This document shows, in pieces, positions 1 through 64,000 of a stretch of DNA of 64,000 nucleotides. The stretch lies in contig CAPXSA010000028.1 of the NCBI GenBank assembly GCA_948735595.1, positions 14,397 through 78,396 on the forward strand, in the 5' to 3' direction. The position numbers and the translations under genes were made by a program. The notes below the pieces were generated by a model. The model saw only the letters and a list, made by a program, of their open reading frames with translations, was not told where the DNA came from and made no database searches. Within the stretch, counting starts at the first letter, position 1; every line of letters starts with the position of its first letter. Source of the DNA: an uncultured Clostridia bacterium (GTDB lineage Bacteria; Bacillota; Clostridia; TANB77; CAG-508).

Positions 1-3000
1 AGAACCAATTTTGAACAAAAACATACTATGGGTATGTTTATTAGTGTTGCACCTTTAAGAATAACAGCTCAAGAAAGTTCTTCTTTTATCGATTTTGCAA
101 AAGAGATTAGCAACAATACTATGTCTATTTTTAGACATCAAAAATACTCTTATCAAAATATTTTGGAAGATATTCGAAAAAGAGATTCTTCTATTCCTAA
201 TTTATATCATATTCTATTATCTTACCAAATTACCAAAACCACAGAGGATAGTAATCAAGTTCACTATTCCACTGATTGGGTATTTAATGGTAGCGTTGCA
301 GATGAACTGCAAATTCATTTATTTGATTTGAATGATGAAAACTCTATGACAGTAGCTTATGATTATAAATCTAGTTTGTTTACTTCACAAGAAATTACTA
401 ATATGCATCATAGAATTTTAACCATGATAGAACAAGTCATTAGTCAAGAAACTCTTTTACTAAAAGATATTTCTATTGTAACACCTGAAGAAAAACATGA
501 AATCCTAAATGACTTTAACAATACCACTATGTCATATCCTACTGATAAAACCACTGTTGACTTATTTGAAGAGCAAGTTATTAAAACTCCTGATGCCATT
601 GCAGTTGAATATGAAGATACTAAAATTTCATATCGTGACTTAAATATTCGTGTGAATCAATTATCTAATTATTTAGAAAGCCTCCATTTAACTAAAAATG
701 TTGGTATTTTTACGAATAGAACCATTGATACCATCGTTGGTATTTTATCTATTTTAAAAATAGGTTCTACTCTTGTCCCTATTGACCCTCTCTATCCTAA
801 AGAGAGAATAGAACATATGGTACAAACTGCTAAATTAGAGTTTATTTTAAGTAGTTCTCCTATTTCTAATGATATGCATTTGCCAATTATTGACATTGCT
901 TATTCCAACTATGTGAAATGTAATAAAAACTTTGAAGCTAATCCTGTTCAGCCTAATGATAACCTCTATGTTATTTTTACTTCTGGTTCTACTGGAACAC
1001 CAAAAGGCTTAACTTTAACTCACAAAAATATGGTTAATTTGATATGCTTTGAAAAAAGAAATTATGATTTCTTATCTTTAGGAAATAAGATTCTTCAATT
1101 TGCTACTATGAGCTTTGATGTTAGCTATCAAGAAATCTTTTCTGCCCTTTTGTCTGGTGCAACACTTGTACTGATTGATGAAATGAAGAGAAAGAATATG
1201 GATCTTTTAATAGATTATATTGTATCACATAAAATTAGCGTTTTATTTATTCCACCTGCTTATTTAAGACTTTTAGTAGAAGAAGAAAAAAATGTAACTT
1301 TACTTTCTTCTACTGTAAAGCACATTATTACAGCTGGTGAAAGCTTACTCATTACCTCTGGTATTAGAAAATTATTAGAAAATAATATTGAATTATTTAA
1401 TCATTATGGACCTGCTGAAACACATGTAGCAACTACTTATCTTGTTCCTAAAGATTTTAATGCTTCTGTGGCACCAATTGGCTCTCCTATTGATAATAGC
1501 CAGATTTATATTTTAGATACTTGCAATAATTTATGCCCTATCAATGTCACAGGTCAAATTGCGATTAGTGGTGATTGTGTAGGTAATGGTTATATGAATC
1601 GTCCTGATTTGACACAAGAAAAATTTATCCAAGATCCATTTATCCCTAATCAAACGATGTACTTAACAGGTGATATTGGATTTATTGACGAAAATCATAT
1701 CATTCACTATATTGGTCGTAATGATTTTCAGGTAAAAATTAATGGTTTTAGAATTGAACCTGATGAAATTACCAAAAACATTTTACAATATCCTAATATT
1801 ACCTCAAGTTGTACTATTATAAAGGAGTATCATGCTAAGAAGTATATTGTAAGTTATTATACTACTAACGCTAAAGTTACAGTTGATGAACTTCGTACCT
1901 TCTTATCACAAAGGTTAGCTTCTTATATGATGCCTTATCAGTTAATAGAATTGGAAGCTCTACCTATTAATTTGAACGGAAAAATAGATAAAAAGGCTCT
2001 TCCAGATATTTCTTTTGAAGAAGAAGATAGCAATTTTATTGAGCCTCAAACAGAAACAGAAAAAAAATTATTAGCCATTTGGCAAGAAGTTTTGCAATTA
2101 TCTAAAATTAGCACTACATCTAATTTCTTTCATCTAGGTGGTGACTCTTTATTAGCCATTAAATTAATTGCTTTTGTGAATGATACTTTTGGTATCAACA
2201 TAACTATTAACTCATTATTTAAATATCCTACCATTCACAGCTTGGCTGACTATTTAGATATGGCTTCTAAAAGTAAATCTAGTACTATTCCTAAGATGGA
2301 AGAAAGAGAATATTATCCACTTTCTTCTGCCCAAAAGAGAATTTATTATACTGCTAGCTTAGATACCAATTCTATTTTATATAATATTGCTGGTGGTATT
2401 ATTGTAGATAAACAATTAGATGTTACAAAATTACAAAATTGTTTTACTACTTTAATTCAAAGGCACGATGCTTTACGCACCCACTTTGTTGTAAAAAATG
2501 ATGATATTGTACAAGTAATTGATAAAGAAGTAGATTTTAGTTTAGAAACAGCTACCAATACCACTAATAACTTAAATAGCATTTATGCTGATTTTGTAAA
2601 GCCTTTCGATTTATCAAAAGCTCCTTTACTAAGAGCAAAGGTTGTTACTTTAAAAGATGATAAAATGCTACTTTTACTAGATATGCACCATATTATTAGT
2701 GATGGTACGTCGCTTGCTATTTTATTACAAGAACTTTGCGATTTATATAATGATACTCCGCTTCCTGAAATAGCAATTGATTACAAAGACTTTACTTTAT
2801 GGGAGCAAGAACAATTTAAAACAGATAAATTTAGAGAAGCAAAAGATTTTTGGGTACATCAATTTGAAGATGAAATACCTTTATTAAATATGCCTACAAC
2901 TTATCCAAGACCTTCTACTCAAAGTTTTGAAGGTAACAATTATTATGCTACTTTATCTAAAGAAGTTTTTAATAAAGTGAATCAAATATCTCAAAAATTA

Positions 3001-6000
3001 GATATTACACCATATATGCTTCTATTATCTGTTTACTATATCTTACTTTCTAAATATACTTCACAAGAAGATATTGTAGTTGGTACTCCTATTGTTGGAA
3101 AGGAAATGGCTGAACTTTCTAATGTTCTAGGTATGTTTGTTAATACTTTAGCATTAAGAAATAAAATAAATAGCACTTCTTCTTTTGCAGAATTTAGCAA
3201 ATTAGTAAAAGAGAATTGTTTAAATAGTTTCAGCAACCAAATATATCCTTATGATATGCTAGTAAAAGACTTGAATATTAAAAGAGATGGTGGAAGAAAT
3301 CCTTTATTTGATGTCATGTTTATTTATCAAAATAATGGGTATCCAAAAATCAATTTTAAAGATACGAATGTGGAATATTTTATTCCTTATGGTAATATTG
3401 CAAAATTTGACTTATCTTTAGAAATCATTCCAATTGCTCATGAATATTCACTACGTTTTGAATATGCTACTAAATTATTTGATGAAAATTTTATCAAGCG
3501 TTTATCCTCTCACTATGTGAATATATTGGACGCTATTTTATCTGATACAAATGTTAAGTTAGCAGATATTCAAATGATGTCACAAGAAGAAGAAAATCAA
3601 ATATTATATGAATTTAATGATACGAAGGTAGATTATCCATCTGATAAAACAATTATTGATTTATTTGAAGAGCAAGTGCAAAAAAATCCAAAGAAAATTG
3701 CAGTTGTATTTGAAGATAAAAAATTAACCTATCAAGAATTAAATGAAAAGTCAAACCAATTAGCAAGGTATTTAATGGCTAATCATACTGGCTTAGGAGA
3801 TGTTGTTTGTATTTTATTAGATAAATCCCTAGAAATGATGATTTCTATTTTAGGAATTTTGAAAGTCGGAGCAACTTTTTTACCAATTGATATTAGCTAC
3901 CCTAACGAGAGAATTGATTATATTATTAGAAATTCAAAGTCCAATGTTATTATTACAAATAAAGACCTAATTCATAAAACCAATAGCACTGCACAGCCAT
4001 TATGCATTGAGTTAGAACCTTTAGAACAATACGAAAATACTAATTTAGGAGTTTCTTATGATGTAGACAATTTAGCTTATATCATGTACACCTCTGGTTC
4101 TACTGGTAACCCAAAGGGAGTTGCTGTTACGCATCAAAATATTGTTAGATTAGTGAAAAATAATCACTTTATTACCTTTGAAAAAGAAGAACGTATTTTG
4201 CAAACTGGATCAATTGTATTTGACGCTTGTACTTTTGAAATATGGGGAGCCTTATTAAATGGCTTTGAATTATATATTATGAAAAAAGAGGATTTATTAG
4301 ATGCTTATTTGTTAGAAAATTACATACAGAAAAATAAGATTACAACCTTATGGCTAACTGCTCCATTATTCCATCAGCTTTCTGAAGTAAATCCTGCTAT
4401 GTTTCAAGGGGTTTCTAAGCTATTAACTGGTGGAGATGTTGTTTCACCTAAGCATATTAGTAAAGTGAAAAAGGCTTGTCCTAATTTAACAGTGATTGAT
4501 GGATATGGACCTACTGAAAATACTACTTTTTCATGTTGTTTCACAATTGATAAAGATTACGATACTTCTATCCCAATTGGAAAGCCAATTTCTAATTCAA
4601 CTGCCTATGTCGTTTCACCTAGTGGTCTTTTATGTCCTATTGGTGTACCTGGCGAATTATGGGTTGGCGGAGATGGTGTTGCAAAAGGATATTGGAATAA
4701 TGAAGAATTAACGAAAGAAAAATTCATTCCAAATCCATTTGAAAGTGGTATGATTTACAAAACAGGAGATTTAGTAAGATGGTTACCTGATGGCAATATC
4801 GAGTTTATGGGTAGAATTGATAATCAAGTAAAAATCAGAGGTTTTAGAATTGAACTTAGTGAAATCAATCAAAAGATTTCAGAGTATAGTGCTATTAAAG
4901 AAGCTTTTACTACTATTACAGTGATAGATGAAGTAAAATATATCTGTTCTTACATTGTAGAAAAAAACTCTTTTGATATTGATGATTTAAAGAACTATTT
5001 GAGTAATTACTTGCCAAGCTATATGATTCCTACTTATTTTGTCAAATTAAAAAAATTACCAATCAACCAAAATGGAAAAGTAGATAAACATGCTTTACCT
5101 ACTGACTTTGAACATTTTATCGATACTAGACAAGTAAAAGAACCTACTTGTGAGGAAGAAGCTTTACTACTTTCTCTTTTCAAAAAGATTTTAAATAATG
5201 AACATATTGGTATTACAGATAACTTTTTCGAAGTAGGTGGAGATTCGTTAACTGCTATGAAATTACAAGTAGAAGCAATTAGTGTTGGATTAAATATTTC
5301 TTATTCTGATATTTTCAAATATGCTACTGTGGAAGCTTTAATTCGTCAATTACATACAACTGCTAAAGTGGAATGTGAAGAAAATACAATTGATTATACT
5401 CGTTATGATGCTTTAACTGCTAAGAATACTTTATCTAGTCCAATTGTTTGTACACCTACTGATGTAGGAAATGTTCTTCTTACAGGTTTTACTGGATTTT
5501 TAGGTGCTCATATTTTAGATAGCTTTATGAAAAAAGAAAGTGGAAAAATTTACTGTTTAATTAGGGGTAAAAATGGTATGACAGCAAGGGAAAGATTATT
5601 TAATGTTTTACACTTTTATTTTGAGAACAAGTATGATATCCTTGTAGACGATAGAATTATTTTAGTAGATGGCGATATTACTTCTCCTCACTTAGGATTG
5701 TCTGATGAAGATTATAGCGCACTTGGTAACTCTATCAATACAGTTATTCATAGTGCCGCACTTGTAAAACATTATGGCATCTATCAAGAGTTTAAAGAAA
5801 TCAATGTTAACGGAACCAAGAATATGGTAGAGTTTGCAAAAGAATTTCATGCTAAATTATTACATATTTCTACTATTAGTGTTTCTGGAAATAACTTAGC
5901 AGAAGGTGCTAATATTGAAAATCACTTTGAACATGAAATGGATTATGATGAATCTAATTTCTATATTGGTCAGAACCTTGAGAATTTGTATGTTAAGAGT

Positions 6001-6615
6001 AAGTTCGAAGCGGAGAGAGTGGTTTTTGATGCTATTGCAGAAGGACTTGAAGCTTGTATTTTAAGAATGGGAAATTTAACAAGTAGATTTTCAGAAGGAA
6101 AATTTCAACAAAATCACTTTGAAAATGCTTTTGTAAATCGTTTAAAATCCTTTTTGCAAATTGGTGTATTCCCAAAAGATTTATTGCATCTATATTGTGA
6201 GTTTACACCGATTGACTATTGCGGTGACGCTATTATTAACATTGCTAGTCACTTTAACAAAGATTATACTGTTTTCCATTTATTAAATGAAAAGCAAGTT
6301 TATTTAGATAGATTATTTGATATGTTATCTGAAATTGGTATTCCTACTAAGCTAGTATCTGAAGAAGAATTTGCTACTACGATACAATGTATTTTAGATG
6401 ACCCAGCTAAAAGGCAATTAGTGGAAGGTATTATCAATGATTTAAATAGTGATAAAAAACTGGTTTATCAATCAGATGTTGCTATTAAGTCTGATTTTAC
6501 TAAAGAATTTCTATATAAAACTGGTTTTGAATGGCCTTATATTGATATCCATTATATTAAAAATTATTTTCAGTATTTAATTGATATTGGCTATTTCAAT
6601 ATTTCAATCAATTAA
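1..6615 (+). CDS. Non-ribosomal peptide synthetase, 5'-truncated by the window edge; domain order (C)-A-T-C-A-T-R with a terminal thioester reductase
   Basis: Frame 1 is open from nt 1, upstream of the listed ATG at 28. Adenylation motifs occur twice: FTSGSTGTPKG/YTSGSTGNPKG, YLTGD/YKTGD, GRNDFQVKINGFRIE/GRIDNQVKIRGFRIE, NGKIDKKAL/NGKVDKHAL. Carrier motifs are LGGDSL (Ser codon 2146-2148) and VGGDSL (Ser 5245-5247). The condensation motif is MHHIISDG (2686-2706). The C-terminus has LLTGFTGFLG and YVKSK, typical of an NAD(P)-dependent reductase release domain. Confidence 0.9.
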   Translation, partial: RTNFEQKHTMGMFISVAPLRITAQESSSFIDFAKEISNNTMSIFRHQKYSYQNILEDIRKRDSSIPNLYHILLSYQITKTTEDSNQVHYSTDWVFNGSVADELQIHLFDLNDENSMTVAYDYKSSLFTSQEITNMHHRILTMIEQVISQETLLLKDISIVTPEEKHEILNDFNNTTMSYPTDKTTVDLFEEQVIKTPDAIAVEYEDTKISYRDLNIRVNQLSNYLESLHLTKNVGIFTNRTIDTIVGILSILKIGSTLVPIDPLYPKERIEHMVQTAKLEFILSSSPISNDMHLPIIDIAYSNYVKCNKNFEANPVQPNDNLYVIFTSGSTGTPKGLTLTHKNMVNLICFEKRNYDFLSLGNKILQFATMSFDVSYQEIFSALLSGATLVLIDEMKRKNMDLLIDYIVSHKISVLFIPPAYLRLLVEEEKNVTLLSSTVKHIITAGESLLITSGIRKLLENNIELFNHYGPAETHVATTYLVPKDFNASVAPIGSPIDNSQIYILDTCNNLCPINVTGQIAISGDCVGNGYMNRPDLTQEKFIQDPFIPNQTMYLTGDIGFIDENHIIHYIGRNDFQVKINGFRIEPDEITKNILQYPNITSSCTIIKEYHAKKYIVSYYTTNAKVTVDELRTFLSQRLASYMMPYQLIELEALPINLNGKIDKKALPDISFEEEDSNFIEPQTETEKKLLAIWQEVLQLSKISTTSNFFHLGGDSLLAIKLIAFVNDTFGINITINSLFKYPTIHSLADYLDMASKSKSSTIPKMEEREYYPLSSAQKRIYYTASLDTNSILYNIAGGIIVDKQLDVTKLQNCFTTLIQRHDALRTHFVVKNDDIVQVIDKEVDFSLETATNTTNNLNSIYADFVKPFDLSKAPLLRAKVVTLKDDKMLLLLDMHHIISDGTSLAILLQELCDLYNDTPLPEIAIDYKDFTLWEQEQFKTDKFREAKDFWVHQFEDEIPLLNMPTTYPRPSTQSFEGNNYYATLSKEVFNKVNQISQKLDITPYMLLLSVYYILLSKYTSQEDIVVGTPIVGKEMAELSNVLGMFVNTLALRNKINSTSSFAEFSKLVKENCLNSFSNQIYPYDMLVKDLNIKRDGGRNPLFDVMFIYQNNGYPKINFKDTNVEYFIPYGNIAKFDLSLEIIPIAHEYSLRFEYATKLFDENFIKRLSSHYVNILDAILSDTNVKLADIQMMSQEEENQILYEFNDTKVDYPSDKTIIDLFEEQVQKNPKKIAVVFEDKKLTYQELNEKSNQLARYLMANHTGLGDVVCILLDKSLEMMISILGILKVGATFLPIDISYPNERIDYIIRNSKSNVIITNKDLIHKTNSTAQPLCIELEPLEQYENTNLGVSYDVDNLAYIMYTSGSTGNPKGVAVTHQNIVRLVKNNHFITFEKEERILQTGSIVFDACTFEIWGALLNGFELYIMKKEDLLDAYLLENYIQKNKITTLWLTAPLFHQLSEVNPAMFQGVSKLLTGGDVVSPKHISKVKKACPNLTVIDGYGPTENTTFSCCFTIDKDYDTSIPIGKPISNSTAYVVSPSGLLCPIGVPGELWVGGDGVAKGYWNNEELTKEKFIPNPFESGMIYKTGDLVRWLPDGNIEFMGRIDNQVKIRGFRIELSEINQKISEYSAIKEAFTTITVIDEVKYICSYIVEKNSFDIDDLKNYLSNYLPSYMIPTYFVKLKKLPINQNGKVDKHALPTDFEHFIDTRQVKEPTCEEEALLLSLFKKILNNEHIGITDNFFEVGGDSLTAMKLQVEAISVGLNISYSDIFKYATVEALIRQLHTTAKVECEENTIDYTRYDALTAKNTLSSPIVCTPTDVGNVLLTGFTGFLGAHILDSFMKKESGKIYCLIRGKNGMTARERLFNVLHFYFENKYDILVDDRIILVDGDITSPHLGLSDEDYSALGNSINTVIHSAALVKHYGIYQEFKEINVNGTKNMVEFAKEFHAKLLHISTISVSGNNLAEGANIENHFEHEMDYDESNFYIGQNLENLYVKSKFEAERVVFDAIAEGLEACILRMGNLTSRFSEGKFQQNHFENAFVNRLKSFLQIGVFPKDLLHLYCEFTPIDYCGDAIINIASHFNKDYTVFHLLNEKQVYLDRLFDMLSEIGIPTKLVSEEEFATTIQCILDDPAKRQLVEGIINDLNSDKKLVYQSDVAIKSDFTKEFLYKTGFEWPYIDIHYIKNYFQYLIDIGYFNISIN

Positions 6616-6627
6616 AAGGAGGAAATT

Positions 6628-8430
6628 ATGAGCATTTATTCAACTATATTATTAATTGTTTTATTTTTAATTAGTATATTGTTTTTTTACATAGCAAAAA
6701 ATATCGCAAAAAGCCAGTTAAAATCTTTATTTTTAACAAATATTATCCTATTATTCATTTTATGTTTTTCTGTTTTTTTAGGAAGTATTTTAAGTGAAAA
6801 ATTAAATATTGACCCTATGTATTTTGATTATTTTTCGTACATAGGAAGCTGTTTTCTCCCTATCTCACTTTTCTTTACAGCTAATATCTTTTTAAAAACA
6901 AAGATAAAATTTGAGAAATGGCATTCTTTACTTTTTATTGTACCTCTTCTTTCTTTACTTGTACTATGGACAAATGATGTACATCATTTGTTCTATGTAC
7001 ATTACTCTATTTATATTAATGAAACTACTTTTGGTAACTTTTTCTATGTTTATGAAATTTATACCTATATTTTATTAATTATAGATATTATTTTATTGTT
7101 AAAGTTCCCTATTAAAAATGCCGGTTTTTTCTCTACACAATCTATCTTTATTTTAATAGGTTCCGTCATTCCTATCTTCGTTAATATTTTAGGTGCTTTA
7201 GGTGTAATACCAATGACTATTTATGTAACGCCTATTTGTTTTGCGGTTACTATCTTCTTTTATGCTATTGCTATTTTTAAGTTTAAATTTTTAAGTACTA
7301 CACCAATTGCAATGCAAAGAATTGTAGACAGAATGTCCGATAGCTTTTTAGTAGTTAGTGAAGATGGCATTATTACTGATTTTAATGATACCTTTTTAAA
7401 GACATTCCATTTACATTCTGAAGAGGTAAGAAACGTAAAATTTATTGAATTCATCACTAAACAAGACTTAGAAGACTTAAATAAGGATTTAGTAAAGCCA
7501 ATTTTAGAAAAGAGCAAAGCAACTGAAGATACCATTTTGGTAAAACGTGAAATGAAAATATTAGACCATTATTTTAATATAGAAGCCAGTGGTATTTTCT
7601 CAAAAGGCGCCTTTCTAGGAACTTTAATTTTGTTAAAAGATGTAACACAACACATGCGCGATATGCAAACCATTCAAAATAATCAAAATATGTTGATGGA
7701 AAGAGAACGTTTAGCTTCTTTAGGACAATTAATTGGTGGTATTGCTCACAACTTAAAAACTCCTATTATGTCTATTGCAGGTGCTGCTGAAGGTTTAACA
7801 GATTTAACTACAGAATATGAAAAGTCTGTTGGCGACCCTGATGTAACAGTTCAAGACCACCACGAAATAGCAAAAGACATGAAAGATTGGATTGAAAAAA
7901 TCAGGTCTTATACAGAATATATGTCTGATGTTATCACAGCAGTAAAAGGACAAGCAGTTACCATGTCAGAAGAGCAAGCAGTCACCTTTACCTTAGATGA
8001 ATTAGTAAAACGTGTTAATATTTTAATGAGGCATGAACTAAAAAATGCTTTAGTTGATTTAAATATTCAAATGAAAGCAGAACCTGATGCTATTTTAAAG
8101 GGAAATATCAATAGTTTAGTACAAGTCATTAACAACATGATTTCCAATGCAATTCAAGCATATAATGGTGAGGTTGGTAAGGAAATTAATTTAATTTTAG
8201 AACCTTCAGGAAAAAATATTATTATTTCTGTACAAGATTTTGCAAATGGTCTTCCTGATAGCGTTAAAGCAAAATTGTTTAAGGAAATGATTACTACGAA
8301 AGGAAAAAATGGAACTGGACTTGGATTATTTATGTCTTATTCTACGATTCGTGCACATTTCAATGGTAATGTTACTTTTGAAACAGAAAAAGGAAAGGGT
8401 ACCATATTTCACATTACTTTACCAGTATAG
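6628..8430 (+). CDS. Sensor histidine kinase with a multi-pass (about 7TM) N-terminal membrane domain, a PAS-like segment, HisKA and HATPase domains
   Basis: AGGAGG lies 6-7 nt upstream. The start is 13 nt after the NRPS stop. The N-terminal 230 aa are hydrophobic. H-box is GGIAHNLKTP, N-box NNMISNAIQA, G-box TKGKNGTGLGL. Confidence 0.85.
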   Translation: MSIYSTILLIVLFLISILFFYIAKNIAKSQLKSLFLTNIILLFILCFSVFLGSILSEKLNIDPMYFDYFSYIGSCFLPISLFFTANIFLKTKIKFEKWHSLLFIVPLLSLLVLWTNDVHHLFYVHYSIYINETTFGNFFYVYEIYTYILLIIDIILLLKFPIKNAGFFSTQSIFILIGSVIPIFVNILGALGVIPMTIYVTPICFAVTIFFYAIAIFKFKFLSTTPIAMQRIVDRMSDSFLVVSEDGIITDFNDTFLKTFHLHSEEVRNVKFIEFITKQDLEDLNKDLVKPILEKSKATEDTILVKREMKILDHYFNIEASGIFSKGAFLGTLILLKDVTQHMRDMQTIQNNQNMLMERERLASLGQLIGGIAHNLKTPIMSIAGAAEGLTDLTTEYEKSVGDPDVTVQDHHEIAKDMKDWIEKIRSYTEYMSDVITAVKGQAVTMSEEQAVTFTLDELVKRVNILMRHELKNALVDLNIQMKAEPDAILKGNINSLVQVINNMISNAIQAYNGEVGKEINLILEPSGKNIIISVQDFANGLPDSVKAKLFKEMITTKGKNGTGLGLFMSYSTIRAHFNGNVTFETEKGKGTIFHITLPV

Positions 8431-8518
8431 TAAAAATTTGCAGGTATTGCTTACAATCTATTTTTAAAATTAATAAAAAGAAACAAAACTTTATTTTAGA
8501 GTTTTGCTTCTTTTTATT

Positions 8519-9088
8519 TTACTTTGTTTCTTTTTCTTCTCTTATTATCTTTTCAATAAAATCAATAATTCTGTCCTCTGATTCTTGGTCATAGTTGTTA
8601 TATTGAATATAATCGAACATGTTTCTTAAATCAGTATCTGTTTTCATTCTTTCATAATGTTCGTCAATCTCCAAAAGTCTTTTTTCTTCTACATCTGGTG
8701 CCAAATGTCTTTCTCTTGTCTTTTCTTTTGCTATTTCAAGATCTTGAGGAAATAGATAAAGCACTCGCATATTAGGACAAACCTTTTTAAATTCATATAT
8801 GGTATCATAATGTACTTCAAATACCATATTTTTATCAGAGAAAAGTTCTTCTTTCGTATAAGCATACGTATATCCAAGTAAGTCAAATTCATATGCAATT
8901 TTGCCTTCGTCTCTTAAATTCTGCAATTCTTCTTTTCTTACAAATATCTTATCTTCGTTATTCTTTTCTCCTTTACGCATTTCACGAGTCGTTATAATTT
9001 TTACCTTTTCGAAGCCTAATCTTTCTACTAATTTATCCTTATAATAGGATTTTCCTGTTCCTGTAACACCTGCTATTCCAAGTAACAT
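8519..9088 (-). CDS. P-loop kinase, guanylate-kinase-like
   Basis: Walker A GVTGTGKS at the N-terminus. ITTREMRKGEKNNEDKIFV resembles the guanylate kinase TTRxxRxGE...Y.FV motif. Confidence 0.6.
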   Translation of the reverse strand: MLLGIAGVTGTGKSYYKDKLVERLGFEKVKIITTREMRKGEKNNEDKIFVRKEELQNLRDEGKIAYEFDLLGYTYAYTKEELFSDKNMVFEVHYDTIYEFKKVCPNMRVLYLFPQDLEIAKEKTRERHLAPDVEEKRLLEIDEHYERMKTDTDLRNMFDYIQYNNYDQESEDRIIDFIEKIIREEKETK

Positions 9089-9229
9089 TTTGTACCTCCG
9101 TATTTTTGTATTCCTATATTATCATATTTTTCTGTTTATAGCAACTTTCTACTTTTTTTGTATTTTGACAAAAAAGTATGTACAATCCGACAAATTATGA
9201 TATAATGGGCATAAATTAGAGGTGATGTT

Positions 9230-10285
9230 ATGAGAAAAAATATGCAAGAAACAGCCAAAACTGGATACAAAATTATTGCCGTAGATGATGAAGAAGGAAT
9301 TGTAGATTCCTTATCTGTTTTCTTAAAGCGTTCTGGGTATGATCTTACAGGTGTTACAGACCCTATGGAAGCTATTGAACGTGTTAAAACAGAACATTTT
9401 GATTTGATGGTTTTAGACTTTATTATGACCCCTATTCATGGTGATAAAGTAGTTGAAGAAATCCGTAAGTTTAATAAAGAATTATATATTTTATTATTAA
9501 CAGGACATAAAGATTTAGCCCCACCGCTTGAAACTATACGTAAATTAGATATTCAAGGATACTGTGAAAAAAGTGATAAGTTTGACCAATTGTTACTTTT
9601 AATTGAATCAGGAATTAAATCTATTGAGCAAATGAATGAAATTAAAAGAATCAATAATGAATTATCTGAAACCTACGAAAAATTGGAAAAGGCTTATTTA
9701 GACAGTATTGAAACTTTACGTTATACAGTAGAAGCAAAAGACCCATATACTAGGGGCCATTCTGATAGAGTATCTGCTTTTTCTGTATTAATTGGAAAAT
9801 ATTTAGGTTTATCTGAAACAGATTTAAAAACATTAGAAATCGGCGGGTTATTCCATGATATTGGAAAAATTGGTATTCCAGATAGTATTTTACTGAAAGA
9901 AGCAAAATTAACAGATGATGAATATTCTGAAATTAAAAATCACCCTTCTATTGGTGCTCACATTTTGTGTAATGCTGCTATCTTTCAAGACATTATCCCA
10001 ATTGTAAAGCATCATCACGAAAGATTTGATGGAAGAGGATATCCTAGCAAATTAAGTGGAAATGATATCCCATATATGGCTAGAATTGCAGCAGTTGCAG
10101 ATACTTTTGATGCTATGACTTCAAAGAGAACCTACCGTAATCCATTACCTTTAGATGTTGTAAAAGCTGAAATTGAAGATTGCTCAGGTAGTCAATTTGA
10201 CCCAGAAATTGCAAAAGTGTTTATTGACATTTTAGATAATCATTATAACGAAGTACAAGAAATTCAGAATAAATATAAAGCATAG
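9230..10285 (+). CDS. Response regulator with a C-terminal HD-GYP domain (probable c-di-GMP phosphodiesterase)
   Basis: GAGGTGA RBS. Receiver-like N-terminus (IIAVDDEEG, DLMVLDFIMT). HD-GYP signatures are HDIGKIGIP and HHERFDGRGYP. Confidence 0.85.
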   Translation: MRKNMQETAKTGYKIIAVDDEEGIVDSLSVFLKRSGYDLTGVTDPMEAIERVKTEHFDLMVLDFIMTPIHGDKVVEEIRKFNKELYILLLTGHKDLAPPLETIRKLDIQGYCEKSDKFDQLLLLIESGIKSIEQMNEIKRINNELSETYEKLEKAYLDSIETLRYTVEAKDPYTRGHSDRVSAFSVLIGKYLGLSETDLKTLEIGGLFHDIGKIGIPDSILLKEAKLTDDEYSEIKNHPSIGAHILCNAAIFQDIIPIVKHHHERFDGRGYPSKLSGNDIPYMARIAAVADTFDAMTSKRTYRNPLPLDVVKAEIEDCSGSQFDPEIAKVFIDILDNHYNEVQEIQNKYKA

Positions 10286-10293
10286 GGAATTCC

Positions 10294-12492
10294 CTATGCT
10301 TCTTTCATTGATAATTGTACTTTTTGACGTTCTTCATCAATTCCAATTACTTTTACTTTTACTATATCACCTACTGATACTACATCTGACGGATTTCTAA
10401 CAAAGCTATCACTTAATTGTGAAATATGTACTAATCCATCATGTTTCACACCTACATCTACAAATGCTCCAAAATCAGTTACATTACGAACGGTTCCAGT
10501 TAATACCATGCCTTCTCTTAAATCTTCAAATTTTAAGACATCTGCTCTTAAAATTTGTTTTGGCATTTCATCTCTTGGGTCTCTTCCGGGTTTTGATAAC
10601 TCATCAATAATATCTTTTAATGTCATTTCTCCCGCATTTAATTCTTTTGCTGTCTCTACTACATTAATTCCTGCAAGCTTACCTTTGATTTCCTTTAATT
10701 TGTCTTTATTCAATAAATCTTCTTTTTTATAGCCGATATTACTTAATAACTGTTCTGCAATTTCATAACTTTCAGGGTGAACTGCTGTAATTTCAATTGG
10801 ATTTTTTCCATCTGGAATTCTAATAAAACCTGCACATTGTTCAAATGCTACTTTTCCTAATTTTGGTACTTTTAATAGTTCTTTTCTTTCCTTTAGTTTT
10901 CCATTTTCATCACGGTATTTTACAATATTATTAGCAATAGTTTTGTTAATTCCTGCTACATAAGATAAAAGTGATGGTGTTGCAGTATTTACATCAACCC
11001 CTACCTCATTTACAGCATCTTCTACTACACCTGTTAAACTCTCTGTTAGTTTGTTTTGATCCACATCATGTTGATATTGCCCTACTCCAATGGCTTTAGG
11101 ATCAATTTTTACTAACTCTGCTAGAGGGTCTTGTAGCCTTCTAGCAATGGAAATAGCACCTCTTAAAGATACATTGATATCTGGGTATTCTTCTGTTGCA
11201 AGTTTTGATGCTGAATACACAGATGCCCCCGCTTCACTGACAATTGCATAGTGCAAATCTTTGTCAATTTCTTTTATCATTTCTGCTACAAAGCTTTCAG
11301 ATTCACGTGATGCGGTTCCATTTCCAATAGCAATAATATCAATATCATATTTGTTAATCAATGCTTTTAACTCTTTTTTAGCGCCTTCCACATCATTTTG
11401 TGGCTCTGTTGGATATACTGTTGTAGTAGCTAATAGTTTACCCGTTTCATCAATGACTGCAATTTTACAACCTGTACGATATGCTGGGTCAAATCCCATA
11501 ACAGTTAAGCCCTTTAATGGTGCTGCTAAAAGTAATGGTTTTGCATTTTTACCAAATACCTTAATCGCTTGTGTTTCTGCCTTTTCTGTTAAGTCTGAAC
11601 GAATTTCTCTATCAATAGATGGCTCAATTAGACGCTTCCAACTGTCTTCTATCGTTTCTTCTAGCATTGCTGTAAATTGTGTTTTCCCTTTAATAACGTC
11701 TTGTTCAATATGATGTAAAATATTTTCTTCTGGTTTATCTAATTTTACTTTTAGAAATTCCTCTTTTTCTCCACGATTAATCGCTAAAATACGGTGACTT
11801 GGAATTCTATTTACTTTTTCGTTAAACTCATAATACATGTTATATGCTGTTTTTTCTTCAGGCTTTGTTGCTTTCGTAATAACAACACCATCACGATAAC
11901 AAATACGTTTGATTTCCTTACGATAATTTGGGTCATCTGCTATCATTTCGGCAATAATATCTTTTGCTCCTTGAATAGCATCTTCTACTGTTGCTACCAC
12001 TTTATCTTTATTTTGTTTATCTTCTTCTGATAAATTATCAATATTTACATATTCTTTCGCAATTTCTTCAATAGGCTTTGTTTCTGTTTGTTCATAAATA
12101 ATATTTGCTAAAGGCTCTAATCCTTTTGCTTTTGCGACCGTTGCTCTTGTTTTCTTTTTCTGTTTGTATGGTCTATAAATATCTTCTACTTCTGCTAAGG
12201 TTCTAGCTTTTTCTAAGCTTTCTACTATTTCATCTGTTAGTTTTCCTTGATTTTCAATAGAAGTTTTTACTTCTTCTTTTCTTGCTTCTAAATTACGAAG
12301 GTAGGTAAGTCTTTCTCCTAACTCTCTTAAGGTTTCGTCCGAAAGTCCTCCAGTTACTTCTTTTCTATAACGTGCAATAAATGGAATAGTATTTCCTTCG
12401 TCAATTAATTCCACTGTTTTTTGCACTTGTGTTAATTTAATATTTAATTCTTCTGCTATTCTAGTAGCTATTCTTTCCATAGTTTCTTGCAT
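10294..12492 (-). CDS. tex: Tex-like transcription accessory protein (YqgF/HhH/S1 domains)
   Basis: 732 aa. N-terminal IPFIARYRKEVTGGLSDE. C-terminal S1 domain GMVLTGTVRNVTDFGAFVDVG. Confidence 0.9.
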   Translation of the reverse strand: MQETMERIATRIAEELNIKLTQVQKTVELIDEGNTIPFIARYRKEVTGGLSDETLRELGERLTYLRNLEARKEEVKTSIENQGKLTDEIVESLEKARTLAEVEDIYRPYKQKKKTRATVAKAKGLEPLANIIYEQTETKPIEEIAKEYVNIDNLSEEDKQNKDKVVATVEDAIQGAKDIIAEMIADDPNYRKEIKRICYRDGVVITKATKPEEKTAYNMYYEFNEKVNRIPSHRILAINRGEKEEFLKVKLDKPEENILHHIEQDVIKGKTQFTAMLEETIEDSWKRLIEPSIDREIRSDLTEKAETQAIKVFGKNAKPLLLAAPLKGLTVMGFDPAYRTGCKIAVIDETGKLLATTTVYPTEPQNDVEGAKKELKALINKYDIDIIAIGNGTASRESESFVAEMIKEIDKDLHYAIVSEAGASVYSASKLATEEYPDINVSLRGAISIARRLQDPLAELVKIDPKAIGVGQYQHDVDQNKLTESLTGVVEDAVNEVGVDVNTATPSLLSYVAGINKTIANNIVKYRDENGKLKERKELLKVPKLGKVAFEQCAGFIRIPDGKNPIEITAVHPESYEIAEQLLSNIGYKKEDLLNKDKLKEIKGKLAGINVVETAKELNAGEMTLKDIIDELSKPGRDPRDEMPKQILRADVLKFEDLREGMVLTGTVRNVTDFGAFVDVGVKHDGLVHISQLSDSFVRNPSDVVSVGDIVKVKVIGIDEERQKVQLSMKEA

Positions 12493-12618
12493 GTTTCCTT
12501 TAGTTCCTTTCTTACATTTTAAGAAGTCATCTTCTTTTGAAGATAACTTCTCTTTTTCTAGTTATTACTATATAACAGGTTTTTTAGAAATGCAAGCAAA
12601 CATTCTAAATTTTTGAAA

Positions 12619-12660
12619 ATAAAAAAATATATCGCTTTCATTTCTTACTTGCGATATATT
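12619..12660 (-). terminator. Rho-independent terminator of the 13344->12761 gene pair
   Basis: 10 bp stem AATATATCGC/GCGATATATT, followed on the - strand by a run of T. Confidence 0.7.
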
Positions 12661-12760
12661 CCTCTTTTCTATTTTACCACTATAGGAAGGAACTATGTTT
12701 CTTTAATAATATAGCTATACTCGGAAAGTTCCTTAAAACTTTCCCCTCTGATATTCTATA

Positions 12761-12964
12761 TTAGAGTCCGGTGCCTACTACCGCTACTCCACGACCACAG
12801 TTGTTGTTGCCAGCCCAAGTATTGTTGTTGCCGTGGAAGGAGAACATCCCATTGTTGCCACGTATGAAACCGTATCTAGCATCATTGAGCCAGTAAGTGC
12901 TACCGCCATATGAAGTGCCATGCCAGCCTATACGACTTGAGTTACCAATAACATAATCCCTCAT
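12761..12964 (-). CDS. Small Gly/Asn/Trp-rich hypothetical protein (67 aa)
   Basis: The ORF starts 5 nt after the stop of the upstream zinc-ribbon gene. There is no clear SD. Local GC is clearly higher than the surroundings. No family recognised. Confidence 0.4.
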   Translation of the reverse strand: MRDYVIGNSSRIGWHGTSYGGSTYWLNDARYGFIRGNNGMFSFHGNNNTWAGNNNCGRGVAVVGTGL

Positions 12965-12969
12965 GCATT

Positions 12970-13344
12970 TTAATCTAAATTTTGTATACTAACAATTTTA
13001 GGTTTTGCTGTAATCATTCCCATTCCTACTTTAAAAAGTACTTTTACATTTGGGTGTTCTGAAGTGATTTCCACTTCTCCTCCACCATTTCCCCCCATAA
13101 CATTGAAATCAACACGATGTTTCCCAGTAGTGGTCGTAGTTGTCATTTCTTCTCCTACTCCTAACGAACCAACTAGGTTATTATCTAGAAATACTTTTAC
13201 TGGTACAAGGGCTGCCGTAAGTCCTCCTTCTCTTCTAAAAATAATATTGGCTGTACCTGTTGTTCCTCCTTCTATTGTTGCTCCACACTTATTACAAAAT
13301 TTAGCAGTACTATCTATTTCTTCTCCACATTTATTACAAAACAT
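12970..13344 (-). CDS. Zinc-ribbon domain protein (124 aa)
   Basis: The N-terminal CNKCG...CNKCG pair is typical of a zinc ribbon. It is followed by a Gly/Thr-rich beta-like segment. Confidence 0.65.
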   Translation of the reverse strand: MFCNKCGEEIDSTAKFCNKCGATIEGGTTGTANIIFRREGGLTAALVPVKVFLDNNLVGSLGVGEEMTTTTTTGKHRVDFNVMGGNGGGEVEITSEHPNVKVLFKVGMGMITAKPKIVSIQNLD

Positions 13345-13425
13345 TTTACTATCATCCTTTCTTCTCTAACGGGGACACATTTTTCCCCTTTGCATTTCTT
13401 TAGAGACAAACTATGTCCCCGCCAA

Positions 13426-15006
13426 TTATTCTACACCTAGGTATTCATTATATGTTACTTCTCTATCAATGACTTGATCTGCTTTTATATCAATAATTCG
13501 ATTTGCTACTGTTTGCGTTAATTGATGATCGTGTGATGTAAATAACATATTACCTTTAAACTTTTTCATACCTTCATTTAATGCTGTGATAGACTCCATA
13601 TCTAAATGGTTAGTTGGCTCATCAAAAATTAAGAAGTTAGCACCTGATAGCATTACTTTAGAAAGTACGCATCTCACCTTTTCTCCTCCTGATAAAACAT
13701 TAACCTTCTTCAAAGCTTCTTCTCCTGAAAATAACATTCTTCCTAAAAAGCTTCTAACATATGTTTCATCTGGGTCTTTTGAATATTGTCTTAGCCAGTC
13801 TGTAATAGATAAATCTGACTCAAATAAATAGTTATTATCTTTTGGAAAATAGCTATTGGTAATCGTTGTACCCCAAATGATTTCTCCCTCATCAGGTTCT
13901 AATTCCCCCGCTATAATTTGAAATAACGCTGTTTTTGCATTTTCATTATCTGCTAAAAATGCAATTTTATCATCTTGTTTTACTGTAAAAGACACATTAT
14001 TTAATATTTTTTCGCCATTAATTGTTTTAGAAATATTTTTTACCTGCAAAATTTCCTTTCCCGGCTCTCTATCAGGTTTAAAGTCTACATACGGATATTT
14101 TCTATTCGATGGCTTAATTTCATCTAGTTCAATCTTTTCTAATGATTTCTTACGAGACGTTGCTTGTTTTGATTTCGAAGCATTCGCACTAAATCTAGCA
14201 ATAAATTCTTGTAATTCTTTAATCTTTTCTTCCTTCTTTTTATTAGCATCCTTCATCTGCTTTAAGGCAAGTTGGCTAGATTCATACCAAAAATCATAAT
14301 TTCCGGGATATATTTTGATTTTTCCAAAGTCTACATCTGCAATATGAGTACATACTTTATTTAAAAAGTATCTGTCATGTGATACAACAATAACTGTATT
14401 TTCAAAATTAATTAAAAATTCCTCCAACCAATTAATACTTTTTAAATCTAAGTCATTCGTTGGCTCGTCTAGTAACAATATGTCTGGATTTCCAAATAAT
14501 GCTTGCGCTAAAAGTACTTTTACTTTGTCTTTTGCTTCTAATTCACTCATTAATTTATAGTGTTTGTCTGATTCAATTCCTAAGTCATTTAATAATACTG
14601 CACCATCTGCTTCTGCATTCCAACCATCTAATTCACTAAATTTTTCTTCTAGTTTAGCTGCCCTCATTCCATCCGCTTCTGAAAAGTCTGGCTTAGCATA
14701 TATCTCATCTTTTTCTTTCATAATTTGATATAATTCACTATTTCCCATGATGACAGTATCCATAACAGTATATTGCTCAAAAGCAAAGTGATCTTGTTTT
14801 AATACAGAAATTCTTTCATTTTTTTCTTTAGATACTTCACCTTTACTTGCTTCTATTTCTCCTGATAATACTTTTAAAAAAGTAGATTTTCCAGCCCCAT
14901 TTGCTCCAATAATTCCATAACAACATTCTTTATTGAATTTAATATTTACATCTTCAAATAATGTTCTTTTTCCAAATCGAACTGTTACACCTGTTGCAGT
15001 AAGCAT
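13426..15006 (-). CDS. ABC-F family ATPase, YkpA-like, two tandem NBDs and no TM domain
   Basis: First Walker A is GANGAGKST. The second signature is LSGGEKVR. The inter-domain linker is K/E-rich. The second Walker A (ADNENAKT) and the first signature (SELEAKDKVK) are degenerate, as I recall for the B. subtilis YkpA family. Confidence 0.85.
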   Translation of the reverse strand: MLTATGVTVRFGKRTLFEDVNIKFNKECCYGIIGANGAGKSTFLKVLSGEIEASKGEVSKEKNERISVLKQDHFAFEQYTVMDTVIMGNSELYQIMKEKDEIYAKPDFSEADGMRAAKLEEKFSELDGWNAEADGAVLLNDLGIESDKHYKLMSELEAKDKVKVLLAQALFGNPDILLLDEPTNDLDLKSINWLEEFLINFENTVIVVSHDRYFLNKVCTHIADVDFGKIKIYPGNYDFWYESSQLALKQMKDANKKKEEKIKELQEFIARFSANASKSKQATSRKKSLEKIELDEIKPSNRKYPYVDFKPDREPGKEILQVKNISKTINGEKILNNVSFTVKQDDKIAFLADNENAKTALFQIIAGELEPDEGEIIWGTTITNSYFPKDNNYLFESDLSITDWLRQYSKDPDETYVRSFLGRMLFSGEEALKKVNVLSGGEKVRCVLSKVMLSGANFLIFDEPTNHLDMESITALNEGMKKFKGNMLFTSHDHQLTQTVANRIIDIKADQVIDREVTYNEYLGVE

Positions 15007-15071
15007 TTTGTTCCCTCCTTTTGAAATTCTTTCGTCACATTATATCATACAAAAGCCAATATGGCTAGAGA

Positions 15072-15114
15072 AAAAAATACAATCTATTATTTTTCATAAT
15101 AAATTGTATTTTTT
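15072..15114. terminator. Bidirectional hairpin terminator between the ABC-F start region and the DUF378 gene
   Basis: 12 bp stem AAAAAATACAAT/ATTGTATTTTTT. Confidence 0.55.
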
Positions 15115-15118
15115 CTTG

Positions 15119-15307
15119 TTATTTATCAAATAATATTTTTATAGCCCATAGCCCTGAAATTCCAACTAGTATATAAATAATTTTACTGATGATGGAACCT
15201 ACTCCAAATAGAGCATCTACTATATTATAATTGAAAATTCCAATAATGCCCCATACAATAGCACCTATAATGATTAAGACTAGTGCAATTTTATCTATTA
15301 CCTTCAT
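15119..15307 (-). CDS. DUF378 family small membrane protein
   Basis: IALVLIIIGAIVWGIIGIFNYNIVDALFG is typical of DUF378. I chose the second ATG (15307) because GAAGGAGG sits 8 nt upstream of it and overlaps the first ATG. Confidence 0.8.
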   Translation of the reverse strand: MKVIDKIALVLIIIGAIVWGIIGIFNYNIVDALFGVGSIISKIIYILVGISGLWAIKILFDK

Positions 15308-15368
15308 TACATATACCTCCTTCAAATAAAAATTTGATTCTTTGTTAGTATACGTATTTTTTTAACTT

Positions 15369-16319
15369 TTATCTTAGCATATCCTTTTTATTAAGCCATA
15401 TAGTTGCTATAATTGCTATGATAATGGAAAATGCCAAAATAATTGGAAATCCCCACGGATTTTCTTGAAGTGGTACTGGCACATTCATTCCCCAATAACT
15501 GGCAACCATGGTAGGAATTGCTAGAATAATGGTAATCGATGTTAAATATTTCATGACTCTATTTAGATTATTTGATATAATAGAAGCATAAGCATCCATC
15601 GTTCCATTTAAAATATCACTATATATTTTTGCCATTTCAATAGCTTGTTTATTTTCAATAATAGAATCTTCTAAAATATCTTCATCTTCTTCATAAAGCT
15701 TAATGATTTTTCCTCTCATCGTTTTTTCCATAACTACTTCATTAGATTTTAGAGAAGTAGTAAAGTACACCAAGCTTTTTTCTAAACTTAATAATTTTAA
15801 CAATTCTTTATTTTTCATAGAGTCTTTTAAAACTGATTCTGCAATTTCTGTTTCTTTATTGATTTTCTTTAATAAAGTTAAATATAGAGAAGAATTTGCG
15901 TATAATAATTGTAATAAAAATCTGCTCTTCTTGTAAGTAATAATATTTTTCATTTTACTTTTCGTGATGTCTTGAATAATGGAATTTTGTTTTAAAGAAA
16001 CGGTAATAAAATAATCATCTCTTACAAAAATAATTCCAATTGGCATAGTACTATAAATCATACTATCCCCATCTTTTTCTCGAATTGGAACATCCACAAT
16101 AAATAAAATCGTATTATCCTCATCTTCTATATCAATTCTAGCTTTTTCCTCCGAATCTAGTGCATAACGAATAAAGTCCTCTTGTATATTAATCTTTTCA
16201 CAGACTGTTTTGATTTCACTTTCGGTCGGGGCTATCATGTTAATCCAATTTCCTTTTTCATATTCTGTGGTCTTCTTTGTTTCATTTGTTTTCAAATCTG
16301 TTTGATATATTTCTAACAT
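15369..16319 (-). CDS. corA: CorA-family magnesium/cobalt transporter
   Basis: YWGMNVP (GMN motif) precedes the two C-terminal TM helices. Start set at ATG 16319 (GAAGGGG 8 nt upstream). The listed GTG at 16328 abuts the RBS. Confidence 0.85.
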   Translation of the reverse strand: MLEIYQTDLKTNETKKTTEYEKGNWINMIAPTESEIKTVCEKINIQEDFIRYALDSEEKARIDIEDEDNTILFIVDVPIREKDGDSMIYSTMPIGIIFVRDDYFITVSLKQNSIIQDITKSKMKNIITYKKSRFLLQLLYANSSLYLTLLKKINKETEIAESVLKDSMKNKELLKLLSLEKSLVYFTTSLKSNEVVMEKTMRGKIIKLYEEDEDILEDSIIENKQAIEMAKIYSDILNGTMDAYASIISNNLNRVMKYLTSITIILAIPTMVASYWGMNVPVPLQENPWGFPIILAFSIIIAIIATIWLNKKDMLR

Positions 16320-16386
16320 AATAATCACCCCTTCTTTTTTATTGTACTACTTTCTGGATTAGGTAGCAATATTTTTTTAAAATCTC

Positions 16387-16416
16387 TTGACAAAAGTGGC
16401 GCATGCACCTTATAAT
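16387..16416 (+). promoter_or_regulatory. Sigma-A type promoter of the disrupted tRNA-Lys gene
   Basis: TTGACA (16387-16392), 18 nt spacer, TATAAT (16411-16416), about 17 nt upstream of tRNA position 1. Confidence 0.7.
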
Positions 16417-16433
16417 AAGTATTGTACATTTAT

Positions 16434-16473
16434 GCGCTATTAGCTCAGTTGGTAGAGCAGCAGACTCTTAATC
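16434..16473 (+). pseudogene. 5' part (positions 1-40) of a tRNA-Lys(CUU) gene cut in the anticodon loop
   Basis: The fragment reads acceptor gcgctat, then ta, the D arm gctc-agttggta-gagc, then a, anticodon stem gcaga and loop ctCTTaa, then tc. After that the sequence diverges (atattgtg). The acceptor 5' strand pairs with atggcgc at 23905-23911. Confidence 0.85.
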
Positions 16474-16491
16474 ATATTGTGTATAAAAGAT

Positions 16492-16628
16492 AATCATACG
16501 TTGTTGTAAAATCTCAAAACCGTTGCAGTAAGCAAGTTTTGAGATTTTGTGTTTTTTATTTAGTCAACCTGTTGCCTCTCAAATCATACTTTGCCTTTGT
16601 GAGGTTGTTTATTGACAATCATACTTTG
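16492..16628 (+). repeat. Three direct copies of AATCATAC(G/T)TTG (putative integrase arm-type sites) at the left end
   Basis: Copies lie at 16492-16503, 16582-16593 and 16617-16628. A fourth lies at 23759-23770. The 18-mers at 16582 and 23759 differ at 1 position. Confidence 0.6.
16508..16560 (+). terminator. Strong rho-independent terminator just inside the element's left end
   Basis: Perfect 13 bp stem AAAATCTCAAAAC/GTTTTGAGATTTT with a 15 nt loop, followed by GTGTTTTTTATT. Confidence 0.8.
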
Positions 16629-16640
16629 CAATTATATAAT
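16612..16640 (+). promoter_or_regulatory. Integrase promoter overlapped by an arm-type repeat
   Basis: TTGACA (16612-16617), 17 nt spacer, TATAAT (16635-16640). The spacer contains AATCATACTTTG. Confidence 0.65.
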
Positions 16641-16671
16641 TCAAAATAAGAAAAAAGTGAGGGAAAAAATT

Positions 16672-17751
16672 ATGGCAAATTTAACCAAAAGACCAAGTGA
16701 AAGAAAAGAAGGAATTACAGCAAGACCAATTGTCCTAAAAGGCAAAGGGGAGAGAAATGCAATGACCACTAAAATTACAACAGTTCAAAAGGAATTTTTA
16801 ATTGAGCAAGAAGTAAAAGGAAACTCAAAAGACACATTGAAATATTATAGAAGTTCATTTAAACAAATGAACAGATTTATTGCAAAGCAAGAACTAGCAG
16901 ACCAATTTCCAAAAGGTGCAACAGATGAGGCAATTGTAAAAGCAGGAGAACAAATGCCTTTAGGTGTATTGCTAGATAAAGATTTCGAAGTTAGTTTCAA
17001 AAGGCATTTAGAGGAACAAGGTTGCAATCCTAGAACAGTAAACACTTATTTCAGAGCATACAGAGCCTTTGCATACTATTGTATGGAAGAGGGTTGGATA
17101 CCTTTAAGAAAAATAAGCATAAAAACAAGTAAAGCACCAATTAAACAAGTATATTCAGAAGAAGAATTAAAGAAACTATTAAAAAAGCCAAAGACAAGTG
17201 ATTTCACAGAATACAGAAACTGGGTAATTGTAAATTATATGTTAGCAACTGGAAACAGGCTAAGTTCAATAGTTGCATTAAATATTGAGGATATAGACCT
17301 AGAAAATGGTTACATAAATGTAAATGTACAAAAAAATAAAAAGCCTGTTACAATTCCACTTGTTAAGCAAATGAGAAGAATTTTAAAAGAATATATTGCA
17401 CTCTACAGAAACCTAGAGGAAAACGAAGATTTAAGCTCAACAGACCCCTTATTTTGCAACAGGTTTGGGGAAAGATTGACAGCAGATGGGCTAATCAATG
17501 CAATTGCAAGATACAATCAAAGAAGAGAAGTTACAAAAACATCAATTCACTTATTTAGGCATACCTTTGCTAAAAGCTGGATTTTAAGTGGTGGAGATTT
17601 ATTCAGCTTACAAAAAATGTTAGGACACTCTTCACTAGAAATGGTTAGAAACTATGCAAATTTATATTCAAAAGATATAAAAGATAAAGCAGAAGAATTT
17701 TCTTTTTTATCAAATACAAGGAGAACAACTGGAAAAACATTAAAAATTTAA
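16672..17751 (+). CDS. int: Tyrosine recombinase / phage-type integrase
   Basis: Start set at ATG 16672, 8 nt after GTGAGGG. The N-terminal core-binding segment looks SAM-like. Catalytic motifs are ATGNRLSS (Arg), HLFRHTFA (HxxR) and LGHSSLEMVRNYANLY (His/Tyr). Confidence 0.9.
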   Translation: MANLTKRPSERKEGITARPIVLKGKGERNAMTTKITTVQKEFLIEQEVKGNSKDTLKYYRSSFKQMNRFIAKQELADQFPKGATDEAIVKAGEQMPLGVLLDKDFEVSFKRHLEEQGCNPRTVNTYFRAYRAFAYYCMEEGWIPLRKISIKTSKAPIKQVYSEEELKKLLKKPKTSDFTEYRNWVIVNYMLATGNRLSSIVALNIEDIDLENGYINVNVQKNKKPVTIPLVKQMRRILKEYIALYRNLEENEDLSSTDPLFCNRFGERLTADGLINAIARYNQRREVTKTSIHLFRHTFAKSWILSGGDLFSLQKMLGHSSLEMVRNYANLYSKDIKDKAEEFSFLSNTRRTTGKTLKI

Positions 17752-17959
17752 AAATTAAAGTTTTGATTTTTAGTCCAAATTGTACTATAATTTAATTAAA
17801 GAAAAAATTAAAAATCTACTCTCCATTTTGAGAGTATTATATATAAAATGAGAGAAAAAATCTAATTATGATTTTAAAAAAATTGTCTTTGGATTTTTAC
17901 TCTCTTTTTCTTTAAATTTAAAGAGTAAAAATTTTTAATATTTTGGAGGAAAAAAGCAA

Positions 17960-18160
17960 ATGGAAAATGAAAAACTAAGGACAGAAGTAAAAGAAATAAA
18001 TAAACAAGATAATGTAAGTTTTAAATATTTTGCAAAAAAAATAGGTTTAAAAAATAATTCTTTTTATAATTTTTTAAGTGGTGCAAAGGGTATTTCTGTA
18101 GAAAAACAAGAATTACTAAAAAAAGAATTAAGGAGGTTTCAAGATAAATGTATTTTATGA
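17960..18160 (+). CDS. Small HTH-like protein (66 aa), candidate element regulator/excisionase
   Basis: GGAGGA RBS. VSFKYFAKKIGLKNNSFYNFLSG looks like a helix-turn-helix. TACTCT/AGAGTA inverted repeats lie upstream (17819-17937). Confidence 0.55.
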   Translation: MENEKLRTEVKEINKQDNVSFKYFAKKIGLKNNSFYNFLSGAKGISVEKQELLKKELRRFQDKCIL

Positions 18161-18411
18161 ATATGTTACAACCAAAAATGACTTGTGAAAAAACAATTCA
18201 TTTACTTAATTATACCAAACAAGAAATAATAAAAGAAAAGAATAAATTAAAAGCAGATACAGAACATAAAATTGAAAATTCTGCAAAGCTACAGTTTTTG
18301 GCAAGTTTATATTCAGATTGTATAACTGCAATTCAAGAATTAGAAGAATTGCAAACCTACAGTATGGAACAGATACAAAAGGAAAGAGGTAAAATAGATT
18401 TTTTATTATAA
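18148..18411 (+). CDS. Hypothetical protein (87 aa)
   Basis: The ORF overlaps the previous stop and has AGGAGG upstream. No family recognised. Confidence 0.45.
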   Translation: MYFMNMLQPKMTCEKTIHLLNYTKQEIIKEKNKLKADTEHKIENSAKLQFLASLYSDCITAIQELEELQTYSMEQIQKERGKIDFLL

Positions 18412-18558
18412 AATATGAAGGGGGATAGTTTTGTGAAAAATAATTTTTATTTATATATTTTTTGTTTTCCCTCATAAATAGAAACAGTGAAAACAAAAAT
18501 ATTGATTTTATTTTTTGCAAAAATACATTCCCAAAAAAGAGAGAATAATATTATTAAC

Positions 18559-18590
18559 TTAAATTATTATTTAATTAAATAATAATTTAA
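18559..18590. repeat. 32 bp perfect AT-only palindrome, candidate origin (ori/oriT) of the element
   Basis: TTAAATTATTATTTAA|TTAAATAATAATTTAA lies about 90 nt upstream of the Rep-like gene. Confidence 0.5.
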
Positions 18591-18681
18591 AATAATAATA
18601 TATACGTGGATAAAATGTAGAAAACTCACAAGAAAAAAATAAATGAAAATAAAAAAATTAAAAGAAAAAAGGAGAGAAATT

Positions 18682-19374
18682 ATGCCAAAGTTTATATATA
18701 ATACTCCATTGGCTTTAATCAATAAAAAGCCAAAAGGAGAGCAGATGACAGAAAATGGATATGGATTTTATATGTTCCCAAGTTTAGTGTTTATTTATGC
18801 TTGCAGGGCTTTAAATTTAAGAGAATTAAAACTTTATTTAGCAATTAGTGGACAAGCAGAAAAAGACAGTTTAGGAAAGCCTTGTAAATGGGCAGTCAAG
18901 CACTATTGCGAAATAGCAAACATAAAATCAAATCATTATTCAGAAGTTTTGCAAGGTTTATGTGAAAAAGGTTTTATCATACATAATAATTTTGAATCAA
19001 TTGAAGTTTTATATCCCATTTCAGAAAATGAGTATCTTACACCAACTGGAACAATAAAAAAAGTCAGCTATTTCCCAAATAAGGAAAATGCAAGCAACCA
19101 AGCCAATTCCTCAATTGGGAAAAGTGCCAACCAAGCAGAAGGACAAGCATTTTCCCAAAATAAGGAAGAACTAAAAACAGAAATGGGAAATTATAATTCC
19201 AATTTTAGTAATGATAATTCCCAAATCAAGGCTAATAATAAAGAAATAAATAATTTAATAAATAATTCTAATAAAGACAAAGAAGGAAGTAAACCTTCCC
19301 AAAAATGGGAAGGTTTAGAGGAAGAGGAAAAAAAGCAAGAGGATTTTGCCTTCTCCATAAAAGACCTTTTATAA
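18682..19374 (+). CDS. Putative replication-initiator-like protein: winged-helix-like N-terminus and a low-complexity N/K/S-rich C-terminus
   Basis: Start at ATG 18682, after AAGGAGAG. LKLYLAISGQAEKD...HYCEIANIKSNHYSEVLQGLCEKGFI resembles the wHTH of plasmid/phage replication organisers. The assignment is tentative. Confidence 0.45.
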   Translation: MPKFIYNTPLALINKKPKGEQMTENGYGFYMFPSLVFIYACRALNLRELKLYLAISGQAEKDSLGKPCKWAVKHYCEIANIKSNHYSEVLQGLCEKGFIIHNNFESIEVLYPISENEYLTPTGTIKKVSYFPNKENASNQANSSIGKSANQAEGQAFSQNKEELKTEMGNYNSNFSNDNSQIKANNKEINNLINNSNKDKEGSKPSQKWEGLEEEEKKQEDFAFSIKDLL

Positions 19375-19491
19375 CCCCAATGTAACACAATACATATTTT
19401 GTTACATTGGGTAAAGTCTACGTTTTCGTTGGTACAACTGCATTAGCAAGATTTTAGCAAAAAAGAATTTTAGCAAATGTAACAAAATGTA

Positions 19492-19520
19492 TTGACAAGT
19501 TACATTTAATGTATTATAAT
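19492..19520 (+). promoter_or_regulatory. Consensus promoter of the short recombinase gene, embedded in GTAACA/TGTTAC repeats
   Basis: TTGACA (19492-19497), 17 nt spacer, TATAAT (19515-19520). Several ATGTAACA-like boxes occur at 19378-19510, including a 10 bp inverted repeat CCAATGTAAC/GTTACATTGG. Confidence 0.65.
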
Positions 19521-19554
19521 TGGTGCATAAAATGAATCAAAGGAGAGTTAAAAA

Positions 19555-20115
19555 ATGAATTTTGTGCAACCAATTAGAGAGCCATCAAAAATTGAAGAAA
19601 TGAAAAGAGAATTGAAAAAGACTGGAACAAGGGATTACTTACTATTCTATATGGGAATAAACACAGGACTTAGGATTTCAGACATAATCAAGTTAAAAGT
19701 GAAAGATATTTTAAACTCAGATAGAACAATGAAAACCCATATTGATATAATTGAGGAAAAAACAGAAAAGAAAAAGAAATTTAAGATAAACAATGGACTT
19801 GTGGAAGAATTAAAGCAATTTACTTTAAATATGGATTTTGAAGATTACATTTTTCAAAGTAGAAAAGGAAATAATCAACCAATTACAAGAGTTCAAGCCT
19901 ACAGAATTTTAAATAATGCAGGAGAGAAAATAGGACTTGAGGAAATAGGAACTCATACATTAAGGAAAACTTTTGGGTATCACTTTTACCAACAAACTAA
20001 AGATGTAGCATTGTTACAAGAATTATTTAATCATTCTGCTCCAAGTGTTACTTTGAGATATATTGGAATAAATCAAGATAAAATTGACCAAGCCTATGAT
20101 AATTTTAGTTTATAA
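19555..20115 (+). CDS. Short tyrosine recombinase (186 aa, essentially the catalytic domain only)
   Basis: GLRISDIIKLKVKDI (Arg), GTHTLRKTFGYHF (HxxR), LFNHSAPSVTLRYIG (His/Tyr). Confidence 0.8.
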   Translation: MNFVQPIREPSKIEEMKRELKKTGTRDYLLFYMGINTGLRISDIIKLKVKDILNSDRTMKTHIDIIEEKTEKKKKFKINNGLVEELKQFTLNMDFEDYIFQSRKGNNQPITRVQAYRILNNAGEKIGLEEIGTHTLRKTFGYHFYQQTKDVALLQELFNHSAPSVTLRYIGINQDKIDQAYDNFSL

Positions 20116-20121
20116 TAAATT

Positions 20122-20156
20122 AAGAACTTGTTAAAAGCTAACAATAACAAGTTCTT
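20122..20156. terminator. Bidirectional hairpin terminator
   Basis: 11 bp stem AAGAACTTGTT/AACAAGTTCTT between convergent genes. Confidence 0.65.
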
Positions 20157-20163
20157 ATTCTAA

Positions 20164-20355
20164 TTATTTACTTTTTATTTCTTTTATATCTTCCATATCC
20201 ATATTTTGGATTGCAAATTTAATCATACAATTTACAACATAATTATATGACTTTTTGCTTTTCTTTGATAATTTATCAATTATTTCAAAGTCATTTTCAT
20301 CAACTCTAATTGAAAAAGGTACTTTGTTTATACCACTTGGAATTTTGAAAGCCAT
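20164..20355 (-). CDS. Ribbon-helix-helix (CopG/Arc-like) protein, paralog 1
   Basis: Start at ATG 20355, after AAAGGTGGTG. MAFKIPSGINKVPFSIRVDENDFEIIDKLSKKSKKS has the beta-strand plus two helix pattern. It is about 50% identical to the ORF at 20654-20815. Confidence 0.7.
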   Translation of the reverse strand: MAFKIPSGINKVPFSIRVDENDFEIIDKLSKKSKKSYNYVVNCMIKFAIQNMDMEDIKEIKSK

Positions 20356-20457
20356 AATTTGCACCACCTTTAAACCATTTTTAGTTTATTAGTATTGTAC
20401 ATTTAAGGGCAAAATATGTATAGTTTATAAATCAAACCATAAAATAAACCAAATCTA

Positions 20458-20486
20458 TTGAAAAAAACTTTTTAATACTATATAAT
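20458..20486 (+). promoter_or_regulatory. Near-consensus promoter for the 45-aa membrane peptide ORF
   Basis: TTGAAA (20458-20463), 17 nt spacer, TATAAT (20481-20486). Confidence 0.6.
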
Positions 20487-20506
20487 CTTTGCAGGGGGAA
20501 ACAAAA

Positions 20507-20644
20507 ATGGTTTCATTGTATAGTATAGATTGGGCAGAATTAACCACCTTTGAAAAGTGGTTTACAATTGTATTTTTCATAATTTTAATCATAAGTGCCA
20601 TAATTGCTTATTTTTATGAAAAGCACAAGGAAAAAGAGGAATAA
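20507..20644 (+). CDS. Small single-pass membrane peptide (45 aa), not in the supplied ORF track
   Basis: AGGGGGAA RBS 7 nt upstream. My translation is MVSLYSIDWAELTTFEKWFTIVFFIILIISAIIAYFYEKHKEKEE, with one TM helix and a charged tail. Confidence 0.5.
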   Translation: MVSLYSIDWAELTTFEKWFTIVFFIILIISAIIAYFYEKHKEKEE

Positions 20645-20653
20645 AAAGTCCCC

Positions 20654-20815
20654 TTAATCCATATTTTCAATTGAATACCTTATCATAGCACACACAACCT
20701 CATTAAGGGATTTTTTACTTTCCTCTGCTATCTTCTCTATAATTTGGTAATCTGTTTCCTCAACTCTAATTGTCATTGGTACTTTTGAGATACCCTTTGG
20801 CATTTTAAAGCCCAT
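20654..20815 (-). CDS. Ribbon-helix-helix (CopG/Arc-like) protein, paralog 2 (53 aa), not in the supplied ORF track
   Basis: My translation is MGFKMPKGISKVPMTIRVEETDYQIIEKIAEESKKSLNEVVCAMIRYSIENMD. AGGTGGTGAGAAAT precedes the ATG. Confidence 0.65.
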   Translation of the reverse strand: MGFKMPKGISKVPMTIRVEETDYQIIEKIAEESKKSLNEVVCAMIRYSIENMD

Positions 20816-20987
20816 ATTTCTCACCACCTATTTATAAAATGTTTCTAAAATCAAAGCAATTTTATAATTTTTAGAGAAGATAGTATATTTCTAATATGTT
20901 TCATAAAGTGAATTAAATTAGTTGCATAAAATGATTTTATCTGTTATAATTTATCATATAAAATAAAGAAAAGAGGAGATTTTTATT

Positions 20988-22160
20988 ATGAAAAAGAAAA
21001 AAATAATGTTCTTATTATTAGTATTGTTTATTATTTTATTGGGTAGTATTTTATTTATTGTATTTTATGCTTCTCAAAATACTGTCAATGTTGGAACAAC
21101 TGCTAGTAAAGGAAATGAGGTTAGTTGGAAAAAGAATATAAAAAGCTATACTTCCAATGAATTGACAAATGGATATTATATAAAGAGTGGAAATAGATTT
21201 TATCCTTTAACCTCTATTGATAATCTATATGACAATAATAATTCAATAACTAGTGATTTTAAAACTTCAAATGAAAAAAACTCTATGTTCTATGGATTAT
21301 ATAATTTTTTCTTTTTAAATACTTCTTATAAAGATAATATTCCACATATTAACTTAAAAAATGAAGATGACAAAATAGTTTTTGTAGGAGATACTATTCC
21401 TAAAATGATTATACTGAAAAATTCTATAGAACTAACAGTTGATAATAAAACAGAATTAGATGAAGAAATAAGAAACTATTTTATTTTTTCTAATTTAAAA
21501 ATAGAAGACACCCCAACAGTATTACAAAAAGGAACTAAAACAAGTGAAGTTTTTGTGAGATTTTTCATATTAGGAACTTATACTAATGATTATACTATGA
21601 CAACTGATGGATATATGGAAATAAATTTTGAAAAAAATGATTGTGGAACTGGTATGTATCTAATTGGTGATAAAGCATTTTTTATTGAACAAGATAATAG
21701 CAAGATAGAAAAAATAGTATTGCAAGATAAACAAGAACAAATTAATATGGCTAGTATATTGTTAAAGATTGCTGAAACTGAAAATGAAATATTTAAGGAT
21801 AAAATCGAAATTGCCCAAAAAGTAAATCCTTCTTCAATTAACAGGCAAAACTGTTCTTTTTATTATACAATAAAAAAAGGTACTTCCATTTATAATGTAG
21901 ATACTTCTGATGGTTTACTTTCAGCATTAAGAAAAGGAATAAAAATCTTGCCAGAAAAGGATAAATTGTCTAAAGACCATCTTCGTAGCTTACCTGAATA
22001 TGGTTTTGATACCTGGGAAGACCAAATAAGTACCAAAATAATAGATGGAACAAGATACTATTTCTTTAATAATGTCAATAATGCTTATGCTATACAAGCA
22101 CAAGATTATTGCAATATATTAGTAAAGGCAATAACTGATGAAGATTTTACAATATTTTAA
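20988..22160 (+). CDS. Membrane-anchored hypothetical protein (390 aa)
   Basis: GAGGAG RBS. The N-terminal KKKK plus hydrophobic helix is a signal anchor. No family recognised. Confidence 0.7.
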   Translation: MKKKKIMFLLLVLFIILLGSILFIVFYASQNTVNVGTTASKGNEVSWKKNIKSYTSNELTNGYYIKSGNRFYPLTSIDNLYDNNNSITSDFKTSNEKNSMFYGLYNFFFLNTSYKDNIPHINLKNEDDKIVFVGDTIPKMIILKNSIELTVDNKTELDEEIRNYFIFSNLKIEDTPTVLQKGTKTSEVFVRFFILGTYTNDYTMTTDGYMEINFEKNDCGTGMYLIGDKAFFIEQDNSKIEKIVLQDKQEQINMASILLKIAETENEIFKDKIEIAQKVNPSSINRQNCSFYYTIKKGTSIYNVDTSDGLLSALRKGIKILPEKDKLSKDHLRSLPEYGFDTWEDQISTKIIDGTRYYFFNNVNNAYAIQAQDYCNILVKAITDEDFTIF

Positions 22161-22171
22161 AATTAGTATTC

Positions 22172-22210
22172 AAGCCCCTATTCCTATTTTTGGAAAAGGG
22201 CTTTTATTTA
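22172..22210 (+). terminator. Probable terminator after the 390-aa gene
   Basis: AAGCCC...GGGCTT stem followed by TTTTATTT. Confidence 0.5.
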
Positions 22211-22263
22211 TTCCCTTTATTGGCTCTAAAATGCCTCACATTCCCATTTTAGGAATAAGCCAA

Positions 22264-22458
22264 TTATAATATACCAAAATACTGTAAAACTTTTTCTTCT
22301 GTTTCTATAACTAAACCTGCACAATCAAGATATTGCCACATACCATCTATTTTATCTTCAATGGTATCTTCTAAACCATCTTCCCCAGTATCTGCTAATA
22401 TCTCTCCATAATAAACTTCATTTAATCTTTCAACTTGCTCACTTGTTAAATTTTTCAT
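22264..22458 (-). CDS. Hypothetical small acidic protein (64 aa)
   Basis: Start at ATG 22458. Its leader TTGAAAGGTGGTTTTAGTT is nearly identical to the leader of the 22925-23167 gene. Confidence 0.55.
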   Translation of the reverse strand: MKNLTSEQVERLNEVYYGEILADTGEDGLEDTIEDKIDGMWQYLDCAGLVIETEEKVLQYFGIL

Positions 22459-22570
22459 AACTAAAACCACCTTTCAAAATTTATTTTATACCTTTTCCCA
22501 TTTTAGGAAACAGTCAATAATTTATATGCCTATTTAAGCTATAAATGGCTCATATTGCATTTTTTATATT

Positions 22571-22912
22571 TTAGCAATAACAATACCTATTAAATCTGTT
22601 TTTGGTATTATTTCTCCAACTGCAATCATAATAATTAAATATTAAGACATTTCTATTTTCTAACAATTCGTGAATATCCTTAAAATCAAAACCATATTTT
22701 TTGTAAAATGCAATTATTAACTCAATTTTATGTTCAATCTCAAAGGCTTGCTCAAATAAATTATTTATTCTTTCTGGACTTTCTCCATTGATTGCAAAAT
22801 CTATGTATAAACTAGTATCAGTTGCAAGCAATAATTCTTTTCTTTTTTCAATTGTAAAAATACTATTGAATAACATATTTATTATTTTAATTTCATAATT
22901 AGTTAAATTCAT
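22571..22912 (-). CDS. Hypothetical protein (113 aa)
   Basis: AAGGGGG RBS. It starts 12 nt after the upstream stop, so it is probably co-transcribed. Confidence 0.55.
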   Translation of the reverse strand: MNLTNYEIKIINMLFNSIFTIEKRKELLLATDTSLYIDFAINGESPERINNLFEQAFEIEHKIELIIAFYKKYGFDFKDIHELLENRNVLIFNYYDCSWRNNTKNRFNRYCYC

Positions 22913-22924
22913 AAATACCCCCTT

Positions 22925-23167
22925 CTATATTCCATAAACTAAATCTCTCATATCAATATGGATACGTTTTATTATTTTTCCTGTTTCTAAATCCATAACA
23001 GTTCTATCTAATTGTATATTACAACTTGTATCTCCCATTATCAATTTTGAATAAGGTTTTACAATTCCATCTTTTTCCCAAAAGTTTAGAACATACTTTT
23101 TCCCCATTGTTTCACTATTTAAAATTTTTCCTTTTAATTCTCTCCAACTTTTTACTATGTTTCCCAT
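22925..23167 (-). CDS. Hypothetical protein (80 aa)
   Basis: Start at ATG 23167, after TTGAAAGGTGGTTTTAATT. Confidence 0.55.
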   Translation of the reverse strand: MGNIVKSWRELKGKILNSETMGKKYVLNFWEKDGIVKPYSKLIMGDTSCNIQLDRTVMDLETGKIIKRIHIDMRDLVYGI

Positions 23168-23487
23168 AATTAAAACCACCTTTCAAATATTTATTTCTTA
23201 TCTCTTTGTTGTACTTATTATACCTTTTTTTATGCCTAAAATCAAATTAAGCAAAGCATATTTCCTTACTCTTGCAACAGTTTTAAGGCACATTTTAATT
23301 ATTGGTACAACTGAATTGCAAGGCACAAAAATTTCAAAAATAAGTTTCAAATCCCTTACTACAAGCAGATTGCAGAGCATAAAAAAGTTTTTTAAAAAAA
23401 TTTTAGCAAAAATTCTCTTACAGTATCAAGTCTTACAGAAGCGGATTATGTAAACAAGTTGTGCCTGCATAAAATACTGTAAAAGTA

Positions 23488-23516
23488 TTGACTTTTACTC
23501 TAAAAACAATTATAAT
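23488..23516 (+). promoter_or_regulatory. Promoter of the element-borne tRNA-Lys
   Basis: TTGACT (23488-23493), 17 nt spacer, TATAAT (23511-23516), about 40 nt upstream of the tRNA. Confidence 0.65.
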
Positions 23517-23556
23517 TATAAAGTAGTTTTTGAAAAACTGTAAATCATTGATATAA

Positions 23557-23632
23557 GCACCACTAGCTCAGTTGGTAGAGCAGGGCACTCTTAATGCCAA
23601 GGTCCACAGTTCGACCCTGTGGTGGTGCACCA
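23557..23632 (+). tRNA. tRNA-Lys (anticodon CTT), complete, CCA encoded, carried inside the integrative element
   Basis: By hand the sequence folds as follows. Acceptor gcaccac pairs with gtggtgc. The D arm is gctc-agttggta-gagc. The anticodon arm is gggca-ctCTTaa-tgcca. The variable loop is aggtc. The T arm is cacag-ttcgacc-ctgtg. The 3' end is A-CCA. Confidence 0.9.
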
Positions 23633-23675
23633 ATAGGCACTTTCAAGTATTTTGGAAGTGTTTATTTTTTTGCAC

Positions 23676-23704
23676 TTGACAAGTCCTTATGATTTCCCTA
23701 TAAT
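23676..23704 (+). promoter_or_regulatory. Perfect consensus promoter pointing out of the element's right end
   Basis: TTGACA (23676-23681), 17 nt spacer, TATAAT (23699-23704). No plausible ORF follows before attR. Confidence 0.6.
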
Positions 23705-23868
23705 ATGGTGTAACATTGAATTGAAAAATTGCAAAAAATGAAAAATAGAAAAAAGGCTAATCATACGTTGCCTTTGAAATGATTGAAAAACGAATATAAA
23801 AATAGGAATAGCAAACCGCTGAGAGAGTAAGCAAAAATAAAACAAAGCTTGATTTTACCACTCCGTAT

Positions 23869-23915
23869 GACTCTTAATCTGATGGTCGGAGGTTCGACTC
23901 CTCTATGGCGCACCA
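23869..23915 (+). pseudogene. 3' part of the disrupted tRNA-Lys(CUU): repeat copy, anticodon-stem 3' strand, T arm, acceptor 3' strand and CCA
   Basis: The fragment reads gactcttaatc, tga, tggtc, the T arm ggagg-ttcgact-cctct, acceptor atggcgc, then A-CCA. It complements the 5' fragment at 16434-16473. Confidence 0.85.
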
Positions 23916-23921
23916 AATTAT

Positions 23922-23960
23922 AACAACTTACGAACTATAAAGTTTGTAGGTTGTTTTTTA
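23922..23960 (+). terminator. Original terminator of the chromosomal tRNA-Lys gene
   Basis: Stem AACAACTTACGAAC/GTTTGTAGGTTGTT (12 of 14 pairs) followed by TTTTTTA. Confidence 0.65.
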
Positions 23961-24008
23961 TATATATAACTAAAAAATGTTCTCTTTCTGGAAAGGAGAA
24001 TATTTTTT

Positions 24009-24293
24009 ATGCTTGAATTTGAAATATTACAAGAATTAGAGCCAAATGCTGAAATATTAGAAATAATAAAAGACTATGAGTATATAGTTGAAAATGGTAA
24101 AATTAAGCATTTAAAGGCTACTAATTTGCAATTTATTGAACCAAATGAATATTTAATTACATATCCATCTACTCTTACTATCTTTGAATATAAAGTAAAT
24201 GAAATTGCAAATAAGAACTTTTATGTTAAAGAACATAACCAAAAGTATAACTTAAAAGAACTTAAACAAATTCTCATGAAATTAAAAACTTAG
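24009..24293 (+). CDS. Hypothetical protein (94 aa)
   Basis: AAAGGAG RBS. No family recognised. Confidence 0.55.
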   Translation: MLEFEILQELEPNAEILEIIKDYEYIVENGKIKHLKATNLQFIEPNEYLITYPSTLTIFEYKVNEIANKNFYVKEHNQKYNLKELKQILMKLKT

Positions 24294-24485
24294 CTTGCAA
24301 AAGTGCGTTTTAATTAGGAAACATATGAAAGAATTAAATTTTTTTAAAAAAATTTCAAAAATAGGGGGGCGAAAACGCACTTTTCTGAGCAAACATATGA
24401 GAGGGTAAAAATTTTTAAAAGTTTTTTACAAATTTACCATACAAAACCCTAAAAAATTCACGGATATAGTAGGAGGTAATATTTT

Positions 24486-26270
24486 ATGAGATGTGGAATT
24501 TATGTAAGAGTATCAACAGATGAACAGAGAGATAATGGCTATTCTATTGATTCACAGTTACGAATGATAAAAGAATATTGTGAAAAGAACAATTACGATA
24601 TTGTAGATGTGTATAATGATGCAGGACATTCTGGAAAAGACTTAATGCGACCAGAAATGCAAAGGCTTTTAAAAGATATTAAATCACACAAAATTGAGAA
24701 AATAATAGCTATTAAAGTGGATAGGCTAACAAGAAATAACTATGATGGCTTTTGGCTTTTAAACTATTGTGAAGAACATGATGTTAAAATAGAGCTTATT
24801 TTAGAGCCTTATGATGTATCTACTGCAAATGGTGAAATGATATTTGGAATGAATTTAGTATTTGGACAAAGAGAAAGAAAAGAGATTGGAGCAAGAACAA
24901 AAAGGGCTATGGAGGAAATGGTGCTTGAAAAGGTACACCCAGCAAAAGCACCTTATGGCTATACTAGAAATAGTGAAACAGGTCATTTAGAAGTTGAGCC
25001 TATTGAAACACAAGTAGTAAAAAGAATATTTGAATTATATAAAAATGGAGCTTCAATAAGAGGTATTTCTAATACTTTAAATGAAGAAAAAGCATATTCA
25101 AGGCAAGGAAGATGGAACAGTGATAAAGTATATAAAATATTAACAAATTTAATTTATATAGGAACTTTTGCTTATGGCAAAACAAAAAGAAAAGCACAAG
25201 ATATTCTATATGTAGATAATTATTGTGAGCCAATCATTGATAAAAATACATGGGATATTGCAAGAAAAAGATTAGAAAAGAACAAACATCCTAATTATGG
25301 AGAGCATATTCATTTATTTACTGGCATTGTAAAATGTCCTACTTGTGGCAAAATAATGTCATCTACAAACTCATTTAAGAATAGTGGAAAGCCTAATCAA
25401 AAAGTATATTATCATGTAACTTGTAATAATCCTAATTGCAAATCAAAGGGGTTTCACTATAATTCTGATAAGATTGAAGAAAAATTAACACGAGTTTTGA
25501 ATGAACTAACAAGATATATGTATGATATGGATAATAAAATTATAGTATGTAATTCTACTAAAACAAAAGATATTAAAGACATAGAAAAAGCTATTGAAAA
25601 ACTAAAACTGCAAGAGAAAAAGTTAGTGGATTTATACTTGAGTTCTACTTTAAATGTTGAAACTATTAATAATAAAAATGATATTATAAAGAAAGAAATA
25701 GAAAATTTGAATAAGAAAAAGCAACAAATTGATCCAAATAATGATTATAAAGAATATACAATAGAACTATTGAAAAAATTGGATTGCAACCTCGAAGATA
25801 ATGAAGTTGTTTTTAAAAATAGACTAGGTTTTTCATTTGTTTCTGAGAGTTTAAATAGAAAATCTAAAAAAGAATTGATTAAAAGATTAATTGATACAAT
25901 CGAAATTAAGAGAGATAAAAATTACAATATTGAGATAACAAATATTAAATTTACAGAAGAATTTATTTCAAAAAGTAGCAAGGATTATATTGAATATTTA
26001 TATGAAATACTACAAAACAATGATGTAGGTTTTATTTATAAAGAAGCAATAACTAGACAAGAATTAGATAAATTGCAAGAATATTATTTTGTATTTTCTA
26101 ATAATAAAATTGCCAATAATGAGTATGATAATGCTACTTTAACAATATATAATGAGTTATTAAAACAGAATTTTTATGATAATGAAATTATAATTTGTCC
26201 TTACGTTGAGAATGAAAACATAGTAGATTATTTAACATTAATGCCAAGAATTCCATTAGAAATTGCATAA
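24486..26270 (+). CDS. Large serine recombinase (resolvase domain, recombinase domain and zinc-ribbon/coiled-coil C-terminus)
   Basis: N-terminus is MRCGIYVRVSTDEQ with the catalytic Ser, then VDRLTRN. Cys clusters are CPTCGK...CNNPNC. The C-terminus is long and K/E/N-rich. Confidence 0.9.
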   Translation: MRCGIYVRVSTDEQRDNGYSIDSQLRMIKEYCEKNNYDIVDVYNDAGHSGKDLMRPEMQRLLKDIKSHKIEKIIAIKVDRLTRNNYDGFWLLNYCEEHDVKIELILEPYDVSTANGEMIFGMNLVFGQRERKEIGARTKRAMEEMVLEKVHPAKAPYGYTRNSETGHLEVEPIETQVVKRIFELYKNGASIRGISNTLNEEKAYSRQGRWNSDKVYKILTNLIYIGTFAYGKTKRKAQDILYVDNYCEPIIDKNTWDIARKRLEKNKHPNYGEHIHLFTGIVKCPTCGKIMSSTNSFKNSGKPNQKVYYHVTCNNPNCKSKGFHYNSDKIEEKLTRVLNELTRYMYDMDNKIIVCNSTKTKDIKDIEKAIEKLKLQEKKLVDLYLSSTLNVETINNKNDIIKKEIENLNKKKQQIDPNNDYKEYTIELLKKLDCNLEDNEVVFKNRLGFSFVSESLNRKSKKELIKRLIDTIEIKRDKNYNIEITNIKFTEEFISKSSKDYIEYLYEILQNNDVGFIYKEAITRQELDKLQEYYFVFSNNKIANNEYDNATLTIYNELLKQNFYDNEIIICPYVENENIVDYLTLMPRIPLEIA

Positions 26271-26504
26271 AGTGGTTTGAACTTTTTACAGAAAATGAAC
26301 TCAAAAATAGTACAATAAAAAATGCAACTTTTTAAAAATTAGAAAGTCTTGTCCTAGCAAGCACTGCATTTGTCTACACGCCAAATACCAAATTTGTGTC
26401 TCAGCAAGCAATGAATTTGTACTCCCGCACAAATTTCAATATGGGATTTACCCCCCATACCCCAAAAACTGATAAAAATTTAAAATTGAAAGGAATAGAA
26501 AATT

Positions 26505-26852
26505 ATGAATGATGAAAAATTAAATTATGTAATAGATATGATAAAAGATATGGATTTAGAAAATAAATTAAGATTAGCAATATGTATGTGTGATAATTAC
26601 AGTTATACTAATTTACAATATGATAAAAAAGAAATGTGTAAATACTTTGATAATCTACTAAAAGAAATTAATATAGAATACAGAACAACTACTATTAACT
26701 TTGCAAATTATCCATATACAATTTTTGTATCAAGCAAAATTATGGAGATGGATTCAGCACAACAAAATAAAATTGCATTATATCTTTTCAATAGCATAAA
26801 TTTTAAAATTAAAAATTGCAAAAGTCTTGACAGTAAAGAACAGATGTTTTAG
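26505..26852 (+). CDS. Hypothetical protein (115 aa)
   Basis: AAAGGAA RBS. No family recognised. Confidence 0.5.
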   Translation: MNDEKLNYVIDMIKDMDLENKLRLAICMCDNYSYTNLQYDKKEMCKYFDNLLKEINIEYRTTTINFANYPYTIFVSSKIMEMDSAQQNKIALYLFNSINFKIKNCKSLDSKEQMF

Positions 26853-26883
26853 AATATATAAAGTAAGAAAAGGATGTGGAACT

Positions 26884-27807
26884 ATGGAAGAAAATAAATT
26901 AGCAATTCAAAATGAATTCATCAATGAAGATATAAAAAATTTAATATATACAATAAGAAATAAGCAAGTAATGTTAGACAGTGATGTAGCAATGTTATAT
27001 CATTATGAAACTAAAAAAGTTAATCAAGCAGTAAAGAGAAATATAGATAGATTTCCAGAAAGATTTTGTTTTAAATTATCTAAGAATGAGTTTGAAGTTT
27101 TGAGGTCACAAATTGTGACCTCAAAAATAGAAAACTATGATAAAGAAGAAAGACGTGGAGGAAGGAGAGATTTGCCTTATGTATTTACAGAACAAGGAAT
27201 AGCTATGTTATCAGGTTTATTAAAAAATGAAATTGCAGTACAAGTTAGCATTAAAATAATGGATGCATTTGTGGAAATGAGAAAATTTATAAATACTAAT
27301 AAAAATTTATTTGAAAAAGTCATTACTATTGAAAATAAAATGGATAAAAAGTTTATTGAACAAGATAAGAAATTCGATATAATATTTGATCAATTACAAC
27401 TTGACGAGAATATCAAGCAAAGAATATTTTTTGATGGTCAAATATATGATGCATATAGCATCATTGTAGACATTATAAAAAGAGCAAATATCAAGATTTT
27501 GATTATAGACAATTATATTGATGATAGTGTTTTAAAAATGTTAGCCAAAAAGAAAAGCAATACCGAAGTTATTATTTTAACATCTAATAAAAGTAATATT
27601 GAAAATTTAGATGTTAAAAAATTCAACAAAGAATATCCTGTCTTGAAAGTTGCTAAAACAAATAAATTTCATGATAGGTTTATTATTATAGACAACAAAG
27701 AAATGTATCATTTAGGTGCTTCTATAAAAGATTTAGGAAAGAAGTGCTTTGGAATTAATAAAATAGAAGATATAGAGATTATAGAAAAAATTATCAATTC
27801 GTTTTAG
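26884..27807 (+). CDS. ORF6N (KilA-N-like) DNA-binding domain protein with a C-terminal PLD-like domain
   Basis: The N-terminus IRNKQVMLDSDVAMLYHYETKKVNQAVKRNIDRFPERFCFKLS is typical of ORF6N. The C-terminus KFHDRFIIIDNKEMYHLGASIKDLGKK resembles a degenerate HxK(x)4D motif, with Arg in place of Lys. Confidence 0.75.
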   Translation: MEENKLAIQNEFINEDIKNLIYTIRNKQVMLDSDVAMLYHYETKKVNQAVKRNIDRFPERFCFKLSKNEFEVLRSQIVTSKIENYDKEERRGGRRDLPYVFTEQGIAMLSGLLKNEIAVQVSIKIMDAFVEMRKFINTNKNLFEKVITIENKMDKKFIEQDKKFDIIFDQLQLDENIKQRIFFDGQIYDAYSIIVDIIKRANIKILIIDNYIDDSVLKMLAKKKSNTEVIILTSNKSNIENLDVKKFNKEYPVLKVAKTNKFHDRFIIIDNKEMYHLGASIKDLGKKCFGINKIEDIEIIEKIINSF

Positions 27808-27955
27808 AGTACATAAGTGAAAATATGAAAAATTGACTTTTTATGTAAAATAAAGTATAATATAAATAGATTAAGTGCTAAATGCCTTTATCTAGTAAAC
27901 CTCGCGTTTACTGTTACACCTGTCAACTTAGTAAAAATTTTTGGAGGTAAGAAAA

Positions 27956-28210
27956 ATGGAAAATATGGGTATCCAGAAACTGACAGAAGAGTTGCAAAGA
28001 CTCAATCCAAACATCGATGTTTGCTTCAAAGCAGACACATACCCCGCAATCATCATCGTAGGGTGCTCTGACTGTGCTCAGCTTAATCTTCCAGCAGGAT
28101 ACTACTGCAATGATAAGAACGGGCTGACAAACAAGCACAATACCACATCTGGTCAGTATGAAAGTTTTGAGCTGATGACCAGATACGAATACCTTGCAAT
28201 GCTGGCGTAA
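27956..28210 (+). CDS. Hypothetical protein (84 aa) in a GC-rich patch
   Basis: GGAGG lies 8 nt upstream of ATG 27956. Composition is far more GC-rich than the flanking DNA. A 10 bp-stem terminator follows. Confidence 0.6.
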   Translation: MENMGIQKLTEELQRLNPNIDVCFKADTYPAIIIVGCSDCAQLNLPAGYYCNDKNGLTNKHNTTSGQYESFELMTRYEYLAMLA

Positions 28211-28216
28211 CAGTCT

Positions 28217-28250
28217 GTCCCCATTGTTTTTTAATCAATGGGGACTTTTC
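28217..28250 (+). terminator. Rho-independent terminator
   Basis: Stem GTCCCCATTG/CAATGGGGAC followed by TTTT. Confidence 0.75.
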
Positions 28251-28383
28251 CATTATAACTATTATGATATGAATATACAAAAAATTTATATTATTATTGC
28301 AATGTTATAATAAGTTGTGTATAATTAATTCATAATTAAGAAAGAGAATAAAAAGTTCGTAACCTGTAAGAAAACTGCACCAA

Positions 28384-28412
28384 AAAACACCACTAGTTTA
28401 AAGTGGTGTTTT
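28384..28412 (-). terminator. Terminator of the vanW-like gene
   Basis: 11 bp stem AAAACACCACT/AGTGGTGTTTT flanked by A/T runs. Confidence 0.7.
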
Positions 28413-28419
28413 ATTAATT

Positions 28420-30501
28420 TTATTGAACTACTTTCGTTCCCTTTCTCACAATTCTCTCTTGCGGACTATATGTATCTTTTGATAATAATGTTTGAGAAAT
28501 AATTTTTCCATTATGTTTTACAATTTTATATCCTTCACTTCTACATCCATTAAACCCTATTTGCTCTACAACTTCTTTTCCTACTTCTAAAGTAGGGTCT
28601 TCTTTATAAGTTGTGGTCTTATTAATATAAGAAGTTATTTTAGACTGTAAAATAATTTCATATTCTACTTTTTCTTTAATTCCATACATGCTGATTTTAC
28701 AAACTCCATTTTGGGCAGTAGCTACAATTTTAATTGGATAAGTCCTTGTATTTTTAAAACAAAAATCTAAACTGCCATAATATACGGTGGCATCTCTGCT
28801 TGCTGCTACATAATCAACTGTAAAAGTATGGTTAGTTCTTTCTGTAATATCTAAGTTGGCAAGTAATGCTGTATTATATAATGTGGAAGATACTTGGCAT
28901 ACTCCGCCTCCTATACTTGGCACTACTTTTCCTGAAATATAGGCAGTTCCCTCTTTCCACCCTGCTTCTATTGTTCTAGAACCTACTGTTTTGTTATATG
29001 AGAAGGTTTCCCCCGGCATAATTACTGTTCCATTGATTTTCTTAGTTGCTAGTTCTACATTGTATGCTCTGTTAATAGCGCTTGCATCATAAATCGTTGA
29101 AAAGGATGCAATTTGGTCTGGAAATGCCTCTTCTCCTAAATCTGATAATTTTTTCTTTGGAGCCGTTATCTTAAGTGGAATTTCATATTCTTCCTTCTCT
29201 TCTTGTATTAACTTTTTTGCTTCTTCCATTGAAATTCCAAAATCCACTCCATTTTCTTCAACATGTACTTTGGTTGGATTCTTCTCTACATAAGCATCTT
29301 TTGGCTCTTTGTAAATTTCATTTCTAATTTTCTCTAAATCAATTTTACTTGGAACCTTTTTATCTACTGGTATTTCAATTTCTTTGTAAGGATTATGGAT
29401 GTCCTCTAATTGTTCAATAATCTGATTTTGTAATTGCTCTTTTCTAATCACATATCCTTCTTTTCCATTTACAACTATTAGTTTCTTTCCTTCTATATAG
29501 TAACTGTATTCTACTACGGCATCTTTCATTTTTGAATTAATATCATTAAGCGTCGTTTTCATAAATTCTTCATCCCAATGAAGCTGTGCTTCTATTTCTC
29601 TTGGAAAAAGTTTAAGCCATAAAATTTCATAGTTATTTGCAATAATATTTCCGCCTCTGCCTACATTATATGCCTTTGCCACAGCACTGTCTACATCGAA
29701 TTTTGCATTAAACGTATTGGCATTTACACTTACTTCAGAATCTCCATGTTTTAGTACTAAACTTTCTTTGTCATTTGAAAATTTTTGATTAATAGCATCA
29801 TTTATTCTTTGTTTTGCTTCATCCGCAGTTAAATTGCTTACATCAATTCCTAAAATAGAAATCCCCTTTAAAATTTTATTATTAATATTAGTTAAAGCAA
29901 AAATAACAGAAAATATCCCTATAACTATTATTGCTGCAATAATACTAAGAGCAATAGCAATTCCTTTTTTACCACCTTTTGTTTTGTTTTCTACTTTTAC
30001 AAACTGTTGTGGATTTTCTTCTTCGCTTTCTGTCTTTTCTACCTCTTCTTTTTTGGTATCTATTTGTTCTTTAAAATTATTTTCAACTTTTACTTGATTT
30101 TCCATTTTTTCTTGCTTCTCTTCTTTTTCAGGTAAAAGTTCTTTTTTTTCTTCCATTAAATTTACAACTTCTTGTATTCTTTGTTTTGCATTATCAGTTT
30201 CTTTTTTGTTAGTTTCATTTTTTATATTTTCCTTTTTAGGCTTTTCATTCTCTCTTTTAGTAGACTTTTTATTTCCTTCTTTTTTGCTTTTTGTTGTTGT
30301 CTTTTTCTTCTCTTTTTCTTCTTCTCCATTTACTTCTTTTTTAGCAGCTTTTTTACTATTCTTTTTAGGCTTTTCCTCTTTTTGTACTTCTTTTTCTTTC
30401 ACTTTTTCTTGTGTTTTTTCTTCTTGGTTTTCTACCTTTTCCTCTGCTACTTCCTTTGAGACTGTAATCTCTTCAGTCTTTTTGTTTTCTTCGTCTTCCA
30501 T
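28420..30501 (-). CDS. VanW-family protein with a K/E-rich disordered N-terminus, one TM helix and a G5-like C-terminus
   Basis: TM segment is GIAIALSIIAAIIVIGIFSVIFAL. The VanW core is GGGVCQVSSTLYNTALLANL. The C-terminal YSPQERIVRKGTK is G5-like. Confidence 0.8.
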   Translation of the reverse strand: MEDEENKKTEEITVSKEVAEEKVENQEEKTQEKVKEKEVQKEEKPKKNSKKAAKKEVNGEEEKEKKKTTTKSKKEGNKKSTKRENEKPKKENIKNETNKKETDNAKQRIQEVVNLMEEKKELLPEKEEKQEKMENQVKVENNFKEQIDTKKEEVEKTESEEENPQQFVKVENKTKGGKKGIAIALSIIAAIIVIGIFSVIFALTNINNKILKGISILGIDVSNLTADEAKQRINDAINQKFSNDKESLVLKHGDSEVSVNANTFNAKFDVDSAVAKAYNVGRGGNIIANNYEILWLKLFPREIEAQLHWDEEFMKTTLNDINSKMKDAVVEYSYYIEGKKLIVVNGKEGYVIRKEQLQNQIIEQLEDIHNPYKEIEIPVDKKVPSKIDLEKIRNEIYKEPKDAYVEKNPTKVHVEENGVDFGISMEEAKKLIQEEKEEYEIPLKITAPKKKLSDLGEEAFPDQIASFSTIYDASAINRAYNVELATKKINGTVIMPGETFSYNKTVGSRTIEAGWKEGTAYISGKVVPSIGGGVCQVSSTLYNTALLANLDITERTNHTFTVDYVAASRDATVYYGSLDFCFKNTRTYPIKIVATAQNGVCKISMYGIKEKVEYEIILQSKITSYINKTTTYKEDPTLEVGKEVVEQIGFNGCRSEGYKIVKHNGKIISQTLLSKDTYSPQERIVRKGTKVVQ

Positions 30502-30601
30502 ATTTTTTCTCCCTTAAATAAGTATATACTCTCTTATAAAATAATATACCATAGTTATTTTATATTTACAATAAGAATTCTCGGATATTTTGTCAGATTT
30601 T

Positions 30602-30690
30602 AGAAAATTTTCTTGAATGGCACTAGACATTTTTTTTCTTTTTTAATATAATTATTTTAGCTCTAGGAAATTGCATTTGAAAATGCAATT
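30602..30690. promoter_or_regulatory. Candidate operators upstream of the S24-type repressor gene
   Basis: AGAAAATTTTCT is a 12 bp perfect palindrome (30602-30613). Partial copies TTAGAAAATTTT lie at 30739 and 30763. AATTGCATTT-GA-AAATGCAATT is a perfect 10 bp-arm inverted repeat (30669-30690). Confidence 0.5.
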
Positions 30691-30793
30691 GACGTAGAGA
30701 TAAATTATGCAAAACTTAGATTTTCTTGCAATTTATTGCTTAGAAAATTTTAGTTTTGTTAGTTTAGAAAATTTTGGAAAAGAGGGATATGTT

Positions 30794-31384
30794 ATGTTAG
30801 GACATATGATAGCTCATATTCGTAAAGACAAAAAATTAACAAAGGCTAGTATTTCTAAGGGAACTAATATCAATACAGGACATTTAACACATATTGAAAA
30901 AGGAGAAAGAAATCCTAGTCATAAAGTACTTAAAAGTATGTGCAAAACAATGGGTATTCCTTATAGACCTTTAATGTACACTTATGATAAAGAAATTACA
31001 GAAGAACAAGAAAGTTATAAAATAGAGAGTCACATTGCCTATGATAAAATTCCTGCGATAGATTTACTTGGAAATTTTATTGAATGTCCTATTTCTAGCC
31101 CCGGAGCTTGTGTAGCTGTTAAAATGAATGATACTTCTATGGAGCCTAAAATAAAAAAAGATGCTTATGCTTATGTCGAATTTAATACTCCATTAGATAA
31201 CAAAGATATTGGACTATTCTATTATCAAAATCAATATCTCATTCGTAGATTCATCGTTCGTAAAGATGGAATTGCCTTAAGGTCTGAAAATAGGGCAGAT
31301 ATTCCTGATATTTGCTTAGATCCCAAAGATACTTTCTACATTGTTGGCAAGGTCGTTGGAACCACTGATACAGCTAGTTTATAA
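30794..31384 (+). CDS. XRE-type HTH / S24 (LexA-like) peptidase-domain repressor
   Basis: Start at ATG 30794, after AGAGGGA. The HTH is LTKASISKGTNINTGHLTHIEKGERNPS. The C-terminal VKMNDTSMEPKIKKDAYAYV resembles the S24 GDSMEP region. Confidence 0.75.
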   Translation: MLGHMIAHIRKDKKLTKASISKGTNINTGHLTHIEKGERNPSHKVLKSMCKTMGIPYRPLMYTYDKEITEEQESYKIESHIAYDKIPAIDLLGNFIECPISSPGACVAVKMNDTSMEPKIKKDAYAYVEFNTPLDNKDIGLFYYQNQYLIRRFIVRKDGIALRSENRADIPDICLDPKDTFYIVGKVVGTTDTASL

Positions 31385-31517
31385 TCAAAAGTACGAAATT
31401 ATTATTTCTTTTTTATAAGATATTTTTAGTTTTTTTGTCAGAAATACTTGAATAATCTATTTTTTAATATTATAATATCAAAATAGATGAACAAGAGATA
31501 AATAAGGAGAAAATTAA

Positions 31518-31979
31518 ATGGAATTAGTAAAGAATATTTTCTTTAATACAGATAAATTGGTTGAAAATACAAAGGTAAAAATTTCTTATGCAGGTAATCT
31601 TTTTCAAGATGAATCAGAAGAAGTCTTTATTCATTATGGCTTTGGTCTAGAATGGAATGACTTAGGTGAAGTAAAAATGGAAAAAACAGAACTTGGTTTT
31701 CAAGCCGAAATAGAATTACTTTCTAGCGAAACTTTTAACTTTTGTTTTAAAAATGAAAAAGGTGAGTGGGATAATAACGACGGTCAAAATTATATATTCC
31801 CAATTGAAAAAGTAGAACTTGCTTTAGTTGCACAAGAGGAAACTACTTTAGATGCTCCTAGAAAATTAAGAAAGTCATATATTTGGAGTAAAAAAATACG
31901 CTTAGCAATTTATAAAGTAATTACTTATCTTCCTAAATTAATTTCAGGAAATTATAAAAGAAAAATCTCAAATGAATAA
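31518..31979 (+). CDS. Hypothetical protein, possibly a carbohydrate-binding-module-like beta-sandwich
   Basis: AAGGAGA RBS. WDNNDGQNY is reminiscent of starch-binding CBMs. The functional assignment is weak. Confidence 0.55.
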   Translation: MELVKNIFFNTDKLVENTKVKISYAGNLFQDESEEVFIHYGFGLEWNDLGEVKMEKTELGFQAEIELLSSETFNFCFKNEKGEWDNNDGQNYIFPIEKVELALVAQEETTLDAPRKLRKSYIWSKKIRLAIYKVITYLPKLISGNYKRKISNE

Positions 31980-31984
31980 TCAAT

Positions 31985-32009
31985 AAAATCTCGGCTGAGC
32001 CGAGATTTT
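31985..32009. terminator. Bidirectional terminator
   Basis: 11 bp stem AAAATCTCGGC/GCCGAGATTTT with a 3 nt loop. Confidence 0.8.
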
Positions 32010-32022
32010 CGTTTTTCTATTC

Positions 32023-32778
32023 TTAAATATACCAACCACCATTTACTGAAATAACTTGACCAGTGGTATATTCATCTTCAATTAACCATTTTACACATTT
32101 TGCAATATCGCTTGCTTTTCCTATACTTTCAAGTGGAATCTCTTGTTTCAACTCTTCCCATTCTTCTTGTGTTACATTCTTATTCATATCTGTATCAATT
32201 GCCCCCGGAGCAATACTATTTACTCTAATATGTGTTGGTCCAAGTTCCTTTGCTAATGCTTTTGTCATACCATCTATTCCTGCTTTTGCCACACTATAAT
32301 GAACTTCACAAGAACCACCTGTTACACCCCATATAGATGAAATATTAATAATGGTTCCTTCTTGATTAGCTATCATATAAGGAACTGCCTCTTGAGTACA
32401 ATAAAATACTGAATTCAAATTTGTTTGTATCATTGTATTCCAATCATTATCTGTTATTTGAGTAAATAGCTTTTCTTGTGCTATTCCTGCATTATTAATT
32501 AATACATCTATTTTCTTATATTTCTCTATTACAAATTGAATTAAACCTTTTACTTCTTCTCTTTTCGATACATCTGCTTTAAAAATATCTATTTCTTTTC
32601 CTTGCTGCTTTAGTTCTTGCTTAACATTTTCTGCTGCTTCTTTGGATTGATTATAATTTAATATTACATGATATCCTTCATTTGCAAGTAATTTCACAAT
32701 TGCAACTCCAATCCCTCTTGAGCCACCTGTTACTACTATCACTTTATTTTGTATATTTTTTTCTCTGTTTTCTTCCAT
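32023..32778 (-). CDS. Short-chain dehydrogenase/reductase, FabG-like 3-oxoacyl-ACP reductase
   Basis: TGGSRGIG cofactor motif, NNAG, and the catalytic YSVAKAG (YxxxK). Confidence 0.8.
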   Translation of the reverse strand: MEENREKNIQNKVIVVTGGSRGIGVAIVKLLANEGYHVILNYNQSKEAAENVKQELKQQGKEIDIFKADVSKREEVKGLIQFVIEKYKKIDVLINNAGIAQEKLFTQITDNDWNTMIQTNLNSVFYCTQEAVPYMIANQEGTIINISSIWGVTGGSCEVHYSVAKAGIDGMTKALAKELGPTHIRVNSIAPGAIDTDMNKNVTQEEWEELKQEIPLESIGKASDIAKCVKWLIEDEYTTGQVISVNGGWYI

Positions 32779-33036
32779 AATTCATATTCGCTCCTTTATA
32801 TGTACTTGTTAATGAATGGCAATTGAGGCAATTCATCTATAAACTCCTTGTTTTGTATAAATTACAATTTTGTCTTTCCTAGATACTCAAAAATACAAAC
32901 TAACAAAATCTTAAAAGCTTTGCTTTTTAGATTTTGTAACGTTTCGCATAATTGAGTTCTACGTCAAGCGCTACACAGCGCTTTCCTAGAACTCAAAAAA
33001 CTAGACAAGTTATACAACAAGCCTAGTTTTAAGTAA

Positions 33037-33112
<76 letters not shown>

Positions 33113-33117
33113 ATATT

Positions 33118-33192
33118 TGGTGACCCCGACGGGAATCGAACCCATGTCTCCGCCGTGAAAGGGCGATGTCTTAACCGCTTGACCACGGGGCC
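33118..33192 (-). tRNA. tRNA-Glu (anticodon TTC)
   Basis: The reverse complement is ggccccg...tcgcc-ctTTCac-ggcgg...ttcgatt...cggggtc-A-CCA. Confidence 0.85.
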
Positions 33193-33244
33193 ATAATTAA
33201 AGTTTTTGCTAGGATTTAAGTTGCTAACGGCTTAAATCCTAGTT

Positions 33245-33320
33245 TGGTGAGCCATCGCGGACTCGAACCGCGGACAACTTGATTAAAAGTCAAGTGCTCT
33301 ACCACCTGAGCTAATGACCC
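33245..33320 (-). tRNA. tRNA-Lys (anticodon TTT)
   Basis: The reverse complement folds as gggtcat, then ta, D arm gctc-aggtggta-gagc, then a, anticodon arm cttga-ctTTTaa-tcaag, variable loop ttgtc, T arm cgcgg-ttcgagt-ccgcg, acceptor atggctc, then A-CCA. Confidence 0.9.
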
Positions 33321-33361
33321 AAGTTTAAAGCCGGTTAACATTTCATGTTAGCACAGGCTCT

Positions 33362-33390
33362 ATTGTAAACCATTTTTTTAAATTTGTCAA
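33362..33390 (-). promoter_or_regulatory. Promoter of the tRNA Lys-Glu-Thr operon
   Basis: On the - strand: TTGACA, 17 nt spacer, TACAAT. Confidence 0.65.
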
Positions 33391-33471
33391 TATAATTTTC
33401 TATTTTTTGTCATACTTTTGCAATTTTTCTCTTATTTTCTATCAAAACATTGACATTTCTATTCAAACTTC

Positions 33472-33657
33472 TTATGCATTTAACTCTTTTATTAATTCTT
33501 CTACATCAATACCATGTACTTCACAAGCCTCTTCAATTGTTTCTGCTTGTGATGTTGGGCAACCTAAGCAATGCATACCTGCGTTTAATAATATATCAGC
33601 TTTCTCTGGGGCTATTTCTAATAACTTTCCAATGGTCATATCTTTATTAATTTCCAT
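33472..33657 (-). CDS. DUF1858-type small redox/disulfide protein
   Basis: TIGKLLEIAPEKADILLNAGMHCLGCPTSQAETIEEAC matches my memory of the DUF1858 family, which is associated with hybrid cluster proteins. Confidence 0.75.
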   Translation of the reverse strand: MEINKDMTIGKLLEIAPEKADILLNAGMHCLGCPTSQAETIEEACEVHGIDVEELIKELNA

Positions 33658-33930
33658 CTATAATTCTCCCTTCTTTTTATTATCAACTTTTTATATTCTA
33701 TCACATTTTTTTCAAAAAGTATAGACAAACCTACTTTTTTGTTGTAGAATGCTTTTACTGGAAGGAGTGATGTACTATAAAATTAGTTGATTATTTCTTT
33801 ATCCTTCTTATTATAAATTCTTTCATCTTTTTTTATTCAATATATACTTTTTTCGAGATGAAAATTTTCCATAATAAACAAGGTTCAAAATTAAACATTA
33901 AAATGCACTCTATGAATAGGAGGTGATTTT

Positions 33931-35683
33931 ATACTGAAACGTATCCTTTTTACCTTTTTTGTCATTGTTTTCCTTTGTTTTATTGGCTATTCTACTTTTC
34001 TTCCTTTATACACTTCTTCACAGGTCATCATTGATTATGGAATACAACCACTTGACATTTGCCTAGAACAACCCATACTTTGGAAATACTGTAAATATTG
34101 GTTTGCTTTCACTTATGTTTTTACCTCTTTCTTTATAGCCAATTCTATTTTTCACTTACTTTGCAAAATTCCCTTTTACACTTCTAAAAAGCCTTCCAAA
34201 AGTAAATGTTCCATTATGCCAAAGAATAATTCTTCTTATTCATTTATCGAAAAAACTCTCCCTTCTCAAAAGTTGGAATTACTAATTCGGTGAAACCGAA
34301 AAAACAAAGGAGTTCATTTATTTACCAGAAAAAAGTTTATATCAAAACATTTTAATTACAGGAACCATAGGAACAGGCAAAACAAGTAGTGCCATGTATC
34401 CCTTTACTAAGCAACTTATTGGCTACTCTCATCAAAATTCAGAACACAAACTAGGTATGTTAGTATTAGATGTAAAAGGAAATTATTATCAAAAAGTGTT
34501 AGAATTTGCGAAAGAATATCATAGATTACAAGATATTATTGTTATCGAGCTTGGTGGAAGCTATCATTATAATCCTCTACATAAGCCAAACTTAAAACCA
34601 ACTATTTTAGCCAATCGTTTAAAAACTATTTTATTATTATTTTCCAAAAATAACTCCGAAACTTACTGGCTAGATGAAGCTGAAAAGGTTTTGGCAGAAG
34701 CTATTAAACTTTGTCGTCTGTATAACAATAACTATGTTACATTTGAGGAATTACATAAATTAGTTACTCAGCCCACTTATTATTTAGAAAAAATCACTTT
34801 ACTTCGTGAAAAATTTATTCAAAATACTTTTTCTCAAAACGAAGTATATGACTTACTTTCCAGTATTACCTTTTTCGAAAAAGAATTTTTAGGCTTAGAC
34901 AATAGAACTTTATCCATTCTAAAATCTGAAATTACTCGTATCACCAATTGCTTTATTTCTGATTACGAAGTCTTAAAGACCTTTAATCCTGCCCAGACAG
35001 AATTAAACTTCCTTGGTTTTGAAGAAGTATTGTCACAAGGCAAAATTGTAGTACTTAACATGAATATTAGTGAATATAGCAATTTGTCAAAAATCATTGC
35101 GGCTTATTTAAAACTAGATTTTCAAACAGAAGTAATGGCAAGACTTTCTAAATATCCTACTAATAAACTTCGTAGTGTTTGCTTTATCTCTGACGAATAT
35201 TCTGAATACTGTACTGAAACAGACGCCAACTTTTTCGCACAAAGTAGAGAGGCAAAGTGTATCAACATTGTAGCTACACAAAGTTATACTTCCCTGTTAA
35301 ATACTTTACATGAACAGTCTACTGTAAACGTAATTACTCAAAATTTGATTAATAAATTGTGGTTTCGTAGTGATGATTTATGGACAATTGAAAGTGCTCA
35401 AAAGCAAATAGGTAAAGAAGATAAAGAAAAGATTTCTAAAGGAATTACTGAAAATGCAAAAGAAACATTTTTCAATTACTTTACAGATTCTTTGAACTCT
35501 AAAAATTCTAGTATTTCAGAAACAATTAGCACTTATATGCATTCTGATTTCATTTATGACACTAACTTTTTTACGCAATCTCTAGAAAATTTTACTTGCC
35601 TATCGTTTTTATCTGATGGAACCAAAATTATACCACCTCAGAAATTGCATTTATTTCCCGACTTTATTCCTAGTTCTAAATAA
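33931..35683 (+). pseudogene. Type IV coupling protein (VirD4/TraG-like), apparently inactivated by a non-canonical ATA at the start position and one frameshift
   Basis: AGGAGG (33918-33923) is followed 7 nt later by ATA CTG AAA. There is no ATG/GTG/TTG at that position. The frame-1 ORF encodes two TM helices and ends at TGA 34291-34293. The Walker A ITGTIGTGKTSS continues in frame 2, which is open from 34286. Walker B is CFISDEY. Confidence 0.7.
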
Positions 35684-35731
35684 TTAGTATTGATTGTCCC
35701 CAAATTTTAATATATCTAAGGAGGTTTTTCT

Positions 35732-36094
35732 ATGTTTTCTAAAAAAACATTTCACTCTATTTCTTTTTTTAAATATTTCGTTATCATTTCATTTGTTTTA
35801 CTATTTATTCTTTCCCTACCTACTACTGTACAAGCTGGCCTATTTGATGGTACTCCTGCTTTAGTTGATAAACTAAATTCTGCATTTGAAAAAATTGAAG
35901 ACTGGCTGTTAAAATTAGCAACACCTGCTGCGGCTGTTGCAGTAGCAGTAGGAGTATTTATGAAAAAATTTAGTTTTGGAGATGAAGAAAGAATTAGAAC
36001 TGCAAAGAAAATTATTCGTGGAAGTTTATTTTCTTATGGCTTTATTCTCGTCCTCAATTTAATTCTATCTGCTATTAAAAGTTTATTAACTTAA
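35732..36094 (+). CDS. TrbC/VirB2-like T4SS pilin-type protein
   Basis: GGAGG RBS. It has a signal peptide, two hydrophobic segments separated by a basic loop, and is about 120 aa. Confidence 0.65.
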   Translation: MFSKKTFHSISFFKYFVIISFVLLFILSLPTTVQAGLFDGTPALVDKLNSAFEKIEDWLLKLATPAAAVAVAVGVFMKKFSFGDEERIRTAKKIIRGSLFSYGFILVLNLILSAIKSLLT

Positions 36095-36106
36095 GGAGGC
36101 TTATTT

Positions 36107-36991
36107 ATGGAAGAAACATCTTCTTTAACAAATTCTATTATTCAAACTATTAACTCTATCTTTCAAACCCTCTTTTCATCTATTGATAATAGCATTTATG
36201 AAGTATTAGACGAATTGGTTTTTATTGATAGTAATATTCTAAATCATTCTATTTTTGAGAAAATATTTGGAACTAGTACATCTAATGGACTATTAGTTAT
36301 CGCTAACTCTCTTTTAATTGGCTTTGCACTTTATTACGGTATTCGTTTACTATATTCTTATTATATGAATTTGCAAATTGAAAGGCCCTATCAGTTTATA
36401 TTTAAACTATTAATCTTTGGCATTGTCATGAATTGTTCTTTTTCCATCTGCCAACAATTTTTGGAGTTAAATAGCTTTATTTCTCAAGCGATTCAAAATT
36501 TAGGTGTAAATCTATTTGGTCACCATATCTCTTTTTCTGAATTAGTCCACCAACTAAATAATATTATTTCATTTGAAGGAACTGAATTTAATATTTTCTC
36601 TTTTGATGGACTCATGAAAAGCTTTATTTCATTTGGCCTATTCAATTTAATCTTTTCATATTCTTTAAGATTTGTACTTGCAAAATTGTTCGTTTTACTG
36701 ACGCCCTTTGCTATATTAAGTTTAATCAATCAATCTACTTCTTGGTTTTTTAAAACTTGGCTTCGAACTATTCTTTCTTTGTTATTACAGCAAAGTTTAG
36801 TGTCTATTATTTTATTATTAGTTTTCTCTGCTAATTTATCTGCTACTGACATTTTCTCTAAATTATTATGTGTTGGTGGAATGTATGCTTTAATTCGTGC
36901 TAACTCTTATATGAGAACTCTAATCGGAGGAATTTCAACTGATGTTTCCAATAACTTAAATATTGAAACTCATTTATTAAAAAATAAGTAA
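36107..36991 (+). CDS. VirB6/TrbL-like polytopic T4SS membrane protein
   Basis: GGAGG RBS. It has 5-6 TM segments and sits directly after the pilin-like gene. Confidence 0.6.
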   Translation: MEETSSLTNSIIQTINSIFQTLFSSIDNSIYEVLDELVFIDSNILNHSIFEKIFGTSTSNGLLVIANSLLIGFALYYGIRLLYSYYMNLQIERPYQFIFKLLIFGIVMNCSFSICQQFLELNSFISQAIQNLGVNLFGHHISFSELVHQLNNIISFEGTEFNIFSFDGLMKSFISFGLFNLIFSYSLRFVLAKLFVLLTPFAILSLINQSTSWFFKTWLRTILSLLLQQSLVSIILLLVFSANLSATDIFSKLLCVGGMYALIRANSYMRTLIGGISTDVSNNLNIETHLLKNK

Positions 36992-37059
36992 GATAAAAAC
37001 TACCTTTTAGAACGAACTAATTTTTAATTAAATACATTTACTTTTCGAAAGGAGAAAAA

Positions 37060-37356
37060 ATGAAATTTATTTTTCCACAAAATTATAACTTTAAAAATAA
37101 ATTTTTAGGTGTCGTAGAATATTCTACTTTATTATTTAATATTATTTGGGATTTATTTATCTTTTCATTTGTTAATTTGCTTTTTCAAAATGCAACCATT
37201 AAAATATTTATTTTTATTATTTTTTGCTTACCAATATTTTTATTTAGTATAGTTGGTTTTAATCATGAAAATATTATTTATATTTTTATTTATTTAATTA
37301 AATATTTAAAAAGTACGAAATTATATTTTTATCATAAAAATCCGCATCTCTTTTAG
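37060..37356 (+). CDS. Small two-TM T4SS protein (PrgI/TcpE/VirB3-like)
   Basis: AGGAGA RBS. It is 98 aa with two long hydrophobic helices. In Gram-positive T4SS loci such a gene normally sits just before the VirB4 ATPase gene. Confidence 0.55.
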   Translation: MKFIFPQNYNFKNKFLGVVEYSTLLFNIIWDLFIFSFVNLLFQNATIKIFIFIIFCLPIFLFSIVGFNHENIIYIFIYLIKYLKSTKLYFYHKNPHLF

Positions 37357-37539
37357 GAATATTTTTAATTACTTTTCCCTTGTTTTTTGTAGTAATTTTT
37401 CTACTCTTTTTATATAACAATTTGTCCAAAAGATAACAATAACCCATCTTTATTTTCTTACGAGTTGTTGTTGTCTTTTTGTTAAGCATACTCGTTTTTA
37501 CTTCTTCTTCATGTTCATGAACATCTAATTTGTGTTTTG

Positions 37540-39400
37540 TAAGTCTTTTTCACCTTCTCCTCTTTCTTGCTTTATGTATACTAAATCACATCTTTCTATT
37601 TTGATATTCTGTTGCTCTACTTCCCTTTATTCCGAAGTACTCTCTTCTATTCTCTCTACTCCTTTATTATAGGATTGGCTATCTATCTTCATCGTTTTGA
37701 AGTAGAATCATTCGTCTACTTCAAAGTAGCTTTCAAGTTATTCCTTGTTTTACTTTAATTTCCCCTATACTTTATGACAATTTTTATTTGAATTCTTGCC
37801 ATATAATTTTATCTCATTTCCTAATTCTTTTTTAGGCACTTCCCTCTCTTAATTTTCTCTTCTTTTCTCCTTTTATTTCTTCTCATTTTCCGGAGTTTTA
37901 TTATCTAGTAATTCGCAAAAAATTTTAATACTCTTTTTTTATTCTTTTTTTATTTCTTTTTCTACTTTACTAAAATTTATAATTAGATTTTATCTTTTTT
38001 ATTCTAATATTTAATTACTTTTTATTTCCCTTTTACTTCTTTTTTATTTTTATTTTCTCTCTCTCTTTTATAAAAAAATTTTAATGTCTTTTTTATTTCT
38101 TTTTTAAAATTTAATTTTTATTTTTCTCTTTTTCTATTTTTGATTTTCGAATTTCTATTTTCAAATTTTTGCTTTTTCACTTTTTTAGATTCTTTATTTT
38201 TGAATTTTACTTTTTTAATTTTTTATTTTTTCAAGTTTTTTATTTTATATTTTCTATTTGTTTTATTTTGTCAAAAAGACTACGATGTATTTTTACTTTT
38301 TATTCCTGTTTTTAATTTTATTATTATTTTTTTCTTCTTCTTCTTTCTTTTTATTTTAGTCTATTCCATTTTTCCTTTTTGCTCTTCTGTTTTTATCACT
38401 TTGTTTTTTCATTAAATTATTTTTTTCATTTCCACTTTATTTTTTTATTCTATTATTTTACTTCTATTAAACTCTTTTATTTTCTATTTGCATTTTATAT
38501 TATTACATTATGATACTTTCTTATATTATTCCTTTATCAAATTTTTCTCTATTCTATATCTGTCTTCTAAATTTATTTTGCAAAGTAACTTATTCAAATT
38601 TTTGTTTTATTACTTTCTCTTCCGTATGTTTGTCTTTTTGTAATCTTTATTCTATTTCTTACTTTTTCTTTGCCTTTCCCATCTTTTCTTGTTTTCAACT
38701 ACATTTTTCCTTTTTTGTTTCTTTTGGCTTTATGTTACCTTTTGTAATATCATTTTTCTTTTTTCAAAATTTCAACCTTTCCCTTTATTCCGAAGCATTT
38801 TTTCCTTTTGCTATTCTACTCTTTTGTCCTACTTTTTGTCTCATTCCTTCTGATCTTTCTTCTTTTCCTTATCAATTTTGTTACTCTTCCATGAGTTTCT
38901 TCACTTAACCACTCATACTTTTTGTCAATTTTATTTTTATCTTTTGACTCTTTCTTTTTCTCTATTCTTATTCACCTTTTCTCTTTATTTTCTTATGTAA
39001 ACATATCTTTTTTTTCACATTTTCTTTCTTTCCATCTGCTACTTTTTATCTTTATTTTAATTCCGAATTTATATTTTCATTATCTACCTTTACTATTTTC
39101 CTCTTTTATATTTTTCTATTACTTTTTTATCATTTTATTTTATAGCAATTATTCTTCCTATTTTTATTTTCTCTTTCTTTTTTCTCTATTTTATTTCTTT
39201 AGATTTCATTTTTAACTTTATTATTTTTTCTATTTTTTATTTTGATTTTTATACTATATTTTTTTCAACTCCAGAAATCTATTTTGAAGTTTTTTGCCTT
39301 TGTGTCAATTTCTGTTTCGCGATTATTTTTTATTTATTCTTATTATTTTTCTTTTATCATTTTATATTGTACTTTTTATATTTTCACTTTGTTATTTTAT
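37540..39400. other. Non-coding tract of about 1.9 kb with extreme strand asymmetry: + strand T/C-rich and almost G-free
   Basis: I count 2 G in 37921-38140 (220 nt) and 6 G in 38941-39240 (300 nt). The only long ORFs are F/L/S/I-rich + strand artefacts without an RBS. On the - strand there is no ORF of 60 aa or more. Confidence 0.8.
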
Positions 39401-39521
39401 TTTTTACTATAATTTATATTGATTTATAATTTATGACTTTTAATCATTCTATAATTTATAATATTAGATTACATGAGTCTTCAAATTATTCATTACATTT
39501 ATAGTTTTCTCCTCTAGTTTA

Positions 39522-39550
39522 TTGTAAAATCTTCAAGAAAATGATATAAT
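39522..39550 (+). promoter_or_regulatory. Promoter of the dnaD/dnaI-like pair
   Basis: TTGTAA (39522-39527), 17 nt spacer, TATAAT (39545-39550). Confidence 0.6.
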
Positions 39551-39581
39551 CTGACAAAACATACTAATTGGAGGAATACCT

Positions 39582-40556
39582 ATGAAGCTAGAACAAAATG
39601 AGACTTTGCCTATTTTTTCAAATACTACTTTACCTGATATATTCTTTACAGAATATTTACCTGAGGCAAATGGTGATTATATTAAAATCTATTTATATAT
39701 TTTGTTTCTATCGAAATACGACAAAGATATTAAAGTAAACGACTTAAGCAAAAAATTAGGTCTTCCTTTAAAAGTCATTCAAGATGGTATGAAATATTGG
39801 GAAGATCAAGGTGTGCTTATTAGAAAAAACACAGGCTATATGATTACTAATTTACAAGAAAAAGAATTACATCAACTATATAAACCTAAAGTTGCTTTAT
39901 CAGCAGATCAAATTCAAAAATCTGCTGAAAGTCAAAAGAAAGCAAAAACAATTGAATATATTAACAACCGATACTTTTCTGGCCTTATGCCAACTACTTG
40001 GTACCCTGATATTGAACTTTGGTTCCAAAAATATCATTTTGAAGATGAAGTTATGATTTCATTATTTGATTATTGTTTTAATAAATCTGCTCTTCACAAA
40101 AACTATGTACAAGCCGTTGCTGATGCTTGGTTTAAAAATAAAATTCAAACCTTTAACGATTTGGATCAATATTATGAAAAACAGGAAAAGTTAAATAAAT
40201 TAGCAAGTTTAGTTTCTAAAAAGTTAGGCTTAGCTAGGCAATTATCCCAATACGAATATGCTTATTTAGAAAAATGGGTTATTGATTTTGGCTTTTCTTT
40301 TGATATTATTGAAATTGCGTTAAAAAGAACCACTTCTAAAGTAAACCCAAGCTTTGACTATATTGATAAGTTACTTTCTGATTGGCATGATAGAGGCTTT
40401 ACATCAGCTGAGCAAGTCAATAAATTTTTAACTGATATGAAGCAAAAGAACAAAGATATTAAACAATTAGAAAAGAAGACTGGTTTCCAAAAATATGAAC
40501 AGAGATCTTACGATAACTTAAATGCTTTGTATGCTAATAAAAAAGCAGAGGTTTAA
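39582..40556 (+). CDS. DnaD-domain replication protein (DnaB/DnaD-like helicase-loading factor)
   Basis: GGAGGA RBS. YLPEANGDYIKIYLYILFLSK and the C-terminal DnaD-like repeat (YLEKWVIDFGFSFDIIEIALKR...LLSDWHDRGF). Confidence 0.75.
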   Translation: MKLEQNETLPIFSNTTLPDIFFTEYLPEANGDYIKIYLYILFLSKYDKDIKVNDLSKKLGLPLKVIQDGMKYWEDQGVLIRKNTGYMITNLQEKELHQLYKPKVALSADQIQKSAESQKKAKTIEYINNRYFSGLMPTTWYPDIELWFQKYHFEDEVMISLFDYCFNKSALHKNYVQAVADAWFKNKIQTFNDLDQYYEKQEKLNKLASLVSKKLGLARQLSQYEYAYLEKWVIDFGFSFDIIEIALKRTTSKVNPSFDYIDKLLSDWHDRGFTSAEQVNKFLTDMKQKNKDIKQLEKKTGFQKYEQRSYDNLNALYANKKAEV

Positions 40557-40575
40557 AATGGTATAGGAGGTTATT

Positions 40576-41574
40576 TTGAATAATACTACTTTGAAATCTT
40601 TATTAATTGAATATGATAAAAAAAGAAGAGTTGCTCAGGAAATAGCGGAAAAAGAAAAAGAAAAGTTGTACCAAGAGGTTGATGAATTACAGAAAATAGA
40701 GCAAGAAATTAATAAAACAGCTTTACTGAATATAAAACGAATTGCAGAAAGCGCTGATACTCATTTAATAGAGCAACTTCATCAAGATATAGAAACATTA
40801 AAGAAGAAAAAAGAAAAAACCTTAAAGTCTCTTGGTAAAAGAGCTGAAAATGCACTTCCTCATTATGAGTGTTCAAAATGTGAAGATACAGGATATATTA
40901 CACGAGATAATCAAACACAAATGTGTAATTGCTTAAAACAAAAAATTTATGATATAGAATACAACAAGTCTAATATCTATGCTTTAGAAAAACAAAATTT
41001 TAACAGCTTTAATATTAATTTCTATTCTAATGATATCAATCCAGAGAAATATCAGTCAGATATTTCTCCTCGAGAAAATATTGAATTAATTTTAAAAATT
41101 TGTCAAAACTTTGTAAAAAACTTTGATAATGTAGAAGAAAAGAATTTATTATTTACTGGAAAAACTGGACTTGGAAAAACATTTCTTTCTAGTTCAATTG
41201 CAAATGAACTCTTAAAACAAGGAAAAACAGTTTTATATCAAACTGCATCTGTTATGTTAGATACTATTATTGATTATCGTTTTGGAAAAGTTAATAGTTC
41301 TAAAGATATCTATGACCATTTATTAAATGTAGATTTACTAATTATTGATGATTTGGGAACAGAAGGTACTAACCAAATGAAATTGGTAGAACTATTTAAT
41401 ATTATTAATTCTAGATTATTAACCTCTAAAAAAGTGACTAAAACAATCATCTCTACGAACTTAAGCTTACAAACTTTATTTGAGAACTATGATGAGAGAA
41501 TTGTTTCAAGATTAGTTGGAAATTATGATATTTGTTATTTTTTCGGTGAAGATATACGATTTATGAAAAAGTAG
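40576..41574 (+). CDS. DnaC/DnaI-like helicase loader ATPase (IstB-like AAA+) with an N-terminal zinc-binding module
   Basis: TTG start after AGGAGG. CSKCEDTGY...CNC. Walker A GKTGLGKTFL. Walker B LLIIDDLG. Confidence 0.8.
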   Translation: MNNTTLKSLLIEYDKKRRVAQEIAEKEKEKLYQEVDELQKIEQEINKTALLNIKRIAESADTHLIEQLHQDIETLKKKKEKTLKSLGKRAENALPHYECSKCEDTGYITRDNQTQMCNCLKQKIYDIEYNKSNIYALEKQNFNSFNINFYSNDINPEKYQSDISPRENIELILKICQNFVKNFDNVEEKNLLFTGKTGLGKTFLSSSIANELLKQGKTVLYQTASVMLDTIIDYRFGKVNSSKDIYDHLLNVDLLIIDDLGTEGTNQMKLVELFNIINSRLLTSKKVTKTIISTNLSLQTLFENYDERIVSRLVGNYDICYFFGEDIRFMKK

Positions 41575-41599
41575 ATAAATACCAAAACTCAATAAAAAC

Positions 41600-41637
41600 C
41601 ATAAAACTTCCCTCAAAAATTTGACGGAAGTTTTATG
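41600..41637. terminator. Bidirectional terminator between the dnaI-like gene and gyrA
   Basis: 12 bp stem CATAAAACTTCC/GGAAGTTTTATG. Confidence 0.75.
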
Positions 41638-41663
41638 ATCTTTATATTTATTAAATCTTTTTG

Positions 41664-44135
41664 TTATTCCTGTATTTGCTCTGAAATGTCATTTTCTTCT
41701 GGATTAATGGTTTCAATACTAACAACTCTTCCTTCATTTGTTCTCATTAAAGTAACCCCCTGTGTTGCTCTTCCTAAGATGCTAATATCTTTTACACGTA
41801 GCCTAATAATGGTTCCATTTTCAGTAATAAGCATAACATCTTCATTGTCAGTTGCTACACGAATACCTACGATATTTCCTGTTTTTGGTGTGATCTTGTA
41901 TGTCATTACACCTTTTCCACCTCTAGTTTGTACTCTGTATTCTTCTAATTCAGTTCTCTTGCCAAATCCATTTTCAGTAATAGCAAGTAATGTAGCATTT
42001 GTATTTCCTTCAATAATAGATTCCATTCCAATCACGAAATCATCATCATTTAAGCGTATTCCAATAACACCTTGTGCTGTTCTTCCCATTGGTCTTACAT
42101 CTTTTTCACTAAAAGTAATACAAATTCCTTGACTTGTTACTAAAACAACATTGTCTTGTCCATCTGTTAAACGAACATCGATTAATTCGTCATCTTCTCT
42201 TAAAGTGATAGATAAAAGTCCAGTTTTTCTACTAGAGTCATATTCATTTAATGGTGTCTTTTTAATAAAGCCTTGTTTTGTTCCCATTAACAAATATTTT
42301 CCATCTGCAAAATTAGAAATTGGAATTACCGCTGAAATTTTCTCTCCTGCGTCAAGTCTTAATAAATTAACAATTGCAGTACCTTTTGCTGTTCTTCCTG
42401 CTTCTGGAATTTCATAACCTCTTAAACGATATAGTTTTCCTTTATTACTAAAGAATAGTAGTGTATCATGAGTAGATGCTGTAAAGATTTGCTTTACAAA
42501 GTCATTTTCTCTTGTTGCTAGTCCTGTAATTCCTTTTCCTCCACGGTTTTGGCTCTTATAAGTATCTACTGGCATTCTTTTTACATATCCAAAATGTGTT
42601 AAAGTAATAACAGTCTGCTCTTCTTTTACTAAATCTTCAATATCGATTTCGCCTTCTGCTGCAACAATTTTTGTTTTTCTTTCATTTCCATATTTTTGTC
42701 TAATTTCAAGTAGTTCTTCCTTGATAACATCATAAAGTAACTTCTCACTAGATAAGATCTCTCTTAAATGTGCAATCAATTTCATTAATTCGTTATATTC
42801 TTCATCAATTTTTTCTCTTTGTAAGCCTGATAATGTTTTTAATCTCATATCTAGAATAGACTGTGCTTGAATGTCAGAAAGTTTAAATCTTTCCATTAAT
42901 CTTTCTTTCGCATCATCATATGAATTACGGATAATTTCAATTACTTCATCAATATTGTCTAATGCAATTTTTAATCCTTCTAAAATATGTGCTCTAGCTA
43001 ATGCTTTATCTAATTCAAATTGAGTTCTACGAAGGATAACCGTTTTTCTGTGATCAATATAGTGGTCTAAACACTGTCTCAATGTTAAAATCTTTGGTTC
43101 TCCATTTACTAAAGCAAGTGTGATAATTCCAAAAGTATCTTGTAATTGTGTATGCTTATATAGTTGATTTAAAATAACTTGTGCATTCACATCTCTTTTT
43201 AATTCAATTACAATTCTTACTTTTGACTCTCTATCTGACTCATCTCTAATTTCAGAAATACCTTCTATCCTTTTTTCTTTTGCCAAGTTAGCCATATTCT
43301 CAATTAATTTTGCTTTATTTACTTGGTATGGAAGAGAATTTACAATAATTCTTTGTTTATTATTGCTCATTTCTTCAATTTCACATTCGCCGCGAACTGT
43401 AATCTTTCCTCTTCCTGTTGTATAAGCTTGTCTTATTCCTTCTAAACCTAAGATAATGCCTTCTGTTGGAAAGTCTGGTCCTTTGATTACTTCCATTAAT
43501 TGTTCATCTGTTACATCATCTTCGTCAATAATTTTAATAATTCCATCAATGACCTCTGTTAAGTTATGTGGTGGAATATTTGTTGCCATTCCTACTGCAA
43601 TTCCTGAAGAACCATTAATTAATAAAGTAGGTATTTTAGAAGGAAGTACTGTTGGCTCTTGTAAACGATCATCATAGTTTGGCATAAAATCTACTGTATT
43701 TTTCTCAATATCAGTAAGCATGGTTTCTGCAATTTTTGCCATTCTCGCTTCTGTGTACCTCATAGCTGCTGCTGGGTCACCATCAATAGAACCAAAGTTA
43801 CCATGTCCATCAATTAAAGGATATCTTTGAGTAAAGTCTTGTGCTAATCTAACCATTGCATCATATACTGAAGCATCTCCGTGTGGGTGATATCTACCCA
43901 AAACAGAACCTACTGTGTTAGCACATTTTCTATATGGCTTGTCAGAGGTAATTCCATCTTCATACATAGCATATAAAATTCTTCTATGTACTGGTTTTAA
44001 ACCATCTCTTACATCTGGAAGCGCTCTTGCTACAATAACGCTCATAGCATAATCAATATAGGCTGTGCGCATTTCTTTTTCAATGTCACGCTCTATAATT
44101 TTTCCGTCGTTTCTTTTTTCGTTATTTTCGTCCAT
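41664..44135 (-). CDS. gyrA: DNA gyrase subunit A
   Basis: 823 aa. YAMSVIVARALPDVRDGLKPVHRR, AAMRYTEARM with the catalytic Tyr region, and C-terminal beta-pinwheel repeats. Confidence 0.95.
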   Translation of the reverse strand: MDENNEKRNDGKIIERDIEKEMRTAYIDYAMSVIVARALPDVRDGLKPVHRRILYAMYEDGITSDKPYRKCANTVGSVLGRYHPHGDASVYDAMVRLAQDFTQRYPLIDGHGNFGSIDGDPAAAMRYTEARMAKIAETMLTDIEKNTVDFMPNYDDRLQEPTVLPSKIPTLLINGSSGIAVGMATNIPPHNLTEVIDGIIKIIDEDDVTDEQLMEVIKGPDFPTEGIILGLEGIRQAYTTGRGKITVRGECEIEEMSNNKQRIIVNSLPYQVNKAKLIENMANLAKEKRIEGISEIRDESDRESKVRIVIELKRDVNAQVILNQLYKHTQLQDTFGIITLALVNGEPKILTLRQCLDHYIDHRKTVILRRTQFELDKALARAHILEGLKIALDNIDEVIEIIRNSYDDAKERLMERFKLSDIQAQSILDMRLKTLSGLQREKIDEEYNELMKLIAHLREILSSEKLLYDVIKEELLEIRQKYGNERKTKIVAAEGEIDIEDLVKEEQTVITLTHFGYVKRMPVDTYKSQNRGGKGITGLATRENDFVKQIFTASTHDTLLFFSNKGKLYRLRGYEIPEAGRTAKGTAIVNLLRLDAGEKISAVIPISNFADGKYLLMGTKQGFIKKTPLNEYDSSRKTGLLSITLREDDELIDVRLTDGQDNVVLVTSQGICITFSEKDVRPMGRTAQGVIGIRLNDDDFVIGMESIIEGNTNATLLAITENGFGKRTELEEYRVQTRGGKGVMTYKITPKTGNIVGIRVATDNEDVMLITENGTIIRLRVKDISILGRATQGVTLMRTNEGRVVSIETINPEENDISEQIQE

Positions 44136-44504
44136 TGTTCTTGTCCTTTCTTCTTAGGAATTTTCTGCTGTGAATGCATTATTTTTCCTATTTTTATTCC
44201 ATTTGTATTATACTAAACTAGCAAAAAATATGCAAGCAAAAAACAAGAAAAAAAGCAAGAAAAATCAAGTATTTTCCCTACTTTTTTATTTTGAATTGAA
44301 AACTTATTTTGGATATTTCTATCTCTTAAATGATACTTCAAATATGAAGTATAAACATCTAAATGATGTTATAAATCACATTATTTATATTAGATATAAG
44401 TTTTTAAGTGATAGAAAATATCAATCATAAGCACCTAAAATGAAACGGAATATTTCATTAGAATAAAAATTTATATTTAAATTAAAATAATTTAAATAAC
44501 ACTA

Positions 44505-45248
44505 TTATTTCGTTAATATACCTGCCAGTTCCAATTGTTCTTGTGATAAATTAAAATCTTGTCCATTATTTTTTATGAGCAAGTGTAAATTTTCTATCTG
44601 TTTTGCCTGTTTTATGGTTTGTTCTATTGGTAGTACCTCTTTTAATCTATCTTTTATTTTCTGATACTCTCTTTCCATTCCTTCAAAGTTTTGGGCTTGA
44701 AAATAATTTCTCCAATTATTTTCATACTTTCCTAACTTCTCAATGCTGTTCAACTGGCTAACAAATTCAGTCTCTATATGATTACTTACATTGTCTAAAA
44801 TAACATTCTTTCCTTGTCTAATCATACTAGTAACTTCTCTTGGTATCCAACCTTGCTTACTGGTAAAAGAAAGCGCTGTGTCTAAAGCATCAGATATACC
44901 ATCAATAATTCCTCCATTTTTCACTGCATTTTGGGCTTGTGAAACATTTTCAAATTTTCCTGTAAAAATCCCAGTTACACTCTTACCAAGCTCTACTGCG
45001 CTGTCAATTGCTTTGTCAATGCCTTCTTTTAATCCACCTTTAATTAAGCTATTTTTTACATCAATTACTTGGTTTTCTACGAAATCTGGTAATACCCATC
45101 GAAGGCCTAAGTCGACTGCAGTATTAACTACCTTTCCTAATGTTGTATCTAAAAAGTTCTTTTGCTCATTGGCTGTTACCAGTTCCTGCCTATCTTCATT
45201 TCTACTTTGTTCTAACATATTATTTTTATCCGCTAAGATTTCTTCCAT
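44505..45248 (-). CDS. Hypothetical protein (247 aa), overlapping the upstream ATPase gene by 16 nt
   Basis: Helical, with repeated G-x-x-D-x-A-x-D motifs. No family recognised. Confidence 0.6.
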   Translation of the reverse strand: MEEILADKNNMLEQSRNEDRQELVTANEQKNFLDTTLGKVVNTAVDLGLRWVLPDFVENQVIDVKNSLIKGGLKEGIDKAIDSAVELGKSVTGIFTGKFENVSQAQNAVKNGGIIDGISDALDTALSFTSKQGWIPREVTSMIRQGKNVILDNVSNHIETEFVSQLNSIEKLGKYENNWRNYFQAQNFEGMEREYQKIKDRLKEVLPIEQTIKQAKQIENLHLLIKNNGQDFNLSQEQLELAGILTK

Positions 45249-46525
45249 AAACTTATTACCTTTCTTTCTATTACTTCATTTTTTAATAACCTTTGGAAAA
45301 CATTTAAATATTCTTTTTGCAGTTCTTTCTTCAAGTGCCTTGTATCATTTTTATTAATTAACAAATTATACTCGGAATTATTAGAGAGCTTCCCTAAAAT
45401 AGTAAACCCTGAAAAAACATTTTTTAGAATAGAACTATCTATTGAATTTTCGTTATATTTATTGAATAAAATATGAAACTCTTTTTGCGGAATTCCCCAT
45501 TGATTAATATAAATATTTAATAATTTTTTTGCTTTTTTAATTTCAAGCAAATTAGGTTCCACCATAAAAATATTGATGTTACTATTTTTCATAATTTCCT
45601 TAGTATAATCCAAAAAGCATTCTGAAGAAGTATCAATGATAATAACGGTATACTTTTCTTTTAGTTTTGATAAGATGTTCTTTATTTTCACTTTACTAAT
45701 TTGATATTGACCATCAAATAGCAAACTAATTCCTGCAATTAAATCTATTTGGTTATTGATTTTCATAATTAATTCTTCTATTTGTAATGGTTCTAACAAA
45801 TTATTAGATTTTATCTTATTTGCTACCTTTTCTGGATATTTTTTAATTCCTAAAATGGTATGCAAACTATTATTTAACACATCAAAGTCAATAATTAAAA
45901 TTTTGCTTTTGTTCTCCATAAAGGCTTTAGCCAAATTAACGCTAAAAATACTTTTACCTACTCCACTTGTCCCGCTTACACAAATTATTTTAGTCTGTTC
46001 TTGTTTACTCGATGTGTCTTCTTTTTTTACCTTCCCTATTGCTAATAATTTTTTATTCTTTATCTTTTCATTTTTTCTTTGCAAAAATTCTCTTATGCCT
46101 TTTTGATTACTTTCTTTTTCTATTACAAATTGCTTTAATTCTTCTAGTTCTCTTTTCAATTGCTTGTTTTCATTCTCTTCCTTTATTAATTCAATAACTT
46201 TAAAAATCTCGATTTGATTATCATAGAAAATGGAATAAATACCTTTGGCATATAAATAGTTTTCTAATTCTTGATTTTTCTTTTCTAAAAATAAAATAAT
46301 TTGTATATTAGGACTATTCTTTTTTATTTTCTCAATTAATTCTTTTAACTCTATTTCTCCTTGTAGTAATTCACTTAAAATCAAAACATCAACTTGTTTC
46401 TTTTCTAAAACTTCTATAATACCTTCTTTATATGGAATATCTTCTGAAACAACTTCCAAAGTATCTTCTTGCTTTAATTTCTGGTTTAAATTCTGATTAC
46501 CTATTGCCGTCATTACTTTTTTCAT
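45233..46525 (-). CDS. ParA/MinD-type ATPase with an N-terminal receiver-like domain (TadZ/CpaE-like architecture)
   Basis: Deviant Walker A is VSGTSGVGKS in the second half. The first 120 aa have an alternating beta/alpha receiver-like pattern (VDVLILSE...). A coiled-coil linker joins the two parts. Confidence 0.7.
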   Translation of the reverse strand: MKKVMTAIGNQNLNQKLKQEDTLEVVSEDIPYKEGIIEVLEKKQVDVLILSELLQGEIELKELIEKIKKNSPNIQIILFLEKKNQELENYLYAKGIYSIFYDNQIEIFKVIELIKEENENKQLKRELEELKQFVIEKESNQKGIREFLQRKNEKIKNKKLLAIGKVKKEDTSSKQEQTKIICVSGTSGVGKSIFSVNLAKAFMENKSKILIIDFDVLNNSLHTILGIKKYPEKVANKIKSNNLLEPLQIEELIMKINNQIDLIAGISLLFDGQYQISKVKIKNILSKLKEKYTVIIIDTSSECFLDYTKEIMKNSNINIFMVEPNLLEIKKAKKLLNIYINQWGIPQKEFHILFNKYNENSIDSSILKNVFSGFTILGKLSNNSEYNLLINKNDTRHLKKELQKEYLNVFQRLLKNEVIERKVISLWKKS

Positions 46526-46570
46526 TTCTTTCCCCTTCTTTTACTTCTTTTCTCCTTCCTTTGTTTCTTA

Positions 46571-48373
46571 TTATCTTTTTCCTTGAATAATTGCTTGTTC
46601 AAAATCTGCTGCTTCTATTTTTGTTAAAATATGCTCTCCACCTATGAACATCAAACATTCTCCTCTTTTTAGTGATTTTATTTCTACTTTCTCTTTCTCC
46701 GACAAATTTGTATATTGCTCTAATACTTTAATGTTTTCTTCCTCTAGTGAGAAGAAAGTTTTTATTTCTGAGTTATTTAAAATACTTTTTCCATAAGTTC
46801 CATTTTCTAAACTAAATAGGTCTGAAATATCTTGTGTAATTGCTACACTACTTCCACCATATTTTCGAATTGTTTTGAAGATTTTATATATAAAACTTGC
46901 TACTTCCTTATTAGAAGTTACACCAATGAGTCTCCATATTTCATCTAGATAAATTGCCTTTTTCTGAGTTCTGTCTTTTTTTATCTTATCCCAAAATAAA
47001 TCAATGAATAAATACATTCCATACTTTAAGTTTTCCTCTCCTAATTCATAAACATCTGCTATAATAAAAGAGTTATCAAGTTCTATATTCGTATAGTGAT
47101 TAAAAAATTTTAAGGAACCTTTTACAAAAGGAATTAATTTAATTTGAAATTTTTTGGTTCTTTCTTCCTTTCCTAACAATTCATAAAAATCTTGTAAAAT
47201 GGGCATATCATAGGTACTCTTGAAAATTGGTTTTAAAATCACTTTGTTTTCTTCCTTTTTATACAAAGTATTGTCATCAAAAGTAATTCCTTTTTCTTGA
47301 TATAACTCTATTAGTTTTTCTTCCAAAATTGCCTTTTCTTCTTCGTCCAAATTACCAAAAATCAAATTAAAAAAACCTATTAATTTGCTAATTTTATTGA
47401 CTAAATAACCACTTTCCTCTTCTATGCTTTCTTGTCTAATGTCAAACACATTAATGTAAGTATTAGAACTTGGTCCTAGCTTTAACAAAGTTCCATTAAC
47501 TGCATTACATAGAGCACCATATTCTCTATCAGGGTCAATGACATATTGTTCTATTCCAAGTAAACGATTTCTTAAAATTAATAATTTTGTGTAAAATGAC
47601 TTTCCTGCTCCACTTGTTCCAAAAATGCACATATTTGCATTTTTATATTTCTGCGAATTATATCTATCTAGAAATACTAAAGAATTATTATAAATATTAG
47701 TACCTATGAAAATTCCCTCTTCATCAAAAATAGCAGATGAAATAAATGGATAGGTTGCAACTAGCCCACTTGTTAGAATATTCCTCTTTGCTGCTGACTT
47801 TAGGTCTAATGAATTCTGCATAATAGGAAGAGAAGATAAAAAAGCTTGCTCTTGCCTAAAATAGGCCCTTCTCGTTTGCATTCCCTTGCTTTGTAAAATT
47901 CCTTCTAATTTATTTAACAAATATTCTAAATCTTTTATATTACTAGCAAATGTAGTTACATAGATATAAAGAAAATATAATTCTTCATTATTGACTTGCA
48001 TTTCTTTTCGAATATATTTTGCGTCATTATAAGTAAATGCTGCAATATCAATATCTTGCCTATTGGGGTTGTTTGTCTTTAAGTCTACACCCACATTTCC
48101 AATATGATATGTTAAATCGCGAATGGTTTTATAGGTATCTTGTTTTTCATAAAAAATAGAAATATTTAAATTGATGTTGGTGTCAATAATAGATTTTAAA
48201 ATTAATTCTGTTTGCTCTCGAAAATAATTGACAATAATTAAAGTAGAATAATAATTGTTATCGATTTCAATATATTTTGGATTCATTAAATTAATATAGG
48301 CGGGAGCAATTTCATCTTTTTGTGTTATCACTCCACTTAAGAAATCTGTTTTCTGTTTTCGTACTGGCTTCAT
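46571..48373 (-). CDS. VirB4/TraE-like T4SS ATPase, C-terminal about three quarters (split gene or pseudogene)
   Basis: Walker A FGTSGAGKSF. Walker B AIYLDEIW. ITQDISD. There is no SD before the ATG. Its frame is open 57 nt further upstream. Confidence 0.75.
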   Translation of the reverse strand: MKPVRKQKTDFLSGVITQKDEIAPAYINLMNPKYIEIDNNYYSTLIIVNYFREQTELILKSIIDTNINLNISIFYEKQDTYKTIRDLTYHIGNVGVDLKTNNPNRQDIDIAAFTYNDAKYIRKEMQVNNEELYFLYIYVTTFASNIKDLEYLLNKLEGILQSKGMQTRRAYFRQEQAFLSSLPIMQNSLDLKSAAKRNILTSGLVATYPFISSAIFDEEGIFIGTNIYNNSLVFLDRYNSQKYKNANMCIFGTSGAGKSFYTKLLILRNRLLGIEQYVIDPDREYGALCNAVNGTLLKLGPSSNTYINVFDIRQESIEEESGYLVNKISKLIGFFNLIFGNLDEEEKAILEEKLIELYQEKGITFDDNTLYKKEENKVILKPIFKSTYDMPILQDFYELLGKEERTKKFQIKLIPFVKGSLKFFNHYTNIELDNSFIIADVYELGEENLKYGMYLFIDLFWDKIKKDRTQKKAIYLDEIWRLIGVTSNKEVASFIYKIFKTIRKYGGSSVAITQDISDLFSLENGTYGKSILNNSEIKTFFSLEEENIKVLEQYTNLSEKEKVEIKSLKRGECLMFIGGEHILTKIEAADFEQAIIQGKR

Positions 48374-48450
48374 AAAAGCAATTTGTTTTTGCAGTTCTTC
48401 TAATATTTTTAAAATGTTCTCACCTTCTTTTTAGGGGCAATATAGCACTC

Positions 48451-49023
48451 TTAAATTTGACTAAAATAAATTCTTGTATTTAAAAAGGAAAATAAAATAA
48501 AAAGCATTTCTTTTTGCTGATTAAAATCAGTTACGATATTTCCACATCTTGATAGACAGTCTTTTATCTTAAAGTATTTATCATTTAAGTCCTCTATTGC
48601 ATATTCTTCAAATTCTGTTATTTCTCTATTTTCATTTCTGTATTTTAAAATAATATAAAAGTTTTTGGAAGATGACTTTTTGTCATGATTTAAATTTTGA
48701 ATGTACTCTATATATTGTTTAGAAATCTCTTGGATATTTTTATCTTCTTGAATGGAATTTTGATTGACTGCTTGAATGTGCTTACTTAAATCTTCTTTAT
48801 TACTTTGAATTAATATTTGAAAATTGAAATTACAAGTTTTTAGAAATAATTTATAGGAATTTAAAATTGCCTCTTTTTCTAATTCTGATTTTAAATTAAA
48901 GTTAATCGGTTTGATTTTGATAATTTTAATATAGGTGTTGTCTTTTAACTGAATGATTCCGTTTTCTAATATTCTTTGAATAGGAAGCCATTCTTGGACT
49001 GATTTACTTTTTTGATTTTCCAT
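48451..49023 (-). CDS. N-terminal domain of the VirB4/TraE-like T4SS ATPase, encoded as a separate 190-aa ORF
   Basis: AAAGGAGG RBS. VQEWLPIQRILENGIIQLKDNTYIKIIKIKPINFNLKS is the typical N-terminus of Gram-positive VirB4 homologues. It is in a different frame from 46571-48373. Confidence 0.7.
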   Translation of the reverse strand: MENQKSKSVQEWLPIQRILENGIIQLKDNTYIKIIKIKPINFNLKSELEKEAILNSYKLFLKTCNFNFQILIQSNKEDLSKHIQAVNQNSIQEDKNIQEISKQYIEYIQNLNHDKKSSSKNFYIILKYRNENREITEFEEYAIEDLNDKYFKIKDCLSRCGNIVTDFNQQKEMLFILFSFLNTRIYFSQI

Positions 49024-49187
49024 TTTCCTCCTTTACCACTTAAGTTTCTTATTGACTTAATCACTGTTCATGAACAAATTCTATTTTTATGTTACTCCCA
49101 TCGTCAAAAAATGTCAAGAAAAATCGCATGACAAAATTCGACACAAAAACTTACATTTATTGATATGTATACATTTTAGCCATAGAA

Positions 49188-49214
49188 AAAAGTCAAGATA
49201 TATTCTTGACTTTT
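49188..49214. terminator. Bidirectional terminator after the 49224-49631 gene
   Basis: 11 bp stem AAAAGTCAAGA/TCTTGACTTTT with a 5 nt loop and flanking A/T runs. Confidence 0.75.
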
Positions 49215-49223
49215 TATCATATT

Positions 49224-49631
49224 TTATATTAAGTCTAAATTTCCGTGAAGAACAACTGGAGAAAATCCTGAAATTTCATCATATAACATTCCTTCTGGAA
49301 TATCGTTATATAAATAAATTTTTTTATCTGCCATAAACGCTTCATATAATTCTATAAAAGTTGCTCCTCCAATATAATTTTTCTTTCCATTTTTGTCAAA
49401 ATTTAATGTTACAACTGCATCCATACTTTTTATTTTTTCAGCACTCATTTTAAACATTCTTGCCTTAAATTCAGCATGTTCTTTTTCTCCTAAATTCCAA
49501 GCTTCTTGTTCAGCTTCTTCATGTCCATAGCTATTTGGTAAAAATATTTCATGACCTTTTGCTTCTAATCTTTCTTTAATTGGTGGAATATCTTTATAAA
49601 AAGCTTTACTACAAATAATAAATATTTTCAT
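49224..49631 (-). CDS. Hypothetical protein (135 aa), possibly with a nucleoside 2-deoxyribosyltransferase-like fold
   Basis: Start set at ATG 49631 (MKIFIICSK...). The pattern looks like a flavodoxin-like alpha/beta fold. The family assignment is weak. Confidence 0.5.
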   Translation of the reverse strand: MKIFIICSKAFYKDIPPIKERLEAKGHEIFLPNSYGHEEAEQEAWNLGEKEHAEFKARMFKMSAEKIKSMDAVVTLNFDKNGKKNYIGGATFIELYEAFMADKKIYLYNDIPEGMLYDEISGFSPVVLHGNLDLI

Positions 49632-50160
49632 TTTTATTATTTCCTTTCTTACTCTTTTTATCATTAAATCACAATTTCCAAATTTTGTCCATATAAATAA
49701 AATTAAATTTTGAATAATAAAAAAGAATTATGACATAATAAGAATATAAGGTTAATATTAGTTGAAATAAGAGTTTTATGAGGTCCTTTTATGGGTTTTA
49801 TAAAGTTCGAGCAAAGATTTATGATTGCTTAAAAGAACTTTAGGTAATGATAGGTCGGCGATGAGAATATAAAATTTGTATTTAAGCTATATCGATTTTA
49901 TTTTCGTTATTTTAATAAAAATAGAATAATAATATATGGTTGAAAATAGAGGTTTTATATTCGAAGTTAAGATTATTCTTGCATTTTTTTAGTGATTGTT
50001 ATTAGTCCTTTTAGGATGAATATAGTTATTATGTGTGCATTTGTAGTCGAGCAACTGATCTGTTTATTTGGTGTATAGTTTATTTGTGCAGTAATGTACA
50101 TTAGATTAAAAATTCGGTAAATAGGTTTTAGCTGAAGATTAATATTAGCTTTATTCGATA

Positions 50161-50192
50161 ATAGCAGGTAAGGTTTCCTCCTTACCTGCTAT
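50161..50192 (-). terminator. 13 bp-stem hairpin 3 nt after the gyrB stop
   Basis: ATAGCAGGTAAGG/CCTTACCTGCTAT with a 6 nt loop. There is no clear U tract on the - strand, so it could be a stabiliser rather than a terminator. Confidence 0.5.
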
Positions 50193-50195
50193 TAA

Positions 50196-52127
<1,932 letters not shown>

Positions 52128-52188
52128 TTAAAACCTCCGTGTTTTCTTATCACATCTTATCACTAATTGCTTTATTTTTGCAAGCTTT

Positions 52189-53265
52189 TTAATTTACTTT
52201 TCCCTTTTTCACTTGAAACAACTGATAGTCTTTTCCTAACTCTAATTTTTCTAGTTCCATTTTATCTGTACAAGTAATAATCACTTGTGTTTCTTGGATA
52301 TATTGTAAGAAACTTTTTCTTCTTTTCTCATCTAATTCAGACATAAAATCATCTAATAGTAAGATAGGAAACTCCCCTACTTCTTGCTCAATAACATAGA
52401 GTTCTGCTATTTTTAGTGTTAATATCGCTGTCCTATTCTGTCCTTGAGAACCATAAATTCCAATTTCTTTGTCATTAATAAACACTTGAAAATCATCTCT
52501 ATGAATACCTTTTGTTGTAAAGCCTTTGATAATATCTAATTTCCTTCTTTGTTTTAATAATTCTATATATTTTTCCTTTTGGTCACATTCTGTTAAATAA
52601 TTTAACGTTAATTCCTCATAATTTTCTGTTATTTTGGGATGAATTTTGGCTACTTGTTCTTTTATCTTCTCCATAAATTCTCTTCTGTAACTGCAAATAA
52701 TCTCTGCATATTCGGCTAATTTCTCATCCCAAATTTCTAACATTTCTTCTGGTTTATGTTCTTCTTGTATTTGTCTTAAATATTGATTTCGTTGCTCTAA
52801 AGTTTTCAAATAATTATTTAAGTTATGCACATAATTAGGTCTAAGCTGTCCTATCATCATATCTAAAAAGCGACGCCTTTCTGCAGGCCCATTTTTTAAT
52901 ATTTGAATATCATCTGGTGTAAAAATGACTAAATTTAAGTTTCCTATTAATTCACTTAATTTCTTAATCTTTACCCCATTTACTTCTATTTGTTTTTTAG
53001 ATGCAATTTGTATTTTTATTTTTCCATCTCTATCTGACTTTTGATACCAAATTCCTACTTCTAAAAAATCTTTTTGCAATTCTATCATTTCCTTTTCTTT
53101 AGAAGTACGAAAGGATTTTCCAAAGCCTCCTAGAAAAACAGCTTCTAATATATTCGTTTTTCCTTGTGCATTGTCCCCATAAAAAATATTGATATGTGGA
53201 TTTAAAGTTATCTCCTGCTCTTCATAATTGCGAAAATTCTTTAATCTTAATTGTGTAATATTCAT
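52189..53265 (-). CDS. recF: DNA replication and repair protein RecF
   Basis: Start at ATG 53265 (MNITQLRLKNFRNYEE). Walker A GDNAQGKTNILEA. Signature GSQGQNRT. Walker B LLLDDF. Confidence 0.9.
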   Translation of the reverse strand: MNITQLRLKNFRNYEEQEITLNPHINIFYGDNAQGKTNILEAVFLGGFGKSFRTSKEKEMIELQKDFLEVGIWYQKSDRDGKIKIQIASKKQIEVNGVKIKKLSELIGNLNLVIFTPDDIQILKNGPAERRRFLDMMIGQLRPNYVHNLNNYLKTLEQRNQYLRQIQEEHKPEEMLEIWDEKLAEYAEIICSYRREFMEKIKEQVAKIHPKITENYEELTLNYLTECDQKEKYIELLKQRRKLDIIKGFTTKGIHRDDFQVFINDKEIGIYGSQGQNRTAILTLKIAELYVIEQEVGEFPILLLDDFMSELDEKRRKSFLQYIQETQVIITCTDKMELEKLELGKDYQLFQVKKGKVN

Positions 53266-53399
53266 TTTTATCTTAATTTTGAAAAGAATTAGTATATTTG
53301 CTAGGCACACAAGTTAAAAGTCTATGAGGCGTGCTTTTTGCACGTTGATTAGATTTTTAATGAAGTGTAACAACGCAAGATACTGATTATTTTTCAAAA

Positions 53400-54518
53400 T
53401 TACTCCTTCATTCTAATTGGCAATACCATATAAATATAATCTCCATTTTCTTCTGTTGGTCTAACAATACATGGTGAAATGCTTGTACCAAAATCAATGA
53501 AAACTTCTGGATCATCAATCGCACGTAAAGCGTCTAAGAAATATTTTGGATTAAATCCTGCTTCTAAGTTTTGTCCTTCTGTCTCCACAAACATTTCCTC
53601 TTTTGCATCTCCTGTTTGGTTTGTACAAGAAATAGTCACTTTTCCTATCTCTACATTTACTTTAACAGGATACTTTTTCTCTTTTTCTATACTAGATGCT
53701 GAAATTAAACTTACCCTCTCAAAGCAATTCTGAAGTGAATTTTTATCCACTCTAATTCTTGTTTCCCAGTTTTCAGGAATGACACTTGCATAATTCAAAA
53801 ATTCTCCATCTAATAAACGAGTAACAATTTTACAATTTTCCATTTCAAATAAGGCTTGATTTTTAGCAACGCCTATTTTAATCACATCAAATGAATCTGT
53901 TAAAATTTTATTAATTTCATTTAATGTTCTTCCTGGAATAACAGCAGAAAAATCATTTACCTCTGTTTCTAAATATCTACTCTTCCAAGCAAGTCTAAAT
54001 CCGTCAACTGCTACCACATTTAATTTGTTGTTTTTAATTTCAAATAAACAACCTGTAAAGATAGGTCTATTTTCCTCAGTACTAACTGCAAAAATTGTTT
54101 TTCTAACCATATCTTTTAAACTATTTTGCTCCATTTGAATAGAATTTTCAATATCGATTTTAGGAAGTTCTGGAAATTCTTCTGGGTTCATCGTTGCAAG
54201 TTTATATAAGGAACCTTCACATTCGATTACTAATAAATTATTTTCATTAATTGTAATGTGAATTTCACTATCAGGAAGTCTTCTAATAATTTCACTAAAC
54301 ATAATTGCATTAACTACTGTTGCACCTTGTTCTTGTACTTCACATTCCATAATATATTCTATACCTATTTCTAAATCATAAGTAGTAAATTTAATTTGGT
54401 TATCATTGGTTTGAATTAAGATTCCTTCTAATATAGGCATTGTTGTTTTAGAAGCAACCGCTTTTGTTACGGAATTAATAGCTTTAAGGATTATATCCTT
54501 GTCACAAACAATTTTCAT
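53400..54518 (-). CDS. dnaN: DNA polymerase III beta sliding clamp
   Basis: Start at ATG 54518 (MKIVCDKD...), after AAGGAGA. The longer listed ORF runs into the origin repeats. Confidence 0.9.
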   Translation of the reverse strand: MKIVCDKDIILKAINSVTKAVASKTTMPILEGILIQTNDNQIKFTTYDLEIGIEYIMECEVQEQGATVVNAIMFSEIIRRLPDSEIHITINENNLLVIECEGSLYKLATMNPEEFPELPKIDIENSIQMEQNSLKDMVRKTIFAVSTEENRPIFTGCLFEIKNNKLNVVAVDGFRLAWKSRYLETEVNDFSAVIPGRTLNEINKILTDSFDVIKIGVAKNQALFEMENCKIVTRLLDGEFLNYASVIPENWETRIRVDKNSLQNCFERVSLISASSIEKEKKYPVKVNVEIGKVTISCTNQTGDAKEEMFVETEGQNLEAGFNPKYFLDALRAIDDPEVFIDFGTSISPCIVRPTEENGDYIYMVLPIRMKE

Positions 54519-54841
54519 ATTTGTTTCGTCTCCTTTTTTATATATTAAATAAATATATTTAGTAGTAGTAATAGTAGGTATTGTGGATTTTGTGGAAAAG
54601 TACTTCAAATCCTTTTATCCGTAGTAAAATTTTTGGTGATAAATTTGTGGACAAATTGAAAAGTTATTTACAGTTTCCATTTTCTTCTGTGGAAAAGAGT
54701 TTATTAACATGTTATCAACAAGAAATTCACAGGCAATTGTGGATATTCTATGTAAGGCTTCCGTAAGAAAAGATTGGATTTGCTTTTTCGAACAGTTTTT
54801 TTACAAAACACAAATTTTAAAAAATCTTTCTTTCCTTAGAT
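54519..54841. promoter_or_regulatory. oriC: oriC, dnaA-dnaN intergenic part: AT-rich unwinding region, DnaA-trio run and at least 7 DnaA-box-like 9-mers
   Basis: Boxes relative to TTATCCACA/TGTGGATAA: 54582-54590 (2 mismatches), 54591-54599 (1), 54615-54623 (2), 54646-54654 (1), 54688-54696 (1), 54712-54720 (1), 54738-54746 (1). The AT-rich block is 54519-54559. Confidence 0.85.
54560..54577 (+). repeat. DnaA-trio-like element TAG TAG TAG TAA TAG TAG
   Basis: Six consecutive TAG/TAA triplets end 4 nt before two tandem DnaA boxes. This matches the arrangement described for B. subtilis oriC. Confidence 0.7.
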
Positions 54842-56203
54842 CTAATTATCATTGTCAGAGAAGAGTGAGTTTTTCACAGTTTCCACAATTAATTTTGTAT
54901 TAGAATTTTCTTTCATTTCTTTTTCTATTTTATCACAAGCATGCATTACTGTTGAATGGTCTCTTTTTCCAAAAGCTTGTCCTATCTTAGGAAAGGAAAT
55001 TTGTGCTACATTTTTACATAAGTACATAGCAACTTGCCTTGGGAAAACAACATCTACTGACCTTCTAGAACCTTTCAAATCCTCTAAGGTAATGTCAAAA
55101 TATTTGGACACTACTTCTTGTATATATTCTACAGAAAGAACTTTATTTTTATGCGATACAACATCTGCAATAGCATCTTCTGATAAAGCAATACTAAATG
55201 GCTGATTTTTTAATTTTGAAGTGGCCACTAATTTATTCAGAACCCCTTCTAGTTCTCTAATATTGGTATCTATTTTTGTTGCAATATTAGATAAAATATC
55301 ATTATCAATAATCAATCCATCTAATTGTGCCTTCTTTTGTAAAATGGCCATACGTGTTTCATAATCAGGATTTGAAATATCTGCAATTAACCCCCATTCA
55401 AAACGTGTTCTTACACGATCTTCTAATGGCTGTATATCTCTAGGAGGTCTATCACTAGAAAGAATAATTTGTTTTCCGGCAGAGTGAAGTTCATTAAAAG
55501 TATGAAAGAACTCTTCTTGATTACTCTTTCTGCCTGCTAAAAATTGAATATCGTCAATTAATAAAACATCAATGTTGCGATATTTGGCACGAAAATTTTC
55601 CATTTTTCCTTCTTTAATACCAGCAATTAAATCATTGTTAAATTGTTCAGAAGTAACATATAAAATATTAGCATTTGTATTATGTTTTAATATCTCATTT
55701 CCAATAGAGTGCATTAGGTGAGTCTTTCCAAGACCGACACCACCATATAAAAATAATGGATTATATGCTGTTCCGGGAGCTTCAGATACTGCAAGTGCTG
55801 CAGCGTGTGCAAAGCGGTTATTCTCTCCCACGACAAAACTATCAAAAGTATATTTGGGATTTAAATTAGATTTATTATATAGAAGACCCATTGGACGATT
55901 TTGCATATGATTTGCAAGATTACTACTTGACATTTCGAAATTTGGATCCACAGAATGACAAGTAATTACAATAGTATAATCAATATTGGTTAAAAATGCA
56001 AAAGTGCTTTGAATCAGTGGAAGGTATCTTCCCTCTATCATATTTTGATGTACATCAGAAGCAACAGATAAAGTAATTGTTGTATTTTCAACGGAATCAA
56101 TTTGGATTGGCTGTATCCATGTTGTGTAAGCGATAGGTGTTAGTTCAGGTACTAATAGTTCTTTTGCTTTAGTAAGTAGTTCATTCATTTCTGCTCTTTG
56201 CAT
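54842..56203 (-). CDS. dnaA: Chromosomal replication initiator DnaA
   Basis: GGVGLGKTHLMH, DDIQFLAG, and the C-terminal HTH HSTVMHACDKI. Start chosen at ATG 56203, 9 nt after GGAAGG. The listed ATG 56212 abuts the RBS, and ATG 56188 is also possible. Confidence 0.9.
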   Translation of the reverse strand: MQRAEMNELLTKAKELLVPELTPIAYTTWIQPIQIDSVENTTITLSVASDVHQNMIEGRYLPLIQSTFAFLTNIDYTIVITCHSVDPNFEMSSSNLANHMQNRPMGLLYNKSNLNPKYTFDSFVVGENNRFAHAAALAVSEAPGTAYNPLFLYGGVGLGKTHLMHSIGNEILKHNTNANILYVTSEQFNNDLIAGIKEGKMENFRAKYRNIDVLLIDDIQFLAGRKSNQEEFFHTFNELHSAGKQIILSSDRPPRDIQPLEDRVRTRFEWGLIADISNPDYETRMAILQKKAQLDGLIIDNDILSNIATKIDTNIRELEGVLNKLVATSKLKNQPFSIALSEDAIADVVSHKNKVLSVEYIQEVVSKYFDITLEDLKGSRRSVDVVFPRQVAMYLCKNVAQISFPKIGQAFGKRDHSTVMHACDKIEKEMKENSNTKLIVETVKNSLFSDNDN

Positions 56204-56257
56204 TTTCTTCATCCTTCCAGTAAATTTTTAAGTTATTTTTGAAATGATTATGTTTAG

Positions 56258-56289
56258 TTATCCACAAAGTTATCCACAATTGTGCATAA
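56258..56289. promoter_or_regulatory. DnaA boxes upstream of dnaA
   Basis: Two perfect TTATCCACA boxes at 56258-56266 and 56270-56278, plus an inverted TGTGCATAA (1 mismatch) at 56281-56289. Confidence 0.85.
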
Positions 56290-56466
56290 GTAAACCACGA
56301 TAATCCTTTAAAAATAAACAAAAAATCAAAAAAATTGACATAATCTTTTGAATTAAAAAGTTTTTTTATTGAGAAATTGCTGAAAAGCCGATTTCCCTAT
56401 ACTTGTATATCATATCAAAAACATAATCTATTCGTCAATACTATTAAAAAATTTCTTTTGAAAATA

Positions 56467-56496
56467 TTGACATAATTATATTTGTGGGTGTATAAT
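56467..56496 (+). promoter_or_regulatory. rpmH operon promoter
   Basis: TTGACA (56467-56472), 18 nt spacer, TG-n-TATAAT (TATAAT at 56491-56496). Confidence 0.65.
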
Positions 56497-56577
56497 GGTA
56501 AAGCTTATATAAAGGTGAATTGTTTTGCAAGCGCAAAATAAAATAGAAAGACTATTGCGAAAGTGGGAGGTGCTAAG

Positions 56578-56712
56578 ATGAAAAGAACATATCAACCAAA
56601 AAAGAGACAAGAACAAAAAGAACACGGATTTATGAAAAGAATGCAAACAAAATCAGGAAGAAATGTACTAAAAGCAAGACGTGCAAAAGGTAGAAAAAAA
56701 TTAAGTGCTTAA
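56578..56712 (+). CDS. rpmH: 50S ribosomal protein L34, not in the supplied ORF track
   Basis: My translation is [53 protein letters not shown]. Confidence 0.9.
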
Positions 56713-56777
56713 AACATAGAGGGTCACGTATAAGAAAAGTGGCTCTTTTTGTTATTGCTTGAATTGAGTGATTTAAA

Positions 56778-57119
56778 ATGAGAAAAATGAAAACATTAAA
56801 AAAGAATTATGAATTTCAAAATGTTTTAAATAAAGGAAAATTTTATATTGGGAAACAAATTACAATTTATATTATGCCAAGTAGGGAAGAAGTAAGTCGT
56901 ATTGGAATTGCCATTTCAAGCAAATCATATCATGCTGTAAAAAGAAATGCAATAAAGAGAAAGATTAGAGAAAGCTACCGATTATTAGCAAAAGACTTAA
57001 AACAAGGATATCACATTGTTTTTCTATGGAATAAAAAAGTACCAATAGAACAGCTTGATTTTCATATCATTAGCCAAGACATGAAAAGTATTTTCTCTAA
57101 GGTAGGAATGTTAGAATGA
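56778..57119 (+). CDS. rnpA: Ribonuclease P protein component
   Basis: 113 aa and basic. [20 protein letters not shown] corresponds to the RNR motif region. It lies after rpmH. Confidence 0.85.
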
Positions 57120-57334
57120 AAAAGGCTTGTATCTGGTTATTAAGAGGATATCAAAAGAAAATTTCACCATTTCTAGGGGCAAAAGGAGTACATTGTAAGT
57201 TTTATCCAAGCTGTTCAGAGTATATGGTACAAGCAATACAAAAGTATGGATGTATCAAGGGAATATGGCTAGGAATAAAACGATTATTAAGATGTCACCC
57301 TTTTGCAAAAGGTGGGTATGACCCATTAAATTAG
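57116..57334 (+). CDS. yidD: Membrane protein insertion efficiency factor YidD
   Basis: The start overlaps the rnpA stop (ATGA). [10 protein letters not shown]...[10 protein letters not shown]...RCHPF. Confidence 0.85.
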
Positions 57335-57353
57335 AATAGACTAGGAGGAACTT

Positions 57354-58307
57354 ATGGGATTTATCTCGGAACTATTTGGTTATATATTAAATTGGTTATA
57401 TGGGCTTGTAAGTAATTATGGAATTGCCATTATTATTTTCTCTATATTACTAAGAGTCATATTAATACCAATTACCATTAAACAACAAAAATCTATGAAA
57501 AAATCTGCAAAACTTCAAGAGAAGATGGCAGAAATTCAAAAGAAGTATAAAAATAACCCAGAAAAATTAAATCAAGAAACTATAGAACTATATAAAAGTG
57601 AGAAGATGAGCCCATTTAGTGGATGTTTAACGTCAATTATACAATTAGTTATTATTTTGTCAGTATTTTGGCTTGTTAGTCAACCACTTACTTATATGAA
57701 ACGCATTGATCCTCAAATGATTGAAACATATACAAATGAAATGAAGGAAAGTGAATTTAACCCTAATAATAGCTATGTTCAAATTAGCGTATTAGATTAT
57801 GCTGAAACAAAATATCAAGAGATAGAAGAACAATTAAAACAAGAAGATGTAGAGAATAGGGAAGAGTTAGAGGCAAAAAGAGATGACTACAATCAATTAA
57901 GACTAAACATGGAATTTTTAGGCATTGATTTGAGTAAAGTTCCAACACAAAGCTTAAATGATTGGAGAGTATATATTATTCCGGGTCTATATGTTATTAC
58001 TTCTTTTATTTCCATTCGATTAACAACTATGACACAGAATAAAAAGAAGAAGAAAAAAGAAGATATTGTCATAGAAAATGGAGAAGTGAAAGAAGAACCA
58101 GACCCAATGGAACAAATGCAAGCAATGAACAAAAGCATGACTTATATGATGCCAGTTATGTCAGTTATGATTGCTGTGATTGCACCACTTGGCCTTGCTT
58201 TATATTGGCTTATGAGTAATATTTTAATGATTATAGAAAGATTAGTAATTAATAAAATTATGGATAGCAAAGAAGAGAAAGACGAGGAGGAGAAGGCAAA
58301 TGGCTAA
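57354..58307 (+). CDS. yidC: Membrane protein insertase YidC (Gram-positive short form)
   Basis: GIAIIIFSILLRVILIPITIKQQKS and the C-terminal GLALYWLMSNILMI. Confidence 0.9.
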   Translation: MGFISELFGYILNWLYGLVSNYGIAIIIFSILLRVILIPITIKQQKSMKKSAKLQEKMAEIQKKYKNNPEKLNQETIELYKSEKMSPFSGCLTSIIQLVIILSVFWLVSQPLTYMKRIDPQMIETYTNEMKESEFNPNNSYVQISVLDYAETKYQEIEEQLKQEDVENREELEAKRDDYNQLRLNMEFLGIDLSKVPTQSLNDWRVYIIPGLYVITSFISIRLTTMTQNKKKKKKEDIVIENGEVKEEPDPMEQMQAMNKSMTYMMPVMSVMIAVIAPLGLALYWLMSNILMIIERLVINKIMDSKEEKDEEEKANG

Positions 58308-59049
58308 AACAATTATTGCAGAAGGAAGAACTTCTACAGAGGCAATAGAAAAAGGATTAAATGAATTAGGCGTTTCTAAAGATGCTGTAGAAATTAAAGT
58401 ATTAGAAAGTGATGAGAAAAGAAGCTTTTTTAGTATTTTAGCGCCTAGAGTAGTAAAAGTAGAAATGACATTAAAAGAAGGTGTAGCACTTAGAAAAGTA
58501 GATAATCATAGAAGTCATAAACAAGAAAATAGTAGAAATCAAAAGCAAGAAGAATATAAGCCACATGTAGAAAAACCAAAAGTTCATTTAAAACCAGAAG
58601 AACTAGAAAATGCGACAAAAAACTTGAAGGAGTTTCTAGATGAACTTGTTGCTAAAGTATCTCATATGGAATATACTATTCATTCTGATGAAAACTATAT
58701 TTATGTAGAAATGAATGGAGAAGATTCTGGAACTTTTATTGGCTATAGAGGAGAGACTCTAAATGCAATGCAAACCATATTGACAAGTGTTGCTAACAAA
58801 CATTTAGAAACAAAGGCTCATATTGTATTAGATATTGCGGGGTATCGTGAAAAAAGACAAAAGGCATTAGAAGAGTTGGCAGATAAACTTTCCAAAACAG
58901 TGATTAGAACAGGAAAACAACTTACCTTAGAACCAATGTCTGCTTATGAAAGGAAGATTATTCATAATCGTTTGCAGGCAAGTGAGCAGGTTAGAACTTA
59001 CAGTGTGGGTGAAGAGCCATATAGAAAAGTAGTAATTAGTAAAAAGTAA
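58300..59049 (+). CDS. jag: Jag/KhpB RNA-binding protein (Jag_N, KH, R3H)
   Basis: It overlaps yidC by 8 nt. The C-terminal R3H motif is MSAYERKIIHNRLQ. Confidence 0.85.
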   Translation: MAKTIIAEGRTSTEAIEKGLNELGVSKDAVEIKVLESDEKRSFFSILAPRVVKVEMTLKEGVALRKVDNHRSHKQENSRNQKQEEYKPHVEKPKVHLKPEELENATKNLKEFLDELVAKVSHMEYTIHSDENYIYVEMNGEDSGTFIGYRGETLNAMQTILTSVANKHLETKAHIVLDIAGYREKRQKALEELADKLSKTVIRTGKQLTLEPMSAYERKIIHNRLQASEQVRTYSVGEEPYRKVVISKK

Positions 59050-59325
59050 ATATAAATATTAAGAATCGGAAGTCAAAGTTCGGATTTTAGCTAAATAATA
59101 GGCTATTTCTAACTTTGACTATTTTTATTAGAGTATTTTATAGTTAATTGCTTAAATAGTATATGTTTTCTTGTTTTTCAAATGCCCGAGGCAGCCAGAA
59201 GATTCAAAGAAGTACAGTAACTCGGTACCTTTCAAAACTGCAAAAACAAGTACTATTCAAGTATAAAAATGATAAAAATTAGTAACTAAAAATTAAAAAT
59301 CGCAAAGTTTAGAAAGGAGTTAGAA

Positions 59326-60705
59326 ATGTCAACAATAGCAGCGATTGCAACAGCAACTACTAATGGAGGAATTGGAATTATTCGTATAAGTGGAAAAGAA
59401 TGCTTTACAATATTAGAAAGAATTTTTAGTCCTAAAAATCCTCAAAAAATAGAAGAAATTCAGGGATATACCATGAAATATGGGTATATTATTAACCCAG
59501 AAACAAAAGAAGAGATAGACGAGGTAATTGTTTCCTATTTTAAAAGCCCAAAGAGTTATACAACAGAGGACATGTGTGAAATTAATTCACATGGTGGAAT
59601 TGTAATTGAACAAGAAATTTTAAAGCAGTGTTTACTAGCGGGAGCAGAACTTGCGGAACCGGGAGAATTTACAAAAAGGGCATTTTTAAATGGTAGAATC
59701 GACTTATCGCAAGCAGAAGGAGTTATTGATTTAATTAATAGTAAGACTTCAGGAGAAGCAAAGGCATCTTTTGAGCAATTACAAGGTGACTTATCTAAAA
59801 AAATTCAAGAAATTCGCAAACTACAATTAGATATTATTGCAGATATAGAGGCTTCTATTGACTATCCAGAATATGATGAGGTAGGGGAAGTTACAAATCA
59901 GAAAATGAAAGAAGCATTAGATAATATAAAAGGGAGATTAACAAAATTAGAAGAGAGTTATAGCAATGGAAAGATTTTAAAAGAGGGAATTAAAACTGTT
60001 ATTGTAGGAAAGCCAAATGCGGGGAAGTCTTCTCTTTTAAATGCCATTTTAAATGAAGAAAGGGCCATTGTGAGTAATATAGAAGGAACAACTAGAGATA
60101 CCATTGAGGAGTTTGTTACCATTCATGGAATTCCTTTAAAATTAATTGATACAGCTGGGATTAGAAATGCAAAAGATGAGGTGGAAGAAATAGGCGTTCA
60201 AAAAGCCCTCAGATTGATAAAAGAAGCAGATTTGGTAATAGATATCATTGACAATACAAAAACGCTAGAAAGCGAAGATAAAGAAATTCTGAGCATGTTA
60301 ACGAAAAAAGTTGCTATAATATTGCTGAATAAGATAGATGAAGGAGATGCCCATCTAGAAAACAGCAAAGAACTAAAAGAAGTAGAAAAACCTATTATCA
60401 AGATTTCAGCAAAGACAAAAGAGGGAATAGAAGAACTTTATCAGAAGATTATACAAATGTTTCAATTGAATACAATAGAAATTAGACAAGGTAGTATTAT
60501 AACGAATATAAGACATAAAAATCAAATACATAAAGCAATATCTGCAATAGAAGAAGCAGAGGGAGTATTAGAACAGGGGCTACCAATAGACTTACTTGCA
60601 GTACCAATCAAGCAATCATTAGAAGAATTAAGTGCTATTACAGGTGAGAATGTTTCAGAAGATATTATTGCAGAAATCTTTTCAAAGTTCTGTTTAGGAA
60701 AGTAA
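59326..60705 (+). CDS. mnmE: tRNA modification GTPase MnmE
   Basis: GKPNAGKSSLLN, DTAGIR, and C-terminal FCLGK. Confidence 0.9.
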   Translation: MSTIAAIATATTNGGIGIIRISGKECFTILERIFSPKNPQKIEEIQGYTMKYGYIINPETKEEIDEVIVSYFKSPKSYTTEDMCEINSHGGIVIEQEILKQCLLAGAELAEPGEFTKRAFLNGRIDLSQAEGVIDLINSKTSGEAKASFEQLQGDLSKKIQEIRKLQLDIIADIEASIDYPEYDEVGEVTNQKMKEALDNIKGRLTKLEESYSNGKILKEGIKTVIVGKPNAGKSSLLNAILNEERAIVSNIEGTTRDTIEEFVTIHGIPLKLIDTAGIRNAKDEVEEIGVQKALRLIKEADLVIDIIDNTKTLESEDKEILSMLTKKVAIILLNKIDEGDAHLENSKELKEVEKPIIKISAKTKEGIEELYQKIIQMFQLNTIEIRQGSIITNIRHKNQIHKAISAIEEAEGVLEQGLPIDLLAVPIKQSLEELSAITGENVSEDIIAEIFSKFCLGK

Positions 60706-60818
60706 TAAAAATTAACCAACTGTTTCGACAAACACGATTTCTTGTTTCATAGAAAACTGAAAAGTATTTTGTCGAAACATAAAAAAGTTCTATAAAATAA
60801 AGGAGAAGGAAATAGAAA

Positions 60819-62693
60819 ATGAAATATGATGCAGGAAAATATGATGTAGCAGTAATTGGAGCAGGACATGCAGGCTGTGAAGCGGCGCTAGCGACAGCAA
60901 GACTAGGTCTTAGAACTTTGCTTTTTTCTATTAGCTTAGAGGCGGTTGCAAATATGCCATGTAACCCACACATTGGGGGCAGTTCAAAAGGACATCTTGT
61001 AATGGAAATTGATTGTCTCGGAGGAGAAATGGGAAAGAATATAGATAAAACGTATACCCAGTTAAGAATGCTAAATACTTCAAAAGGACCAGCAGTCTAC
61101 TCTTTAAGAGCACAAGCAGACAGAAAGAGATATCAAATGGAAATGAAACACACCTTAGAAAAACAAGAAAATCTTTATCTAAAACAAGCTGAAATTGTAG
61201 ATATAGGGGTGAAAGACGGGAAAGTAAAGAGTGTAGAAACAAACATTGGAGCAGTATATCAAGTAGATAATGTAATATTAGCAACAGGAACTTATTTAAA
61301 AGGAAAGATTTATATAGGGGAAGTTTCGTATGAAAGCGGACCAGATGGCGTGTTCCCAGCTAACAAATTGTCAGATATGCTTACCAAAATGGGAATAGAG
61401 TTAGTTAGATTTAAAACAGGAACTCCAGCTAGAATTAATAAAAACTCCATAGATTTTTCAAAAATGGAAATACAAAATGGAGATGAACATCCAACAGCTT
61501 TTTCATTTGAAGATAGCATAGAGGAAGGCATAGAGCAGTTACCATGCTATTTAACTTATACCACAGAAAAGACGCATGAAATTATCAGGAAGAACTTACA
61601 TCGTTCGCCACTATATGCAGGAGAAATTAAAGGAACAGGACCAAGATATTGCCCTTCTATTGAAGATAAAGTAGTAAGATTTGCAGATAAAGAAAGGCAT
61701 CAAATATTTGTAGAACCAATCGGAAGGGATACAGATGAGATGTATATTCAAGGTATGAGTTCTTCTCTTCCAGAAGATGTGCAAATTGCTATGTATCATA
61801 CCATTCCAGGATTGGAAAATGCAGAATTTACAAGACCCGCTTATGCAATTGAATATGATTGTATTGATCCATCAGAATTAAAATTATCCTTAGAACACAA
61901 AAAGATTAGTGGTATGTTCTTTGCAGGGCAAATTAATGGAACATCAGGATATGAAGAAGCAGCAGCACAAGGAATTATGGCAGGTATTAATGTTGCACAA
62001 AAAACACGAGGAAAAGAGCCAGTGATTTTGGACCGTTCTACAGCATATATAGGAGTTTTGATAGATGATATTGTGACGAAAGGGACGAATGAGCCATATA
62101 GAATGATGACATCAAGAGCAGAATACAGATTATTATTGAGACAAGATAACAGTGATTTGAGATTAACTGAAATTGGACATGAGGTGGGGTTGATTTCTGA
62201 AGAGAGATATCAGAAATTTTTAAAAAAGAAAGCTGCCATTGAGAAAGAAGTAGAAAGACTAGAGAATACTGTGATTAAGCCAACAAAGAAGGTAAATTTG
62301 TTTTTAGAGAAATATCAGTCTTCACCATTAACAACAGGTGTAAGATTAGCAGAATTGCTTAGAAGAACAGAATTAAAATATGAAGACTTAAGGGAAATTG
62401 ATGAACAAAGAGAAGAATTACCAAAAGATGTTGCAGAAGAGGTAGAAATAGAGGTAAAATATAAAGGGTATATCAAGTTACAGCAACAACAAGTAGAAAA
62501 ATTCAAAAAGTTAGAAAGAAAATTATTGCCACAAGACATTGATTATGCAGAAATAAAAGGGCTAAGACTAGAAGCAAGGCAAAAATTAAATAAGATAAAG
62601 CCAAATTCTGTAGGACAAGCTTCTAGAATATCAGGAGTCTCTCCGGCAGATATCTCTGTACTACTCATTTATTTGGAACAGTTAAAAGCTTAG
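60819..62693 (+). CDS. mnmG: tRNA uridine 5-carboxymethylaminomethyl modification enzyme MnmG
   Basis: [21 protein letters not shown] motif. 624 aa. Confidence 0.95.
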
Positions 62694-62762
62694 AAATTGG
62701 TAAAAGTGAATAAATAGAAAAACTTACAACATGGAATAATAGGAAGGAATAGGAGAAAAGAA

Positions 62763-63482
62763 GTGGAAGAAAAAGAGTTTAAGGAAGAATTAGCGAAAAG
62801 AGTAGTACAATTTAATGTAAATTTGTCAGAAGAGCAACAAAATCAGCTTTATCAATATATGAAGCTATTACTAGAGTGGAATGAAAAAATGAATTTAACC
62901 GCTATCACAGAGCCAGAAGAAGTTTTGACAAAGCATTTTATAGATAGTATTAGCATAACTCCATATATGAAAAACGCAGAAAAGGTATTAGATGTTGGAA
63001 CAGGTGCAGGATTTCCTGGAATTCCTCTTAAAATTATATTACCAAATAATTCTTTTACTTTACTAGATTCTTTGAATAAAAGAATTCATTTCTTGGAAGA
63101 AGTGATAAAGCAACTGAAATTAGAAAAAATAGAGGCAATTCATGGAAGAGCAGAAGAGTTCTGTAAAGGAGATGCTAGAGAAGGATATGATATAGCTGTG
63201 TCTAGAGCAGTTGCCAAGTTAAATGTTTTATTAGAATACATGTTACCATTTGTTAAAATTGGTGGAAGTTGTATTTGTATGAAGTCATTAGATATTGAAG
63301 AAGAACTAGAAGAAGCAAGAAAAGCAATAGAAGTATTAGGTGGAACAATAGAAAAAATAGAAGAGATTACCTTAGAAAATACAGATATCACAAGGAAAAT
63401 AGTAATCATAAAAAAGATAAAAGAAACTCCAAAGAAATACCCAAGAAAAGCGGGAACACCTAGCAAAGAGCCAATTATATAA
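62763..63482 (+). CDS. rsmG: 16S rRNA (guanine527-N7)-methyltransferase RsmG
   Basis: GTG start. DVGTGAGFPGIPLKI SAM motif. Confidence 0.9.
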   Translation: MEEKEFKEELAKRVVQFNVNLSEEQQNQLYQYMKLLLEWNEKMNLTAITEPEEVLTKHFIDSISITPYMKNAEKVLDVGTGAGFPGIPLKIILPNNSFTLLDSLNKRIHFLEEVIKQLKLEKIEAIHGRAEEFCKGDAREGYDIAVSRAVAKLNVLLEYMLPFVKIGGSCICMKSLDIEEELEEARKAIEVLGGTIEKIEEITLENTDITRKIVIIKKIKETPKKYPRKAGTPSKEPII

Positions 63483-63488
63483 ATAGAA

Positions 63489-63520
63489 AATTAAGTCTTA
63501 TTAATGAGACTTAATTTTTT
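63489..63520 (+). terminator. Terminator after rsmG
   Basis: Stem AATTAAGTCT/AGACTTAATT followed by TTTTTT. Confidence 0.7.
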
Positions 63521-63698
63521 AGTGTATTTTAAGAAAATTCATTGACATATTTGCAATATTTTTATATCATTATAGTGTTATATTTTTGAAGAAAGATTAT
63601 ATAAAAGGGAAAAAGAAAAATCAATGAAACACTAGAACCACATGGGATATATCAAAAATACAAACGGTTTACATAAAACAAGAAAGGAGAAAAGAAAA

Positions 63699-64000
63699 GT
63701 GGGAAAAATTATTGCAATAGCAAATCAAAAAGGCGGAGTAGGAAAAACAACAACAGCTATCAATTTCAGTACTTTACTTGCCAAAAGAGGAAAAAAAGTT
63801 TTACTAATAGATGCAGACCCACAAGGAAATGCAACCAGTGGAATTGGAATGGACAAAAATGTGGAATTTTCTGTATATGATCTCATTATTAATGATGAAA
63901 TAGATCCAAAAGATACCATTCAAAAAACAGAAATTAAGAATTTGTCGATTTGTCCATCTAATATTAATCTTGCAGGAGCAGAAGTAGAACTTGTTTCTAT
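63699..64000 (+). CDS. soj: ParA/Soj chromosome partitioning ATPase, 3'-truncated by the window edge
   Basis: GTG start after AAAGGAGA. The translation begins [23 protein letters not shown]...[12 protein letters not shown]. Confidence 0.85.

Follow-up and report, generated by a model that had tools for sequence, protein, structure and literature searches.

The window, the 64-kb stretch of DNA analysed here, contains a tRNA-Lys(CUU) gene that lies in two parts, with an insert of 7,395 bp between them and the same 11-bp direct repeat on both sides. The features of this site, all on the + strand, are as follows:

16387..16416, +: host promoter, TTGACA-18-TATAAT, upstream of the orphaned 5' part (12/12 consensus match)
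16434..16473, +: 5' part of the host tRNA, positions 1-40, forming attL (read in the sequence)
16463..16473, +: left 11-bp common core GACTCTTAATC, covering the anticodon loop and the 2 stem bp that flank it on either side
16474..23868, +: integrated element; 7,395 bp are unique, and one core copy brings the length to 7,406 bp
23869..23879, +: right 11-bp core GACTCTTAATC (attR; read in the sequence)
23880..23915, +: 3' part of the host tRNA, positions 41-76 (read in the sequence)
23922..23955, +: terminator of the host tRNA gene

The 5' part comprises the acceptor 5' strand, the D arm, the anticodon stem 5' strand, the loop CTCTTAA, and TC; the 3' part comprises the anticodon stem 3' strand, the variable loop, the T arm, the acceptor 3' strand, and ACCA. 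The initial annotation had proposed that these two parts, with the second core copy and the retained promoter and terminator, are the remains of one gene. Indeed, an in silico join of 16473 to 23880 gives 76 nt, which ARAGORN calls as tRNA-Lys(ctt). The gene is rebuilt at neither junction: the ARAGORN calls for the window include no tRNA at 16434, and an Rfam cmscan of positions 15000-26000 (E<=1) gives a single match, the tRNA at 23557 described below, and none at either junction.

Related metagenome contigs provide the empty site. Three of them (L008, L012, and L015) lack the 16474..23868 insert and carry, between the same flanks, exactly the joined gene that was predicted; in L008, the promoter has the same sequence, and the two window parts are the same as positions 1-40 and 41-76 of its intact gene. 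The occupied site was found at the same position in an independent MAG contig, L001. These contigs confirm that the split gene is not due to chance or to an artefact. Moreover, the attP junction predicted from the window exists in contig L116, where the element is 97%/90% similar and aligns to 23436-23879 plus 16463-18228 with one core copy in common, which indicates, from the sequence, a circular or tandem form of the element. Another contig, L009, stops exactly at ...GACTCTTAATC, as expected for a fork of occupied and empty alleles within one sample. Because the empty site, the occupied site, and the attP junction all exist, the proposal that the host gene was cut within its anticodon loop by an integrative element is supported. 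The observations of the initial annotation hold wherever they were checked.

The same arrangement, a split host gene plus an element tRNA-Lys(CUU), occurs in every one of about 15 related loci (the window, L001, L016-18, L100, L102-104, L107, L108-111, L112-113, and L114). In all of them, the cut in the host 5' part falls within the anticodon loop, following GACTCTTAATC wherever the junction is standard, and the part is accompanied by int and an element tRNA-Lys(ctt); the host 3' part is present wherever the contig extends that far. The 11-mer is found at both junctions of all loci with standard junctions, and the composite left junction of L114 has only GACTCTTAA in common. At least six host tRNA variants could be fully reconstructed, alongside five element tRNA variants, and further host 5' halves lie in L105, L112, L115, and L117. 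Every host and element variant folds as tRNA-Lys, and the cloverleaf is preserved by compensatory changes over nine distinct host and element sequences (95% of cells paired, double changes in 14 of 21 pairs, a level that 0/500 shuffles reach). On this comparison, the split gene with a spare tRNA is a trait of the family. The family also appears to have moved between hosts, as is supported by identical element tRNAs in hosts whose own tRNAs match at only 62-64 of 76 positions and by one identical integrase protein, P0126, that adjoins three or four different host 5' halves. Hybrids of the 5' half of one host and the 3' half of another would often have 1-4 acceptor mismatches.

The spare tRNA and its signals lie near the right end of the element:

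23488..23516, +: promoter of the element tRNA, TTGACT-17-TATAAT (11/12 consensus match; conserved in the family alignment)
23557..23632, +: complete element tRNA-Lys(CUU) (ARAGORN tRNA-Lys(ctt); Rfam tRNA, 60.8 bits)
23632..23666, +: terminator of the element tRNA (conserved in the family alignment)
23676..23704, +: second promoter-like site, TTGACA-17-TATAAT, reading towards the core (12/12 match)

The element tRNA has the acceptor GCACCAC/GTGGTGC and the anticodon stem GGGCA/TGCCA, and it is identical to the host gene at 55 of 76 positions, in agreement with the earlier view that it is not a copy of that gene.

A further claim of the initial annotation was that this tRNA acts in an addiction-like manner, the host depending on the element for this isoacceptor unless other copies of the gene exist elsewhere. 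Under such addiction, loss of the element would kill cells or impair their growth. In favour of it, the host gene is inactivated, the element tRNA is the sole tRNA-Lys(CUU) that ARAGORN finds within the window, AAG makes up 23% of the Lys codons of the host, and the tRNA is retained in every family member seen. However, the normal route of loss, integrase-mediated excision, would leave an intact host gene, given that the empty sites equal the join exactly; strains with an empty site and an intact gene exist, and the penalty would fall on internal deletions only. The window also contains a tRNA-Lys(UUU) at 33245-33320 (ARAGORN). In many bacteria, tRNA-Lys(UUU) reads AAG by wobble, so compensation may be a gain in fitness rather than essential. 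Since precise excision restores the host gene and tRNA-Lys(UUU) is present, the addiction corollary is weak, and we regard it as improbable.

Another possibility is that the element tRNA does not compensate for anything but helps to translate the element's own genes, or protects, as a decoy or replacement, against anticodon nucleases directed at tRNA-Lys, the isoacceptor match being incidental. It has been proposed that tRNAs of phages work against defences that cleave tRNAs, and PrrC cuts tRNA-Lys (PMC10865867); the stems of the element tRNAs do differ from those of the host tRNAs. Yet the element tRNAs keep an unaltered anticodon loop, the part that such nucleases target. Moreover, the carried anticodon is that of the destroyed gene in every element-host combination, the tRNA has a fixed position inside attP (always 283-285 nt from the core), and AAG use in the element is the same 23% as in the host, so the element has no special demand for AAG. 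This explanation is therefore very unlikely, and compensation for the lost host gene is preferred.

At the other end of the element, the integrase gene adjoins attL; the signals around it, with their counterpart on the tRNA side, are the following:

16492..16624, +: three AATCATAC motifs (16492, 16582, and 16617), the int-proximal arm of attP; putative integrase-binding sites
16507..16562, +: AU-rich hairpin and U tract just inside attL (MFE -20.8 kcal/mol, z = -3.6)
16612..16640, +: int promoter, TTGACA-17-TATAAT, with AATCATAC in the spacer (12/12 match; conserved)
16672..17751, +: Xer-like tyrosine integrase of 359 aa; its N-domain is SAM-like (PF00589 2e-31, PF13102 3e-8)
23759..23766, +: AATCATAC motif in the tRNA-proximal arm of attP (AATCATACGTTGCCTTTG conserved)

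The residues R196, K221, H293, R296, and Y332 (catalytic) are invariant in the alignment of the integrase family, and the nearest relatives in the PDB are XerA, XerD, and XerH. The arm motif is a repeat of the attP core's right half, which is TTAATCATAC in most family members and TTAATCATAT in the window; 4 of its 9 matches in the window cluster round the core, all on the + strand, and the arm motifs are kept in 7 elements. Folding as good as that of the hairpin was found in 0/200 shuffles, and in related elements, the stem differs in sequence but is still complementary (alignment read by eye), which suggests that it is probably an intrinsic terminator insulating int from the host tRNA promoter. 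Relatives of the integrase at 34-50% identity adjoin tRNA-Ser(GGA), and the loci examined in detail follow the classical mode, in which the element supplies the tRNA's 3' half (L022, L027, L032, L035, and L040) or, more rarely, the 5' half (L019 and L023, with L021 having the same attL).

The sequence itself shows the insertion with its short core and unrebuilt tRNA, the empty site and the attP junction, the tRNA carried by the element, and a layout kept throughout the family. A likely explanation for them, in which we have good confidence, is integration without rebuilding of the tRNA by a small, plasmid-like element with a Xer-like integrase, the loss being covered by a complete tRNA-Lys(CUU) on the element. 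The integrase would recombine the attP core, a stem-loop look-alike of the form GTATGA-CTCTTAA-TCATA(C/T), with the host gene's anticodon stem-loop, nnnGA-CTCTTAA-TCnnn, and strand exchange would occur inside the common 11 bp. Since attP has neither tRNA half, the host gene would be left as two dead pieces, and the complete tRNA on the non-int arm of attP, presumably expressed from its own promoter and ended by its own terminator, would make good the loss. An element carrying a whole tRNA would not need to match the acceptor and T stems of each host and could therefore settle in species whose tRNA-Lys(CUU) is alike only round the anticodon loop, such that the spare tRNA would widen the host range. 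The terminator just inside attL would shield int from the strong host tRNA promoter.

The two pieces might instead work in trans as a split tRNA of the Nanoarchaeum type. The host promoter would then drive the 5' half, and the second promoter-like site at 23676-23704, of which both hexamers are kept in 7 elements, would drive the 3' half; each half has an upstream promoter and a downstream terminator, kept or gained. However, the sequence trailing the 5' half is no more complementary to the leader of the 3' half than shuffled sequences are (-26.6 versus -25.7 +/- 4.0 kcal/mol), bacteria, to our knowledge, lack the archaeal splicing endonuclease pathway, and a split tRNA would be redundant beside a complete spare one. 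We consider this reading barely credible and retain that of integration with a compensating tRNA.

The remaining genes of the element are as follows:

17960..18411, +: conserved pair of small ORFs, with products of 66 aa (HTH-like) and 87 aa (weak DUF7726 and HTH-regulator matches)
18643..19374, +: probable winged-helix replication initiator-like protein, 230-243 aa (Rep3_N (PF01051) and RepA_N Foldseek matches)
19555..20115, +: small tyrosine recombinase (186 aa) of the type that resolves plasmid multimers (PF00589 2e-25)
20164..20827, -: two small ribbon-helix-helix (CopG/Arc-like) proteins (weak RHH_1, DUF6290, and Arc-like PHROG matches)
20988..22160, +: variable cargo ORF, 390 aa (N-terminal hydrophobic segment in the translation)
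22264..23179, -: three small ORFs, all conserved, of 68, 113, and 84 aa (syntenic in all elements)

The 66-aa and 87-aa ORFs, which are syntenic in all related elements, are candidate regulators or excision factors. The product of 18643..19374 is probably replication initiator-like, with a weak Rep assignment: 12 of the 23 members of its family match Rep3_N, the best at E = 1e-5, the best Foldseek matches are to RepA_N initiators and are weak (E = 0.04-0.1), and the N-domain is modelled with a pLDDT of 80-90. In L112 and L113, a serine resolvase takes the place of the 186-aa recombinase, whose region gives the only DNA matches in PLSDB and the phage collections; no other close relatives of the element were found there. 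The cargo position varies between elements, and the 390-aa ORF has no family match; the three small ORFs (about 60-94, 102-113, and 77-80 aa across elements) have no family or PDB match. Profile and structure searches of the element genes detected no relaxase, packaging, or capsid genes, and no oriT was recognised on the element. By its gene content, the element is small (about 7.4 kb) and plasmid-like, without phage genes.

The initial annotation regarded the arrangement as unusual; the gene is indeed not rebuilt, but a precedent exists in the tRNA-dependent lysogeny of actinobacteriophages (Fionnbharth/K4, cluster L, CQ2, DL, and Gaia) described by Guerrero-Bustamante and Hatfull (mBio 2024, PMC10865867). 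In these phages, this lysogeny is experimentally supported and the tRNA was shown to be essential; among Firmicutes, a case is suspected in prophage Lj965 of Lactobacillus johnsonii (PMC10865867). By analogy, the arrangement here matches tRNA-dependent lysogeny in its short core, unrebuilt tRNA, and cognate tRNA on the element. Both use a tyrosine integrase and an attB inside a tRNA gene, and Lys tRNAs are often targeted; the core is 8-17 bp in the phages and 11 bp here, and the tRNA is therefore not rebuilt; the carried tRNA has the same anticodon, a different sequence, and its own promoter; and the integrase has close relatives that rebuild their target gene in the classical way. In contrast, the carrier here is a 7.4-kb element without phage genes, to which the logic of lysogeny or clear plaques therefore does not apply, and its hosts are low-GC Clostridia that have not been cultured. 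No arm-type N-terminal DNA-binding domain was detected in the Xer-like integrase, which looks to be of a different lineage from that of the phages. In Fionnbharth, the tRNA overlaps gene 37 and is not beside attP, whereas here it forms an arm of attP at its fixed distance; the element here targets the CUU isoacceptor, a loss that cells may tolerate. A phage strategy reported in 2024 is thus now seen in a small non-phage element of gut-type Clostridia.

Islander-type islands and prophages that regenerate their target (PMC4383910) are similar in that the crossover is centred on the anticodon loop, the stem sequences are the inverted core sites, int adjoins attL, and displaced tRNA fragments mark the ends. 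They differ in that the gene here is regenerated at neither junction, so both fragments are displaced, and detection methods requiring a regenerated tRNA plus one fragment probably do not map such an element correctly. Finally, Firmicutes have small integrative plasmids and integrative mobilizable elements, from which the element differs in that no relaxase or oriT was recognised and the Rep assignment is weak, but it resembles them in its small size, its Rep-like winged-helix protein, its plasmid-type multimer-resolution recombinase (tyrosine or serine, interchangeable within the family), its RHH regulators, and its variable cargo.

The initial annotation had described a tRNA-Lys(CUU) gene cut in its anticodon loop by an element that carries a complete tRNA-Lys(CUU) of its own, and this description was borne out. 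ARAGORN, run on the whole window, found four tRNAs, none of them at 16434, and Rfam cmscan at a permissive threshold gave a single tRNA match in 15000-26000, namely the copy at 23557 (60.8 bits); as predicted, the covariance model detected no intact tRNA at 16434, and neither program called a tRNA at the attL or attR junction, both of which contain only fragments and do not rebuild the host gene. The 5' part of that gene terminates in the 11-bp core GACTCTTAATC; a second GACTCTTAATC is followed by the 3' part, which ends with ACCA at 23915. When 16473 is fused to 23880, the resulting 76 nt are read by ARAGORN as a tRNA-Lys(ctt) with a normal cloverleaf. Hence, unlike a classical tRNA-regenerating island, the element leaves no intact target at either junction and has an intact tRNA inside it, which is not a copy of the host gene since it differs at 21 of 76 positions. 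The promoters and the terminator previously named for the two genes were also found.

Features of the split gene, the element, and the right flank (window coordinates)
16387-16416: host tRNA promoter, 12 of 12 consensus positions
16434-16473: host tRNA 5' part, ending in the attL core (16463-16473)
16612-16640: promoter of int, 12/12 match
16672-17751: int, integrase gene
23488-23516: element tRNA promoter, 11 of 12 consensus positions
23557-23632: complete element tRNA-Lys(CUU), tRNA-Lys(ctt) in ARAGORN
23869-23879: attR core
23880-23915: host tRNA 3' part
23922-23955: host tRNA terminator
24486-26270: large serine recombinase, 594 aa
26827-27807: ORF6N-domain protein

Relatives with an empty site were located in public assemblies by way of the flanking CorA protein (316-aa reading). 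In three of them (L008, L012, and L015), CorA is followed by the same promoter, by an intact tRNA with the predicted joined sequence, and by the same terminator, downstream of which the 94-aa ORF and the serine recombinase gene of the window are both found again; the whole 16474-23868 segment, second tRNA included, is missing. Another explanation of the locus, in which the element tRNA would be a host gene lying beside a decayed second island, is ruled out by these sites, from which that tRNA is absent together with the rest of the segment. The occupied site was seen again in an independent MAG contig (L001), and a further contig (L009) stops exactly after ...GACTCTTAATC, the fork point expected of occupied and empty alleles in an assembly graph. 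The attP order, i.e., element tRNA, terminator, second promoter, ...CCGTATGACTCTTAATCATATTGTG..., and int, was found in contig L116 (SRR23619901); its bases 1-447 match 23436-23879 of the window, and its bases 437-2200 match 16463-18228, the overlap being the 11-bp core. It follows that an element with 90-97% identity to that of the window also exists in circular or tandem form. The attB, attL, attR, and attP configurations are thus all present in sequence data, and an assembly artefact is ruled out by the identical junctions in many independent assemblies and by the empty sites; judged from these sequences, the insertion into the host tRNA gene is real.

Integrase relatives at 73-91% identity were found in metagenomes and MAGs only. 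All the loci long enough to judge (the window, L001, L016-L018, L100, L102-104, L107, L108-111, L112-113, and L114, with L016, L017, and L018 representing three species-level genomes) have a host 5' part cut in the anticodon loop, then int, and a complete element tRNA-Lys(ctt). The cut falls after GACTCTTAATC at every standard junction, and the host 3' part is present wherever the contig extends that far. The intact element tRNA lies about 240 bp inside the element and, in contigs containing both, 283-285 nt from the attR core, loop to loop. Six host tRNA sequences could be fully reconstructed, sharing 57-73 of 76 positions pairwise; additional host 5' halves were obtained from L105, L112, L115, and L117, along with five element tRNA sequences, and the complete host and element sequences all fold as tRNA-Lys. 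Among nine distinct tRNA sequences, 95% of cells are paired and 14 of 21 pairs have changes on both sides, figures approached by no shuffle or slid control; the host and element sets are therefore both under tRNA-type constraint. In the alignment, positions 27 and 43, which close the anticodon stem at its top, form a non-standard pair (G-A, G-G, or A-A) in all nine host and element tRNAs.

A composite left end was observed in one relative (L114:1-270; ENA ERZ14231475 NODE_5104), in which a window-type host promoter and 5' half stop at ...GACTCTTAA and are followed by about 175 bp of unknown DNA and by a tRNA-Lys(CUU) 5' half of another host type (GGGTGAT...CAGCTGG), after which a normal element continues to an attR that holds a window-type 3' half. 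This element seems to have carried an old attL and flank from an earlier host, having been excised at a secondary CTCTTAA site; another possibility is that the left end could be a nested remnant.

The element adjoins attL with a tyrosine integrase of 359 aa (PF00589 at 2e-31, with a SAM-like N-domain), whose catalytic residues (R196, K221, H293, R296, and Y332) do not vary across the family alignment and whose closest solved structures are XerA, XerD, and XerH. This integrase would recombine attP with an attB overlapping the host tRNA gene. Past int come two small ORFs, a Rep-like gene, a 186-aa tyrosine recombinase, two RHH proteins, a variable cargo ORF, three conserved small ORFs, and the tRNA. 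The Rep-like gene product is probably a winged-helix protein: Rep3_N matches 12 of 23 homologues (best E = 1e-5; only E = 0.022 for the window protein), and the weak top Foldseek matches are RepA_N initiators (E = 0.04-0.1). No convincing iterons were found for this gene, only a 2.8-copy, 16-nt AT-rich repeat at 18544-18590, and PDB sequence searches with the 243-aa and 113-aa element proteins gave nothing useful. In a whole-element blastn, the 186-aa plasmid-type recombinase was, among the matches listed, the sole part with plasmid or phage DNA matches. A serine resolvase (PF00239, 204 aa) replaces it in two relatives (L112:3902-4516 and L113:3908-4522), an exchange that fits a swappable multimer-resolution module.

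Neither a relaxase gene nor any structural, packaging, or lysis phage genes were found in the element, and PHROGs matches are limited to integrases and small regulators. No relatives turned up in IMG/VR or among GenBank phages, scans of viral contigs with the integrase and the attP string were empty, and a scan of metagenome contigs with the integrase gave distant fragments only. This 7.4-kb element does not have the makings of a temperate phage; it may be a phage satellite. Three palindromic copies of TTCC(C/T)ATTTT(A/T)GGAA lie in intergenic DNA at 22181-22521, around a leftward cluster of small ORFs, and may be an operator set.

The attP core, GTATGA-CTCTTAA-TCATA(C/T), is an inverted repeat around the anticodon-loop sequence and resembles the host stem-loop nnnGA-CTCTTAA-TCnnn. 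Its right half is repeated as an arm motif, AATCATAC, of which there are nine occurrences in the 64 kb; four of these, each no more than about 160 bp from the core, share the + strand and are conserved in seven elements. Inside attL, a hairpin with a U tract (16507-16562, z = -3.6) differs in stem sequence among relatives and, by reading of the alignment, keeps its complementarity; such a terminator should keep transcription that starts at the host tRNA promoter from reaching int. A promoter-like TTGACA-17-TATAAT, perfect and family-conserved, is present at 23676-23704 between the element tRNA and the core, with an inverted copy of the arm motif within its spacer; it reads across attP in the circle and, when integrated, into the orphan host 3' half and its terminator.

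A similar strategy was described by Guerrero-Bustamante and Hatfull as tRNA-dependent lysogeny, in which a tyrosine integrase acts at a common core of about 8-17 bp, the tRNA is not rebuilt, and lysogens survive only with a phage tRNA of matching isotype (mBio 2024, PMC10865867); its occurrence outside Actinobacteria was suggested, prophage Lj965 being named (PMC10865867). The essentiality of the tRNA has been established for the phages, whereas the element matches them at the level of sequence only, in three respects: a tyrosine integrase (PF00589) beside attL, with attB in a host tRNA gene; a short core (11 bp) with no tRNA at either junction; and, in the element and all its relatives, a tRNA with the isotype and anticodon of the disrupted gene. 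It differs from them in that the carrier is a non-phage element, the integrase is Xer-like, and attP includes the tRNA. Apart from the phage paper and the papers citing it, a literature search with incomplete journal coverage found no report of non-phage elements using this strategy. The element is a variant of the recently described system, new in its type of carrier and in its host group, with a conserved int-attP-tRNA module, and its apparently unrelated integrase lineage (Xer-like rather than lambda-like) suggests an independent invention. The strategy of destroying a tRNA gene and bringing one's own thus extends beyond temperate actinobacteriophages to small non-phage elements of uncultured Clostridia. 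Island finders that require a regenerated tRNA and one fragment probably miss or mis-map such elements, and the tRNA inventories of MAGs will list element tRNAs as host genes.

It had been proposed that dependence on the carried tRNA would act as an addiction-like stabilisation. This proposal finds little support: excision by attL x attR recombination would rebuild the host gene, the empty-site sequence being that of the join, and loss of the element by the normal route would therefore go unpunished. The element tRNA is better regarded as the price of repair-free integration than as a means of stabilisation. Even so, the fact that no family member lacks it argues that loss of tRNA-Lys(CUU) is costly. 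In both host and element ORFs, 23% of the Lys codons are AAG, and the tRNA-Lys(UUU) that ARAGORN places in the window at 33245-33320 (ttt) may read AAG. Assembly of the split host tRNA in trans was rejected: the flanks of the half-transcripts pair at -26.6 kcal/mol versus -25.7 +/- 4.0 kcal/mol when shuffled, which is no excess.

More distant integrases, at about 34-50% identity, adjoin tRNA-Ser(GGA), with the crossover in the anticodon loop in the loci examined in detail. Five of these (L022, L027, L032, L035, and L040) follow the classical mode, with an intact tRNA beside int and a displaced 3' fragment at the far end. Others, with integrase identities of about 47-48%, follow a mirror mode: in L019:2415-7929 and L023:9492-14459, an orphan host 5' part and promoter lie beside int, and the far end carries an intact tRNA whose 5' half is identical to the orphan part, so the element supplies the 5' half; L021:50-130 has the same attL, and its contig ends short of the far end. 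The arm motifs of the mirror-mode loci (GAAATCGTG) likewise repeat the right half of the core. Both modes are already known, Islander recording 3,760 islands with 3' fragments versus 159 with 5' fragments (PMC4383910). One integrase family that supplies a 3' half, a 5' half, or a whole tRNA offers a natural series for the evolution of the strategy.

The advantage of a whole tRNA may be sought in movement between hosts. Hosts with no more than 62-64 of 76 positions in common between their own tRNA-Lys(CUU) genes (L016-18 versus L102-104, and likewise L100 versus L108-111) contain an identical element tRNA, and one and the same integrase protein (P0126), also present in the attP contig, lies next to host 5' halves of three or four different kinds; these elements therefore move between species. 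In many hosts of the family, a fixed 3' half would yield hybrid tRNAs with 1-4 acceptor-stem mismatches, a problem that is avoided by carrying the whole tRNA. The 11-bp loop region is identical in every reconstructed host gene and would be the sole host sequence that the element requires. It is conceivable, albeit rather unlikely, that int, attP, and the tRNA make up a self-contained module, indifferent to the host tRNA, for non-phage hopping between species, in which the carried tRNA is also a recombination substrate. The compact int-attP-tRNA cassette, of about 1.9 kb and targeting an 11-bp string common to divergent tRNA-Lys(CUU) genes, is potentially useful as an integration vector for genetically intractable Clostridia.

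The element tRNA of the window has C30-G40 at 23587-23597 (CACTCTTAATG), versus G30-C40 in the hosts and in the other element tRNAs (comparison with L016, L100, L107, and L112). This swap is compensatory, the fold being kept and the 11-bp core lost, and the window tRNA would therefore be shielded from its own integrase. The other four element tRNA types retain the full core; in principle, they could be cut by their own integrase, could be a new docking site for arriving relatives, or could recombine with the attP core 283 bp away, in which case the element would become the 5'-half-carrying type known from the tRNA-Ser relatives.

As to the neighbourhood of the site, the tRNA 3' part is followed at 24009-27807 by the 94-aa ORF, the large serine recombinase, and the ORF6N-domain protein; empty sites likewise have at least the first two of these. 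In three loci of other species (L100, L105, and L108), a VanW gene lies directly upstream of tRNA-Lys(CUU) in the same orientation; the VanW gene of the window (28420-30501) is on the opposite side of the tRNA and inverted, an arrangement that points to either an inversion or the presence of a second small element here. A 2,195-aa ORF occupies 28-6615 at the start of the window.

Follow-up and report, generated by a model that had tools for sequence, protein, structure and literature searches.

A strand-skewed non-coding tract beside a dnaD-type gene of an uncultured gut Clostridia bacterium carries a tandem pair of conserved polar modules

Location and composition of the tract

The window analyzed in this study is a 64-kb stretch of DNA. 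A block of T4SS-like genes in it ends with orf98 (37060-37356, + strand), which encodes a conserved small membrane protein with 43-82% amino acid identity across relatives. Behind orf98 lies an inserted non-coding tract (37357-39511), delimited by its composition and by spacer lengths in relatives, with its purine-rich sense on the minus strand. The promoter of a dnaD-type gene, TTGTAA-17-TGaTATAAT (39522-39550, + strand), follows. Directly after its -10 element is a box, (C/T)TGACAAAAC, which extends the feature to 39560 and is polymorphic (C/T) at 39551. The end of orf98 at 37356 and the dnaD-type promoter were both found where a first-pass annotation of this DNA had drawn the borders. Adding 3.4 kb leftward of the window revealed no further tract.

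The + strand between 37540 and 39400 contained 1101 T, 358 A, 308 C, and 94 G (T 59%, A 19%, C 17% (16.6%), and G 5.1%), which is the strongest strand skew anywhere in the 64-kb window. The first-pass annotation had described a + strand nearly free of G, and all of its counts were reproduced, including 2 G in 37921-38140 and 6 G in 38941-39240. Sliding-window composition placed both the lowest-G and the lowest-purine windows of the 64 kb inside the tract. The minimum G fraction in 300-nt windows was 0.02 (mean 0.138, sd 0.041), and the minimum purine fraction in 1-kb windows was 0.22 (mean 0.48). The purine fraction was 0.27 for 37357-39581, compared to 0.43-0.60 in all other intergenic regions of the window longer than 150 nt. 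The minus strand of the tract is correspondingly purine-rich (A.59, G.17, T.19, C.05). Mutational bias alone was rejected as an explanation for this skew, because A exceeds T far more weakly at fourfold-degenerate sites of the leading strand (A.49-.55, T.28-.38) than in the tract, and G is less frequent there. Charneski et al. 2011 (PMC3174206) ascribe the A>T skew of Firmicutes to selection and not to mutation. Ten metagenome contigs, independent of one another and from the same species, carry the tract, which excludes an assembly artefact. The 2.2-kb G-poor stretch is genuine non-coding DNA.

Two copies of a conserved module

The tract is a tandem pair of a conserved polar module of about 310 nt, set within low-complexity filler. 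Both modules lie on the minus strand, at 38938-38630 and 37789-37471, and each has four invariant islands (I1 to I4) at fixed spacing: AAAATTGTCAAAAAG, CGGAAT.AA, ACATAA, and AC.AA.AGACAA. In module A, the copy closer to dnaD (38630-38938; nhmmer full-length E 1.9e-18; islands aligned over 14 copies), the islands are I1, AAAATTGACAAAAAG (38918-38932); I2, GCTTCGGAATAAAGGGAA (38779-38796); I3, GGTAACATAA, with the invariant core ACATAA (38730-38739); and I4, ACAAAAAGACAA (38630-38641). In module B, the copy closer to orf98 (37471-37789; nhmmer E 7.7e-31; E 4e-6 with an HMM of other species only), they are I1, AAAAATTGTCATAAAG (37770-37786); I2, ACTTCGGAATAAAGGGAA (37621-37638); I3, GTATACATAAA (37571-37581); and I4, which again reads ACAAAAAGACAA (37471-37482). 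The spacings are tightly kept: I1 and I2 were separated by 134-137 or 145-148 nt, I2 and I3 by 46 or 55-57 nt, and I3 and I4 by 89 or 100-101 nt. An HMM constructed without the clade B copies recovered module B of the window (E 4e-6) and the copies in L003 and L013, together with new sites in L021, L022, and L015.

The islands were kept at orthologous positions in the window and in two relatives, L003 and L049, whereas the remaining tract was near the shuffled null (0.57-0.60 vs 0.53 identity). Modules A and B and the copies in L062, a further locus of the same species, had little in common outside the islands. The first-pass annotation had regarded the internal repeats as meaningful, which proved correct. 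Its 17-mer at 37621-37637 and 38779-38795 (two matches in 0/100 shuffles) is I2, one of the four invariant islands. Its AAAAATTTTAAT repeat, starting at 37918 and 38074, and both of its TxCGAATTT...TTTTCA words were also present, as was its perfect 10-bp hairpin at 37697-37724. The hairpin lies inside module B and is species-specific, with a gap at its position in L003 and L049.

The module termini form a short inverted repeat, TTGTC...GACAA (5-6 nt), with a direct AAAAAG adjoining both ends, and these sequences are part of the islands themselves. The TTGWCAA core of I1 is palindromic, and its centre flips between copies (TTGTCA vs TTGACA). I3 matched the reverse complement of the B. subtilis XerD arm at 10/11 positions (dif sequence from PMC3025954). 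A Xer/dif site was nevertheless rejected for I2/I3, as the likeness is confined to a half-site and an arm-spacer-arm site was found in no tract. The parA 5' UTR (63667-63700) was likewise rejected as a module; it resembles I3 and the module B flank, but the other islands are not at matching distances.

Coding potential

The first-pass annotation had judged the tract to be non-coding. This was upheld by stops in every minus-strand frame, as it had noted (69-78 per frame, of all three stop types), the absence of a period-3 signal, and the absence of protein similarity. The + strand ORFs that it had listed at 38140-38415, 38510-38908, and 38922-39215 exist as strings of F, L, S, and I. A 63-aa ORF (37298-37489, minus strand), annotated as coding on some contigs, begins on island I4. 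It is not conserved in L003 or L049 and is therefore probably spurious. No conserved small ORF was found within the modules, where this ORF and a 34-aa ORF, both on the minus strand, were species-specific.

The first-pass annotation had also raised the idea of a very old K/E/N-rich gene. On this view, the tract would be the unrecognisable remains of a minus-strand gene rich in K, E, and N, or of an inserted cassette. Its composition is indeed near that of low-complexity coding segments such as the 5' part of the VanW-like gene (29882-30696) and the ParA-like gene, and K/E/R/N-rich strings occur in all three minus-strand frames. However, each frame contains about 70 stops without period-3, and tblastn against the neighbouring proteins gave chance matches only. 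The ancestral spacer at this position is only 44-80 bp, no relative has a homologous gene there, and no intact or partial orthologue was found at the syntenic position in relatives; the 265-aa gene at the locus in L050 and L043 is unrelated. In addition, the islands are invariant at all nucleotides, third positions included, and the I4 copies lie in differing frames of the local ORFs. These results speak against the idea of an old gene and make a gene remnant highly improbable. Remnants of ParA-like or VirB4-like genes were found neither in the tract nor in the long tracts of distant relatives.

Insertion of the tract and nature of the filler

Spacer length and composition were compared across 40 relatives and read against the gene tree. 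The spacer between orf98 and the dnaD-type gene was 44-80 bp in about 25 related species, compared to 2225 bp in the window, 2245 bp in L003, and 2283 bp in L049. These data imply that the tract was gained at least twice, or was gained once and lost twice. The tract is thus a lineage-specific insertion; ancestrally, orf98 and the dnaB/dnaD-type helicase-loader operon were separated by a spacer of 44-80 bp.

The linker between the modules (37790-38629, minus strand) is A-rich, low-complexity, and slippage-prone. Its sequence is not conserved between species, its identity to L003 and L049 was near the shuffled null, and it contains short-period tandem repeats. The A-rich filler from the dnaD promoter to module A (38939-39511, minus strand) has a sole conserved block, A(C/A)AATATAAAAT, at 39358-39370. 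Within the species, SNP density was 7.2 per kb in the tract and about 0.8 per kb in the flanking genes. All six within-species indels (6/6) were slippage events, namely five one-base changes in T runs and one 11-nt tandem duplication, which is polymorphic in the species (37932-37942). L037 carries a 637-nt tandem duplication. These results show that the filler is purine-rich and C-poor, evolves at a roughly neutral rate, and changes in length by replication slippage and tandem duplication. A-tract and dinucleotide periodicity gave peaks at 11-11.75 nt in 3/4 tracts, every one of them under the 95% shuffle threshold.

The first-pass annotation had suggested that the tract is an origin of replication or transfer belonging to a degraded conjugative element, possibly forming H-DNA or triplex. 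The strong purine/pyrimidine strand bias and the adjoining T4SS-like and replication genes agree with such structural explanations. However, the longest pure pyrimidine run was 26 nt (shuffle mean 21.8, maximum 42), and mirror repeats with arms of at least 10 nt were absent from the tract. No DnaA boxes (TTATCCACA-type) were present in 37357-39581; clusters of them were located at 54591-54746 and 56258-56289. The T4SS-like genes are not the debris of an integrative element but a conserved, syntenic chromosomal block throughout the clade, down to 47-55% DnaD identity, and many relatives retain them without the tract. Moreover, a paralogous tract lies beside parB and tRNA genes, away from T4SS genes. 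A Pfam scan of ten neighbouring proteins detected no relaxase, and the only hairpin in the tract is the species-specific one. Neither a structural DNA element nor a conjugative origin is supported, and we consider both very unlikely.

Distribution and polarity of the modules

A mirror-image tract of 1.9 kb was found in the same species after parB, to the right of oriC (L062, 13050-14950). Its + strand is A-rich and C-poor (A.58, C.05) and carries two module matches, and L192 has an orthologue of it. In total, about 87 kb of this species yielded four module matches, two in the window and two in L062. The layout of module, 700-950 nt linker, and module is repeated in sister species, and single modules occur at other intergenic sites in relatives. 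Copies adjoin unrelated genes: they lie after parB and tRNAs, upstream of orf247, and upstream of a VirB4-like gene. The orf98-dnaD spacer is the site most often occupied. The purine-rich strand was the replication leading strand in all cases, which comprise four or five independent sites including one right-replichore locus; on the left replichore, 56/58 strongly skewed windows were pyrimidine-rich on the + strand.

Alignments by blastn to the relatives' loci were mainly of low complexity at 65-70% identity, close to the expectation from composition, and a blastn search of plasmids with the tract as query found nothing. In an information-weighted dot plot of the window against L062, the best diagonal was not clearly above locally shuffled controls, so the homology of these two tracts rests on the recurrent islands and the HMMs. 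A pattern scan of metagenomes for the module returned 120 matches, of which 0 passed the module HMM, the pattern being too permissive. The same kind of scan of a viral collection returned three chance matches within an unrelated coding region. The first-pass annotation had allowed that G-free tracts might be common filler. Such tracts do recur, with one more in the species and many in relatives, but the recurring tracts carry conserved modules and are therefore not plain filler.

The recurrence of the modules could also reflect a selfish repeat. The module would be a non-autonomous mobile element, MITE-like or derived from a single-strand-DNA transposon, with its polarity set by replication, and the filler would be slippage junk without a host role. 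The patchy occurrence with gains and losses among close lineages, the multiple insertion sites, the short inverted termini with the adjoining direct AAAAAG, and the neutral-like rate and slippage indels of the filler are all consistent with such an element. IS200/IS605-type elements are known to show orientation bias relative to replication, as the modules do. Of the features of MITEs, several intergenic copies per genome were found, but not high full-length identity within one genome. Paralogues in the same genome are alike only in the islands, which indicates an ancient and not a recent spread. At orthologous loci, the islands and their spacing are held although synonymous sites are near saturation, which indicates purifying selection. 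The length of 2225, 2245, and 2283 bp is held over the same divergence, against the deletion bias of bacteria. Conserved terminal hairpins are also absent, and no transposase is nearby. We therefore regard a selfish repeat as unlikely.

Island I1 and the dnaD promoter

The box after the dnaD -10 element resembles I1. In many species, the dnaD promoter reads TATAAT followed by TTG(T/A)CAAAA(G), and this I1-like box is present in species with and without the tract alike. Island I1 itself consists of a -10-like hexamer, nAAAAT, followed by TGTCAAAAAG, and the A at position 2 and the T at position 6 of the hexamer were invariant in 14/14 copies. Upstream of I1, the best match to a -35 hexamer was 3/6 or lower, and no TG was present at -15/-14. 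No terminator was found for the tract.

One explanation for this resemblance is that the islands act in DNA. They would bind one or more DNA-binding proteins, and the modules would either loop to the dnaD promoter as auxiliary operators or titrate the factor, following a datA-like logic. I1 and the inverted GACAA half-site in I4 would be further sites of the putative factor that recognises the TTGWCAAAA box at the dnaD start, with the filler as a bendable spacer of A-tracts. The position of the box irrespective of the tract, the frequent occupation of the orf98-dnaD spacer, the palindrome with its flipping centre, and the lack of detectable RNA structure fit this explanation. In addition, each of the three inter-island spacers has a short and a long length class, 10-11 bp or one helical turn apart. 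However, 11-nt slippage, which was seen as a polymorphism, could yield the same classes, and these follow the phylogeny and hence represent only a few events. The A-tract periodicity of about 11 nt was not significant, copies lie beside the unrelated genes named above, and no candidate binding protein was identified. The extreme purine skew and the replication-linked polarity are also left unexplained by an operator or titration array. We consider such an array possible but rather doubtful. The 10-11 nt spacer steps and the palindromic TTGWCAA core nevertheless suit a protein complex on DNA at least as well as they suit an RNA.

Discussion

Our favoured reading of the tract is a predicted C-poor, purine-rich RNA from the minus (leading) strand. 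Transcription is proposed to start at I1, because its arrangement matches that after the dnaD -10 element, and would proceed in the purine-rich direction, co-directionally with replication. The predicted product would be an unstructured C-poor RNA in which I2 to I4 may act as linear motifs. RNAalifold on 14 copies gave 0 pairs and no consensus structure. Fold z-scores were -0.10 and -1.89, and module A (-0.10) folded no better than shuffled sequence. The filler may be slippage-amplified sequence that inherited its polarity from the module. More broadly, the modules may form one family of polar non-coding loci in which sequence-specific factors recognise the islands and transcription is predicted to run in the purine-rich direction. 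We put forward this reading as a whole tentatively, on sequence comparison, as having somewhat less than an even chance.

Non-coding DNA of 2 kb is rarely kept in bacterial genomes. In this study, length, strand composition, and four islands were held across species in which silent sites are nearly saturated, while the remaining sequence was randomised. Together with the mirror paralogue across the origin, this pattern points to an unrecognised functional non-coding element. The host group, CAG-508-like MAGs, belongs to abundant, uncultured gut Clostridia. The tracts break short-read assemblies and many MAG contigs end there, so the tracts are under-represented in databases. They also provide a clean example of conserved composition and spacing without conserved sequence, with which mutational slippage and selection on RNA or DNA properties can be told apart. 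It is conceivable, although we think it fairly improbable, that the loci form a new class: polar, origin-flanking loci of uncultured gut Clostridia that would yield kb-scale purine-rich unstructured RNAs or a single-stranded lagging-strand template, with four invariant recognition motifs each, mirrored around oriC, and linked through the dnaD-promoter box to how the helicase-loader operon is controlled or the origin region is organised.

The statement of the first-pass annotation that no described element has these properties agrees with our comparison to known families. The Rfam scan gave no match at gathering thresholds, and at E <= 1 there were two spurious sub-threshold matches only. The long RNAs OLE, GOLLD, ROOL, and HEARO are likewise non-coding, occur in Clostridia-type genomes, and are conserved across species. 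However, they are highly structured with covariation, whereas the modules showed neither RNAalifold pairs nor an Rfam match. The sponge RNAs CsrB/RsmZ and CrcZ are closer in that they are non-coding and carry short repeated motifs without a conserved global fold, and the Hfq motifs of CrcZ are A-rich. These RNAs are 100-450 nt in length with a defined promoter and terminator, whereas the tract is about 2 kb and has no canonical promoter or terminator that we could find. A + strand transcript of the tract would resemble rut regions ("C>G bubble") in its excess of C over G (C/G = 3.3), its lack of structure, and its lack of translation. Rut regions are about 80-100 nt compared to 2 kb, and they leave the conserved islands and the mirror copy unexplained. 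The rho gene is not in the 64-kb window. At the mirror copy, the convergent gene is already served by an intrinsic terminator.

Among repeats, REP/BIME, BOX, RUP, Correia, and MITEs are likewise multi-copy, intergenic, about 100-300 nt in length, solo or in tandem, and patchy. They are conserved over their full length in each genome and usually form hairpins, whereas the modules share only the four islands, have no conserved hairpin, and are set in kilobase-scale strand-skewed filler. Finally, attP sites, plasmid centromeres, iteron origins, and datA/DARS resemble the module in a unit of about 250-300 bp with several short, invariant islands like protein sites, constrained spacing, and free intervals, and a further point of likeness is the island that resembles the promoter box of a replication gene. 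The tract differs from them in having no DnaA boxes, iterons, or copy-linked recombinase or partition gene, and those systems are without strand skew or replication-linked polarity.

Composition of the spacer between orf98 and dnaD

The spacer between orf98, which ends at 37356, and the dnaD-type gene, hereafter the tract, had been described in the first-pass annotation as nearly G-free on the + strand at 37540-39400. In this range we counted 1101 T, 358 A, 308 C, and 94 G, and the claimed counts of 2 G in 37921-38140 and 6 G in 38941-39240 were reproduced. The lowest-G 300-nt sliding window of the 64 kb lay inside the tract (0.02 versus a mean of 0.138, sd 0.041), as did the lowest-purine 1-kb window (0.22 versus a mean of 0.48). 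The purine fraction was 0.27 at 37357-39581 and 0.43-0.60 in all other intergenic regions of the window. As had been noted, the + strand ORFs were F/L/S/I strings and the minus strand was full of stops (69-78 per frame). Since all three stop types were present in every minus-strand frame, no stop-codon reassignment could rescue a gene. The reported 17-mer repeat (37621-37637 and 38779-38795), smaller repeats, and 10-bp hairpin were all found. An assembly artefact was ruled out, since the tract recurred on ten independent metagenome contigs from this species. Overall, the tract is a genuine non-coding element that is conserved.

The tract as an insertion

The orf98-to-dnaD spacer measured only 44-80 bp in about 25 related species, where it was of ordinary composition and contained the dnaD promoter and ribosome-binding site. 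Longer spacers of 500-1100 bp were found in one subclade, and in the window's own clade the length was 2225 bp (window), 2245 bp (sister species L003), and 2283 bp (sister species L049). In every case, the dnaD-sense strand of the insert was rich in T and poor in G. Short-spacer lineages fell between the two expanded clades in the DnaD tree, which means that the insert was gained at least twice, or was gained once and then precisely lost twice. A very old remnant of a K/E/N-rich gene had been proposed for the tract. The short spacers argue against this, as do the absence of a related gene at the site in any relative examined, the lack of tblastn matches between neighbouring proteins and the tract, and the absence of a period-3 signal in the tract. 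Comparison of the relatives' sequences thus indicates that the tract is an insertion rather than a decayed gene. A 265-aa gene on the relatives' contigs L050 and L043 was unrelated.

Genomic context around oriC

The replication origin of this uncultured gut Clostridia genome falls within the window, whose closest records are MAGs, including CAG:508 and CAG:245 relatives. The gyrA, gyrB, recF, dnaN, and dnaA genes lie on the minus strand at 41.6-56.2 kb, with canonical DnaA boxes at 54591-54746 and 56258-56289. The right-hand neighbour gene of the tract encodes two DnaB_2 domains and is followed by a DnaC/DnaI-like ATPase gene. T4SS-like genes, located in the left part (34394-37356; VirD4-like gene, pilin gene, orf294, and orf98) and beyond gyrA (44505-49664; orf247, ParA/CpaE-like ATPase, VirB4-like gene, and TraC-like gene), are interleaved with dnaD/dnaI, gyrA, and gyrB beside oriC. 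Their order was common to relatives (L003-L049) down to 47-55% DnaD identity, and orf98 was 43-82% identical across relatives at the amino acid level. Because this order is kept, the genes form a stable chromosomal block and not the degraded conjugative element suggested earlier; with its order conserved throughout the clade, the set looks more like a core chromosomal system than a mobile element.

Other features of the region were also recorded. The ParA/CpaE-like gene (45233-46525, minus strand) and its orthologues are real genes with an extremely C-poor coding strand (+ strand in relatives: T.53, A.31, C.11, G.05), so G-poor stretches in this clade are not always non-coding; it evolves fast (56-66% identity where DnaD has 73-91%). 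The DnaC/DnaI-like gene is consistently split in one subclade into two overlapping ORFs of approximately 200 and 155 aa (L037 5317-6325, L039 10982-11984, L044 4942-5947, L047 10980-11994, and L050 11022-11996); this may be due to programmed frameshifting, to two genuinely separate genes, or to a sequencing problem that the contigs share. The minus strand at 12623-12764 matches the Rfam RT-14 RNA at 75 bits, which exceeds the gathering score; the match is upstream of a Tex-like gene (10294-12492), and no reverse transcriptase adjoins it. The 2.3 kb at 22161-24485 have no ORF of at least 120 aa, are of ordinary composition, and contain a tRNA-Lys (23557-23632). This small, AT-rich genome also has a large NRPS gene with condensation, AMP-binding, and PP-binding domains (window 28-6615; contig L186 3107-9988), 2293 aa when complete, at a distance of about 50 kb to the left of oriC.

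A conserved module occurs twice in the tract

Alignment of the tract from three species revealed a few sharply conserved islands amid randomised sequence. The islands compose a module of about 310 nt, read on the minus strand and present twice, at 38938-38630 (module A) and 37789-37471 (module B). It runs from I1 (AAAATTGTCAAAAAG) over ~135-148 nt to I2 (CTTCGGAATAAAGGGAA), over ~45 nt to I3 (GT(A/T)(T/A)ACATAA), and over ~95 nt to I4 (ACAAAAAGACAA). I2 is the 17-mer reported earlier, whose repeats had rightly been regarded as more than homopolymer drift. When 14 module copies from nine species were aligned, the islands were invariant and their spacings tight and bimodal, with two classes 10-11 nt apart (I1-I2, 134-137 or 145-148 nt; I2-I3, 46 or 55-57 nt; I3-I4, 89 or 100-101 nt). 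An HMM built from the other clade's copies alone detected module B of the window (E 4e-6) and copies in L003 and the contig L013. It also revealed new sites, in L021 and L022 between the ParA-like gene and orf247, and in L015 upstream of the VirB4-like gene. One module was present in species with 500-730 bp spacers, and two, with a 700-950 nt linker between them, in the window, L003, L049, and L007. This modular anatomy is unusual and was previously unnoticed.

Several similar sequences were seen elsewhere. In mid-linker, TTGTCAAAAAGAC (38268-38280, + strand) looks like I1 joined to the beginning of I4 and is oriented opposite to the modules. The parA 5' leader (63667-63700, GGTTTACATAAAACAAGAAAGGAGAAAAG...GTG) is like I3 with its downstream flank in module B; its spacing does not fit the other islands, and the likeness may be a coincidence in purine-rich sequence. 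In distant relatives, non-coding G-poor tracts of 3-4 kb follow orf247, in the place of the ParA-like/VirB4-like genes of closer relatives (L037 10739-14213, L044 11612-14765, L045 11730-14657, and L047 16682-20969; the contigs end inside them). These have repeated motifs of their own; for instance, L047 has CTATATGTAAAC four times and L037 a 637-nt duplication. Assemblies often break at or just before these tracts (L001, L002, L005, L063-L065, and many 1-2 kb ParB contigs), which probably leaves them under-represented among MAGs and assembled short-read metagenomes.

A mirror paralogue across oriC

A contig of the same species that extends the window's right end (L062) has a 1.9 kb gene-free tract at 13050-14950, after parB and two tRNA genes. 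Its + strand composition (A.58, C.05, G.14-.16, T.22) mirrors the minus strand of the window tract (A.59, C.05, G.17, T.19). Two module matches were found on its + strand, about 840 nt apart, the second abutting a convergent gene. The orthologous tract is present in a relative with 91% ParB identity (L192), and CAG:508-like relatives have a gap of just 368 bp at this position. The window tract thus has a paralogue in mirror orientation on the other side of oriC. At all loci of the left replichore, 56/58 strongly skewed 400-nt windows were pyrimidine-rich on the + strand, indicating that the purine-rich strand is always the leading strand.

Sequence drift and strand composition

The tract was 0.57-0.60 identical to those of L003 and L049 (shuffled controls, 0.53), compared with 0.65-0.67 for dnaD third codon positions; against L001, its last 284 nt were 0.72 identical and dnaD third positions 0.74. 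Most of the tract therefore drifts at close to the neutral rate. Sixteen SNP columns were found within the species in the tract (7.2 per kb), compared with ~0.8 per kb in flanking genes. All 6 within-species indels were due to slippage: five one-base T-run changes and one 11-nt tandem duplication (37932-37942). Tandem Repeats Finder gave only weak short-period arrays in the tract, and the 637-nt duplication in L037 is tandem and lies inside that relative's own tract. Despite the drift, tract length and composition were maintained across species with near-saturated silent sites.

Fourfold-degenerate sites showed a replication-linked bias of the same sign on the leading strand (A.49-.55, T.28-.38, G.07-.10, C.04-.07). 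Since the tract skew is 2-4 times larger and the tract also G-richer, mutation bias alone is insufficient. Nearly the same composition as that of the tract is found in real K/E-rich coding segments of these genomes. If a seed that was already polar and purine-rich were amplified by slippage, its polarity would be kept without selection, and selection for a purine-rich, C-poor transcript would give the same composition; the two are inseparable by sequence data.

Possible functions and relation to known elements

I1 is the most informative lead on function. It has a -10-like hexamer, nAAAAT, in which A2 and T6 do not vary, and then TGTCAAAAAG; the dnaD promoter conserved in many species consists of TGATATAAT followed by TTG(T/A)CAAAA(G). 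Given this likeness, I1 is either a promoter core of the same type without a -35, or a copy of an operator overlapping the dnaD start. Directly after the -10 of the dnaD promoter, a within-species C/T polymorphism was observed at 39551, whose T allele restores the TTGACAAAA box known from relatives.

We tentatively favour a polar transcribed non-coding locus, because this alone would account naturally for both the strand composition and the co-orientation with replication. An operator or titration array acting at the level of DNA is a somewhat doubtful alternative, although the spacer classes, one helical turn apart, and the palindromic TTGWCAA core support it better than they do transcription. 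The patchy distribution would fit a selfish repeat with surrounding junk, which is unlikely given the in-place conservation of the islands and the conserved tract length.

RNAalifold found 0 pairs in the 14 module copies. Module A folded like shuffled sequence (z = -0.10), and the value for module B (z = -1.89) was due to a species-specific hairpin only. An Rfam search of the tract found no family. These results exclude a conserved RNA fold. The proposed H-DNA or triplex was not supported, as runs were at most 26 nt long and mirror repeats were absent. The original observation was confirmed and its interpretation partly supported: the non-coding nature with meaningful repeats was retained, and the decayed conjugative element and H-DNA were not.

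The tract contained no DnaA boxes, and no full dif-like site was found in any tract; I3 agreed at 10/11 positions with the XerD arm of B. subtilis dif in reverse complement. The earlier statement that no such element was known agrees with our literature searches, which yielded only general strand-skew work. The tract element fails a defining test of each known system, namely full-length identity, hairpins, structure, DnaA boxes, or inverted arms. The element nevertheless resembles interspersed repeats in copy pattern, rut regions in the C>G bias of its + strand, and, in the logic of its islands and spacers, motif-array sponge RNAs or multi-site DNA architectures.
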